NCBI GenBank assembly: GCA_040954595.2
Contig: CM082580.2
Location: forward strand, 11,608,909-11,672,908
Length of the DNA stretch: 64,000 bases
Direction of reading: 5' to 3'
DNA from: Balanoglossus misakiensis
Lineage: Eukaryota; Animalia; Hemichordata
Below, in pieces: positions 1 through 64,000 of this stretch. The position numbers and the translations under genes are program-made. A model generated the notes under the pieces. The model had not been told where the DNA came from. It ran no database searches and worked only from the letters and a program-made list of their open reading frames with translations. Each line of letters starts with the position of its first letter. Position 1 is the first letter of the stretch.

Positions 1-3000
1 TGACTTTGAGGAAAGTACATGTGCCTGGCAGAATGACCTGAGTAACGATGATTTTGATTGGGTCAGACAGAGTGGGGGAACAACATCTACTGGAACTGGA
101 CCAAGTATTGATCATACCACTGGTACATCATCAGGTACGCTGTACAAAGAATGTGTTACATTTGAAAAACATTGTGACGAGAAGTTCTTCTAAAAACCGT
201 ACATCGCATGATCAAAGTGTATTGTCTATGGTTAGCATACCATATAATTAGGGTTATTCCTTCCAAGGACTTCTTAGGGACAACTGTCTTTCATTAAACA
301 GTTCAAAAATGGCATTAATCTGTGTTATCATTCCCAGGATATTATGTGTTCATTGAGACATCTTCACCCAGAGTTCCTGGTGAAGAAGCACAGTTTGTAA
401 GTGAATTGATGGACGCAACTCCAGGCAATGGTACCTGTCTTCACTTCTGGTATCACATGTACGGTCAAACTGTTGGCACATTGCAAGTTATTGTCAGACC
501 GTTGACTGGTTCAGATACGGATATTTGGATGGTGTCTGGTGATCAGGGCGACCAATGGCTGGAAGGACAAGTTAGGATCGACTCCAATGTTCAGTATCAG
601 GTAAGTTTAAAGATGTCATCGGGAGTAAATATAAAAAGTGAATTTCAGTTGTTAAATAATCCATGGAAAAGTACAAGTGAAATGATAAGATATTGTTAAA
701 GTGGGTGTTTTCTGCAAAAATGTGTTAATTCGTCATCCGAGGACAACCAAATGTTTGAAAAGGCAGAAGTAATCATAAAATCATTGTCTTATGCATATAC
801 TTCATTTATCCTAGGTTATATTTATTGGTATAGTTGGCAGTAGTTACACTGGTGATATTGCCTTGGATGACATACTGTTTGATGATGTGACTTGTCCAAC
901 ATTACCAAACGATGCAGTACCACCAACTCTACCACCGCCTATCCCAGGTAATGAATATGCTAAAACAGTTTTACTGTGCATTGACTGCTGGTGAATAGTT
1001 ATCTAAGAGCTCAGTAGAAATCTTCCTGCTTTTATTATCATGTATTCATGTTTTTGAGTGCTTGCATTATACACATAATTATTATTTATGTTTCAGGTGA
1101 TTGTGATTTTGAGATTGATACATGCACCTGGCAGAATGAACAGGGAAATGATGATTTTGATTGGGTGAGACAGAGTGGCGGAACATCGTCTACTGATACT
1201 GGACCAAGTGTTGATCATACAACTGGTACATCATCAGGTACGCATGTTACATTGTGTGGAGTTCTTCTGAGAAACCAACATCACAATATAAATGAAATCA
1301 TATTGTTTATGGTCAGCATACTATATAACGTTTCTTTGTCCAAGAACCATTTTAAAAATCAAGAAATACCCATGGTATGAAATCTCTGTTATCATTCCCA
1401 GGATATTATGTGTACATTGAGACATCTTCACCCAGAATTCCTGGTGAAGAAGCAGAGTTTGTAAGTGAATTGATGGACGCAACTCCAGGCAATGGTACCT
1501 GTCTTCACTTCTGGTATCACATGTACGGTCAAACTGTTGGCACTTTGCAAGTTGTTGTCAGACCATTGACTGGTTCAGATACGGATATTTGGATGGTGTC
1601 TGGTGATCAGGGCGACCAATGGCTGGAAGGACAAGTGACAATAAACTCAGATGTTCAGTACCAGGTAAGACACTGTAACATGGAAAGTGTTAAAAAAACT
1701 CAAGTACTCAAGTATGCGTATGTTTTCCTGATAAACAGTGCTTATCTTTAAGTGTTGATTTTGTTTGTTTGTTTCAGGTGGTATTTGTTGGTACAGTTGG
1801 CAATAGTTTTACTGGAGATATTGCTTTGGATGACATAGAGTTTAACATTGGAGCTTGTCCAATAATAGTGCCAGGTAAGTGACTATTTCATACGTAATTT
1901 GTTGCTTGGGGTCGCTAGTACAGTTTAACAGTTACTGTAATGGAAACATTGAAAAATAATTATCTGTAAGATTTAAAGTGGTGAAGAAAATTATTCTTTT
2001 GGTTTTTTCAGGTAATTGTGACTTTGAGGTTGATCTGTGTACCTGGCAGAATGACTTGAGCAACGATGATTTTGATTGGGTCAGACAGAGTGGGGGAACA
2101 ATATCTACTGGAACTGGACCAAGTGTTGATCATACCACTGGTACATCATCAGGTACGCATGTTACATTGTGTGAAGTTCTTCTGAGAAACACAACATCAC
2201 AATATAAATGAAATCATATTGTTTATGGTCGGCATACTGTATAACGTTTCTTAGTCCAAGAACCATTTTAAAAATCAAGAAATACCCATGGTATGAAATC
2301 TCTGTTAACATTCCCAGGATATTATGTGTACATTGAGACATCGTCACCCAGACTTCCTGGTGAAGAGGCACAGTTTGTAAGTGAATTGATGGACGCAACT
2401 CCAGGCAATGGTACCTGTCTTCACTTCTGGTATCACATGTACGGTCAAACTGTTGGCACTTTGCAAGTTGTTGTCAGACCAGTGTTTGGGTCAGATATGG
2501 ATATTTGGATGGTGTCTGGTGATCAGGGCGACCAATGGCTGGAAGGACAAGTTAGGATCGACTCCAATGTTCAGTATCAGGTAAGACTGTTTGTGGTAAT
2601 GGAAAACCGTTTTTAACAACTGTGTGTCGATTGTTTTGAACTCACAGAAGCAAAAGAAAGAGAGAAGTTCTGATTTTTGCTTTGTTTATTTTAGGTGGTA
2701 TTCACTGGTGTAGTTGGCAGTAGTTTCACTGGTGATATTGCCTTGGATGATATGCTGTTTGATCATGTGACTTGCCCAACATTACCAAACGATGCAGGTC
2801 CCACGCTACCACCTGTAACAGCAGGTAATGGTGATTATTTTTTCTTTAACTTGCTACCGAGGATTTACTTAAATGAAAAATAAGTCGTGTACTGATTTTT
2901 TGCATCACTAAGTATCAGTGAATGTCCAGTAAACAAATTTGTCTAGACATGACATGACAGAGATATTCTTGTATTTCAGGTGATTGTGACTTTGAGGCTG

Positions 3001-3762
3001 ATACTTGTTCCTGGCAGAATGAACAGGGAAGTGATGATTTTGATTGGGTCAGGCAGAGTGGTGGAACTGTATCTACCGGCACTGGACCAAGTATTGATCA
3101 TACCACTGGAACATCATCAGGTACGCTGTAGAAAGCACAGTGACAGCTTTCTCATTAGTGATATATTTTCAAACTACTACATTAAACCATGTGACAATTA
3201 TTCGTTTCACATCTTGTTTTAAGGTTATTATGTATATATTGAGACATCCTCACCAAGATTCCCCGGAGAAGAAGCAGATTTTGTCAGTGGACTTCAGGAT
3301 ATAACACCAGATAGTGGTGTCTGTCTTCACTTCTGGTATCACATGTACGGTCAAACTGTGGGCACTTTGCAAGTTGTTATCAGACCATTAACTGGTTCAG
3401 ATACGGACATTTGGTTGATATCTGGTGATCGGGGCGACCAATGGCTGGAAGGACAAGTTAGAATTGACTCCAATGTTCAATACAGGGTAAGATCAATTAC
3501 AGTTTTAAAGGCACAACTCACAATTTTTTTGCTGTTTATATTTAAGTTTCTGATGCATGCATATATGGGTAGAATGGACGGACAGAAGAAAGAGATGCTG
3601 ATCTTGTTTGTGTTCTGATTATTTACTTCAGGTCGTATTTGTTGGAGTTGTTGGAAGTAGCTTTACTGGTGACATTGCCTTGGATGATATCAGCTTTGAT
3701 AATGTAACATGTCCAACATTACCAAGTGATGCAGCTCCAACAGCTGTGCCTCCAACCCCAGG
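1..3762 (+). repeat. Four recently duplicated ~0.9-1.1 kb three-exon MAM cassettes
   Basis: The middle exons at ~339, 1402 and 2318 are near-identical ([29 protein letters not shown]), with a more diverged copy at ~3224. Introns 1238-1401 and 2153-2317 are also near-identical. Confidence 0.85.
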
Positions 3763-6700
3763 TAATGAGACTTGATTGTTTTTATCTCTTCATCTCTTTT
3801 AATCCCTTCAGTTGTAGATAGAATTGTTCTATTGACAATTAATCCTATCACCATCATGGTTCAGTCCAAACCCATATTGTTTTCTATGGGTAAGGTTGAA
3901 CCTCTAAAGAGGGAACTGGGGTTAACAGAAAGTGGTCAACATCCATTGAGAGATACTTGAAGATAACTATTGAGATGGCAAATCCATGTACTGCACTGGT
4001 TTGACTCCACTTTTCGTCTCCACCACAGGTCCTTTTGACTGTGACTTTGAAGGAGGAAGTCTCTGTAGTTCGTGGAGCCAAGCCAGCGATGACGACTTTG
4101 ATTGGACATGGAGCACAGGCAGTACACCATCTACCAGCACGGGACCATCGATTGACCATACAACTGGCACAGGTAGGTGCATTTGCATATTTGTGTTTGG
4201 TAGCAACAGTACAACATAGTCATACTTTACAATAAATGGTTTTCTGCCAGTTGCGAGATCCCGCGAGACTTGGCTATAATAACCATAGCATAGGGATGCT
4301 GGCCAACTATTACAAGTCAGGCTTTGTATGAAGCTATAGAATTTAACAACACTTTTGTGCTATTTAACAAGATGGGTGATTAGGCACAATTGGACATTTT
4401 AATTTTTTTATAAACAGATCAAGGTGGTTACGTTTTCATTGAGAGTTCCAGTCCGCGAATAGAAAATGACACGGCCCGTATTGAGAGCGTTGTAGTATCC
4501 AACACTGGTAGCCAGTGCCTTCAGTTCTGGTATCACATGTATGGCCCAGATGTAGGCACTTTAAACGTCTATGTTCAAGAGAATGGCGTGAGAGGCAATG
4601 CTGTGTGGACTCGAAAAGGAACCCATGGTGATATGTGGCACTATGGGTATTATAATGTACCAACTCTCAACTCCTTCCAGGTAAGTCAAAGTTGCAGCAT
4701 AGTACAGTATTGATAATATGACGTCACAGACTGAGATGATAGAAGTCATTACTGGTAGTGTTTCAGATTTTCATCACATGGACATGCTCATTTTTCTCTT
4801 GATTGCAAGAATGTTATGTTGTATAATAATGTTGTGTGAAAAATAATTAAACAGACCCTATATGTCTTACTGTGATCTGTTCACAGATTGTATTTGAAGG
4901 TATCAGAGGCATAGATTACCGTGGCGACATAGCTCTTGATGACATCACGTTGTCATCTGGTTTGTGTCAGATACCAGCTAGTGTAGACTGTGACTTTGAA
5001 GATGACCACATCTGTGGGTACAGTCAGGATAGCACTGATGATTTTGACTGGAGTCGTGGCAGTGGAGATACACTCAGTAATAACACAGGACCATCATATG
5101 ATCACACTTATGGCACTGGCAAAGGTGGGGTCATACCTGTTGTGAAATCCTCTTGGGTTTTATAGTGTAATTAACCAATGTTTTGATAAAGCAACCAGAA
5201 AATCAGAATGGCGAAACCCTACCGAAGTCCCTGTGTACACAAAAAGTGTAGAGTGGAGATACATGTACTAGCTGATGTAATGTTTCCAATGATGTTGGTT
5301 AATTTTATTGGCCATGTTGAGTGCATCTATAAGTTTCATATTTTATTTATCATAATTATACCAGGTATTAAAGTAATGTCTGCTGTTATGGTTTCCAGAG
5401 TTTTGAAATAATATATTTTGAATTGCATGTGCATCATTTTTGCAGGTCACTATATGTACATAGAAGCATCATCGCCCAGATTGGCCGGAGATGTGGCCAG
5501 ACTGATGACCGCAAGCCAACCAACCACCTCTGGTCAGTGTTTGAAATTCTGGTATCATATGTACGGCAGCAACGTTGGTAGTCTCAATGTGTACACAATG
5601 AGTGGAAACCAGATGGGTCCGTTGTTGCTGACCGTTCAAGGCAATCAGGGAGACATGTGGTGGAATGCGCAGGCTACCGTCAGTTCCATGTCATCTTTCC
5701 AGGTGAGATTCTTTATGGTCAACTTTGCAATTTCTAGCCTTTAAGGTCTTAAGAAATCAAGAAGATGGAATCCAATTGGAGCTTTTGTTATCACTATATT
5801 GCATGATGTGGTGAAATTGTTACACCCAGAAAAAAACTTAAAGGTTGAGTTCTTATCATGTCAGAGGGAAGTCTGTATATGTATGTACATGTACATGTAC
5901 TTTTGGTAATTTCTGTCCACCTATTGTAAAGTGAACATTCTGACCAGACCTGAACGTTTGACCATTGCTGATTCAGATAGTCTTTGAAGGAATAGTTGGA
6001 GGAAGCTATTCGGGCGATATAGCGATCGATGATGTGGAAATATCAGATGGTGCCTGTCAATCGACTGGTGATTGTAGTTTTGAAGGAGCCTCGACCTGCG
6101 TGTGGAGCAACGCTGGTAGTGGCGACGACTTTGATTGGTTGTTGGGACAAGGTGCCACCAATAGCGACTTCACTGGACCCTCTGTAGATCACACCTTAGG
6201 CACAGATCAAGGTAATCCTAAACATGTTTGATTTGATCTAATCAGGCTGATGTAATTCTGGGTGAAAATATTCTCTAAAATCCTCGGACAAAAAATAAAA
6301 AAATAGAAGCAGATTTCGTGGGCAGAGTTTTGTATGTAAGTATACATCCAGTAAATGTTCTCAGTGACATTAATTCATGTATCTCGTTGAATCTTGACTA
6401 TTTTCAGGTTATTATGTATTCATTGAGACGTCTGCACCCAGAGTGCAAGGGGATGTGGCCATCCTTGAAAGTCAGAAGTTGAACCCCACAGACAGTAGAG
6501 GCATATGTCTTAACTTCTGGTACCATATGTATGGCTCCCAGATAGGTATGTTTTTGTCTCAACACTGCTTCTGCCCGTTTATGTTATACCCAGGTAAAAA
6601 AATTCTAAAAAGTCAAGTGACTTTTCCATTCCTTGACTCCTGCCTATCATTTGTGTGTTACAGGAACCCTGAACGTGTGGTTGAGGACAAGTAGCAGTAA

Positions 6701-9700
6701 TCAGATAGTGATATGGACACAGAGTGGGGATAAAGGGGACGTGTGGAACCCTGGCAGGGTGCCGTTTGTTTCCACTGGCTCTTCTTACCAGGTAAAGTGA
6801 CTTATATTCTGCAGGCCTGTCAGGTGATGATCGTGGCACTTTGGTGAAGTTTGTGCATCCATCATATTGCATGCCTGAACCGTGATGGTTAACCCACGGC
6901 TAGATTTATAAACAAATGATTTTGGTCTAATAAACAGCCCACGGCTTCCTAATATCTTTTTCAGATTATATTTCAAGGCGTATGTGGAGATGGTCACACG
7001 GGGGACATCGCCATCGACGACATCTACTTCACAACTGGTGGCTGTTCAATTCAACCACCAGTAGCCACTCCAGCACCTGTGACGCCTGCAGTGCCAACAA
7101 CACAACTTACAACAATGTCAGGCACCTACCGTAAGTTACTGACGTCGAGTCTGACCAGCCACGATTGTCTATTTGCCAGAAGTTGCTGTACTTTTGGCTT
7201 TCTGGTTACTGTATGAATCTTACTGATTCCAGCATAATTTAATGTATGTTCATTTGTGTCTAATCTTTAGCACCAACACAATGGGACTGTAATTTTGAGA
7301 CCAGTTTCTGCAGTTGGTTGCAAGCCACTGATGATGAATTTGATTGGACCAGACAACAGGGCTCCACAGTGTCTGTGGACACCGGACCAGCCATTGACCA
7401 CACCACTGGCACAGGTAATGTCAGATGAGTGAATGTTAAAACAACTGATGTAAATAATGACCACGATTGTGCCATTACATAAAAAGCTCACATCCTATGT
7501 CATGATTAAAAACAGTATGTATAGAACATGCACATCCTGCAAATCAATATTTGTGTAGATGGTGTATTGTCAGATTTAGGCATTGTTTTTGCGTAATTGT
7601 GTTTAAACAATATAAAGATAATATATTGCATACAGAAGGAAGTAGCCACCATGTAATAGGATAGGAATAGGGATGCAGACTAATTAAAATTCAACATAAC
7701 TTTGCAAGAGGAACAAAAAATGCCAAGGACGATCCGGGCAGGATATGGGCAACTGTAGTTCTGATAGCACGGCAGCGTTTACTTTCTCATTTCAGGACAA
7801 GGGTGGTATGTCTACATTGAAACGTCAAACCCCAGAGCGGCCAATGACAAAGCCAGACTGGAAAGCACAACTGTGCCAGCTGGAAGTGTTCATTGTTTGA
7901 GATTCTGGTATCATATGTACGGGGCGCATATTGAGTCACTTAGTGTGTACTTGAAGACTTCTGGTGGTCTTGGCAGTGCTGTATGGACTAGAACTGGTGG
8001 CATTGATAATGTGTGGCACTTTGGTGAATTAACGGTGACAAAACCACAGTCTTTCCAGGTGAGGTTATTGGAAAAGTAATAACATTTACCGGTACATGAT
8101 TGAAGCATAACTGGTCCAGTCACCATCCAATAATATCTCTTTGTGTAAGGTTAATGACAATTAATGTCATTAGAGTTGTGTGCATCATACTCTTGCAGAT
8201 TGTATTTGAAGGTGTGCGTGGAACAGACTACCAAGGTGACATTGCTCTTGATGATATATCACTGATCGATGGGCAGTGTCCGTCTATCTGTAAGTGGACA
8301 TGAAGTTTTTTATAAGTTGTCTATTCTAAGTCAACTGACAAGCAATTTTTATACTTGGCTGGTCTTAACTTAGAGCTCTTCATCAACATGATAAGTAATC
8401 AAGCCATAGTTTGTCTGGCGCAAGAAAATAATTATTTTCACTTTGTATACAGCTGGTTTGACATGTAACTTTGAAAGTGACCAATGTGGTTTGATCAATG
8501 ATGGTCTGGACACCTTTGATTGGCTGCTTTCCCAAGGCAGTACAATGACACCTGGCACTGGCCCATCTGTGGATCACACTCTGGGTACTTCCTTTGGTAA
8601 GCCCCCTTTTTTTCCAAGTGGTAATTTTACTTTCAAAATGTTAGGTAGTATTGTGTTCACTGGTGTGTGATATTTTGGATTTTTTTCTGAGTTTCCTTTG
8701 TTATTTCTGGTGGTGTTCATATCAAAAGTATTTGGTGAAAAACAATTTCTCTTTTGATAGGTTACTACATGTATGCAGATGTCACCAATCAAGCTGTTGG
8801 AAGCCATGCCCGACTGATCACACCCAACCACGTGGCGAGCAGCGGCAGTTGTCTGAACTTCTGGTATCACATGTACGGACCAGACGTCGGCTATCTGACT
8901 GTCTATCTGACAACAACGCTTGGCGAGCAGAAGATCTGGCAGAAGTGGTTCGATCAAGGTGACCAATGGTTTTTGGGACAGGCATCTGTGACCAGTAGTG
9001 AACAGTTTCAGGTATACAGACTCTCATTATGGGTCATCCCCTTTCAAATACAATGTCATCAAAATGAAAGGGTAACTTAATGTCTGGTTTTGTAAAACAC
9101 AGAAGGTTAATTTATCGCCTTTCACAATCTACACGCAACATTCAGATTGCCTTTGAGGCCAGCCACCAAGTTTCATCTGGTGACCAGGGTGACATAGCTA
9201 TCGACGACATCGTCCTGGATACCAGTGGAGCTTGCCCGGAACCTGGTGATTGCAACTTTGACGTGGATACCTGCACGTGGACCAACATACAGGGCGATGA
9301 CTTTGACTGGGTCAGACAGACTGGTCCAACAGCCAGCTCAAGCACTGGTCCAGGCAGAGATCATACATCTGGAACAGGTATATATATTGAATATATGTTA
9401 TGATCTTCCTGTTCAATATGCTGTATTGGCCCTAACAACTTCCAGCTGTGAACCTGTGCACCTGAAAATTCTAACTGAAATTCATAATTTTAAATGACCA
9501 ATATCTATCCCTAAAGGGGTGGTGGTTAACAAACTCTAACTCACTCTATTCCATTCTTAATGATCTGAGGGGGCTTGTCAGAAATTTAGCATTCAATATT
9601 CAACATTTGGTGGTTACTTTTGTTGTTTAATACACATGCAGGATACTACATGTATGTGGAAACATCAAGTCCAAGAACCCCAGGTGATATTACAGTGCTT

Positions 9701-12700
9701 GTGAGTGAAGAATTTCCTCCAACTGACACTCAAGGATTGTGTATGCATTTTTGGTAAGCTATATCTGCCCTTTGGTACAGTGTTAGTTTACTATTAAAAC
9801 CAGTTGTGTCCTTTTCATCAGCAAGATTAGGTAAATACAATGTACATGTATGTGTTCCCTCCAGTGTGTCTTGATGCAGTACCAGGCTATTGTTTTTTTC
9901 AGGTACCACATGTATGGAACTACCATGGGGGTTTTTAACATCTACATTGACACTGGGACACTCAGCAGCCCAAACAGGGACCTTCTTTGGCGGTTGTCAA
10001 GTGATCAAGACAACTACTGGTTCAGTGGACAGGTTCCTGTGGACAGCACCACCGGTCCTTACAGAGTAGGTCATCATAAAAAAAATGCTGGCCTCTGCAT
10101 GGCATGCCTCTGCTTCAAGCGTATTTGCGTAGCAACTTGGATTAGAGAAGTAAATTGTCTGGTTCACGTTCAAAAATGAACAATGTCTAATAAGATCATG
10201 ACGTTCTTGAAGACATTATGCAAACTTACATGACGTGCATTAAATCAGAATATGTGCAAAAGATGAACTTCAGATTAAAACAATCGCTCTTCTCATTTGT
10301 AGATGGTGTTTGAAGGCATTGTGGGTAGCAGTTACTATGGCGATATTGCTATCGATGATGTCAGTTTCACGGTCGGCATGTGTAATGTACAGCCTGTGGA
10401 GGCCATCCCAGTTTTGGTTCCAACAATACCAGTTGTGACATCACCACCAATGACAACATTGCCAATTTATCGTAAGTACCGGTATAAGCTCATTCAGTTT
10501 GGATATGAAAGTGTCCGCAGCTTTCTGATTCCCATCTCTTGAATTCATGATTTTTGAATGTTGGTATTGTCTTCAACATTTTTAGCACCATCATATTGGG
10601 ACTGCAATTTTGAGTCGGGTCTGTGCAGCTGGACTCAGGCAACGGATGATGACTTTGAATGGGTCAGAGCTCAAGGCCCCACTGGTACAACAACTACTGG
10701 ACCGGTAACAGACCACACCACAGGCACTGGTAATGGAGACTCTCAAACAGAAGATTTTTCAGTGCAAAAAGTGTTTTTGATCATAACTGGTGACAGTTTT
10801 GTGACTTGGGTATAAGAATCTCCACAAATTTAAAATGGCATAATTTGTCAAAGGAGAAGGAGAAGATTAATGTGTTTTATTTTTATTGATTAAAATATGT
10901 TGAAAGTGGCAGCTATTTGGACTTTACCAAATTCAAGAGAGTGATTTATAATTTGTTTTCCTGGATTTCAATGCCTGCACAGATCAAGGCTGGTATGTGT
11001 ACATTGAAGCCAACAACAAGAACGAGAATGATGCAGCTCGTCTCGAAAGTGCCGTCATACCATCGACGTCACAGAGTTGTTTGATCTTCTACTACCATAT
11101 GTACGGCACCCACATCAACACACTGAATGTCTACCTCAAGAAGAACAGCCAGTTAGGACCGGCAGTTTGGACCAGGAGTGGAACGGATGAGAATGACTGG
11201 AAATATGCACAGGCCTGGATTACATCCACTACTTCATATCAGGTTAGATTTGCGGACTTCGTGACTGGATAACATTGCTTTTTTTTCTGCCTGCTTTTCT
11301 CATCTTCTCTCTCCCAAGGATATAGTTCTACCATATTACATGTCACCTTTTTTGTTTTCAGATTGTATTTGAAGGCACGACTGGAGATGGCATCAGAGGT
11401 GACATAGCATTAGATGATGTTTTACTGGTTGATGGAGAATGTCCAACTCCACGTAAGTCACTCAGTCATCAAATCAGTGTTCCCTCCCCCCCCCCCCCTC
11501 AAAAGCGAGAAACAGATTTTTAATGTATTTTACTTTACACAGCTTATCACAGTTTTGAATGTGAGTTTGAGGACTACCACCTGTGCGACTGGAGACAAGA
11601 ATCTGACGATGATTTCGATTGGACGTGGGGGAGTGGCTCAACTGTCACACCTGGAACTGGCCCTTCAGTGGATCACACCACAGGCACTGATCAAGGTCAG
11701 TTTATTAACAGTTTGTTCTTTGTCTTCAGGGAAAAAAGCACAGCAATTAAAACAATAATTGTCCAAACAGACTCAGATGGGTGAGTCTCATCATGCAGTA
11801 GGTCATCCTTAAAAGTCAATTATACATCCATAACGTTCTTAAGAATATTATATTCCAGTGAAGATCATGTAATCTTCAAATCCCGGAAAGTCCTGGTTCA
11901 TGTCAAAAGACGGTGTTGATGGCATCCACCTTTTATCTGTACCGGTATATGCATCTGAATTTTTCAGGTCATTATTTGTACGTTGATGCGTCTTCACAAA
12001 AACTGGGTGATAGGGCCAGAGTGAAGACTGGACTGTATCAATGGCCAGACAGCTCAACTGTCAAGTGTGTCAACTTCTACTATCATTTCTATGGTGATCA
12101 CATCGGCACTTTTGGCGTCTACAAAGATGTAAGTCGGGATTTCTACAAAACCACTGCAAGGGGTTGAATATTTTGCTCAAGTGACTTTTCCCATACAAGT
12201 GTTTAAAATATCAATGTTGATTGTATAGCCATTTCAAAATCATCTGATATCATCTGGTCTGTTCTCATGCAGTTGATGGCCAATGGTCAAACTAGTCGTG
12301 TCTTCATCGGTCAAATCACTGGCCTCACACTGGGTGACAACTGGGTCTTGGCGCAGTTTCCGATCTACTCCTTTGAAAGCAGGAACATCAGCATTGTCTT
12401 TGAAGCCACAGTTGGCAATGGTGCAGAAGGTGACATGGCAATTGATGATCTGTTTATCATTGACGGAGCGTGCCCAACTAGAGGTATGGATGCACTGTGA
12501 TTCAATAGCCAGTGTGTGATGTTTTTTTTTTAGATTAACATTCACTGTGCATTGTCATTTATGATCAAATTTCGTTGTTTTTTCTAGGTTCCAGTGACTT
12601 TGAAAATGGGGTAGGGATGTGGTATAACATCGATGACTATAGAGTGGATGATTTCGATTGGATCATTGGTTCCGGCAGAAGTAATGTTGCATTCACAGGC

Positions 12701-15700
12701 CCGGCTACAGATCATACGTTGGGCACCATTGATGGTAAGATGGTAAATTGACAGTATGATAGCATGATTGATGGTGCTTGGGGGGTAATTCCAGTCTTCA
12801 CCTGATTATTTTTCAAACCCTTGAACAGGACACTACGGACTGATCGACGTCAATGGGTATCGGAAAGGTGACCTGGCCAGGCTCCAGAGTGTGCCACTGT
12901 CCAACGTCAACCGGTGCATGACGTTCTGGTACCACATGTTCGGAGAGGAGATTGGCCAACTCAAGGTCTACATGAAAAGTGAAGTCAGTCAGCTGGAATT
13001 GCTTCTCTGGAAGTTAGTGGGTGAACAGAACGACCAAGACACTTGGATGTCTGCACAGATACCGTTTGTAGCAAACGGTGATCCTTACTCGGTCAGTTCT
13101 TTATGTTCCTTCCTGTGTCTTTTTACCGACAGTTCCATATGTTTTACTCATTAATATCATTCTTTTGAACCCAACTTGATGTGTCTACTAGTGTTTGAGA
13201 TCAACAGAGATCATTTGATTCCCTAGCTGTCACATCAATATTAATGTATCATCCTTCTTGTGATTTCAGATAATATTTGAAGGCGTCGAAGGATCCGGGG
13301 AACTTGGAGACATCGCCATCGACGACATCGTCATTCTGGAAAACCAGCTGTGCGAGCTGAAGCCCGAGTATGCCGATCCGACCATTAATCCGTCTGCCGA
13401 CATATCGTGTGATTTTGAAAATGATTTCTGCGGTTGGATGCAAGAAGTTGAGGACGACTTTGACTGGAGTCGACAGAAGGGAACGACCTCAACTTTGTAC
13501 ACTGGTCCTCAATTTGATCATACCACTGGAACAGGTCCGTGAATTATTTCATTTACGGAAACGACACATGCTCCAAAATGGAATTGTTTTCCTATAATTA
13601 TGACCAGAATTTGATTTAGCCATAGATTTTGGCATGTGTATTCAGGTGTATAACAATACTCACAGATTTATCTAAGCTTGAAAAAGATGTAATAACTATT
13701 TTTAATGATTACAGGATATTACATCTACATTGAGACCTCCACACCAAACTTTGAAGGCGACAAGGCTTTGTTGGTGACTGAAGGTTTACCAGCCACTGGA
13801 CCCAACGGTAACTGTTTCTCGTTCTGGTATCACATGTACGGAATTGATGTCGAGGCTCTGGATGTGTACATCAAACTGGTTGGACAGTCCTACAGCAGTC
13901 TCATCTACCGCCGGGAGGGTAGCTATGGCAACGAGTGGCGATACGCCCAGCGAACCATCCAGAGCGACTTTGATTTCAGGATCATTTTGGAGGCTGTGGT
14001 CGGAGAGAGTGTGTACGGTGACGTGGCTTTGGATGATATCATGTATACAACTGGCCCATGCAGTATTACTCGTAAGTCTGTTATGATCATGATGCCCACC
14101 TGTGGCATATTTCTGTTTTGTTCTTTATAACACAATAAAGCTGCTTGAACACCAGATTAACGCACCACTCTTCTACCACCAAGGTTCCTCTAATAGGTAC
14201 TAAATTTTTCTATATGCTGATGTTTCCTATTGCAGCTGGTTACTGTGATTTTGAAGCTGACATGTGTGAGTGGACAACGGGTACCACTGGGAATTTTGAT
14301 TGGATTAGACAGAGTAACAGCACGTCACTTCTTGGTATCAATAATGATGGGCCTCTGTTTGACCACACCACTGATTCTGGCACAGGTATTTAGAAGATCT
14401 TTTGAGATGAGAGAAAATTAGATAAGGTGATGAAAAATTATACCACTTACACAATCAAAAGAGGATGTTTATTGGAATGTAAAATCTTGGTTTTATATGT
14501 CAGAGTCACTGTTTCGCAAGTGTCAGATTTTGCCACTTGCATTTTTTTGTACCATGTACATACCACGTGATGCAGATACATGTATGTTCATAGCAACCAT
14601 TTTATTTGTCTAGGTTACTATGTGTTCTCCTCCATGTCTGCGCCACAAATCCGCGGCGACACCTCCAGTCTCATCAGCACCACCTACCCTGGAAACGCCA
14701 TAGGCGATTGTTTAGAGTTTTGGTACCACATGCACAGTGATGCCAGCAACGGGCGGGGATCGGGAACACTGACTGTTTCCTACCAAAGCACTGGCCTTCC
14801 CACTGTCCTCTGGAGTAAAACTGGTGATCAGGGTGACATTTGGCGATACGGAGCTGTGTCTGTTAATAGTCTGTATAACTACCAGGTGAGGTGACTGTCT
14901 TGTAGTGATATATTGAAGAGATTTTTGAGACAGTTTTAAGGTGATATTGACTTGGTTACAAGTTATGATATGTCTTCTGTTTTTGAAATGTTATTTATCA
15001 GCAAATAAAGGATGCAGTAAAAAGGCACTTTCCCGAAACACATTTGAATATTCTTAATTTTTTAGATCGTCTTCGAAGCCAAAGTGGAGCAAGTAGGAAG
15101 TGCAGATGTATCCCTTGATGACATCAGTATAACATCAGGACAGTGTCCACCTGCAGGTGAGTACTGCTTCTTAAACCCTTTCACCATCATGGTTTCGTCT
15201 AAATCCATTGTTGTCTAACTTGCTTAATCATATGATTCATCCTGATAGGATTCTGTGACTTTGAAGACGGTTTCTGTTCGTGGACCAATCCAAAACCAGT
15301 TGAAGGAATGGATGATTTCAATTGGATGAGAGGACAGGGAGGCACAGCTACTGGATACACAGGGCCGTCTTTTGATCACACCACAGGAACTGACAAAGGT
15401 TTGGCTTTAGAGATTTTTTATTGTTTTCATCAGATGTAAAATGTGACACTCATGTTTGTGTACACCTTCTTGGAATATCAGGTGTTGTGTACAGATGATG
15501 CTAGAATTCTAGTATTGCAAAGGAAGTGTTTTCAGAATGTTTTTTTTTCAATTCTTTTCAGGTTATTTTGTCTTCTTTGAGTCATCCAAAACGGCGGCTG
15601 GAGAGACAGCCTGGTTGATGAGTGAACATTTCAGTCCAACTACAGGTTCCTGTCTGACGTTCTGGTATCACATGTACGGTGAAAGTAAGTCTGTGGCACT

Positions 15701-18700
15701 ATGTGCACCCAGTCACAATTCCTCCATCTATAATTCAGTGGTTTAGTACAAGATCCTGGGCCCTGACTTTCTCTCAAAACATTTCTTATGAGAAAATATT
15801 GCAAACTATGAATATATATATGAATCTTCTTGTCTTTCTGACCATTTATATTTCACTAAATTTTATTTTGCAGCCATTGGAACACTCAATGTCTACATGT
15901 ACAGTGGCAGCTCTCCAATACTACTGTGGTCAGAGAGCGGTAACCAAGGCGATGTGTGGCTGCGGGCACAGACTAATGTCTACAGTAGTTCTGAATTTCA
16001 ACTTGTGATTGAAGGAGTGAGGGGTTCCTCTCACACTGGTGATATGGCCATCGACGACATTGACTTTGAAAACTCCTTCTGTACAGGTAATTCAGTTGAC
16101 TGAATAGAGAATATTAAACAACGGCTTTGACAAGTTATCTTCTCTTGCACCCGTACAATGATGATTTTATAGCAAAAGTTACAGACTTGATAGCACTAAT
16201 TTTAAGTCAACTTTTTTGTATTTTATAGGAATCACAACTGTACCACCATCAACAACACCATCCCTAACAAAACGTAAGTGAATCTGTAGCCAATCACACA
16301 GATTTGCAAATATTGTTACAAATCCCTGGTAATTGAAGATTTCATGGAGTCCAATGTTATTATTACAATGTGACATCAAATCCATCAACATGGAACATCT
16401 TGTTTGTAAATCGTTTCCCTTTTCCTTCTCAGAATATGACTGCGATTTTGAAGTGGATTTTTGTGACTGGAGACAAGATCCTGGAAACGATCTTGACTGG
16501 CTAAGGAACAAAGGAGATACACCGACAGATGATTCCGGACCACAGTTTGACCACACCACTGGCACAGATCAAGGTGAGATGTGTCTCCATTCACCGGTGC
16601 ATGATGTCGTTCCATTGGACGCAGTCATGCAGGAATTTGTGATTCACAAGGATTTTATGTGTTCATAACTGTATGAGATCAACTCAGAAACTACAAGTCA
16701 CAGTCACATATCCAGGCTCAATAGGTGCGAGACAAAATGTCTCCATTATATTTGGCGGTTATACCCTCCAAAGTTTTCTGGAAATTAACTTTTATTTTTG
16801 TCCTTTCCCTTTGAAGGTTATTACATCTATATTGAGGCAACCAATCAGGACCCGGGTGACAAAGCCAGACTGATATCTGCAGAAGTACCATCAACGTTAG
16901 ATAGTCAATGCTTACAGTTCTGGTATCACATGTTTGGAAGCTCAGTTGGTGAGCTCAGTGTGTACATCAGAGATGCCAATGGTCAAGAAGTCTTGGTAAT
17001 GGACTCCTCAGTAGTCATTTATTTTGTGAATTGCACATTGAATGTGATTGATTTATTGATTGATGAATAAGTTTGCTATCTGCTATCATTAAAAATTTAC
17101 TTTCAAGTAAATGTTGACTTTTCCACTGTTGTGTGTCGCAGATCTGGAAGAGAATGGGAAGCCAGGCAAATGAGTGGAGATACGCACAAAGAGAACTGAA
17201 TATGGCTTCGAAGTATGAAATAATATTTGAGGCTGTGAGGGCCACTCACTACAGAAGCGATATTGCTCTTGATGACATCATCCTAGCACCAGGAGCATGT
17301 GCCCCACAAGGTAACTGTGAGACTGACTCATGGAGGAAATTTTCAACCATTTCCAAAAGAAAGATGGAAGAAAACAAGCACTGATTACCATCGATAAGCA
17401 AACCATTGGTGTATGTGATGCGATAAACCATTTGAAACGCTACCCCCCGGGTCATTTCAAGCCAGGCGCATTTTTTGGAAATTTATCCATAATGTCATAT
17501 GAAATGCCATTTCCATCTGATTGTAAGCGCAAATTTGTTTGACCCTTTTGCAGCTGAATGTGACTTTGATCACAATTTCTGTGGGTGGACCAATCCGACC
17601 GACAGCAGCGATGACTTCAACTGGCAGCGGGGTTCCAATGGTACAGAGAGTGCTGGTACTGGTCCACGTGTTGATCACACAACTGGAACACAAACAGGTA
17701 GGGGGGGGGGGGCGGTTTTTATGAATTGGAAGTTGGTACAGTATAAATGTGAGGCCAGCAATGTGAAATCTAAAAAGGGTGCTGCATATAATTACTATCA
17801 AGGTAGAAAGTATAAGCTAAGGAGGACCTCTGAGTTTTCTCAAAATAATTTCTTTGTGTGCACTGAAATGTCAGTAAAAATCATATCATTTTGTAGCATC
17901 TGAATCCTAGTCTTTCAAATGGTACATGTACATACCATACATGTTTATGTATACTAATGTTCCTCATCTGTTTCTAGGTTACTTCGCTTACATCGACACA
18001 TCAGACAATAGATCCCCAGGGGACACAGCACACCTTGTGACATCAGACACCCCATCCGACTCAGAAAGATGCTTGAAGTTCTGGTATCACATGCATGGGC
18101 AGGATATTGGTGTGCTCAACGTTTACCAGAGAGACATTGCAGAGGTGTTTGTTGCGCCATCTTGGACAAGATCAGGAAACCAGGGTAATGTATGGAGGCG
18201 GGGGACACTGCCTTTGCTGCCCAAGACAAGTGGTAATCCATATCAGGTAAGCCTTACCGCACATTGTGGTTTGTGTGGTTACTCTAATCTCACTAATGAA
18301 AATATGGCAGATATTTTCCTTCAATATCCAGTGATCGAAACAGCATACACTTCATCTAAAAATATGATTTCATTAACATCTGGAGTGCATAGTTTATTTG
18401 ACTGAACACAAGTTTTGTCACAACATACATTGTACATGTAAGGAAAGAATTCATCACCATTGAAATACATTGATAATTTGGGGTTGCTTGTGTTTAGAGA
18501 TGGCATTATAATCTTCAAATCTAATCACTATTGGCGGCATTTTGATTTGAAAGTGAAGAGTGAGTCGTCTCTGATGTGAGAATCGGAAAATAACAAGTGT
18601 GGAAATTTATGTAGCATGTAATGTCCTTTTGTATTGCATCGCAACAAAGATGGTCTTTGAAGGTATCGTTGGGAGTGGAGATGCAGGAGATATTGCAATT

Positions 18701-21700
18701 GATGATGTGGTCATCGACGACAGCCACTGTCAGCCGGAAGGTTGGTGTGACTTCGAATCAGACATGTGCGGTTGGAGTAACGAGTTTGCTCTCGACGATG
18801 ACTATGATTGGCTGAGAATTGCTGGTCCCAGCCCCACCTCTGATACTGGCCCCACTGTTGATCATACATTAGGCACACCATCAGGTGAGTAGATTTGATG
18901 CAAGGTGAGAGGTCATTAGTTAAAATTACAGGTCATATTTGCTTAACTTAGAAACCCCCATCTGATAGGGTCCTTCATATAGCCACTATGGCACTCAACA
19001 GTTTTGTTTTGAGTTAAAGATCGTGTACCTGTGGTCATTTTACACTTCTGGTATATGTTCATGGCTTTTGTAGCATATTATCTTAAATGTCCTGATAATT
19101 ATGCCACAATAACATCATGTTCATTCACGCCAATTATGCCTTTGTGAATCTGTAATCCTTGTGGTATATATCTCACTTGTATTCATTGCATTTTCAGGGT
19201 ACTACATGTACATTGAAACTTCAGTAGGGAAATCTGGAGACCGTGCTTGGCTTATCAGTGAGCATCTGCCACCAACGAATAATGCTCAAATGACTGGTAA
19301 ACAAAAACATCTTGAACTATTTCATTTTTCATATTTATATTGTCATATTTTGTGAAGACTATGTGGGATTGATATATTGATGCCGCCAGAATAGTTCCAA
19401 CTCAGCCATATATGTTTTTTAGATGCATTGAACACCTGAAAGTGAAATTCGCTGTACTTAACACCCAAAGTTTTTCCCCTAAAAACCAGACAACAGATAT
19501 CTGTGCAAAGAATCTTTGCTTTTGAAGAACATATAAATATCACAGGAATAGAAATGCCTGATAGCTACATGTATTCATTCCCCTACTGGCCCTACATACA
19601 GCGTATCCAGGACAAGATTAATTCTGAATAATGGGAACATATTCTGGATGTCCTGATCTGTTGCTCATACCCTGTTCCTCATCTCTTTAAGACAAATGCT
19701 TCAAGTTTTGGTATAACATGAATGGTGTCGGAGTAAAGACCCTGAACGTATACATGGAGACGGCTGCAGACCAAACCATGACAAAGATGTGGACATTAGA
19801 CGGTAACCAGGGCGACGTCTGGTACCAAGGAATGTTTACTGTTACATCAACTGTTGAATATTGGGTAGGTCCTGCCTTTAACCTTTGCAGCATCCAGTAA
19901 ACATTGTCCTATATATTGACATGGAGAACAAATTGTTAAGTGTCTATAACACACATTGTCATTTGTACATATACGTTAGCTCTAAGACCCAAGATCATTT
20001 CATTGCTTCATTTTGTGATAAGTACTTTCAGAGATTTGCCATTCAGAAGTTGAGTGGAAATGCATATTCACAAAGTGTGTTTTGCTTTTTTTCTGTTCCA
20101 GATAATATTCGAAGGTATCCATGGTGGAGACAAAACTGGGGATATTGCCATCGATGACACAGAAGTTGATGATGGTGCTTGCCCTGTTGTTACACTGTCA
20201 CCGCCGCCGTCAACATCAGCAACTACCATCACCCGCTGTAAGTTGAACTTGCAAGGAAAGCTGGCCTTTCTCATCCCATTTCAAGGATAGAAATTTGTCT
20301 AGATGATACATTTTCTCTGGTACATTCAATAATTTTCTTTCTCGTCTCATAGCAACCAAGTCCCAACCTATTCTCTGTGGACCAGGACTCTTCCAGTGTA
20401 CTGATCTGACATGTTTGAATTTATCTATGGTGTGTGACGGCAAAGAACAGTGTGTTGATAGTTCGGATGAAGTCAACTGTCGTAAGTAGTAGTTACGGAT
20501 AACTAAGCATTCCCTTGTAATATTCCAATTTCTTCATGACTTTCTTCAACTGGTGATGAAAATTTCGTTTGTGGAATTTTACTATTTTTCTTGCTATGCA
20601 GAAGTAGCCTTAGCGTCTCGTTCATTCTGAATTGAATTTCCAGTAGGCCTCAAATCTGATATGCCATCAGGACAGTACTGAACAACTTGAGGTGAAACGC
20701 TGTAATTCCTGCTTATTGTTAGAATAAGATGATTGATACTTTTATTCATAATTTTTTTTAATTTATAGCCAACAATCCAGAGGGTCAGAGCAGTGACAGT
20801 AAGTAGTTAGGGAATTTCTTGACATGAATGTAACAGTCAGTGAAAGTAAATAATGAGACGATATCCTGTCTCTATGTTAACAGTAGCTGAAGATGCCAAC
20901 TATTCCTAGATCTCTCTTCTTGCCACTGCCAATGTACAACTTCCTATTAGAAACAGTGAGAAACAGGAAGGAATTTGTCTTGGAACACTACTGGAGATGC
21001 GTAGCTATTGTAAGGCATGATGACCATGTATGTTTCTGCTGTATGTTTACTTTGTGATGACCATGACCCACAATGCAATAGGACTTCCACAATGGCGATA
21101 GAATCGTACATTGTCTACCAGAGCCTGGGTATTTTTTTTAGCTTTAAGCATACGTGTACATGTACAAGTCTTTACTATAGACTCTTTACATCAATATATA
21201 TATATTTTTCATTTCCAGATGCTTTATACATTGTTATTGGTGTCCTTGGTGGTGTATTGCTCATCATTATTGTAGTTTTCATGGTGCTACTCTATATCAG
21301 AAGGCGACGACAATATCAATTGTAAGTATAGACTCTGGTCTGTTGCTGTAAACTTTTCTTGATCCATCATTTATCCTGGCTTGCGGATGATACCTGAAAT
21401 CAGAAACAGTCTCTTTTTCTCCCGTCTGTGGGTAGATGTCCATGTGGGAAATGTTGCAGAACTGACCTGATTCCTGTGTTTTATACCATTTATTGCTCCT
21501 TTTATTCCAAACAGTGGTGGTGTCAGAAGTAGCCACACGCAAGGAATAAAGAACACACTGTATGATGAATACCTTGATGATCAAGACTTCATAAATGATG
21601 TAAGTATAAGCTCTCCATGAACCAGGAGATGAGACAACCATTCTTCATTTGCATCTCATCACAAGTCTTTTGGTGTTGCAAGTTCCTTAGTGAGAAAAGA

Positions 21701-22195
21701 AATAAAAAAAGGGAAAACACGGAACTACAAAATGCATTTTGACAGACCATGAGAAACAGCCCAGCCTTTTGCAAATAGGTTTTCTTTCGAATCTCTAAAA
21801 TTAGTTATCAAATCTGATTTGCATTTATTTTCAGTTTTCCATGACAACTATGGACACATCTATGCTTTCTGGAGGAGTAAGTTGTCTTCTCTCAGTTGTA
21901 TCACTTTATTTCGTGTATACCAGTACTACATATAACCCATACTAGTGATTTCATACTAGCAAGTTAATTACTTGAAGCCAAAGGGTATTCTGCAGAGATA
22001 TCCAACATTCGTCTGGGAAGTTTTACTTCTTCCTGAAACAACGAAAAAATGCACAGTTATCTAACTTAACGCGTCTCAAAAAAAATCTTTTTCCAGGAAA
22101 AAATGGCAGCCGACCTCGCAATCGAGAATCCATTGTACGGACAACTAGATCCAACTGTGGTGGATAAGCCAGCATTTGGGGATACAGATGCCTAG
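1..22195 (+). CDS. MAM-domain array type I membrane protein (MALRD1/MAMDC4-like), 5'-partial, multi-exon
   Basis: Repeated GT-AG exons encode MAM hallmarks (CDFE..C.W; DDFDW; TGPSxDHTTG; GYYxYIETS; CLxFWYHMYG; GDIALDD), about 19 domains counted between 1 and 20240. These are followed by an LDLa exon (~20353-20481, [35 protein letters not shown]), a TM exon (~21219-21321, [30 protein letters not shown]) and cytoplasmic exons (~21515-21599, 21835-21876, 22097-22195) ending [16 protein letters not shown]...DTDA*. Orthology to MALRD1 is not established. Confidence 0.9.
3839..3925. mobile_element. Short dispersed repeat, MITE-like (degenerate copy)
   Basis: Aligns by eye with the reverse complement of 54121-54214 (ttaa.cct.t.acca..atggtt..gtccaa...attgttttc...acct.ta.a.agggaa.tg). 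Confidence 0.5.
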
Positions 22196-22666
22196 CAGGG
22201 ACCAGCAATTTATTCCTGAAATTTACAGCTGTAGACTAGTTTTGTCCTCTTTCAGAACAAATGTGCATTATGTATGCATTTGTGATTTCTTTATATTTAC
22301 ATTATTCAAGCTTTTTGTAGATATCTGATTTTTTTTCTGATAGTGAATACAGTTATTATACTTTCTTGCGAGGTGTGTGGTGGTTGATTTCTAATAAGGC
22401 ATGAATCAGACGTGACCAATGTAAGAAGTTGGTGTTTTTTGGCTAGATGGACCTTATAAAAATACGGTCACCTGATCAACACCTGTCCGATATATAAATT
22501 GTAAATTGCTAATACTGGGAGAAATATCAGAAAAAACCACTGGAATCAGTTGAAAGGTAACATACAGATACCACAGCAGTTGAAGGGCTTAAGATATGTG
22601 TCCAACATTACAATTTATTTTATACGCCACCTTAAATGCCCAAGAAAACCTGGAAGCATTTTATTC

Positions 22667-22672
22667 AATAAA
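22667..22672 (+). terminator. Candidate polyadenylation signal of the MAM receptor gene
   Basis: AATAAA about 470 nt after the stop codon, followed by a GT/T-rich tract. Confidence 0.5.
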
Positions 22673-22832
22673 ACAGTTGTGGTTATTTAAATCACATCAC
22701 TTTTGCCTAAATGTCAAAGTCGTGTGACAAACTTTATTTTTCATTTTGTGCAATTGGACTTAGATACGATAAGACTCTCAAAGCTACCTCTACTGTAACA
22801 TGCGATTAAAATCTTCCTCGAGTGCCTTGGTT

Positions 22833-22842
22833 ATGACGTCAT
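22833..22842. promoter_or_regulatory. Palindromic CRE (ATGACGTCAT) upstream of the LDLa-array gene
   Basis: Perfect 10-bp CREB/ATF palindrome about 250 bp upstream of ATG 23087. An octamer ATTTGCAT lies at 22916-22923. Motif match only. Confidence 0.3.
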
Positions 22843-23086
22843 TCGACGATTGTTTGCAGTCTCGCGCGACTTGTAGCTGTGTCGGAGTGACATTCGTCCA
22901 ACGTCACTGAGTGTAATTTGCATATTACAGAAGAACAGATGAGCAACCCCCTTTTAACCGACCCTGGTTGGCTTCGAACGCACTAGTCTGAAGTTACGCC
23001 TTGATAGGGACGTATATTTTGTGTGCTCTTCGGACAGAGCCATATTTGCTGGAGAAAGTCTGAATCTTTGGACAACGTTACCGACC

Positions 23087-26000
23087 ATGAAGTTGACGCG
23101 GATAATCCGTGTTCTTCTGTTGGTTATACAGCTCTCGCACGCATGGGCTGGCTTGTATGATAGAGCTCAACGGCAACGTGTTGAACGGCAACGTGTTGGA
23201 AGAACTTTGCACGCAGCACAAGCTCCCCTGAAAACCGCCTCAAGTACTTCTAAGGAGAACGACCAGGTAAGTTTTAGCACTGCAAATATAATAATTTTGG
23301 TTGAATTTTATTCGGAAAGGGACGTCTTGCCAAGAACGCCTGATACTAATATACGAAGTCTGGTTTTGAAACGTAAAATAATTTTTACTTCTGTGTGTCG
23401 CTCTCCCCCTGTATGTCTAAGTATTATCTGCGTTAATGGCGTATTCCGGACAGCTCGGCAGTAAACCACTTCTCGCTTACCTTAAAGGAACCCACAAAAT
23501 CCACCATTAATGTTTTTGATATCTGAATAAGTATTTTTTCTAGTAATGTTGAGACTGCTTCAAATAAATTAATGTCCCTTGGCGTTTAGTTAATTTGGAT
23601 ATTCCAAAACGACTAGTCGAAATTGGTTTATTAGTTGCTCTAAACATTTGCGGTCTAAATGTGGCAAAGATGTAGGGTCATCGTGCTGCACGGCCGTGAA
23701 TTTAACCAATGGGGAAAAGCTGATTCTCCCTAATCTGCACTTGTTGGCCTGAAAACCCTCCATTGAAGTTGAGCTTTTCAACAAAGCGAGTATGTACGCA
23801 CATTTTCGGACAATGGTTGTATCTTTACTCATTTCATTTCACATGTTCTTCGTTTTCAGTTTTCGAAACGCATTGAAGAGTTCACGCCCAAAAAGTCTTG
23901 GACGAACTTGACGAGGACTGGACGACTCAGTCTGTCGCTACCGAAACCGCCTTACGCTTGCGCCGTAAATGAAGTGTTTTGCGACAGCGGAGAGTGCGTA
24001 CACAACCACTTGCTTTGTGATGGTTCCAACGACTGTCTAAATGGGTTTGATGAGTCCCCCACTTTTTGTTCCGAATGTGAGTATAGTTTCCTATACAGAT
24101 GTTACAATGTCCTTTCGAATGAAAATCTGAATTAACGCATGTGTTAGGAATAGTTGAAGCTTTGAGGATGTACGTTCAGTAAAATTGAAAGCATCGTCAT
24201 ATCTTTAATTGTTGATTTTTGGATTATCCGGTGTATGTAAAATGAAAATCCATGATAAAATATAGGGGCCAAAGCGCTTGTTTTTGAAATATAGAGCCAT
24301 CGAATTTAGTCGATAACAGAAGAAAACTGCAGACTCGGCATTTTTCACCAATGGTTTGTCTATGGGCAAAACTGTTAACGAAGTTTATCTCAAATAGAGT
24401 GACTACACGATTTTATTTGACCAATGAATTTATGTTAACTTGACTGAGCTATGTGTAAAATTGCGTGAATAGACAGTGGTAGAAGTTTGTTTTAGAGCAA
24501 TTATCGATGTAATCCAATGGGAGAAAGACACACGTGCCCTGCTTCGGTATTAGTCTATGTTCTGTGCGTACATGGTTTTATGGTAGTCTTACGCATCCTT
24601 TCACAAAAGAATTCGTTTTCATTGCAATTTTTGAACTTGACAGTATCATGTATGATGTGTATTCATTTTTTACTGTTTATTACGGACTTGTATTGCATTA
24701 TGATCCCCCCAGAAATTATTGTGGAGTCCTAAACTTTCATCTTGTATGCTTCTTATCGTTGACCTTTATCATCAGTTGAATATCAGTTCAAAATCAATAT
24801 ATCGGACACTTCAATGTGCTTTCGTAGAAAAATCTGAATTATAGTAATGTGCGATTTTCATACTCTGCAACACTGTAGCACAGACTATAGGGCTATTTGC
24901 TTTTGGCGTGTCTTTGTATATATAATATATACATGTACATTGTATACTCCGGTATATCTGGGTATATGATGGTGATATAAAATTAACTTGCACACCAGTG
25001 ATATCCGTCAGTGTGAAGGAACAGCTATTTCAGATAAATTCATTTTATTTGGTTTATTGTAACACATTTTCTATTTCTCACAATCCACGTGTCCTCATAG
25101 ACTGCGGATTTAAACAGATTCAATGCCCGGATGGGAAGTGCCTCGTCAACACAGAAGTTTGCAATAACATCCAACATGGATGTTCCAATCACTTTGATGA
25201 ATCGCCTTACATCTGTGGAAGTAAGTAATATACATTATTCTATTCCGAGCCACCCATGTTTCACGTTAAGTATTTTGTTAAAAAGTTTCGTGTGACCGAG
25301 TTGCCTAAATCCGGTTCGCCACGTCATTTTGTATGCGATCATAGGTCATGGAGCAAATGGACAAGGTATCTATGAAACTGTTCCACGTTCTCGCGAGCCA
25401 GTGATCTGCCTCCGCCCAACCGTTGGCAACTGGCAACGCATGCAGAAACTGTCGTAAAGTGGTCTTCGTTTACGACGATGCAGTTAAAGTGCCGTGCGTG
25501 GATTCTTAACACGCGTATTTCTGTCTTCACGGTTCTGCTGGGGGGTGGTGGGGGAGGGGGGGTAGGTAGCATCGTTTTTTGTTGAAACAATGAAACTATC
25601 GTATATGTGCTGTGCACAATTCTCCCTTATAACTTCCGTAGCATAACCATTCGTTCCATGTTTTTTTATTGCAGCTGAATGCGGAGTCGGAGAGTTTCAG
25701 TGCCCCGAGGGCAAGTGTATCTCCACAGAATGGCTTTGCGATCGGATTATTGACTGTGATGATGGCAGAGACGAGTCTCCAGAGGTGTGCGGAGGTAAGC
25801 TGTCCACTCGTTACCTTCAAATCACAAACTTGTGATATATATTTGTGCAACACTAGCCCGACTCCCGGTTTTGTGCTGTCATTTTCCGTTATGTTATGTG
25901 ATGTTGTGTCGAACTTGCCACGTTTGTCAACGTTGGATAAACTTGGCAATTTATAGCGTGTGGGGAGTCGTTTAGAATAAAGGAGAAATATGCGCCCTCT

Positions 26001-29000
26001 TGCGTCCAGAGAAATCGCTACTTTGATTTTTCTCCATAGACTTGCAGCGATGGCCAATTTAACTTGAAGTTCGGCAGAGACTGATAATTTGATTGCAGCG
26101 TGCAAGTTTTTTGCATGGCACACACAACATCAAAGGATGTCTCGATTGCCGCCCGTTCTCTTTATATCAGGCGAAATAAAAAACAATGTAGCAGAACTTT
26201 GCCTCTTGAATAAACAGTGTTGCATTCACGGCGGCCTTTTGCATGTTTTGCACTTCTATGTGCGTGTCATCGATGGATTTGTCAAAACCTATATTGAGAT
26301 GTTGTCTTCAAGATGTTTTACCTACAATTTCTATCAAGTACAGGCCTTCAGTAAGGTTACTGAATAATGTTTTTGATTTTCACCACAGGTTGCCAAAAAA
26401 GCTTCGTGCAGTGTCCTGACAATAGCTGTATACCTTCTAAATTAGCATGTGACGGGGCTGTAGAGGACTGTCCAAACGGTTACGATGAATCCACGGAGCT
26501 ATGTAGTAAGTTTTCCAAAACTCGTGAATGAATGAATGAATGACGAATGAATGAATGAAATCTTTGAACGTATCACGGGCCTGTTATTTCAATAACAGAT
26601 TTCGAAATAGCAATTTGCTTTGACAAATACGAGTGACACGTGTAAAATTGCATTTTCATGCAACTATGAGTCCATTATGCCATGGGCCATAAACAATGAG
26701 TAATCTTCTTAAACATTCGAAAGCAGTCTCTTTGAAATAACCCCCTAATAATAGATTACATTATAGAAAATCTTCCTATTTAATTTCAGAGCCAATTGGC
26801 AAACCAACATGTAGTGGGATGGAGTTCGAATGTTCAGATGGAAGCTGTATACTAATTAAACTTGTATGTGATGGAATAAATCACTGTCTTTTTGGAGAAG
26901 ATGAAGCTATACCACCGTGTCTCCCAAAGCCTTGTGTGGAATTTGAATGTTCTACTGGGGAATGCATTCCAAAAACGACCGTCTGCAATGATATCCCCGA
27001 CTGTCCCAATGGTGAAGATGAAATTGGTTGTCCATGCAAACCAACAGAATTTACCTGTCCCAATGGAAAGTGTATTCCAGTGTTCAGATGTTGTGATGGC
27101 GTGTCTGATTGTCCATCTGGAGCAGATGAAGCTATACCACCATGTCCACCACCTTGCCTTGCCTTTGAATGTCTTACAGGAGAATGCATCCCTGAAACAG
27201 CAGTATGTAACTATATTCCTGACTGTCCCAATGGTGAAGATGAAGACGATTGTCCATGCAAGCCGTCTGAATTCACTTGCTCCAATGGAAAATGTATACC
27301 GCTGGTGAAACGATGTGATGACGTTGTCGATTGTCCAAATGGAGAGGACGAAGCTATACCACCATGTCCACCACCTTGCCTTGCCTTTGAATGTCTTACA
27401 GGAGAATGCATCCCTGAAACAGCTGTTTGCAACTATATACCTGACTGTCCCAATGATGAAGATGAAGACGATTGTCCATGCAAGCCATCTGAATTCACTT
27501 GCTCCAATGGAAAATGTATACCGCTGGTGAAACAATGTGATGACGTTGTCGATTGTCCAAATGGAGAAGACGAAGCTATACCACCATGTCCACCACCTTG
27601 CCTTGCCTTTGAATGTCTTACAGGAGAATGCATCCCTGAAACAGCTGTTTGCAACTATATTCCTGACTGTCCCAATGGTGAAGATGAAGACGATTGTCCA
27701 TGCAAGCCATCTGAATTCACTTGCTCCAATGGAAAATGTATACCGCTTGTGAAACAATGTGATGACGTTATCGATTGTCCAAATGGAGAGGACGAAGCTA
27801 TACCACCATGTGAAGTAATTCAACCCTGCTTTGGCTTTAAATGTTCTTCTGGGGAGTGTATTCTTAAATCAGCTGTCTGTAACCATGTTGTAGACTGTCC
27901 CAATGGTGAAGATGAAATTGGTTGTCCATGCAAACCAACAGAATTTACCTGCCCCAATGGAAAGTGTATTCCAGTGTTTAGATGTTGTGATGGCGTGTCT
28001 GATTGTCCATCTGGAGCAGATGAAGCTATACCACCATGTCCACCACCTTGCTTTGGATTTGAATGTGATACAGGAGAATGCATCCCTGAAACAGCTGTTT
28101 GCAACTATATTCCTGACTGTCCCAATGGTGAAGATGAAGACAATTGTCCATGCAAGCCCTCTGAATTCACTTGCTCCAATGGAAAATGTATACCACTGGT
28201 GAAACAATGTGATGACGTTGTCGATTGTTCAAATGGAGAAGACGAAGCTATACCACCATGTGAACCGGTTCCACCCTGTTTTGACTTTAAATGTCCTTCT
28301 GGAGAGTGTATTCCTACAACAGCTGTCTGCAACCACGTTGTTGACTGTCCCAATGGTGAAGATGAAATTGGTTGTCCATGCAAACCAACAGAATTTACCT
28401 GTCCCAATGGAAAGTGTATTCCAGTGTTCAGATGTTGTGATGGCGTGTCTGATTGTCCATCTGGAGCAGATGAAGCTATACCACCATGTCCACCACCTTG
28501 CTTTGGATTTGAATGTGATACGGGAGAATGCATCCCTGAAACAGCTGTTTGCAACTATATTCCTGACTGTCCCAATGGTGAAGATGAAGACGATTGTCCA
28601 TGCAAGCCCTCTGAATTCACTTGCTCCAATGGAAAATGTATACTGCTGGTGAAACAATGTGATGACGTTCTCGATTGTCCAAATGGAGAAGACGAAGCTA
28701 TACCACCATGTCCACCACCTTGCCTTGCCTTTGAATGTCTTACAGGAGAATGCATCCCTGAAACAGCTGTTTGCAACTATATTCCTGACTGTCCCAATGG
28801 TGAAGATGAAGACGATTGTCCATGCAAGCCCTCTGAATTCACTTGCTCCAATGGAAAATGTATACCGCTGGTGAAACAGTGTGATGACATTGTCGATTGT
28901 CCAAATGGAGAGGACGAAGCTATACCACCATGTCCACCACCTTGCTTTGGATTTGAATGTGATACAGGAGAATGCATCCCTGAAACAGCAATATGTAACT

Positions 29001-32000
29001 ATATTCCTGACTGTCCCAATGGTGAAGATGAAGACGATTGTCCATGCAAGCCCTCTGAATTCACTTGCTCCAATGGAAAATGTATACCGCTGGTGAAACA
29101 ATGTGATGACGTTATCGATTGTCCAAATGGAGAAGACGAAGCTATACCACCATGTCCACCACCTTGCCTTACCTTTGAATGTCTTACAGGAGAATGCATC
29201 ACTGAAACAGCTGTTTGTAACTATATTCCTGACTGTCCCAATGGTGAAGATGAAGACGATTGTCCATGTAAGCCATCTGAATTCACTTGCTCCAATGGAA
29301 AATGTATACCGCTTGTGAAACAATGTGATGACGTTGTCGATTGTCCAAATGGAGAAGACGAAGCTATACCACCATGTGAACCGGTTGAACCCTGTTTTGG
29401 CTTTAAATGTTCTTCTGGAGAGTGTATTCCTAAAACAGCTGTTTGCAATCACGTTGTTGACTGTCCCAATGGTGAAGATGAAATTGGTTGTCCATGCAAA
29501 CCAACAGAATTTACCTGTCCCAATGGAAAGTGTATTCCAGTGTTCAGATGTTGTGATGGCGTGTCTGATTGTCCATCTGGAGCAGATGAAGCTATACCAC
29601 CATGTCCACCACCTTGCTTTGGATTTGAATGTGATACAGGAGAATGCATCCCTGAAACAGCAATATGTAACTATATTCCTGACTGTCCCAATGGTGAAGA
29701 TGAAGACGATTGTCCATGCAAGCCCTCTGAATTCACTTGCTCCAATGGAAAATGTATACCAGTGGTGAAACATTGTGATGACGTTGTCGATTGTCCAAAT
29801 GGAGAAGACGAAGCTATACCACCATGTCCACCACCTTGCCTTACCTTTGAATGTCTTACAGGAGAATGCATCCCTGAAACAGCTGTTTGTAACTATATTC
29901 CTGACTGTCCCAATGGTGAAGATGAAGACGATTGTCCATGCAAGCCATCTGAATTCACTTGCTCCAATGGAAAATGTATACCGCTTGTGAAACAATGTGA
30001 TGACGTTATCGATTGTCCAAATGGAGAGGACGAAGCTATACCACCATGTGAAGTAATTCAACCCTGCTTTGGCTTTAAATGTTCTTCTGGGGAGTGTATT
30101 CTTAAATCAGCTGTCTGTAACCATGTTGTAGACTGTCCCAATGGTGAAGATGAAATTGGTTGTCCATGCAAACCAACAGAATTTACCTGCCCCAATGGAA
30201 AGTGTATTCCAGTGTTTAGATGTTGTGATGGCGTGTCTGATTGTCCATCTGGAGCAGATGAAGCTATACCACCATGTCCACCACCTTGCTTTGGATTTGA
30301 ATGTGATACAGGAGAATGCATCTCTAAAAGAGATGTTTGTAACTATATTCCTGACTGTCCCAATGGTGAAGATGAAGACAATTGTCCATGCAAGCCCTCT
30401 GAATTCACTTGCTCCAATGGAAAATGTATACCACTGGTGAAACAATGTGATGACGTTGTCGATTGTTCAAATGGAGAAGACGAAGCTATACCACCATGTG
30501 AACCGGTTCCACCCTGTTTTGACTTTAAATGTCCTTCTGGAGAGTGTATTCCTACAACAGCTGTCTGCAACCACGTTTTTGACTGTCCCAATGGTGAAGA
30601 TGAAATTGGTTGTCCATGCAAACCAACAGAATTTACCTGTCCCAATGGAAAGTGTATTCCAGTGTTCAGATGTTGTGATGGCGTGTCTGATTGTCCATCT
30701 GGAGCAGATGAAGCTATACCACCATGTCCACCACCTTGCTTTGGATTTGAATGTGATACGGGAGAATGCATCCCTGAAACAGCTGTTTGCAACTATATTC
30801 CTGACTGTCCCAATGGTGAAGATGAAGACGATTGTCCATGCAAGCCCTCTGAATTCACTTGCTCCAATGGAAAATGTATACTGCTGGTGAAACAATGTGA
30901 TGACGTTGTCGATTGTCCAAATGGAGAAGACGAAGCTATACCACCATGTCCACCACCTTGCCTTACCTTTAAATGTCTTACAGGAGAATGCATCCCTGAA
31001 ACAGCTGTTTGTAACTATATTCCTGACTGTCCCAATGGTGAAGATGAAGACGATTGTCCATGCAAGCCCTCTGAATTCACTTGCTCCAATGGAAAATGTA
31101 TACCACTGGTGAAACAATGTGATGACGTTGTCGATTGTCCAAATGGAGAAGACGAAGCTATACCACCATGTCCACCACCTTGCCTTACCTTTGAATGTCT
31201 TACAGGAGAATGCATCCCTGAAACAGCTGTTTGCAACTATATTCCTGACTGTCCCAATGGTGAAGATGAAGACGATTGTCCATGTAAGCCATCTGAATTC
31301 ACTTGCTCCAATGGAAAATGTATACCGCTGGTGAAACAATGTGATGACGTTGTCGATTGTCCAAATGGAGAAGACGAAGCTATACCACCATGTGAACCGG
31401 TGGAACCCTGTTTTGGCTTTAAATGTTCTTCTGGAGAGTGTATTCCTAAAACAGCTGTTTGCAACCACGTTGTTGACTGTCCCAATGGTGAAGATGAAAT
31501 TGGTTGTCCATGCAAACCAACAGAATTTACCTGTCCCAATGGAAAGTGTATTCCAGTGTTCAGATGTTGTGATGGCGTGTCTGATTGTCAATCTGGAGCA
31601 GATGAAGCTATACCACCATGTCCACCACCTTGCTTTGGATTTGAATGTGTTACAGGAGAATGCATACCTGAAACAGCAGTATGTAACTATATTCCTGACT
31701 GTCCCAATGGTGAAGATGAAGACGATTGTCCATGCAAGCCGTCTGAATTCACTTGCTCCAATGGAAAATGTATACCGCTGGTGAAACGATGTGATGACGT
31801 TGTCGATTGTCCAAATGGAGAGGACGAAGCTATACCACCATGTCCACCACCTTGCCTTGCCTTTGAATGTCTTACAGGAGAATGCATACCTGAAACAGCT
31901 GTTTGTAACTATATTCCTGACTGTCCCAATGGTGAAGATGAAGACGATTGTCCATGCAAGCCCTCTGAATTCACTTGCTCCAATGGAAAATGTATACCGC

Positions 32001-35000
32001 TGGTGAAACAATGTGATGACGTTATCGATTGTCCAAATGGAGAAGACGAAGCTATACCACCATGTCCACCACCTTGCCTTGCCTTTGAATGTCTTACAGG
32101 AGAATGCATCCCTGAAACAGCTGTTTGTAACTATATTCCTGACTGTCCCAATGGTGAAGATGAAGACGATTGTCCATGCAAGCCCTCTGAATTCACTTGC
32201 TCCAATGGAAAATGTATACCGCTGGTGAAACAATGTGATGACGTTATCGATTGTCCAAATGGAGAAGACGAAGCTATACCACCATGTCCACCACCTTGCC
32301 TTGCCTTTGAATGTCTTACAGGAGAATGCATACCTGAAACAGCTGTTTGTAACTATATTCCTGACTGTCCCAATGGTGAAGATGAAGACGATTGTCCATG
32401 CAAGCCCTCTGAATTCACTTGCTCCAATGGAAAATGTATACCGCTGGTGAAACAATGTGATGACATTATCGATTGTCCAAATGGAGAAGACGAAGCTATA
32501 CCACCATGTCCACCACCTTGCCTTGCCTTTGAATGTCTTACAGGAGAATGCATCCCTGAAACAGCTGTTTGCAACTATATTCCTGACTGTCCCAATGGTG
32601 AAGATGAAGACGATTGTCCATGCAAGCCCTCTGAATTCACTTGCTCCAATGGAAAATGTATACCGCTTGTGAAACAATGTGATGACGTTATCGATTGTCC
32701 AAATGGAGAAGACGAAGCTATACCACCATGTCCACCACCTTGCCTTGCCTTTGAATGTCTTACAGGAGAATGCATCCCTGAAACAGCTGTTTGCAACTAT
32801 ATTCCTGACTGTCCCAATGGTGAAGATGAAGACGATTGTCCATGCAAGCCATCTGAATTCACTTGCTCCAATGGAAAATGTATACCGCTTGTGAAACAAT
32901 GTGATGACGTTATCGATTGTCCAAATGGAGAGGACGAAGCTATACCACCATGTGAAGTAATTCAACCCTGCTTTGGCTTTAAATGTTCTTCTGGGGAGTG
33001 TATTCTTAAATCAGCTGTCTGTAACCATGTTGTAGACTGTCCCAATGGTGAAGATGAAATTGGTTGTCCATGCAAACCAACAGAATTTACCTGCCCCAAT
33101 GGAAAGTGTATTCCAGTGTTTAGATGTTGTGATGGCGTGTCTGATTGTCCATCTGGAGCAGATGAAGCTATACCACCATGTCCACCACCTTGCTTTGGAT
33201 TTGAATGTGATACGGGAGAATGCATCCCTAAAAGAGATGTTTGTAACTATATTCCTGACTGTCCCAATGGTGAAGATGAAGACGATTGTCCATGCAAGCC
33301 CTCTGAATTCACTTGCTCCAATGGAAAATGTATACCGCTGGTGAAACAATGTGATGACGTTGTCGATTGTCCAAATGGAGAAGACGAAGCTATACCACCA
33401 TGTACACCACCTTGCCTTGCCTTTGAATGTCTTACAGGAGAATGCATCCCTGAAACAGCTGTTTGCAACTATATTCCTGACTGTCCATATGGTGAAGATG
33501 AAATTGGTTGTCCATGCATGCCGTCTGAATTCACTTGCTCCAATGGAAAATGTATACCGCTGGTAAAACAATGTGATGACGTTGTTGATTGTCCAAATGG
33601 AGAAGACGAAGCTATACCACCATGTCCACCACCTTGCCTTGCCTTTGAATGTCTTTCAGGAGAATGCATCCCTGAAACAGCTGTTTGTAACTATATTCCT
33701 GACTGTCCCAATGGTGAAGATGAAGACGATTGTCCATGCAAGCCATCTGAATTCACTTGCTCCAATGGAAAATGTATACCGCTGGTGAAACAATGTGATG
33801 ACGTTGTCGATTGTCCAAATGGAGAAGACGAAGCTATACCACCATGTCCACCACCTTGCCTTACCTTTGAATGTCTTACAGGAGAATGCATCCCTGAAAC
33901 AGCTGTTTGTAACTATATTCCTGACTGTCCCAATGGTGAAGATGAAGACGATTGTCCATGCAAGCCCTCTGAATTCACTTGCTCCAATGGAAAATGTATA
34001 CCGCTGGTGAAACAATGTGATGACGTTGTCGATTGTCCAAATGGAGAAGACGAAGCTATACCACCATGTCCACCACCTTGCCTTGCCTTTGAATGTCTTA
34101 CAGGAGAATGCATCCCTGAAACAGCTGTTTGCAACTATATTCCTGACTGTCCCAATGGTGAAGATGAAGACGATTGTCCATGCAAGCCCTCTGAATTCAC
34201 TTGCTCCAATGGAAAATGTATACCGCTGGTGAAACAATGTGATGACGTTGTCGATTGTCCAAATGGAGAAGACGAAGCTATACCACCATGTCCACCACCT
34301 TGCCTTACCTTTGAATGTCTTACAGGAGAATGCATCCCTGAAACAGCTGTTTGTAACTATATTCCTGACTGTCCCAATGGTGAAGATGAAGACGATTGTC
34401 CATGCAAGCCCTCTGAATTCACTTGCTCCAATGGAAAATGTATACCGCTGGTGAAACAATGTGATGACGTTATCGATTGTCCAAATGGAGAAGACGAAGC
34501 TATACCACCATGTCCACCACCTTGCCTTGCCTTTGAATGTCTTACAGGAGAATGCATCCCTGAAACAGCTGTTTGCAACTATATTCCTGACTGTCCCAAT
34601 GGTGAAGATGAAGACGATTGTCCATGCAAGCCCTCTGAATTCACTTGCTCCAATGGAAAATGTATACCGCTGGTGAAACAATGTGATGACGTTGTCGATT
34701 GTCCAAATGGAGAAGACGAAGCTATACCACCATGTCCACCACCTTGCCTTGCCTTTGAATGTCTTACAGGAGAATGCATCCCTGAAACAGCTGTTTGCAA
34801 CTATATTCCTGACTGTCCCAATGGTGAAGATGAAGACGATTGTCCATGCAAGCCCTCTGAATTCACTTGCTCCAATGGAAAATGTATACCGCTGGTGAAA
34901 CAATGTGATGACGTTGTCGATTGTCCAAATGGAGAAGACGAAGCTATACCACCCTGTGAAGTAATTCAACCCTGCTTTGGCTTTAAATGTTCTTCTGGGG

Positions 35001-37777
35001 AGTGTATTCTTAAATCAGCTGTCTGTAACCATGTTGTAGACTGTCCCAATGGTGAAGATGAAATTGGTTGTCCATGCAAACCAACAGAATTTACCTGCCC
35101 CAATGGAAAGTGTATTCCAGTGTTTAGATGTTGTGATGGCGTGTCTGATTGTCCATCTGGAGCAGATGAAGCTATACCACCATGTCCACCACCTTGCTTT
35201 GGATTTGAATGTGATACGGGAGAATGCATCCCTAAAAGAGATGTTTGTAACTATATTCCTGACTGTCCCAATGGTGAAGATGAAGACGAATGTCCATGCA
35301 AGCCCTCTGAATTCACTTGCTCCAATGGAAAATGTATACCGCTGGTGAAACAATGTGATGACGTTGTCGATTGTCCAAATGGAGAAGACGAAGCTATACC
35401 ACCATGTACACCACCTTGCCTTGCCTTTGAATGTCTTACAGGAGAATGCATCCCTGAAACAGCTGTTTGCAACTATATTCCTGACTGTCCATATGGTGAA
35501 GATGAAATTGGTTGTCCATGCATGCCGTCTGAATTCACTTGCTCCAATGGAAAATGTATACCGCTGGTAAAACAATGTGATGACGTTGTTGATTGTCCAA
35601 ATGGAGAAGACGAAGCTATACCACCATGTCCACCACCTTGCCTTGCCTTTGAATGTCTTACAGGAGAATGCATCCCTGAAACAGCTGTTTGTAACTATAT
35701 TCCTGACTGTCCCAATGGTGAAGATGAAGACGATTGTCCATGCAAGCCATCTGAATTCACTTGCTCCAATGGAAAATGTATACCGCTGGTGAAACAATGT
35801 GATGACGTTGTCGATTGTCCAAATGGAGAAGACGAAGCTATACCACCATGTCCACCACCTTGCCTTACCTTTGAATGTCTTACAGGAGAATGCATCCCTG
35901 AAACAGCTGTTTGCAACTATATTCCTGACTGTCCCAATGGTGAAGATGAAGACGATTGTCCATGCAAGCCCTCTGAATTCACTTGCTCCAATGGAAAATG
36001 TATACCACTGGTGAAACAATGTGATGACGTTGTCGATTGTCCAAATGGAGAAGACGAAGCTATACCACCATGTGAACCGGTTGAACCGTGTTTTGACTTT
36101 AAATGTCCTTCTGGAGAGTGTATTCCTAAAGCAGCTGTTTGCAACCACGTTGTTGACTGTCCCAATGGTGAAGATGAAATTGGTTGTCCATGCAAACCAA
36201 CAGAATTTACCTGTCCCAATGGAAAGTGTATTCCAGTGTTCAGATGTTGTGATGGCGTGTCTGATTGTCCATCTGGAGCTGATGAGGAATCGAGTTTGTG
36301 TGGCTGTCAAGTGAATGAATTCTTGTGTCCTGCTGGTAACTGTATATCTATCATACATATATGTAATGACGTTCATGATTGTGTTGGTGGAGCAGACGAA
36401 GCTGAGACCCTTTGTGAATGGGTTACAGTAAACTCTCCCGGAAGTGGTATGTATATTATTTCTTATAATAACTATTGAATTTTTGTGGCAGACGCAAGTC
36501 ACGAGTCCGCAAAATTTGGTGGAAGTGTATGAAGATGTTTCTACTTTATATCAGACAGTGGTTTATATTTGCGTTGTGTTATGTGAAATAGTTTCGTAGA
36601 ATTAATCTCAGCCGTAGTTATTAAGTTACTTGCATGAGAAATGTCACTGCATTTTGATATATTGTTCGTGATTTGAATACTGTATATTTAATTGTTACTG
36701 AGAAGATGATTTGGTCATGCAATTTTCTGCTTTACATACTCTCAAGATATCGATTAGTCCACAAAACTTTTAATGTTACTGCAGTAACACCGACAAGGTC
36801 TAAAAGAAAGCAAGGCAGATTTCTGCAAAATAGAATGTTCTTTTTCGTTGTTGAAGGAGTATTGGATGCTGCGCTGTCGGCATTGGAAGGCGAAGTTGTC
36901 GAACTTGCACGAAAACTGGACGGGCTCCAGGAACACGGTAAACTGTGCATTTTGTGAATTTTCCCGCTTCTTATTTATATCCTTTAAAGTTGCCCGACAA
37001 TCGTTAGCTTTGTTGAACTGGCCATATTCCTTTACCAACGTGTCGGTCATCGACTGGCGTTCTTTGTCACCTTCATTGCATCATTCTGAATATTGTACTA
37101 TGCATTATTCATTTATCCTCAATTTCGACAGACGAAAATCTTATGGAGGGAATAATAACTGAACTTGAAGAGCAATTGGACAGTATCAAGAACAGTTATA
37201 AGCGTGACAGAATCCACCATTTGAAGCACGTCATCTCCTCCGTAGATACGATGGACAAGTTGAATTTCGCTGTACAATTAACAGGTGAGTTTAACAAACA
37301 ACCATACATGCACGTGGAATACAGTGAAATCGAGGTCTCTTGTGCGAAAGTTCACAAAGTTGACAAAAAATTGCAAACACCTGCACACTTGTCCATATTA
37401 ATTATTTTTAATGATCAGTTTTCTTTTTGTTAACTTGTACATGAAAGTTCATCGTAAACATTTACAAGACCATATCAGTATCAGGACATCGCCATGAGTG
37501 GTTAGATTCATAGCAATCTCGAAAGACCGGCGCTCGTGATCCTTTGAAGCCATTGTTGACCGCCATTGATATTGACTTTTTTTTTTTGCTTTTACCAGAT
37601 ACATCTGTGGGCGAACGTAGCCTGAGTAACCTTGCTGGAAACGATGCCACCAACATGGAAACCCAAGACGATTTCGCAAACAAACTGCGTAAAGTTGAAG
37701 GGAAATTGTTTGGTGTAAAACGCGAACTGAGGGCCCGGATTTTCTCTAGGAAACGGGGTGACGTCAGAGAACACTAA
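23087..37777 (+). CDS. Giant secreted LDL-receptor class A repeat protein (~3607 aa, ~90 LDLa modules, C-terminal coiled coil, no TM)
   Basis: Phase-compatible GT-AG exons: 23087-23266 (signal peptide MKLTRIIRVLLLVIQLSHAWAG), 23860-24076, 25101-25220, 25675-25794, 26389-26505 (one LDLa each), 26790-36446 (86 LDLa), 36857-36937, 37132-37284, 37599-37777 (stop). The total is 10,824 nt in one open frame. Confidence 0.85.
26526..26558. repeat. (GAAT)n microsatellite, imperfect
   Basis: gaatgaatgaatgaatgacgaatgaatgaatga in the intron before the giant exon. Confidence 0.8.
26930..36290 (+). repeat. Coding tandem array: 42 units of 222 or 228 bp, each encoding two LDLa modules
   Basis: The 222/228-bp period is visible in the DNA and in shadow-ORF starts (27315, 27537 ... 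36021). There are 32 A-type units (PLVKQCDD) and 10 B-type units (PVFRCCDG). Confidence 0.95.
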
Positions 37778-39316
37778 ACATTGATGTCAACCTATGAAAA
37801 TATGATTTCGGCTTATTTTCATTTCTTGCACTATTTTACTTCCGTCTCGTTTCTACATCGGCTGTTTTTATAAAACATGCTACCGTGGTTCACAAATTGA
37901 AGACCCAAACTTTTAGTGAGATATAAAACCTAAGGAATTTGGTTTCCAGTTTCTCTCGAATATCTTATACTTTTTATAATTTTGCTATTTATCCTGCATA
38001 AATTGGGTTAAATTTATGATTTTAGTCAGCTTTTTTTTAATTTTCGCGTCATGTGACGTGTAGAATGTTAAAATAATATGTACAGTTTCTTTGCACTTAA
38101 TTCAGTTAATTAAAGGTTATTGACACGTTATTTTAACGAATTTGTCCCATTTTCTGTAAAGTAGTGAAATTGCCTCTTTATGGCGTCAGTACGCTCTGTT
38201 TGAGAAGGATGCCCGAATGGTGCCTATACAGTATACAATACCAAACTCCCAAAGTCCTTTTAATATGTAGGTACGAGTGGAGTGCAATCGTTCAGATATT
38301 GAACGATACGAGTGTAGAGTTTCATATTTGAACGAATGTTCTCCATCAACATTATCCGGCTTACAAAACGTAGCATTATGGCAACATCTGTGATTGTTGT
38401 ATGCTAAGCAACTTCTGAATCTCGTCAACCAATCAAAAGCTCCGGGCCCAAAATTGCACCTGGCGAATGGCTCATTTCAGCCAGCGCATGGTCAGTGAGT
38501 TGCCATGCTTCCATCATTCAGAACTCGATCTTTGACGTACAAACACCGTGGCTTAAAGTAGTGACGACAACGACCTGTTCATTACCTGGAGCAATTTCCG
38601 ACAACCAAGTGAAAGTGAAGGTCATGACTGGTGCGATATGGACTGGATTTTCCAAGATTGTGGTAGCCTCTTTGAAGATAATGTACACAAACCATCGGTC
38701 ATGGATAGTGACGACAAAAATCGAGGGTGCCTTTCTCCTGGCTTGCAGCTCCAATTGCGGACATCCTCAATTGTAAGTAACATGTTTGTCATTTTTTTTC
38801 TCAAAACAACAAGTAGGAACGATCAACAGTGGGATGGGCGCACTTGGAATTGCTCAGGAATGAACGGGAAGCATCGAGATTTCCTCTTGTTGCCCAACAC
38901 CATTTTGTGTAACTGCTGTGAGAAACCCATGTAACATCACACTTGCTATGCTGAGCATAAAATCATGCACTTGAAAACACGAGACAAATTATATAGAGTA
39001 GCCAAGTCACACAATACTTTATTTGGAAAGACTGAAATGGTTTCACAGGCTCGCATCTATGAATACAGTCCTGTAAATGCAGAAATAATCAGTATCCCAA
39101 AACCGTGTCACTTGCTGTACACACTGCAACCCACCATTGAATGAGAATAGACAAACCAAGCTGAACAAAGTCCACGCAAAAAAATTCTCAACATCTCCTG
39201 AAACCCATCGGTGACACAGCAGCTGTTTTTCACCATAAAATAGGGGGGTACCAATGGCTTTTTCATTTAAATATTTTCTCATGAATTCCATTTTTGTCAT
39301 GTGAGTGCACACATCA

Positions 39317-42300
39317 TTAAAGCTTCAAGTCTCGGTTGAAATCCAGTGGTTTGAAGTGGCTTTCCACAATTTCTGGCGTGACCTCTTCCACGGTTGCTGG
39401 CTTCCACTTTGGCGCGTTGTCTTTGTCGACCAGAAGAGCACGCACACCCTCGTAGAAATCATGTCCATTCTGTAAAGAAAAGAGTAAAGAAATGTAGATA
39501 TTCAATATGCATACAAGACTGTCGATCTTTTGCAGAGTGTTACTAATTGTCAACCATGTCATTCAGACTCGAGTCATTCTACTACCTACCAAAGTCGTGG
39601 CAACGTGCTTGTATATGACTTACCATGCACCCCTGAGATATTCTGTATTCCATGGTGAAACATTCAGCAAAGCTCAACCTGTCACCTTCTTGAAGTTGTC
39701 GCAGTGTAACTTTCATCGATGTAGGGGACATTGTTTGTAAAGTCTGAAACATATAAATTTTGATCAAGGATTTGCAGAAAATGCCCAAAGTCATAATTTG
39801 ACATGCGTGGATATAAATCCTGTATGTATAGATTAAATTGTCCATGGAAGAAATAGGTGATATTGGCTCAATCGAAGTACAAAGCTCCATCAAGGAGAAA
39901 CTAATAACTTTTCACAATGCTGCCTTATCGTGAGTGCTTCATACCATATCCACAGACGTTAGCATGTATAGTATTACTTCATCTTACCTTCAGTTGTTTG
40001 CTTGCCCATTCACTGCCATCTTTCTTCAAGGCGTCCATGATCTCCTCCACAGTGGCACCACTGAACAATCGATCGATCTCCTCCAGATGAGGCTTCAGAA
40101 CGAAATCTTTGTCCTTGTCAATAGTGCACTGAAATCAGAGAGAAGCATTTCTGAGTGGATTTTGTCTAACACACTCAGTCATTGGTTAATTGGCACAGTT
40201 GATTAACAGGTTCCGAGAATTAATATTTTGACTATGAATGTGACTGGTTGGACACGCCCTGAATATGCCACTTACCTCCTGGTGGAATTCATCTAAAACA
40301 TGACGAACTTGATTTTCATTTGGACTATCGAGACCAAGTAATGCTTTTTCCAATTCATCAAGCTGAAAGCAATGAATTGTTAAATTAAGTACAAATTAAG
40401 TAAAAATTTAAGATATTTTCAGGAGTCACCTTGAAAATTTATGGATCAAAAAAGCAAATTATTACAAATGTACTCATAGAACTACGATAACTCTGAACCT
40501 TTGAACATGCACGGCTTCTGACAAAAGTGCACATAACTATAATTACCCGTTCATGGCCGACAAAATGTGTGGCTACACCAGCTTTGTGCGTGTCCCGGCC
40601 TCTTAACCTGAACCCTGACAGCGCCAGGTAGATTCCCAGTTTCCCACCGAGACGGGGCAAGAAGTATCCGCCTCCAACGTCTGGAAACAATCCGATGCCG
40701 GTCTCTGGCATGGCAAACAGTGTCCGTTGAGTCGCAACACGGAAGTGGCCATGTACAGAGAGGCCTACGCCCTGTCACGTAGAAAAAAAAAGATGGATGT
40801 CAACATGAACACTTCCTAAAAAGCTTGTCGTTTTGGTATCAGTGCATCAAAGTGTACTTGGAGGCTTTTCACACAAAGCATGTAAATCTAGTGTAGTTGT
40901 CATAGTATGAATGATTCTGATAAAACTAGCAGTTCTGAAAGACAAGGGAAGTCCTGTGCAGAGAATAGACAGAACACAATATACAGTCACTTACCCCACC
41001 CATTGTTATCCCATCAATCAATGCTATATATGGTATCTGCAGTGTGCCAATGGCATGATTCAAAATGTATTCTTCCCTGAAAAAATCGGCAGACAAACGG
41101 TCTCCCTTCTTTCCGGCATCAGTTACAGCTAGAAACGGAAAGTCAAATGCATGTAGTTGTTAACAGGGGCTATGATCAAGTTAGGCTTGATAAAAAAAAA
41201 TTAACTTTAACCTGTTTAATGCATTCCTATTTGAACGTAGTTGAATGTTTCATGCATGTTGATTGCAACCAACTGTACAGACAGTCTGCAAAAAGTGGTG
41301 GATAATAAAAGAAAGATGCCCGGTCCACCTGAGTGCCCTATATTCCAGTACAAAAGAACCAGCCAACAATGTAGAGACCGGCGACATTGACCTTTGCTCC
41401 CTGATTTCATCCACATTCCATGTTCTTACCTTTGATGTCACCTCCGGCACAAAACGCCTTTTCTCCGCTTCCTTTGATGATGACTAAGGAGGTCTCTCCA
41501 TCTTCTTCCCATTCCTGTAAAGAGAAAACATCTCCAGTATAACCAGAAAGATATCGTCTCAAGTGCAACTTTGCAGAATGCTCAGCACAGTCCTGGAAGT
41601 TTTAGCACATTGCCAGCAATAGCTTTGTAGATTTTTAGCACTTTAAAAATGTGGTCAGGATAGTGTACTGTACAGTCTAGCTAGCTGTGTATATACTCAC
41701 CTTTAATTTTGGATGTATCTTTCTGATCATCGACAGATTCAAAGCATTGAGTGCTTTTGGTCTGTTCAATGTAATCACACCTTTGTTGCTGATCTTCTCC
41801 AGGATGACATCATCTTCTGCAGCAACTCCCGACATTGCTCTCAGCTGCTGTGTTAGCACTCGAACACGATTGAGAGCCTGCCTATGGAATGCATTTAAGA
41901 AACAATATCAGGTATAGCTGCAATGATTGTAGCGGCCAGTGCTGCTAGGTTGACTGGTGTGCAGCATAACAGCACCCGCTACAATCATTGCAGCTATATC
42001 AGGTATACCATGGAGGTACTCTCTAGTACCTCCATGGTTGTACCTGGTAACATAAATAGCACAAACCCAAACCTGATGATCACGGATATTCACTGGCAGA
42101 AACATGGAGGAACCTCCAATTTTATTTTACACTATCAAGCTAATCCTGGTGCATGCAATCTATATATGCGATCCAGAGACGCGGATCAACCAGACAGTAC
42201 ACCCGACCGCATCCAGACAACCTACATCTTCCAGTTCCAACGAGTACGAAACAACTTGCAAAAATAAAGTTCGCCATCTGAAATGTCTCATGTAAGCTAT

Positions 42301-42357
42301 TTCTTCAATTTAAACACATCGAGGTACATACCTTCTGCACAATATTTGGAAAGACAT
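39317..42357 (-). CDS. HIBCH: 3-hydroxyisobutyryl-CoA hydrolase, mitochondrial
   Basis: Spliced exons encode MSFQILCRR (transit-peptide-like start), [58 protein letters not shown]...[10 protein letters not shown] and [21 protein letters not shown], all characteristic of HIBCH. Confidence 0.93.
41905..42046. repeat. Two adjacent inverted repeats (hairpins) in HIBCH intron 1
   Basis: Perfect 23-bp arms at 41913-41935 / 41976-41998 and perfect 14-bp arms at 42007-42020 / 42025-42038. A 12-bp direct repeat atatcaggtata occurs at 41905 and 41996. Confidence 0.85.
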
Positions 42358-42444
42358 TTGACCTTTGTTCGTATACTATAAGTTGTAATATGTAAGAACA
42401 TTAGATAACAATCGAAGACCTGAAGCTTCCAGGACACATGTCAG

Positions 42445-42457
42445 AGGTCAAGGGTCA
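42445..42457. promoter_or_regulatory. DR1 nuclear-receptor element in the HIBCH promoter
   Basis: AGGTCA-A-GGGTCA about 90 bp upstream of the HIBCH ATG. Motif match only. Confidence 0.35.
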
Positions 42458-43182
42458 GCAAGCTGCATAAGCGCCCTCTGAGTTAAATTTACTTAGTTCT
42501 TCGTTTCTGTTTAGTTCTGTTGTTTAGCCAGCTATTTGACCATTCAGTGCTGAACAACGATGGAAAGTTGTTGCTGTTTTCCTGACAAAACACCACAAAT
42601 ACCACAATTGGAGTTAAGGGCTATTGCCCCTTTTATTTCCCTGAATATATATGTACACATGAGTCCAGTTGTTGCAAATGATCCAAAACTGAAAGTAAAG
42701 GAAAACCGAGAAAAGGGGTCACTGGCAAGAGATGACGAATACAACAGCACTTGAATGAGGAAATATAAAAACCTTAAAAGCAAAACTATCACAAAGACAG
42801 CTTCTAGTTAAAACTAAAACAGTACATATACAAGCTGAAATAATAGATTTTTTTAATAAGAGACTCTAAGAATGTGAAGTAAAATTTGACTGTAGTAAAA
42901 CATAAATTACAATATTTACAGTTTTTAATAAATATTGTGTGTTTTTATCATTTGTACACCAGCTTCGTAACGAAGGCATCAGAATGTGTGCCGATTCTAA
43001 TGATCAGAACAGACATTCTGGGAAGTGCCTCATAATGTTGCCATGTCACAGACATGGTGGCAATCAGGTCAAGGAAGAATCTTGTTCTTATGTCCTCTTT
43101 TTTTCAAAAGCTGGTGCAGTTATCTGATCTGCTTGTCAATTTGGGAAACAATGAAACACTGATTTGTGTATTTTATTTATCT

Positions 43183-46100
43183 TCAGTTATTGTCCATATT
43201 GAAGACGGTTGACTCCATGTCTCGGCGTGGTGGTTTGAGAGGTTTCGTGGCTGCCAACATTTGTCTGGCGTACGGATTATTCTGCAGACCGGCTGAACGT
43301 AGCGCTGCGTCCAATTTGTGCCTGGGATCACTTGTGACCTATAAATTCGAACATTGAAAAGACTTTGTTTACCCTTTCACTGTATCAAGCAGTAATGACC
43401 TATTCACCTTTCAACATACCAGCTGGAGACTTCTTACTTGTCAGTCGGTGTAAGTCATGCATATCATCCATACAATGCAAGGCATTTTCTGAAATCTTTT
43501 TTCTTACCTGATTGCTGGAAAAGCCCGTCATTTCAAAGAGAGGTCGCTGTATGTTGATATCCTCCTCAACGTCTATTCCAAGTTTTGCATTAGATGCCTG
43601 CAAAAGACAGTGCTTTCTTAATAATGTGATCTAGGTTTTGACATTACTGTGGTTATCATGTCAATATATTATTATAACTGCAATAGAGATGAAAAGTGCA
43701 CACAGAATCTATTGGTACATGCAATCAAGGACAATCCAGGCAGACTCTGAGATGTGTTGTCTCACTGTGTAAAACTCTGCATGCTTATTGAATGACCTAC
43801 CTTAGTGGGTTTCATAACTCTATACGGGTCAGCGTCTACGTGGACTTCAACCTAAGGGAGAGATGGCAACATACATGTGTGTTGAAATATGCCTGTGTAA
43901 ACTCCAATTAAAAGCTAATTGCAATTAAATAGCTGTGGATGGTATCCCGCCGTCATTTCCTTCAAGCCATTAATTAGATTTGACATTGGCACTGTACAGT
44001 ACCTGATCTCGCAGCGCTTGAAGCCGACGTTCTTTCTCTCTCTCCACCTCTGCTTGCCTCTCAAGCTCCTCTTCTCTGGCTAGCAACTTCTCTTGCTGCA
44101 GTTGTTCTCGATACTCAACCCTGTCAAAGGGAAAGTTGTACGCCATTTAAGGTTATGGGTATTTTGCGTTGTGGATGATCAATTTTTTTAAAAGCATGTC
44201 AATGATTAACCCTGTCAACAAGAATAACCAAAAGTCAAAAGAAAAAAAATAACAAGTTAAAAAGACAGTTATTACATAGTTTTTCTTACCTTTCTTTATC
44301 AATTAAAGCTTGCTCAGCAAGCTGTTTCTGAAGCTCTACAAGTCTTTTTTGATCAGCTTCTGCTTTGGCAGCTCGGACATCCTCTATATGTTGATGGTAT
44401 TCTCCGAGCTGAGCATAAATCAAGAAAAAATTGTGAGAATTAATTAGTACTGCTTCAAGAAATGGCTCTGCCAGCTGAAAATGGTGACATATTTGCATGA
44501 TGATGGTGATAGCAGACCAAAGAACACAGGGGTTTGGGACATAATGATGAGTACCCTTTTCCTTTGCTGGTCTCTGCGCCTCTTTTCCATCTCAGCTTGT
44601 CTTTTCCTTTCCTCTTTCAACTCTTCCTGCCTTGCCGCTTCAATCTCGGCTTGTAGTCTCAGCTCTTCCATCTTCTGATCACGCCAGTGTTGTACCTTGG
44701 TTATGCAAAAAGGAAATGCAAGTTTAGTTAAACCGAATATATGATTTTAAGGTTTTGGCTACATTATAAAGAGCATGGGCTTCACTGAAGGGTCCCAGTC
44801 TGCCTCGGCTTGGCCTGGTTCTTGTGTAAGCTATACTGTCTCCTTACTCATCATGAAAAAGGGGATGTGCTGTATGATAAGGCAAGATCACCATGGTCAT
44901 AATACGTGTAAGCCCCAGAATTCGAATTTCGAGTCAAATGAGGACTGTGACCATAGACGACTTAAAAAACCTACCTTTTCGTACAACTTATCACAGATCT
45001 CTCGCTGTCTCTTCCGATTGATGGCAGCCACTTTCTCTAACTCCGCAGCAAGACAGGCATCAGCAAACACTGCCTTGGCTTTGTTCAGTAGCTCTGCCCT
45101 CGACTTGATCCACGAGTTGATCAACACTTTCCTATGTTCATCGTAGTATTTTTTACCTGTGTACCATTCCTCATGGGCAACCTGGGAGGAAAATTTTAAA
45201 ATTCACTTGGCTGTGATTTATCATAACGACATTAATACCAAGTCATGTATACAAAATAGACCCCTGTCAATTGCAATACAACACAGCGTAACAAATACAT
45301 ACATACAGTTACATTCAACACATGTTTCTATTGTGATGCAAATAATCTAGTACTCTATCAGAAATTCCTGTAGGGAACACACAGCTAAGGGAGACTTGTT
45401 GAGTTCCACAGGAAATCTCTACCAAACCTTGAAGGACAAGACTACTGACCAACTCTGGCCTTGTTTTGTGAGGTAACTGTCTTTTCATCCGGTCAAGATA
45501 CAGCATTCTAGAATTTGCCATGTCGTGTGGATACTGCTCCAAGATAGCCTGGAACAACAGGTGATCATCGGCGTCCCAGCCATCAGTCTCTGAACTGAAA
45601 TACATACAGAGGAAGCTCTCAATTACACGCATGGAATTAAGATACTACTGGCTATGCTTTAGGTAACCTTTCCCGAACAAGTATACAAGCAAACTGCGTT
45701 TCCATTATTAACAATAGAGACTGCCAGAAAGAAGCATGTTTGGATTCCTTCATCATTATCATGATTCCTGATCTGGATGGACATTAATACATACCAGACA
45801 ATGCTTTGATGTCTCGCATCCCACTCTGACAGTTTCTCTCTGAATCTCTCATCCAAGTAGAGAAATTCACAGAGAACTGACTCCCTGAGATACGGATCCG
45901 GGCATTCCAGTTCTTCTGCCTCGTCCGGGATGCCGTCCAACACCCACTTCTCATGCGCCGCAGACGCTTCCTTGAGAGTCCTGCGGTCCAAGTCCTGCTC
46001 CAAAGTGCCTCGCTCATCCAACAACCTGTCCAGAATCATCTTCTGTTGGCGTTTCACCGAGTTGACCGTTTTGGACACCCTGTCGTACTCCTCATAAACC

Positions 46101-46830
46101 TCTTCCTCTCCGGCCTTGAGTTCTTCCTTGTGGTCTTTCAGCCACACCTCCAGGTCCTCTCTCAGGTTGGCGATGGGATCGATGGTGGCCGCCGTGAACT
46201 GCTTCTGGTCGGCGGCCAGTTGCATGTCGAGTTCCTCGGCTTCAAGCATAAATGTAGAGATGGAAGACTCCTCTAGAGTACCATCCTGCATGTATACTTG
46301 AAGCTCTCTCTCCGCTCTCTTCCCTGCCGCCTCTAACCTCGAGTGCTCCTTCTGCCACACCATTCTATGCTGCTTCAACAAATGGTGCTCTTTGCTCTGC
46401 TTAGATACTTGAGCCAGTTTCTCAATCTTCATCAGGGACTGATTGGCCGCAAACTTCTTCTCAAAGGCAATGGCCTTCAGTTTTTCGTAGTCTACTGCTT
46501 TGTACTTGGTGCTTCCCATACCTTCCCTCATTCTGATCAGCAGTTTATCTGTTTTCAGACAAAGTCGACAGACAGTCACATCACCACACAGAAGCAGATG
46601 TGATATTGTTTGAATGGGGTGAATGCATCAAGGGGTGTTAACATACCAAATCTCTAACATAGCATAATCTAACAATGGAATTTTGTCATCATAGTATACA
46701 GGATCAAATGCTTTATGTTTTAATTATGTGTGATCACTTTTATACACATACCCTGATCATCTGTTCTTGCAATCTCTCTCTTCCCACTCCGATGTAAGCT
46801 AAGGAATTCCTTGTAGTCCCTGCCTGTCAT
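43183..46830 (-). CDS. CCDC148: Coiled-coil domain-containing protein 148
   Basis: KYKAVDYEKLKAIAFEKK...KEHHLLKQHRMVWQKE, LECPDPYLRESVL, GWDADDHLLFQAILEQYP and C-terminal DPRHKLDAALRSAGL...KPPRRDMESTVF resemble vertebrate CCDC148 as recalled. The start ATG at 46830 is inferred. Confidence 0.8.
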
Positions 46831-47206
46831 TGTGATACCTCCAAAATGGTAAAGACATAGGATCATAAGAACTCTCAACTCCTCAGTGTATATCAATGAA
46901 TATTGAAGTCCATTTTGTATTCATCCACCTGCAAACGAAGTCATTAAACCTGGTGACATGATTTCATTTTATCGCTGAATTTAATTTCTTCTGACTGACC
47001 TACGTGTACAATTTCATTAAAATGTCAATACCAGAAGTAGCCGGGCTTTACAGAAAATAATGATCCAGGTCGATCAAACTCGAGCTAAGGTTGGCGATGT
47101 AAACAAAAGAGGTCGACTAGGGGATCTAAAGTGTACGCTTGTCAAAGTTGAACTTTTCAATGAAGTCGTCGATCAACTAAACATTTGGAAGACTGGAATT
47201 CACTGC

Positions 47207-47221
47207 GTTACCCAGAGCAAC
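47207..47221. promoter_or_regulatory. RFX X-box candidate upstream of CCDC148
   Basis: GTTACC-CAG-AGCAAC fits GTNRCC(N0-3)RGYAAC. A forkhead motif GTAAACA lies at 47099-47105. Confidence 0.35.
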
Positions 47222-47987
47222 CTAAATAACAAACGATTACCTTGTTGTTATGACTAAGACGCCACTACATGGACGACGCCATCTTGAATATCAAATTTAT
47301 TCGCAAAGCACCATGGGTGAAGCCTGAGTTCATCATTAACACGGGGGGGGGGGGGGGATTGAAAATTGCTTATTTGAGGTATAGAGTTTACTTGCTGAAT
47401 TAAAAATGTAAATGACAAAGTAAGTAATTATGAAGTAAATTCTGCCCACTCAGATTTAAAATTCATTTGATGGTAAGAATTTATTAAACAAATATCAGAT
47501 ACACATAATCATGATAATGATATTGAAGTCAACAATCAGCTGTACAAGATACAAAATACAATACAATACAATACAATAAAATATACAAGCTTCCAATGGT
47601 GGGTGACATAACTGCGAAGATGGTCAATATTATTTCACATTACATAATCACGGTGTATGTATTGCAGTCTGAATTTTATTTCAGTTCCTCTCCCTTTTTA
47701 GGAGTAACAAGAAAGTTCAATGATTGACATGATACCACAATGCAGAGTTGAAAAAAAATTGTATTGACAAATCTCAATCTGATTAAAATCTTAATTAAGA
47801 CACCTAGGTTTGTATTCGTAACAATCCTCACCTCCCTTTTCTATGGTAAAGCTGGACCTCTACAGAAGCAAATAGGGGTAAAAGGGTCAACCCCACTATA
47901 GAGAGTCAGGAATGTTGACAATGAACTTTCACAGAGTACTTGACACACATTCCCCCCAAACCCAAGAAGAGACCAACTGTATCATTT

Positions 47988-50900
47988 CTAGAGTCTGTAA
48001 GAGTGTCTGTCTTTGCTATTTCGCACAGCAGCAAGAGTGGCTTCTCTTGCTTTCTCTTGGTCGTCTACACTGACACCCATTTTCTCTTGGATATTTCTAT
48101 TGGCTGATCGCAAAAATGGATTGTAAGTCTTCTCATCACCAATGGTTGACGGGCACTGCAAGGAAAGTGATAAGATGCTGTTAAAAATTATCAATTACTT
48201 ATTTCTTATGCATGATGTTTACACTCCAATTTACAGTTTACACAATATATCACGTTGAAAATGGAATCTGTCACTATAGCACCTTTGCTGAAAATAACAA
48301 AACTGAACTTACTGTCATGATTCTGTCTTTTCTTTTCTCTTCAACCCACTGCAATTTGTTCTGTGATGGAAACAAATCAGATATCAACACAGAGCTGTAA
48401 TAGTACTTATATGTCAGTTGGGTCTATCTACAGAGATCAAAAACGACCAGTCTACCACGGTTACTCTTCTATTACTCTAAAGAAAACATTGGACACACAC
48501 AGGTCTATGCAAACCACTCCATGATATGCTAATCTAAGACGTCATTTTACCTGTAAGAAAGTATTCTCTGGTTCCACAGTAATGGCAAACTTCAAGTCAT
48601 CCTTGGCATATTCATGACCTGTAATAAATGAATTATCATGCCCATAAAATGTGACATGGAGGTACTGTGATATGTGTGTCATTTTCACAAATCCTATACA
48701 GAAATGAGACCTGCCTGTGTTTCTGAAAATATACTGATTCTGAAATTCAGGGTGATAGTTATGATTTTTTTTCTCAAGCTTTTTTATTTCTAAATTTCAT
48801 AAATATCATGGAACTGCTTTTAATCTGCCAATATAATATTACCTGGCCATATTAAAGTCTCATCATTCAGCTGGCAGACAGCATCTAATGACCTCAACAT
48901 GGTCCGCGCACTTCCTTCAAACATTCGACCTGCAGGAGGATAAAAACAATGACCATCATTACACAGGAACACGTTGGCCAGAATGACTGTAGATTGAGAT
49001 ATTGATGGACGTGGACGTGGCAAAATAATTGGCCAGGGTTACTTTTTGGAAATGAGGTGAATTATCAAAAGTATCAACATACCACTGCCTCCGATAAATA
49101 ACAGATCTCCCGAGAAAAGAGAATCTGGAGCTGAGAATGGGGTCCCGTCAAGGATGTAGACAGAATGACCTGATGTGAGAGACACGAGATTTGGAAAAAA
49201 AATGGTGAAAAAAGGGCCGACTACATCATCAGCATTTCTAAACATCTGATGCAAAAGCTGTCCTCTGCATCAATCAGATCAATTCCAGTTCTCCCTAAAG
49301 CATGAATGCTGAAACCTCATTAAAGTCAATGATATCTCCTGGGATCTACCATTTGGATGACAGAATCTGTGGCAACACAGTAGCGAGCACTTCACATAAA
49401 TAATCAATGATCTCACCTTGTGTGTGACCGGGTGTAAATTTCACAGTGAAATTGAAGTTTCCAAACTGTATCTTATCATCGTTATTGACAGGGCTGGAAA
49501 AGAGATTTTTACAGATACATGTAATGCTAATACTGACATTTTGTTTGGACTGAATCATGGTGGTGTAAGGGTTAATATCATATTTTAAGTGAACACAGGA
49601 TTCTCATAACCTGCCTCTCTGTGCTTTGCTAACAACTGGTGCTTATACTCACTTTGTCAAACCAGGTATTGAGTCCGATGAAGAACCGTAGACTGGAACA
49701 TTTCTATAGTTGGATTTCATTGTTGAGTTTCCTCCACTGTGATCCCTGTTCAGAATTACATTACATAAAAATACAAAAGATTAACATATTTATTGTTAAG
49801 GTTCACACACTCAAATTCCCCCAAAACGGTACTTTCAAAGAGTTTTTCCATTATTCCCAAATTTAAAATGCCATTTGCAAAGTGTCGGAAAAAATGATAT
49901 ATCTTACCAATGTTTATGTGTTGTAAGTATTGCTAACAGCTTTACATTTTCATCAGTTAGAAATTTCTAGAAAAGACAATTTTTTAAATAAGATTATCTG
50001 CTGGCTATGAGCAACCAGTATGTACATGTAGATTCTGAATATGCGGCTGCTTGTAAGTTGTACAAACATATGTAAAATATCTAGACCTTGAACACATGGA
50101 AATATACATGCTTTGCTGTGTATTGGTGATAAGAGCAATAGAAACATGACACAAAAGTGTTACCAAGACTTCTATATACACGTACCAACATTTTCAACCC
50201 TTTGGCTTGAAAATATCATAAATAATACTGTATCATGTCAGTGTGGACTTGGTTGTCTTTTAAACTAGCTTATCATCACGGTGCGCCAGGCATTTAGAAC
50301 GATTCCCTTGTAACGATGCAACAATTTGCTGCATCACTGGGTTTTCATTGGATTGTGACTCTTACCTGTATGGTTTCAGCGTCAGACGGATCAATGACAA
50401 CCGCTACATTGTCCACTGTGTCAATCAGGACATAGGAGTAATTGTCTTCTATCAGTGGAATAGGACAGATTTTCAAGCCTGTAGATGAGAAATAGACAGA
50501 CATGGTAAAGTGGTGGTGATGATGATAACCACCTATTTACATAAAAGGATAATGTCACATTTTCTTCAAATTTTCAACATTTTAAAGGTCTTTTTTATTT
50601 TATCGTTTAATAGAAAACAACGCTTCCATATTTATTAAGGTACAATAGACTAGCTATCATCCTGATCCTTTGATTTTAGTAACCAGAGAAAAATATCCAT
50701 ATACTGAGTTATAGGCATACAGATATTTTTTGTGCGCTAGCTTTTTTATCATTTGCCTGTCATCGATAGCATTTCAATTTGCAAGAGGTTACAATAGCAA
50801 GGAGATAGTGAGCTGAATATTTCCATGGTAACAGACATATAGATGAGATTGGTTGGCGAGGACGTCTGTCTGATATAATGTGCACTGTTATAAAATACAT

Positions 50901-51821
50901 TAATGTCTGTACAGTTGAAAGGTCATGTCATAACCAATCATTTTGATTCTGATAGGTATCTGTCATGATTCACTACATCTTGAAATTAAATGTCATATAA
51001 AGTTCAGGTAGTTACATTTCACGGAAACAGATTTTCAGATATTTGTTAGTCCTCCAAATCTTCCAATATTCAGAGAGAATAATCTAAATCATGCATTGAG
51101 CAAAACATGAGAAAATATTCAAGATCTTGAGAAAGACAATATTGTTTCCCTGAGCATTTTTTCATTACCTCTGAATTCCACTGGGGAAACCACAGAATGG
51201 CCATCTGGGAATTTTTGTCTTGCTTTGGTTATATTCTTGAGGTGGTACACATAACCAAGCCGGGTTCTCGTATACAAAAAGTATCTGTAAGCGAGACATA
51301 TACAAGAAATCTACTGTAGACGCCCAAGGCCTCGGAAATCGAACACGAAAGGGACAACAGAACGAATAATACACAGACGTGCAAATCATGCAGAGTTAGA
51401 CACTCGTACAAATGATCAATTATCATCAAAACAGTAAATCGTGATTCATGTGATACAGGTACAAAGTACAAACTGTCAGAACAATGATCAGCATGGTAGG
51501 GCACTTTTGTTCAGCATTGTTGTCCTCTTTTCAATATACAATTATGTGCACTGCTTTGACGCATAAGGTCAAGTTGTACAGTACACACAACATTTGTATA
51601 TCTACTGTGAAAGTCTGCGATTCCTGAGCACACAGATTGCCTGGAGTGATCAAAGTTCACACGTTACACATAACTCACCCGATTTTGAAGAGAAACCCGC
51701 CCGGTCTGGTCGCCATCGATGATCTCTTAGCAGAATATCGGCGATAAAGAATGAGCACACTCACTCCAAGAAAAATGAAAGCTGGCAATGAAAACATCAT
51801 CCTGCTGCGCGTCCAGGTCAT
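47988..51821 (-). CDS. PNKD: PNKD-like metallo-beta-lactamase / glyoxalase II-family hydrolase
   Basis: N-terminal hydrophobic segment; [13 protein letters not shown]...KFPDGHS (PNKD-type extension); DNYSYVLID; THKHW|DHSGGN metal motif; TPGHTQG; [11 protein letters not shown]; GRMFEG; WPGHEY; [16 protein letters not shown]. Confidence 0.85.
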
Positions 51822-52344
51822 GTCCTTCCGGTGATAAACAAACAGGGATTTGGCCCGCCCTCAACGTTCAAAGGCTGTTATACAGACACACCCACCCCAG
51901 GGGGACACGCCCACCTGTTTGAGCTGCATGCATGGTTACCGATATCACTGTAGAAAGACGCAAGAAACAATGAAAACGTTGCATTTTAGACTATGAAATT
52001 TCATAAACAAAGCATGATCTCATCCACAAGAACATGCTGAGACATTTACATTTTTATTTTTCATTAAAATATTGTACTTCTTTAAAAATTGCAGGAATTC
52101 GTTATAGAGAAGTGTTGGTCTTGATATACTATCATTATTTTTGCATTGGTCAATGTTTTACTGCTAATATAACCGGGGTGTAAAAAAGTCATCCAAACCT
52201 AAACTGGTGTTCAACACTTTTATTCTTATAAAACAGTGAACGTCAGTAAAATGCTAAATATTAAAACAGAACAAAACATTACAGTATAATAATTTATATA
52301 TATTAAATTTTTTCATGTTTTATGCATCAAACCTTTGGGTGACA

Positions 52345-52737
52345 AGTTCAGAATGTTGTCTCGTTGTGTAGTTATCTCATAAAAACTTTTCTTTCTGAAG
52401 CAGTTGGACCTCATTCTGTATAACAAATGTTTAACTGATACATGTAGCTTGTGATGAGAACAGGGTTAAAAAGTATTTGTAACACAAAAACTTAAGTAAA
52501 AACTGGAAAATTTCAACAAATGTAAAAGTCCAGAATGTTGTCTTCTTGTACATCAAAACTTTTCTCTCCAAAGCAGTAGGACCTCATTCTGCATAACACA
52601 ACATATCTTGTACCTCACAGACAGTACATCATGTTTAACTGATACACATAGCTTGTGTTGAGTACAGGGTACAACAAGTATTTGTAACACAAAAACGTAT
52701 CAAGTAAAAACTGCAAAACTTCAACAAATGTAAAAAA
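52345..52737. repeat. Diverged tandem duplication (~185-210 bp x2) in the predicted 3' UTR of the DNMT3-like gene
   Basis: cagaatgttgtc...ggacctcattctg...atgtttaactgatac...aagtatttgtaacacaaaaac...caacaaatgtaaaa occurs twice in succession. The second copy carries a ~25-bp insertion. Confidence 0.75.
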
Positions 52738-53005
52738 ATAAACAGTATGAACAATACTTTTAAAAGGCAACACTTAGGAATCAGTCATTGCTTTTATTTT
52801 AGAACAGATATGCATCAATTTTGAATAAGATTTGAACAACACTGCAGCAGACCAGCTCTCACAGGTCTGGGAAGGGGGAACACAACTTCAGATGCAAAAT
52901 GGCAGTAAATAATGACCAGTAACCAAGAACTTTGGCTGTATGTTGACCATTCTTCCTCGTATAGTCTGGCTGTCAACCCTTCTCTGTAAACACCCTGGTA
53001 TTCTT

Positions 53006-56000
53006 CTATGGAGCATCAACTGATCTATAGTATTCCTTGAGAGGTGCCAGCAGATGCTTGATGACAGGGACACCCCAAATCTGGCAAATTAACTGCTGTC
53101 TCTGCAGCACAAAAAAAGAAAAAAAACACTGAATATCAAACCTGTATGACCAGTGGGTTTCAAGGATGTCAATTGGTGATGGACAGATAATTCGGCTAAT
53201 ATTCCTCATCACTTACAGCGGAGCTTAAAACTAGAATATAGTTAATTCTCGCTACCTTTTTGCTACCTAGGTGAGGGATGAAAATATCATATGGTTGACA
53301 AAATTTAAAGTCAATTTCAAGTCAACATACAGCGAGTTGTCGACCTTTTTACCCAGAATGCACTTATAATAACACGATTTGATCCCCTAGCACAAAGTAA
53401 AAACCTATTCTAAAGAACTGTATTGATAATGGTAACAATTATCATTAGGAACTTGTTGTTTACCTCGCCTGTTTTGCTACCAGTATGCACAGGCATATAA
53501 CAGTCCTCAAAATCATCGTCTGCAGATTCTGAAACTATTGTCGCTTGTGGCCTGAAAACATTCAAAAGGGGAATTTGTATAAATCATCAGTTGCATATAC
53601 AGTTATGACCTCTCATATACATGTGTGCACGCATGTCCATGAACAAAATCTCATCAACAGCCAGCCTGCACTGCGGTGACCAAGTATCAAGCAGCGGTTT
53701 TTAAGTTTTTGATGTGAATGGACATACATACATCCAATATCCATACATACAGATCCCAATGGTATATCTAAATACATCAAATGTGTTTATTGAGCGTACA
53801 TGCATACCTGTCCATAGCTGGTAAGTTACCCCAGACGAGTCTTGATTTATGATTGTGGGCTTCTGAAAAAACCTCTGCATCCAAAGTTATAGGCTCCGTC
53901 TATCAACATGTTGACAGGTGCAAAAATAGTATTGGTATAACACAAACGAGAAATGAGTAAATTATCTTAATGCCAACTTGAAATCTATTATTTTGTTGAA
54001 AGGGAAACGCTACAATATTCCTTTCGTGGCTATTATAGAATGTTGTTTGATGGTACATAAAACAAAACTTAAATCTGCAGTACTAAATTATAAATCTGAA
54101 ACAATTTGGTCACCCAATTTTTAATCCTTTCCACCCTCATTTCCCTGTATAAAGGTCCAGCATTTCTGTTGAAAACAATAGAATTGGACCAAACCATTGT
54201 GGTAAAAGGGTTAAAAAGGTCAAGCCTAAGTAATCCATTACCTTTAGCAATCTACATATTGTCTCCTCGCTCCAAGGCATCATATCTGGCACATTTTCAT
54301 AGAGCCAGAAGAAAGGTCGTTCACCCGAAGATTGCTTGAGTTCGTCTAAAATACGTACAAACTCAAAGAAGAGGGTGCCACTGCCATCTGGATGGATAAA
54401 TAAAACCAGATGTTAAGTGAACATCCTTGCAAGTTTTGAATATAGATGCAAATTAGCAATTGACTTGAGATTTTGTGTTTTTATATACCGGTACTTAATA
54501 AGTAACATCTTTAGCAAAGTTCAATCTGCGATCAATGCTGGGAAACACGTACACTTGAAATTACAGGGATGATACCTACCTGGATCGTAAATACTCTTTT
54601 TGTTGGGATTTGCCATAGACAGGTCATTACAGGGACTGCCACCAAGAAGCAGATCAATAGGCCCCCATTCTTGCAACTGATGAATTATACAAAAGAATGC
54701 AAAACACAATGTGAATCTTCAAAGCTATACATGACATGCGACAGGATGGCAAAACAAATGAATTAGGCAAATCAGAAATTAAAGTAATTGACAAGATATA
54801 TTGCACATATAGTGGGTACATCTCATTACAATCAGACATCTTAATAGTTAGATCAGTATCCATAGCAAGTATGGTCACTATCTTGAGCAGTTCATGAAAA
54901 TGATATGGTAAAGATATACACTTAGGAATATAACGCTATTTGCACAATTTCATGCAGACTCAACATTGCTTTTATGTCACACAGTGTCAGATACTTGCCA
55001 TCTCTTTGGTGACACTGCGGATGCTACCAACATAGTCGATGGGGCCTAGGTGTTCGGTTGGAGTCATTTGATAGACATTCTCAGCTTCTGTTGCATAGTA
55101 TGCATCTACCTTGATGCCAAGCTCTTCCAGAGCCGATAATCCTTGTGAATCAATGAAATGTTTGAATACCGTACAATCAGTCAGTATTGCTATGAATTGC
55201 ATTAAATTTCACGACTTCATTTTATTTTCATATACAATGTTTCATGCGATAGATTTACCTGTTGCAACATCCTCATACAGAGACAAGACCGTCATTGGTC
55301 TTCTATCCCACATATAAGGAGGCAAGAACTGTGGGCCCACATTTGGAGAACTTTCACTAGCGAAGATGTCCACAAGTCTCTCTCTCCAATCTTCCCGGCG
55401 TCTCAGAAAACCAGGGCACACTGGTCTGCACAAGTAGCATAACCAGGGATTCTGTAGTCTAGCCTTTGTGGGTGATGATGACAAAACCATAAAGACAATC
55501 AAAAAACAAGAAAAATCTGCCAAGCCTTCCGGTTAAAAAATGAAATAAAATTATTGCATTCACAATATACAAGTAGATTGAAATTTTCCTGGCATTTAAC
55601 ACAATCAGCAACCATAAAACCACATGCAATATGCATTTTGAATAAGGTGTAAGTTACTGTGGATTATTTGTGTTTTTTATTTTTAGGGTTATTTGAGTGG
55701 AGTTCTCAGACCTTCTTAACTCCACCTGGTCCTTCAAAAGCCTCCACACAACTTGTACAAAAAATGCGGGAACAGTTGTCATTATCACAAATGATACTCT
55801 CTTTTCCCTCAGAGCAAATGGAGCAGACAGCCTGGTAAAAACAAAAGTACAATATTATAAAACCAATCAAAACAGTACTTGCAGCAATGTAAGTCTGCTC
55901 CCATTAAGTTCTTCAAATTCTGATAAACATGCAATTTTTGTCACGTTCTAAGTCAAAGCTCATTCTGAAGGTTTCTCTTTCAAGAATATAGCAAACTTTA

Positions 56001-59000
56001 TCACTCAAGATTTCTTAAAGAGTGCAAACTACATCAAAGGGTAAAACACACACCAAAACATGAGCCAATTGTACCTCACCTGACGGAAGTCTTTGTCATA
56101 TATGAATGCTGACCTTTGGAAATTCACCTGTAAATCGAAACAAAAGTTGATGTGACCAACTTCACCTGATATACCATGAAACTAAGTGCGTCAACCAAAA
56201 TCACGCGAAACTGCCAGAAAATACTTCCCCAATGATAACCATCTGGCATCCTATTATTTGTTTTTAAAAAGATAAAGATTATTCAGTTTGTAGAAGTGAT
56301 TGTTAGTGAATTCCAAATGTTCGATATTTTTCTCAAACTTCACTCAAGTTTGATTTGATTTTGAACCTCACCTTACATCTGCCACACAGACCCCCTTCCA
56401 CAAGAGGGTGTTCCACCACTACCTTGCTGCTGCCACAGCCAACGCACACGTCTGGAAAAAAAAGTGCAGAATAAAACGGAAAAGTTCCTGATTTTGCAAC
56501 AGAAATGGCCTTAGCCAGTTCTCATGTCTATGTGGGTCTTGAATTGGTTGCTTGGAAATAAAATATTTAGGGATGGTACAGTCATCGCGATTTCCCCTGA
56601 AGAGCTGTTACAGCAACTCAGACCACATATCTTGCAAATGAAGCCTGCATGGAGGGACAATCGAGTCACATCCTTCAACAAACTATTTCAGAGAAGTAAC
56701 ACAATAAGAGATTGCTGTAAATAATCTATACACATATGTCCTGACATGACATGCAAATACATCCACATAAAAGTACTTGTTCAGAATCTTTGATTACGTT
56801 TGGAAAGCAAAAAATCCTACCTTTCAAATTGTATTTGCCCTTTTTCATGCCCAACTTTACTTGTCTAAGTTTCCGAGCTATAAAGTAGAAAATGCATATA
56901 TCATGCATGAGAATGATCAGCAAGGAATTTTTGTAACTTCTCCGTCACATAATTTCCCGAACAATGAAGGGATATAGGTTTGGACAAGTTTTTGTGGTCA
57001 GACGTTGTAATTTGAAATGGTATATTTACCTCGATGTTCACCCGCAACAACATATGTTTCTTCTTCATCGGTCTCTGCATTCTTTTCAATGTCTGCAATT
57101 TGACAGCAAGAATAATCATATTAATGTACACTGTGATTTCAAAGTAAGAGTAAGACTTTGTTGTAACAAGGAGAGGATGACAGTATGGTATGTTCTGTCA
57201 AGTGTCTGATGTCTACAATATTTATATAGATTCTGTTACCGACATCTCATACCTAAGTATTTACCAGTAGATCACTGGCGCCTTTTGGCTGCATCAGTTA
57301 ACTTATCAAGTTCATATACTATCACAGTGTTTGTTACGGTAATTATGTTGTCTACAATTCTCACATGCAGATAAAATTAAGTAGCACCTTCCGTTGGCTT
57401 CAGTGAGGAGGGACCATCAGGTGGGAAGCCTTCTCTTGCCCAAGAGATCTTCTCAACACACGCTCGTGACATGCCAGATGTTACCAGTCTTGTCTTCTGA
57501 AGCATTTTCTGGGACATGGCAATCTTTCTTCTTTTAGGTGTTGAAGCGATGTCCTCATCTTCCTCATCTTCTGAATCGGTGTCGTATTCTGAAATCTTGA
57601 AAGACTTCTTGGCTCTAAAACATGCCATCTGTATAAACATAAATAATTATAAACTGGCCATGGTGTAATATTTTTGCTCGCAGATCACTGTCACAATTAT
57701 TTAAAATCTGGATAGCATAAAACAATGACAAAGTAATCTAATTGACCAAAGTAAATCATATAATACCTCAAAATACTACTTACATCAAAAACTTTACATA
57801 TTGCGTACTTGTATACCTCATCCCCTTCAAAGTGCTTTTCAGAGAAACAGTCATTGAACTTGTGAAATGGTTGCAAACCTTTCACATTGACCTGAGAAAA
57901 GTGAATGAATAAGTTAATTCTAGCTATTAGCAAACTATACATAAACATTACACTCTGTGAGGGAAATAAGTAAAAAGAAATTGTATACATGTACTATCAG
58001 TCATGTCCTCAGGGTAAACACTATAGCCAAGAGGTGTGTCAGCTCCAGGCCCATGACTGAATCGACACTAACCTTTTGGTATTTTCTAATCCTTTGTTAG
58101 ACAGTCTTTTTCTTTTCTCAGTATGTAACTTGCAATTCTTTGACTTTTGACCAAAAAGCCAAAATTACCATTAAAGTATAATAATAAGTCTAACTCAGGT
58201 CAACCCCAGGTAACAGAAATTGAGGCATTCAGTTTCACAATCAGTGCTACAGTATTACATAGAAATAACAATGTACCTTTGAATGCTTCAAGTCACCAAA
58301 CCACTGCACCCATCTGCAATTTGGACCAGGATCTGTATTGCCATCCTCTATCATAGCAGGCCACCAAGGATATCCTTTCAGTTTGGCCCAAACCAATTCT
58401 CCTTCGATGTACTGTTCATTCGCCTGTTAGGAGAGGTATACAGGTCACGACTTAAAATTACTATTGTTTTCTTTTGCAACTGAAGCCGAGTGTGATAGAT
58501 CAATGAGAAGTTTGAAATGTACTTTTAAAACAAATATTGCAATAATGAATGATACTCCCCTCACTGCGAGATCTCACGAGATTTGGTTAGTTACCATAGC
58601 AATGGTTCCTAGCCAAGTAATAGTAATACAAGTCATGTCTTGTATGAAACTACAATAGGTTCAGAGTTTAACGAAAATTGTAACTTTTGTGCCGTTTTAA
58701 TAACACGATAGACCATGTGTTGTACTGTCACAGGAGAAATTCCGCCCATGTAAACTGATTTGCCACGTGAGATTTCGCTATGTCTCGTTCATTTCGGATA
58801 ATGGTCTATTGAAAGCTACATCCCCGGGGGGAATACACCCCAGTCCTGGTGACGTGCCAAGAACAAACTTCAAGGGATTTATATCAGTGCGCAAAAACGA
58901 AAAAAAAAAAACAGTCACTGTTGTGTCCTTCCAATTGAGATGACTTTCCCAATTCGTGACATGGACACCGTGACAGAGAAATGACATTATTTTAAAAATC

Positions 59001-59336
59001 TTTGGGCATTTTCTGCCTCTCCAACGCAAATTCTTCACGGATGGAAGTTCGCGGACACGGGACAGGATGAAAAGTGGTTTCTTTCCACTGATTTTTCGCG
59101 GAACTTTGATGATTCATATTCAATAGAAGTTGCAATAGAATTAGCAAATCAGTAGAATTTTCTCGAACATTTAGGGCAATTAATCCAAGTTGACATAGAT
59201 GATGCACGTCGTCGGGGGATCACACACTGAACGAACCGTGCCATCAAATTAGATCATACATGCGCGATCATTGTTTTTAGCATGGAAGTAGAAAAAACAC
59301 CGTGATTTGCTTAGAAATAACGATTTTACTTACCAT
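53006..59336 (-). CDS. DNMT3-family protein, PWWP-ADD-degenerate methyltransferase (~577 aa; probably catalytically impaired)
   Basis: 16 phase-compatible exons: 59334-59336 (ATG), 58277-58423 ([14 protein letters not shown]), 57784-57891, 57388-57628 ([11 protein letters not shown]), 57030-57092, 56821-56877, 56372-56451 (CVGCGS...[13 protein letters not shown]), 56080-56127, 55712-55831, 55259-55463, 54999-55141, 54580-54676 (GGSPCNDLS), 54242-54387 ([10 protein letters not shown]), 53808-53899 (WGNLP), 53464-53551, 53006-53101 ([17 protein letters not shown]). The total is 1,734 nt with no internal stop. Confidence 0.88.
54121..54214. mobile_element. TTAA-flanked ~94-bp MITE-like element (piggyBac-type ends)
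   Basis: ttaatcctttccacc ... ggtaaaagggttaa form imperfect terminal inverted repeats with TTAA at both ends. Related fragments lie at 3839, 15171, 47837 and 49544. Confidence 0.55.
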
Positions 59337-61055
59337 TTCCTCGCCTCAACTAATTCTCTCACCAACTAAAAGAATCAAAAGAAAGCAACTCTGCTTTGAG
59401 ACCCTCTAGCGTACCATCTAACTTTTAGCGCCCTTAGGTCACAAATATCTCTGGGAGGGGGGATGACTTGCAAACAAACAAAAAACTTCCGTTTTCGTTT
59501 CTATAATCCCATGATGCCTTCATCACTTGTATTTAAAAATGACCCCTTCTCCAATTTAAAGATTTTTGGAAGATTCTATTGGGAACGCGAATAGACTGAG
59601 AACACTGAGGTACATCCTTGGAATGCAAATACCCTCCGTTCATATAAAACGTATGCGCCCTTTTCACGATGAAGACCTGGGATGAAGGGATGGCATAATC
59701 GGAATGACCGATTTTAACGAGAAATGTTTCCTGGTAGTCTGGGCTAGGAAATAATAAAAATTCGAAGCGCCAAAGATTGGTCAGATTCTATCCTTTTTTA
59801 TTCCTGTGCGATGAGAGTACTCATGAAAGAGCATACACTGCCCTCATGTGACGATTCAACACTTCTGTTCTGGGTTTCAGAATGTAAGTTAATTGAGACA
59901 CAAATCGTAACCTTTGAAGGACACTTTTAGCAGAAATATGTGGAGTGACTGTGCAGAAACTTCGGGCTATTTTTGGACTGTTTTTGTTTTGCGCGTGTAA
60001 ACAAACACTTCTCGTTCTACCTTCCGTCAACATTTTGTAAGGGTTTTATTAGAGTAGTTTTCAAACCGAATCTCTACAAGTCTGATATTGCAAAGATCGC
60101 GTGGAAAATTAATTTAACTAGACCTATATATTATCCCAGCATAGCACATATACAGATTTTTTATCAACCAAACTTTCTAAGAGTAAGTGCGGATGTACTT
60201 TTCCAATTGTATGGGGTTTCCCAACATCACTGAAATGTGTTGTAATGTGCAATAAAGTTACTATCTTAGCTGTACCTCCCGCCATGCTCCTACGAAAGAG
60301 AACAACCAAGAAAAGTCGTTGAGACGCCAAAGTATATAGTCTTAGGCCTAATCTCCGGGTTTTCGCGTTAAAATAAAAACCCAAGGTTAATTCTGATCCA
60401 CGAACCTTTTCATTACAGAACTAAATTTAATGTTCTATTGATTACAAACTTTAAAACATATATGTAAATCAACATCACTGACATTGTATATACCTTCTGA
60501 ATTTTTGAAAAGTCATACATGTATGATGTAGTTTTGAAATTCATCAGAAGCTTGGAATATACATTATTCGAAACATATTGATTACTAGGAAACTCTTTGC
60601 AATCCTGTATTTATTTGAGTTGAACTTTGTGTAGGGACTTGTTACCTCTGCTGTGTTCTTTTACCTTTTGATGAATTCATAATGACGACATTGCATTGAA
60701 AGACACTTATTGTATAGTACTCTCGTACTGGTTTTCCCACGGCGCATACTAATGAAACACAGTGCACACACAGTATGGACATATGGACAGGGTTTCTTTG
60801 GAAACTGCAAAAGTTACAGGGGGACTAGAATCGAAAGTGTCGATTTTCTAGTTATGTATTTCCCAACGTTGCCGTAATAAGTCACACTGCCGCCAGACGG
60901 GGCCGAGCCGAACGGATATTAGTGAGTGCGCCACTATGGGGTCGGTGCAGAGCGAAATGAAACACCCACGGGAAAGTGGAATAGCCCTGACACTCTCGCT
61001 ATCCGCGCGTCCGCGCTCTATCCCACTGTACGCGTACGCGCAGAAGAAGATCAAA

Positions 61056-62736
61056 ATGGCGGTGAAACACTGTGACAGTTTCCAATTGGTACTGATTTTA
61101 GCCGTTATTGCGACAGTTTTCGGTCTTTCAAACAAACAGCAAGGTACGTGACACACAACCTGTCGATTTCACGTCGACAGGGGGGCCAGATTTCCTTCGA
61201 AATTGAAGAAAGTCCGGGTTTAAGCTGGTGATCGCAGCGCCTGGTACGGATTAAGTTTCCGTCTGTATATAGATAGGTGTGACATGCACATGCCTCACCT
61301 TTTATTACCTTGTTGACGTTGTATTGTTTTATAACTTACACATTATCTGTGCCATTTGCAAATCATCCACCATATCCGCATGATTCACCATGACGAAGAG
61401 GAAGTCACCCACACACAAATCGTCATTGGACTTTCCCATACTTAACAGGTGGTGGTCTACATAAACACCGGCACAAAAACGGTACAATTTACTGCTTGGA
61501 ATGGTAGTAGGCTAAATATTGCGCATTACATAAGGCGCGCCTGTCAACAATAAATACATTCAAGACTTCGATGAGAGTAGCTGGGAGTGTCAATTTCTAT
61601 TATTAAAAAAAATGAAATATTTATATAGATATCAGTACGAAGACACATTCAAATACCAAGCTGAAATGATACATGATATATACTAGTTCACTGCTGTGAT
61701 GGACTTGCAATGTATACATTTCTAATGATGGAATATTCTGTTGAGGTTATTGCGCTGTACAACATTTGTTTTTAATATTAACCTTTTTTCACATACATAT
61801 AATCAGTTAATAATTAATCAGAGCTGATTGTTGGTATGGGCAGTGTGTAATAAAAAACAATCAAACCATAAAACATTTATTTGGTTAGGGTTGTGTGGAA
61901 TGTCTGTAACCTTGGATTATTTTTTGTTCAATTCTGTCTGACAGTTGCTTAATTTTGGACTATCTACGCTTACGTATACAGCCAGCCTACACATGAAATA
62001 TTGTTATACCTGAAGAAAAAAAGCCATTCTCACACTTTAACAATAGTTGCTTGGCAACCAAAACATTGGGAATGGAGGAAGAGGAAGTCAGAAGTCACAA
62101 CATCAGCTCTTGGACACAACAGATCCCAATGAGTGACTAAATATTTCTTTTGGTCATTTCCGTTGATTTTCCAGATCTCGAGGGAGAATACAGCTTTCTG
62201 ACCTCAGGCAAGCAAGACAAGACGCTGAAGACGATAGTCGATGTTGATTTTGACATTGAGAAAGATCATCGGCCGAAAAGATTCAAACGTGGAGCGGATG
62301 ATGAAGTGCCACCAACACCGGATGAACTTTTTGAATTTCTGGTATGGTATAGCTGATAACTAACATTAACAATAGGGCATTTTTGCATAAAAGAAAATAG
62401 AGCAGACACTGTGTAGAATGGATGCCCCAAAGTCCAGTCTCCATCTAGGCATTAGGTGCCATATTCTCTGTTGATTATACCGATTAACATGGTTCGTACT
62501 ATATATAAATTGCCATTACATGTACTGGTAGGTCATGACAAACTAGACCATGACGTGGTTATTTGATATATCCTTCTTCATGTGTACATTTTTATCCACA
62601 TGTTTTCCTATTATACCAGGACCATCACAAATACTACACATCAAAGTTCCTGTCAAGTGCTGATGATCTGTGGGTTGACTTAGACCAAAGGGGTTCTGAG
62701 CATGGTAAATTATCTGACAGGCATCTAACAGCAGTG
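61056..62736 (+). CDS. Plexin domain-containing protein (PLXDC1/2-like), first three coding exons, 3'-partial
   Basis: Exon 61056-61143 encodes a signal peptide (MAVKHCDSFQLVLILAVIATVFG). Exon 62175-62341 has a furin-like site (RPKRFKR). Exon 62620-62736 (DHHKYYTSKF...DLWVDLD...HGKLSDRHLTA) resembles PLXDC2 DHNYYISRI...DLWVNID...HGILSNTHRQA. The gene continues beyond the window. Confidence 0.75.
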
Positions 62737-64000
62737 GTAAGTATGTGTTCTCAACAGATATGTTCCCTGGTTTCCCTATTTTTTTTTTTTTTTTTTATCA
62801 GTGGGTTTATCACAGCTTTCTGAATGAACAAATGCTATCATCATGCCTAAAATATGCAAGCTGGATTATTCTATTCACAACCAGTACTTTCAAAGCTGAC
62901 AGATATAGTCTCACCAAACATGGCTTAAAATCTTGAGGCTCCGAGCTCAATCCCTGCAAAGCCACATATGTGAGTGTGGCTGTATAAGATTTCTTGGTAA
63001 GCTCATTATAGGCATCCTTCACTGTCATCCATAGAAGTCATTACGTCGTGGCAGTCAGGATGAGACTTCAGACCACAGTCATTATTATTTTGTATGTCTG
63101 ATCAATACAAGCAGTCTGAATACATATACATGTATGTGCTTCCAAATGACAAAAGAACATGTATGGAAATTTAATTTATGAAAGCAGAACAATGGGATGG
63201 GTCTGTTTCTGACAGCTGGGATGTACATGGCTGTATTGAAAGTTATAAAATGCAAAAAACAGGTTGATTGTTTTTGTTGTTGATGGCAAATTGAAATAAT
63301 CAGGCAAGATTATATCTTTATGATAAATCACCAAGCCATAATGCCACTTATACGTGATGACACATTAAAATGGGAAAATGATGATTGCGTTTCAATTACT
63401 TAGGATTGTTTGTGAGAGCCATTAAACTGGTGAGATTTTTTTTTCTTGTTCAAAATACTCCCTAGGGAGCCTTGAGCAGACAGTATAATAAAGTAGAAAC
63501 AAAATTTCTGATCAGGCAATTTGCCTATTTGCCATTATTCTCTATGGAGGAGTCCAAGCCTGTCTCAACTTGCTCTAGTGTCATGTTATATATGTCAAAT
63601 GAAAATGATAAATTGTTAGAGCCCTGAGGTTGATAATATGATAAATTACCTCTTCTGTGTGCGGGTACTGGACATGGCAACCAAGCCTGAAAGTCAAAAA
63701 CACAGTAAATTTATCCATTTTCTAAATTCAAAATCACTTTCAGTGTGCAAATATCTCCGTAATTTAATTGTGGATCACTTATGGATGTTTGAATATTGCA
63801 AGAGACAGAATGTAGTAATGGTTCATTAGACATGTGGATATTAACACATCACTGCACAAACTGCAGGTATAGTAAAAGAAATCCAGCCAAACCTTGTTGT
63901 CTTGATTCTACAGAGTGAAGTTGCAATAGTCTCTGTGAAACAATCATTACCACTTCTGTCTGTTTTGATATCAACTTTTAATCAGAAAATAGATGTAGCA

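Follow-up and report, generated by a model that had tools for sequence, protein, structure and literature searches.

A predicted PWWP–ADD–DNMT3 gene without TRD or RD interface, a candidate inactive DNMT3 accessory subunit in an acorn worm

In DNMT3 tetramer structures the outer two subunits use the FF interface only, with their TRD and SAM pocket disordered, which suggests that these positions need neither. If so, inactive partners should be easy to evolve, with repeated origins and with losses that follow the structure. DNMT3B3 and DNMT3L both lack the TRD and the cofactor site, and R743 of DNMT3B3 is its acidic-patch anchor (PMC7846833). DNMT3L has been reported from tetrapods including axolotl, a range wider than the amniotes named in an earlier note on this DNA. 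Among invertebrates, DNMT3.1 of Daphnia magna carries PWWP and ADD domains, lacks five of the six catalytic motifs and has been proposed to act like DNMT3L; an active partner, DNMT3.2, is known, and knocking out DNMT3.1 altered 2770 genes that showed little connection with methylated regions (PMC8016896, PMC11963560). The idea of an inactive invertebrate DNMT3 cofactor is therefore already in print, which the earlier note had not known, and the gene described here is one more candidate cofactor.

Gene model and domain order

The window, the whole 64-kb stretch of DNA analysed, contains no N. Its minus strand carries a predicted chain of 16 exons (59336–53006; 1734 nt) encoding 577 amino acids with a single terminal stop, which bears out the open 16-exon DNMT3 frame first read from the sequence. 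Donors are GT in 14 of 15 introns and GC in intron 11, all 15 acceptors are AG, and introns 2–14 range from 117 to 385 in length. PWWP, ADD and C5-methyltransferase-fold domains follow one another in the order of the DNMT3 family. Pfam places PWWP in exon 2 (E 7e-10) and ADD in exon 7 (E 2e-9) and exon 9 (E 2e-11), and exons 10, 11, 12, 13, 14 and 16 each match, collinearly, PDB chains of human DNMT3A/3B. The splicing is predicted, exons 1, 5, 6 and 15 being supported by frame and splice signals without significant homology. The features, in window coordinates, are:

58424..61200, no strand assigned: intron 1 together with the upstream sequence, CpG not depleted (o/e 0.98), a likely unmethylated promoter
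59334..59336, minus strand: exon 1, coding part ATG alone, an inferred start without homology support
58277..58423, minus strand: exon 2, PWWP domain (Pfam, alignment)
57784..57891, minus strand: exon 3, second half of PWWP, with LQPFH (alignment)
57388..57628, minus strand: exon 4, acidic and basic linker, then the conserved W...FPP.GP helix C-terminal to PWWP (alignment)
57030..57092, minus strand: exon 5, linker, 63 nt, phase 1-1, frame-optional (splice signals only)
56821..56877, minus strand: exon 6, basic linker ahead of ADD, 57 nt, phase 1-1, frame-optional (splice signals; loose alignment)
56372..56451, minus strand: exon 7, GATA-like finger of ADD (PF17980, E 1.6e-9)
56080..56127, minus strand: exon 8, H3K4me0 pocket of ADD, with D244 and D246 (human D529 and D531) kept (alignment)
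55712..55831, minus strand: exon 9, PHD-like finger of ADD (PF21255, E 1.6e-11)
55259..55463, minus strand: exon 10, last part of ADD followed by motif I, which carries F640Y, D641E, G642D and I643V (homology, alignment)
54999..55141, minus strand: exon 11, motif II, where E664 is kept, and motif III, where D686 is S; GC donor at its end (homology)
54580..54676, minus strand: exon 12, motif IV with the catalytic C421 (human C710) intact (homology)
54242..54387, minus strand: exon 13, both FF-interface helices and motif VI, ENV (homology)
53808..53899, minus strand: exon 14, motif VIII with a two-residue insertion, R790K and R792 kept (homology)
53464..53551, minus strand: exon 15, 29 codons at the position of the first TRD exon (splice signals; homology not significant)
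53102..53463, minus strand: intron 15, 362 nt, without trace of the TRD loop, the W860 block or motif IX
53006..53101, minus strand: exon 16, what remains of motif X (G890C, with W893 kept), then the C-terminal helix and the stop (homology, alignment)

A strong GTAAGT donor directly follows the ATG of exon 1, and an in-frame stop lies four codons upstream of it. The methyl-lysine cage encoded by exon 2 is intact (Y19, W22, W42 and D45, equivalent to human F303, W306, W330 and D333), as are 12 of the 12 invariant ADD cysteines across exons 7–10. Exon 15 is required by the frame together with the strong acceptor at 53101; its score is matched by 95 of 200 random windows. The pyrimidine tract and AG of intron 15 directly adjoin the R885-equivalent codon. 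The first residue of exon 16, R547, aligns with R743 of DNMT3B3. Two variants of the model were discarded: longer last exons opened by weaker acceptors at 53211–53128, which would translate the pyrimidine tract and bring no TRD homology, and a 24-nt exon inside intron 4, which contains an in-frame stop.

The catalytic domain and its interfaces

The predicted protein departs most from canonical DNMT3 in what it lacks: the TRD, motif IX and the interface for RD dimers. Motif VIII and R885 are separated by 31 residues, compared with 83–89 in 18 of 18 canonical rows (19 were tried, and 18 could be cut by the pattern) and 20 in DNMT3B3; the whole region C-terminal to motif VIII measures 62 residues, compared with 111 in DNMT3A, 48 in DNMT3B3 and 56 in DNMT3L. 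Of 31 invariant TRD columns only 2 are kept and 26 are gaps, against 99 of 125 kept elsewhere in the protein (p 4e-14). The TRD loop, motif IX and the RD homodimer interface (W860, H873, D876 and N879), features of the active enzymes, are all absent, and the missing region is the one that human DNMT3B3 and DNMT3L also lack. Searches of the 64-kb window with tblastn, HMM and PSSM returned no TRD remnant. Two likenesses picked out by eye in intron 15, DIL..R and KRSTTR, were rejected, their best scores being reached by 30 to 199 of 200 random windows.

Set against PDB chains of human DNMT3A/3B, FDGI of motif I reads YEDV, GDV of motif III reads GSI and GRSW of motif X reads CQIW; here every substitution quoted in the earlier note for motifs I, III, VIII and X was recovered, along with the retained catalytic Cys, ENV and LFFEF. 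F640Y, D641E, G642D, D686S and G890C fall in columns that do not vary among the 15 canonical rows, and the set of SAM motifs I, II, III and X is thus not intact. The SAM contacts T645, G646, E664 and W893 are kept; among 11 published contact residues, five are unchanged and two are variants found in canonical proteins. An apparent concentration of changes in the pocket (6 of 10 invariant columns, versus 16 of 75; p 0.017) is given no weight, its residue list having been fixed after the data had been seen. The Q at R891 in motif X is by itself no sign of decay, as Saccoglossus and Platynereis DNMT3, both with an intact TRD, have the same residue. The catalytic Cys of motif IV, Glu of VI and Arg of VIII are present (C421, E468 and R506), with K at R790. 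Motif IV is kept at nine of nine positions and is lost in DNMT3L and in three paralogues of Ptychodera flava; the catalytic loop of exon 12 carries V716A and R720K.

It is very unlikely that this protein works as a methyltransferase. The earlier note had reached inactivity through a degenerate SAM pocket, overlooking the loss of the TRD and RD interface; that loss is the strongest ground, and not the SAM motifs, in which five of the 11 published contacts are unchanged. The resemblance of motif I to LSLFEDI, pointed out at the same time, holds for human DNMT3L but is convergent, given that all four reptile DNMT3L rows have FDNI. The FF interface, taken to be kept, seems to be so only in part: F732, R736, R771 and LFFEF are retained, but Y735V and F772L erode the hydrophobic cluster, which weighs against a cofactor. 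At position 772, F stands in 14 of the 15 canonical rows and in all three reptile DNMT3L rows with a letter there.

Conservation and kinship

Retention of invariant columns is graded, from 9 of 9 in PWWP and 27 of 31 in ADD to 12 of 15 from motif X to the end, 51 of 70 in the catalytic core and the few in the TRD, while variable columns are kept in only 10 of 34, 12 of 62 and 5 of 30 cases. Counted together, the reader domains keep 36 of 40 and the catalytic core 63 of 85 (p 0.058). The end branch of the gene in the ML tree is 1.07 changes per site; when substitutions were simulated at random until 5% of amino acids had changed, frame and splice sites survived in 42 of 1000 runs, and at 10% in 1 of 1000. 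The histone-reader residues and the reading frame thus look maintained by selection. A very recent loss of function, no orthologue having been found, may nevertheless have occurred; this possibility counts against a cofactor. CpG o/e drops from 0.98 at the 5′ end to 0.41 across the gene body, a pattern like that of neighbouring genes which fits a methylated, transcribed gene.

HMMER with exon 10 gave 51 matches and no close orthologue, the best reaching 47% identity among matches covering most of the exon. Word-based searches of longer proteins with exons 10 and 13 found no homologue, which is weak evidence. In the ESM Atlas, exon 10 hit unnamed or bacterial clusters only and a neighbouring exon gave no usable match, nor did an exact look-up of that exon. 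No second DNMT3 lies within the 64-kb window, a point against the cofactor reading. P. flava has three apparently dead DNMT3 genes (XP_070580695.1, XP_070555444.1 and XP_070579579.1; database predictions), of which no description was found in print, and no active P. flava DNMT3 was seen among the 120 listed of 1838 matches (size range 411–1311 aa).

Trees were built from 28 or 22 proteins, in sets without Saccoglossus, Daphnia, lophotrochozoans, cnidarians or an active P. flava DNMT3. The ML sister of the gene is the P. flava paralogues, with SH-aLRT 90 in the 28-protein tree (long-branch warning) and, in the 22-protein trees, 60/79 and, for the catalytic half, 42/83; the N-terminal half adjoins ecdysozoans (54/69). 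The trees do not place the gene. Nor do diagnostic columns establish kinship with the P. flava trio, 7 of 44 being in common, not above the 8 of 50 with two ecdysozoans. The absence of special kinship to DNMT3L is supported: 2 of 34 DNMT3L-diagnostic columns are common to both, and none of the four ML trees joins them. These results fit the independent origin proposed in the earlier note, although AU tests on the 22-protein set reject neither DNMT3L (p 0.189) nor sea urchin DNMT3 (p 0.155) as sister. GDLKH in exon 2 and LQPFH in exon 3 are common to the gene and Saccoglossus DNMT3 and occur in 0 of 186 other proteins compared, which points to a hemichordate host. Saccoglossus DNMT3, the relative that looks closest, retains motifs I and VIII along with the TRD.

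Proposed role and comparison with known systems

Residues reading H3K36me2/3 and unmethylated H3K4 are intact, whereas the glycine loop (G642D) and adenine contact (D686S) are damaged, and the TRD and cofactor site, lost in known accessory subunits, are lost here too. We consider it an even call that this PWWP–ADD–DNMT3 protein, without TRD and RD interface, docks on an active DNMT3 paralogue as an outer subunit without catalytic activity of its own and aids the placement of that paralogue on chromatin. The gene would have arisen by duplication, probably within hemichordates; one duplicate would have lost its TRD exons and been confined to the outer tetramer position, after which the SAM pocket could drift while readers and fold stayed under selection. 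In a 2:2 complex with a dimer of active DNMT3, the protein would stabilize the dimer, cap higher oligomers and add histone-reading modules. The gene would thus encode directly what splicing yields in DNMT3B3, and would have come to this state by a route separate from that of DNMT3L. A wider reading is offered tentatively and with more doubt than belief: that acorn worms, invertebrates closely related to chordates, evolved their own inactive DNMT3 accessory subunits apart from DNMT3L, that this gene is a hard-wired DNMT3B3 whose TRD exons went first while catalytic Cys, Glu and Arg are still present, an intermediate from active DNMT3 to a DNMT3L-like cofactor, and that with the three P. flava paralogues it marks an undescribed hemichordate expansion of DNMT3 pseudo-enzymes.

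The better preservation of the reader domains and the partial loss of the FF cluster would also suit an inactive chromatin reader that does not stimulate methylation, either a PWWP–ADD repressor or adaptor or a brake sequestering active DNMT3, comparable to what has been suggested for Daphnia DNMT3.1. The Daphnia knock-out phenotype, with its 2770 genes and little link to methylated regions, points the same way, as do the lack of F732 in the three dead P. flava paralogues and of an active enzyme among the 120 listed of 1838 P. flava matches (411–1311 aa). Such a reader is unlikely, though it carries appreciable weight; it would have no need of the methyltransferase fold or of F732, R736 and R771, all kept over a long branch. 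Improbable, by a clear step further, is that the gene, whether the sole DNMT3 of the species or one that is redundant, evolves under relaxed selection and is heading for loss while DNMT1 alone keeps methylation. Losses of DNMT3 are on record for several invertebrate lineages (published), the PWWP resembles that of canonical Saccoglossus DNMT3 and could thus mark its orthologue, and neither an orthologue nor, in the 64-kb window, a second DNMT3 was found; but the open frame, 15 usable introns, complete set of ADD cysteines and graded conservation mean that little of the branch can have been neutral.

Two further readings retain catalysis. A divergent but active methyltransferase, its TRD missing only from the assembly or gene model, would account for C710, E756 and R792 and the four kept SAM contacts, and the lack of significant homology in the predicted exon 15 also speaks for it. 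We regard it as quite improbable: the window is free of N, intron 15 is of ordinary length, a strong acceptor exactly at the R885 codon would not arise from an assembly slip, and G642D, D686S and G890C, changes that do not depend on the TRD, each alter a residue found in all 15 canonical rows. SAM-starved C5 methyltransferases have a side activity of cytosine deamination or hydroxymethyl removal, and a protein with catalytic Cys, Glu and Arg but no SAM might attack cytosine without methylating it. The complete motif IV, lost in DNMT3L and the P. flava paralogues, would fit; yet nine of nine is unremarkable at 73% core retention (51/70; about 0.06 by simple product), and of three DNA-binding elements the TRD loop and the RD helix are missing, the third being altered at V716, which makes this activity very improbable indeed.

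As an inactive outer subunit, the protein would fit in an invertebrate the expectation set by the tetramer structures, the lost parts being those that this position leaves unused. It offers a direct test of whether accessory subunits of de novo methylation were invented by vertebrates alone or recur across animals, and bears on how invertebrates aim DNA methylation.

Human DNMT3B3 (PDB 6PA7 chain N; 9E00) resembles it in keeping PWWP, ADD and motifs IV, VI and VIII without a TRD, in its short tail after motif VIII and in the R743 position; the second acidic-patch arginine, R740, is T544 here (counted back). DNMT3B3 is an inactive splice isoform, whereas the present gene itself carries the loss. 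In DNMT3B3 the entire TRD is missing and motif IX survives in its second half (mouse isoform 3 row); here an exon is retained at the first-TRD-exon position, motif IX is absent, and SAM motifs I, III and X and two FF residues are changed as well. Tetrapod DNMT3L (PDB 2PV0; reptile rows P0014, P0026, P0038 and P0050) has in common with it an ADD with the H3K4me0 pocket, the lost motif I glycine, the lost TRD and a tail of similar length. DNMT3L lacks PWWP, has lost PC and ENV and is aromatic at both F732 and F772; the present gene has PWWP (Pfam), PC with C421, and ENV, a difference in PWWP and catalytic Cys that the earlier note had seen correctly. Daphnia DNMT3.1, compared by its published description, is likewise an invertebrate DNMT3 with PWWP, ADD and a non-functional catalytic domain, but keeps motif VI only, whereas IV, VI and R792 are kept here. 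The P. flava trio are hemichordate PWWP–ADD proteins with a dead-looking catalytic domain, G890C, D686 lost and, in two of three, F772L; their losses otherwise run the opposite way, FDG being kept, the TRD kept in two of three, and PC, ENV and F732 lost. The Saccoglossus kowalevskii DNMT3 fragments (XP_006815704.1 and XP_006824674.1; supplement of PMC8330077) have GDLKH, LQPFH and the Q at R891 like the gene described here, and differ in keeping FDG, RARY, the TRD and the RD residues, motifs II–VI lying outside what these partial models display.

Gene model and neighbouring genes

The predicted DNMT3-family gene (stretch 52000-60500 read, minus strand translated) comprises 16 exons (59336-53006, minus strand) that join to 1734 nt, giving an open frame of 577 aa with a single stop at its end. 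Donors are GT in 14 cases and GC in one, and acceptors are CAG (11), TAG (2) and AAG (2); intron 1 spans 910 nt and the remaining 14 introns 117-385 nt. Intron 11 (54998-54677, minus strand) is the GC-AG intron, its donor strong apart from the GC. The whole window contains no N. The Pfam scan, which took in 12 of the exons, assigned exon 2 to PWWP and exons 7 and 9 to two ADD models, all over the cut-off, and exons 12 and 13 to the C5 methylase model, under its cut-off. PDB chains of human DNMT3A and DNMT3B are matched collinearly by exons 10, 11, 12, 13, 14 and 16; the motif readings of the earlier note are correct, and on the Pfam and PDB matches PWWP, ADD and methyltransferase-type exons follow in DNMT3 order. 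The splicing is a prediction, in which exons 1, 5, 6 and 15 are supported by frame and splice signals.

Neighbouring genes in the window
1-21300, plus strand: gene of several exons, rich in MAM domains (one exon matches PF00629)
26741-36478, plus strand: LDL-receptor class A repeat frame (PF00057 on first 500 aa)
38800-51900, minus strand: three genes downstream of the DNMT3-family gene, on its strand (listed next)
within 38800-51900, minus strand: enoyl-CoA hydratase-family gene (PF16113)
within 38800-51900, minus strand: coiled-coil gene, 322-codon open stretch (reading frame)
within 38800-51900, minus strand: glyoxalase II-like gene (likeness)

The MAM gene, which also has LDLa-like stretches and, at ~21200, a probable transmembrane segment, presumably resembles MALRD1-type receptors. 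The near-identical LDL-receptor class A repeats run uninterrupted for 3245 codons, unusual for being one 9.7-kb exon. The minus-strand genes are possible anchors for synteny: the enoyl-CoA hydratase-family gene is probably HIBCH, and the coiled-coil gene looks like CCDC148 and the glyoxalase II-like gene like PNKD, two names with no Pfam or PDB support.

Loss of the target-recognition stretch and changes in the core

Mapped to chain A of 9LQ1 (human DNMT3A), exon 14 stops at residue 801 and exon 16 begins at R885; the 83 DNMT3A residues falling between them hold the target-recognition domain (TRD), motif IX and the RD interface, which with FF is one of two DNMT3 subunit interfaces. The stretch from exon 14 to R885 has 31 residues in the encoded protein (the window protein) versus 20 in DNMT3B3, the inactive human splice isoform, and 83-89 from motif VIII to R885 for 18 of the 19 canonical DNMT3 rows tried (the pattern left one uncut); the earlier note saw the motif decay and overlooked this loss. 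Past motif VIII, the window protein has 62 residues, DNMT3A 111, DNMT3B3 48 and DNMT3L 56. RD residues W860, H873, D876 and N879 are all absent. The 64-kb window, searched by tblastn with six queries and by an HMM built on the missing stretch, contains neither a remnant of that stretch nor a second DNMT3. PSSM blocks of the TRD loop, the W860 block and motif IX scored no better on 53006-53807 than on random 802-nt windows, and the likeness of exon 15 to the first TRD exon is not significant, its score being reached by 95 of 200 random windows. Since the last acceptor, preceded by a long pyrimidine tract, lies directly before the R885 codon, 18 codons past the start of the canonical last segment in the mouse DNMT3B3 row, we infer an evolved splice site, in favour of which an assembly slip was set aside as the cause of this junction.

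Residues were compared over 15 canonical rows, 13 covering PWWP, with human numbering via whale DNMT3A. Changes at columns invariant in 15/15 rows are F640Y, D641E, G642D, D686S, R790K and G890C. SAM binding is generally hindered when the motif I glycine gives way to a charged residue. With five SAM contacts named in the accessible parts of PMC13207087 and PMC9072302 kept (T645, G646, E664, E756, W893), four changed (F640, V665, D686, S892) and two, V687I and R891Q, being variants that canonical proteins also show, the pocket is, as judged from these contacts, damaged and not erased. C710, E756 and R792 are kept, as are all 12 ADD cysteines and, with residues as named in PMC13109025, the PWWP cage (4/4) and D529 and D531 of the H3K4me0 pocket. 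Among the FF residues of DNMT3B (F673, Y676, H677, Y681, F713; PMC10711551), F673 is retained, Y676 is replaced by V, the H677 position reads R, and F713 (DNMT3A F772) is replaced by L, so that the FF interface, whose LFFEF helix the earlier note described as kept, is unchanged at the F673 position and altered at the Y676 and F713/F772 positions. In DNMT3L rows the Y735 position varies (F, M, F, H) whereas the F772 position does not.

Two observations concern other lineages. Chordate and urchin DNMT3 have a loop after motif IV that is 2 residues shorter than that of the window protein (YDPD; 54580-54600, minus strand), whose greater length is shared by the millipede row and Ptychodera flava XP_070555444.1. 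In frogs (Ranitomeya, Bufo) a DNMT3A-like protein has diverged, with changes at the FF surface (Y735P and F772H in the Bufo row) and its catalytic motifs intact.

Methylation signal and relatives

Against a CpG o/e of 0.98 in intron 1 and upstream, the gene body shows 0.41, which points to a methylated genome with an unmethylated promoter; GpC is ~1, TpG is raised, and neighbouring genes have CpG o/e of 0.40-0.59. The pattern is weak evidence that the gene is transcribed. The CpG-rich interval 58424-61200 (o/e 0.98), likely a bidirectional promoter, separates it from a divergent plus-strand gene that appears to begin at ~61060 with a signal-peptide-like segment.

A HMMER search with exon 10 against 1.84 billion representatives gave 51 matches, none close. 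Among the rows compared are sea urchin, amphioxus, millipede, priapulid and amphibian DNMT3-family rows, reptile DNMT3L rows and a P. flava protein without PC or ENV. The matches to that protein (120 listed of 1838) included two further dead-type genes, making at least three P. flava PWWP-ADD-DNMT3 genes (XP_070580695.1, XP_070555444.1, XP_070579579.1), on which no paper was found. All three proteins lack PC, ENV and F732 and form a clade (support 100/100), and two bear the RefSeq name 'DNMT3A-like'. They resemble the window protein in G890C and the loss of D686, and differ in keeping motif I FDG and, in two of three, the TRD. Within 411-1311 aa, the length range searched, the 120 matches listed of 1838 contain no active P. 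flava DNMT3.

Grouping of the window protein with P. flava has support 60/79, the N-terminal-half tree places it beside a different neighbour, and the AU test gives p 0.189 for window + DNMT3L and p 0.155 for window + urchins; these trees, built without Saccoglossus, do not settle its kinship. It has in common diagnostic columns of DNMT3L (2/34), P. flava (7/44), urchins (6/64), ecdysozoans (8/50), gnathostome DNMT3A (5/41) and DNMT3B (0/11). Saccoglossus DNMT3 fragments in the accessible part of the PMC8330077 supplement share with it GDLKH and LQPFH in PWWP, each found once there (a partial count, long sequences being cut) and in 0/186 compared proteins, 147 with a PWWP-type motif; unlike it, the fragments keep FDG, RARY, the TRD and the RD residues. 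We infer that the host is probably a hemichordate and the gene a duplicate, or the orthologue, of a Saccoglossus-like DNMT3.

A predicted inactive subunit and its known counterparts

DNMT3 2:2 tetramers pair their inner subunits on the RD interface and hold the outer ones on FF only, and in outer subunits the TRD and cofactor pocket, the parts missing from DNMT3L and DNMT3B3, are disordered (PMC13109025, PMC10711551). The accessible part of a preprint (10.1101/2025.09.24.678339) gives W860, H873, D876 and N879 as required for the tetramer. Lacking all four, the window protein is with high probability unable to take the inner position and is expected to be inactive, as the earlier note had proposed. 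It would then dock through its FF surface, as an inactive outer subunit, on an active DNMT3 partner; given the eroded surface and the putative partner on which this role hinges, its chances are about even. Of the two acidic-patch anchors of DNMT3B3 (PMC7846833), R743 is aligned to R547, and the other is not kept.

A possible, rather less probable, alternative is that the protein acts as a reader or a brake without stimulating methylation. Decay of the gene is improbable. Invariant columns are kept at 9/9 in PWWP, 27/31 in ADD, 51/70 in the catalytic core, 2/31 in the TRD and 12/15 from motif X to the end, while variable columns agree with consensus at 10/34, 12/62 and 5/30; the end branch is 1.07. 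In a neutral simulation (random substitution, no indels; 1000 runs per level), frame and splice dinucleotides survived in 266, 42, 1, 0 and 0 runs per 1000 at 2, 5, 10, 20 and 30% amino-acid change, suggesting that little of the divergence is neutral, by a method blind to very recent release from selection. An active, mis-modelled enzyme is very unlikely, and SAM-free chemistry on cytosine deserves the least credence. The gene is real and apparently maintained, and its product is very probably an inactive DNMT3.

Inactive accessory-type DNMT3 is known as a kind. According to the accessible parts of PMC8016896 and PMC11963560, DNMT3.1 of Daphnia magna carries PWWP and ADD, is without 5/6 catalytic motifs and is proposed as a DNMT3L-like helper of DNMT3.2; with its publication, the main novelty claimed earlier, the absence of any description outside vertebrates, falls. 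The portions available of the respective papers report DNMT3L across tetrapods, axolotl included (PMC7618676), a single DNMT3 in amphioxus (PMC6976628) and few invertebrate DNMT3 duplications among 54 species (PMC8330077), and those of PMC8821070, PMC11292947 and 10.1101/2020.04.09.033167 contain no dead invertebrate DNMT3; DNMT has zero occurrences in PMC11618098. No published description of dead hemichordate DNMT3 genes was found, in a search mostly outside subscription literature and preprint supplements. What would be new is the gene-encoded loss of the TRD with catalytic residues kept, in a likely hemichordate setting. By domain content and motifs the window protein is outside DNMT3L; if the outer-subunit reading holds, it would work like DNMT3B3.
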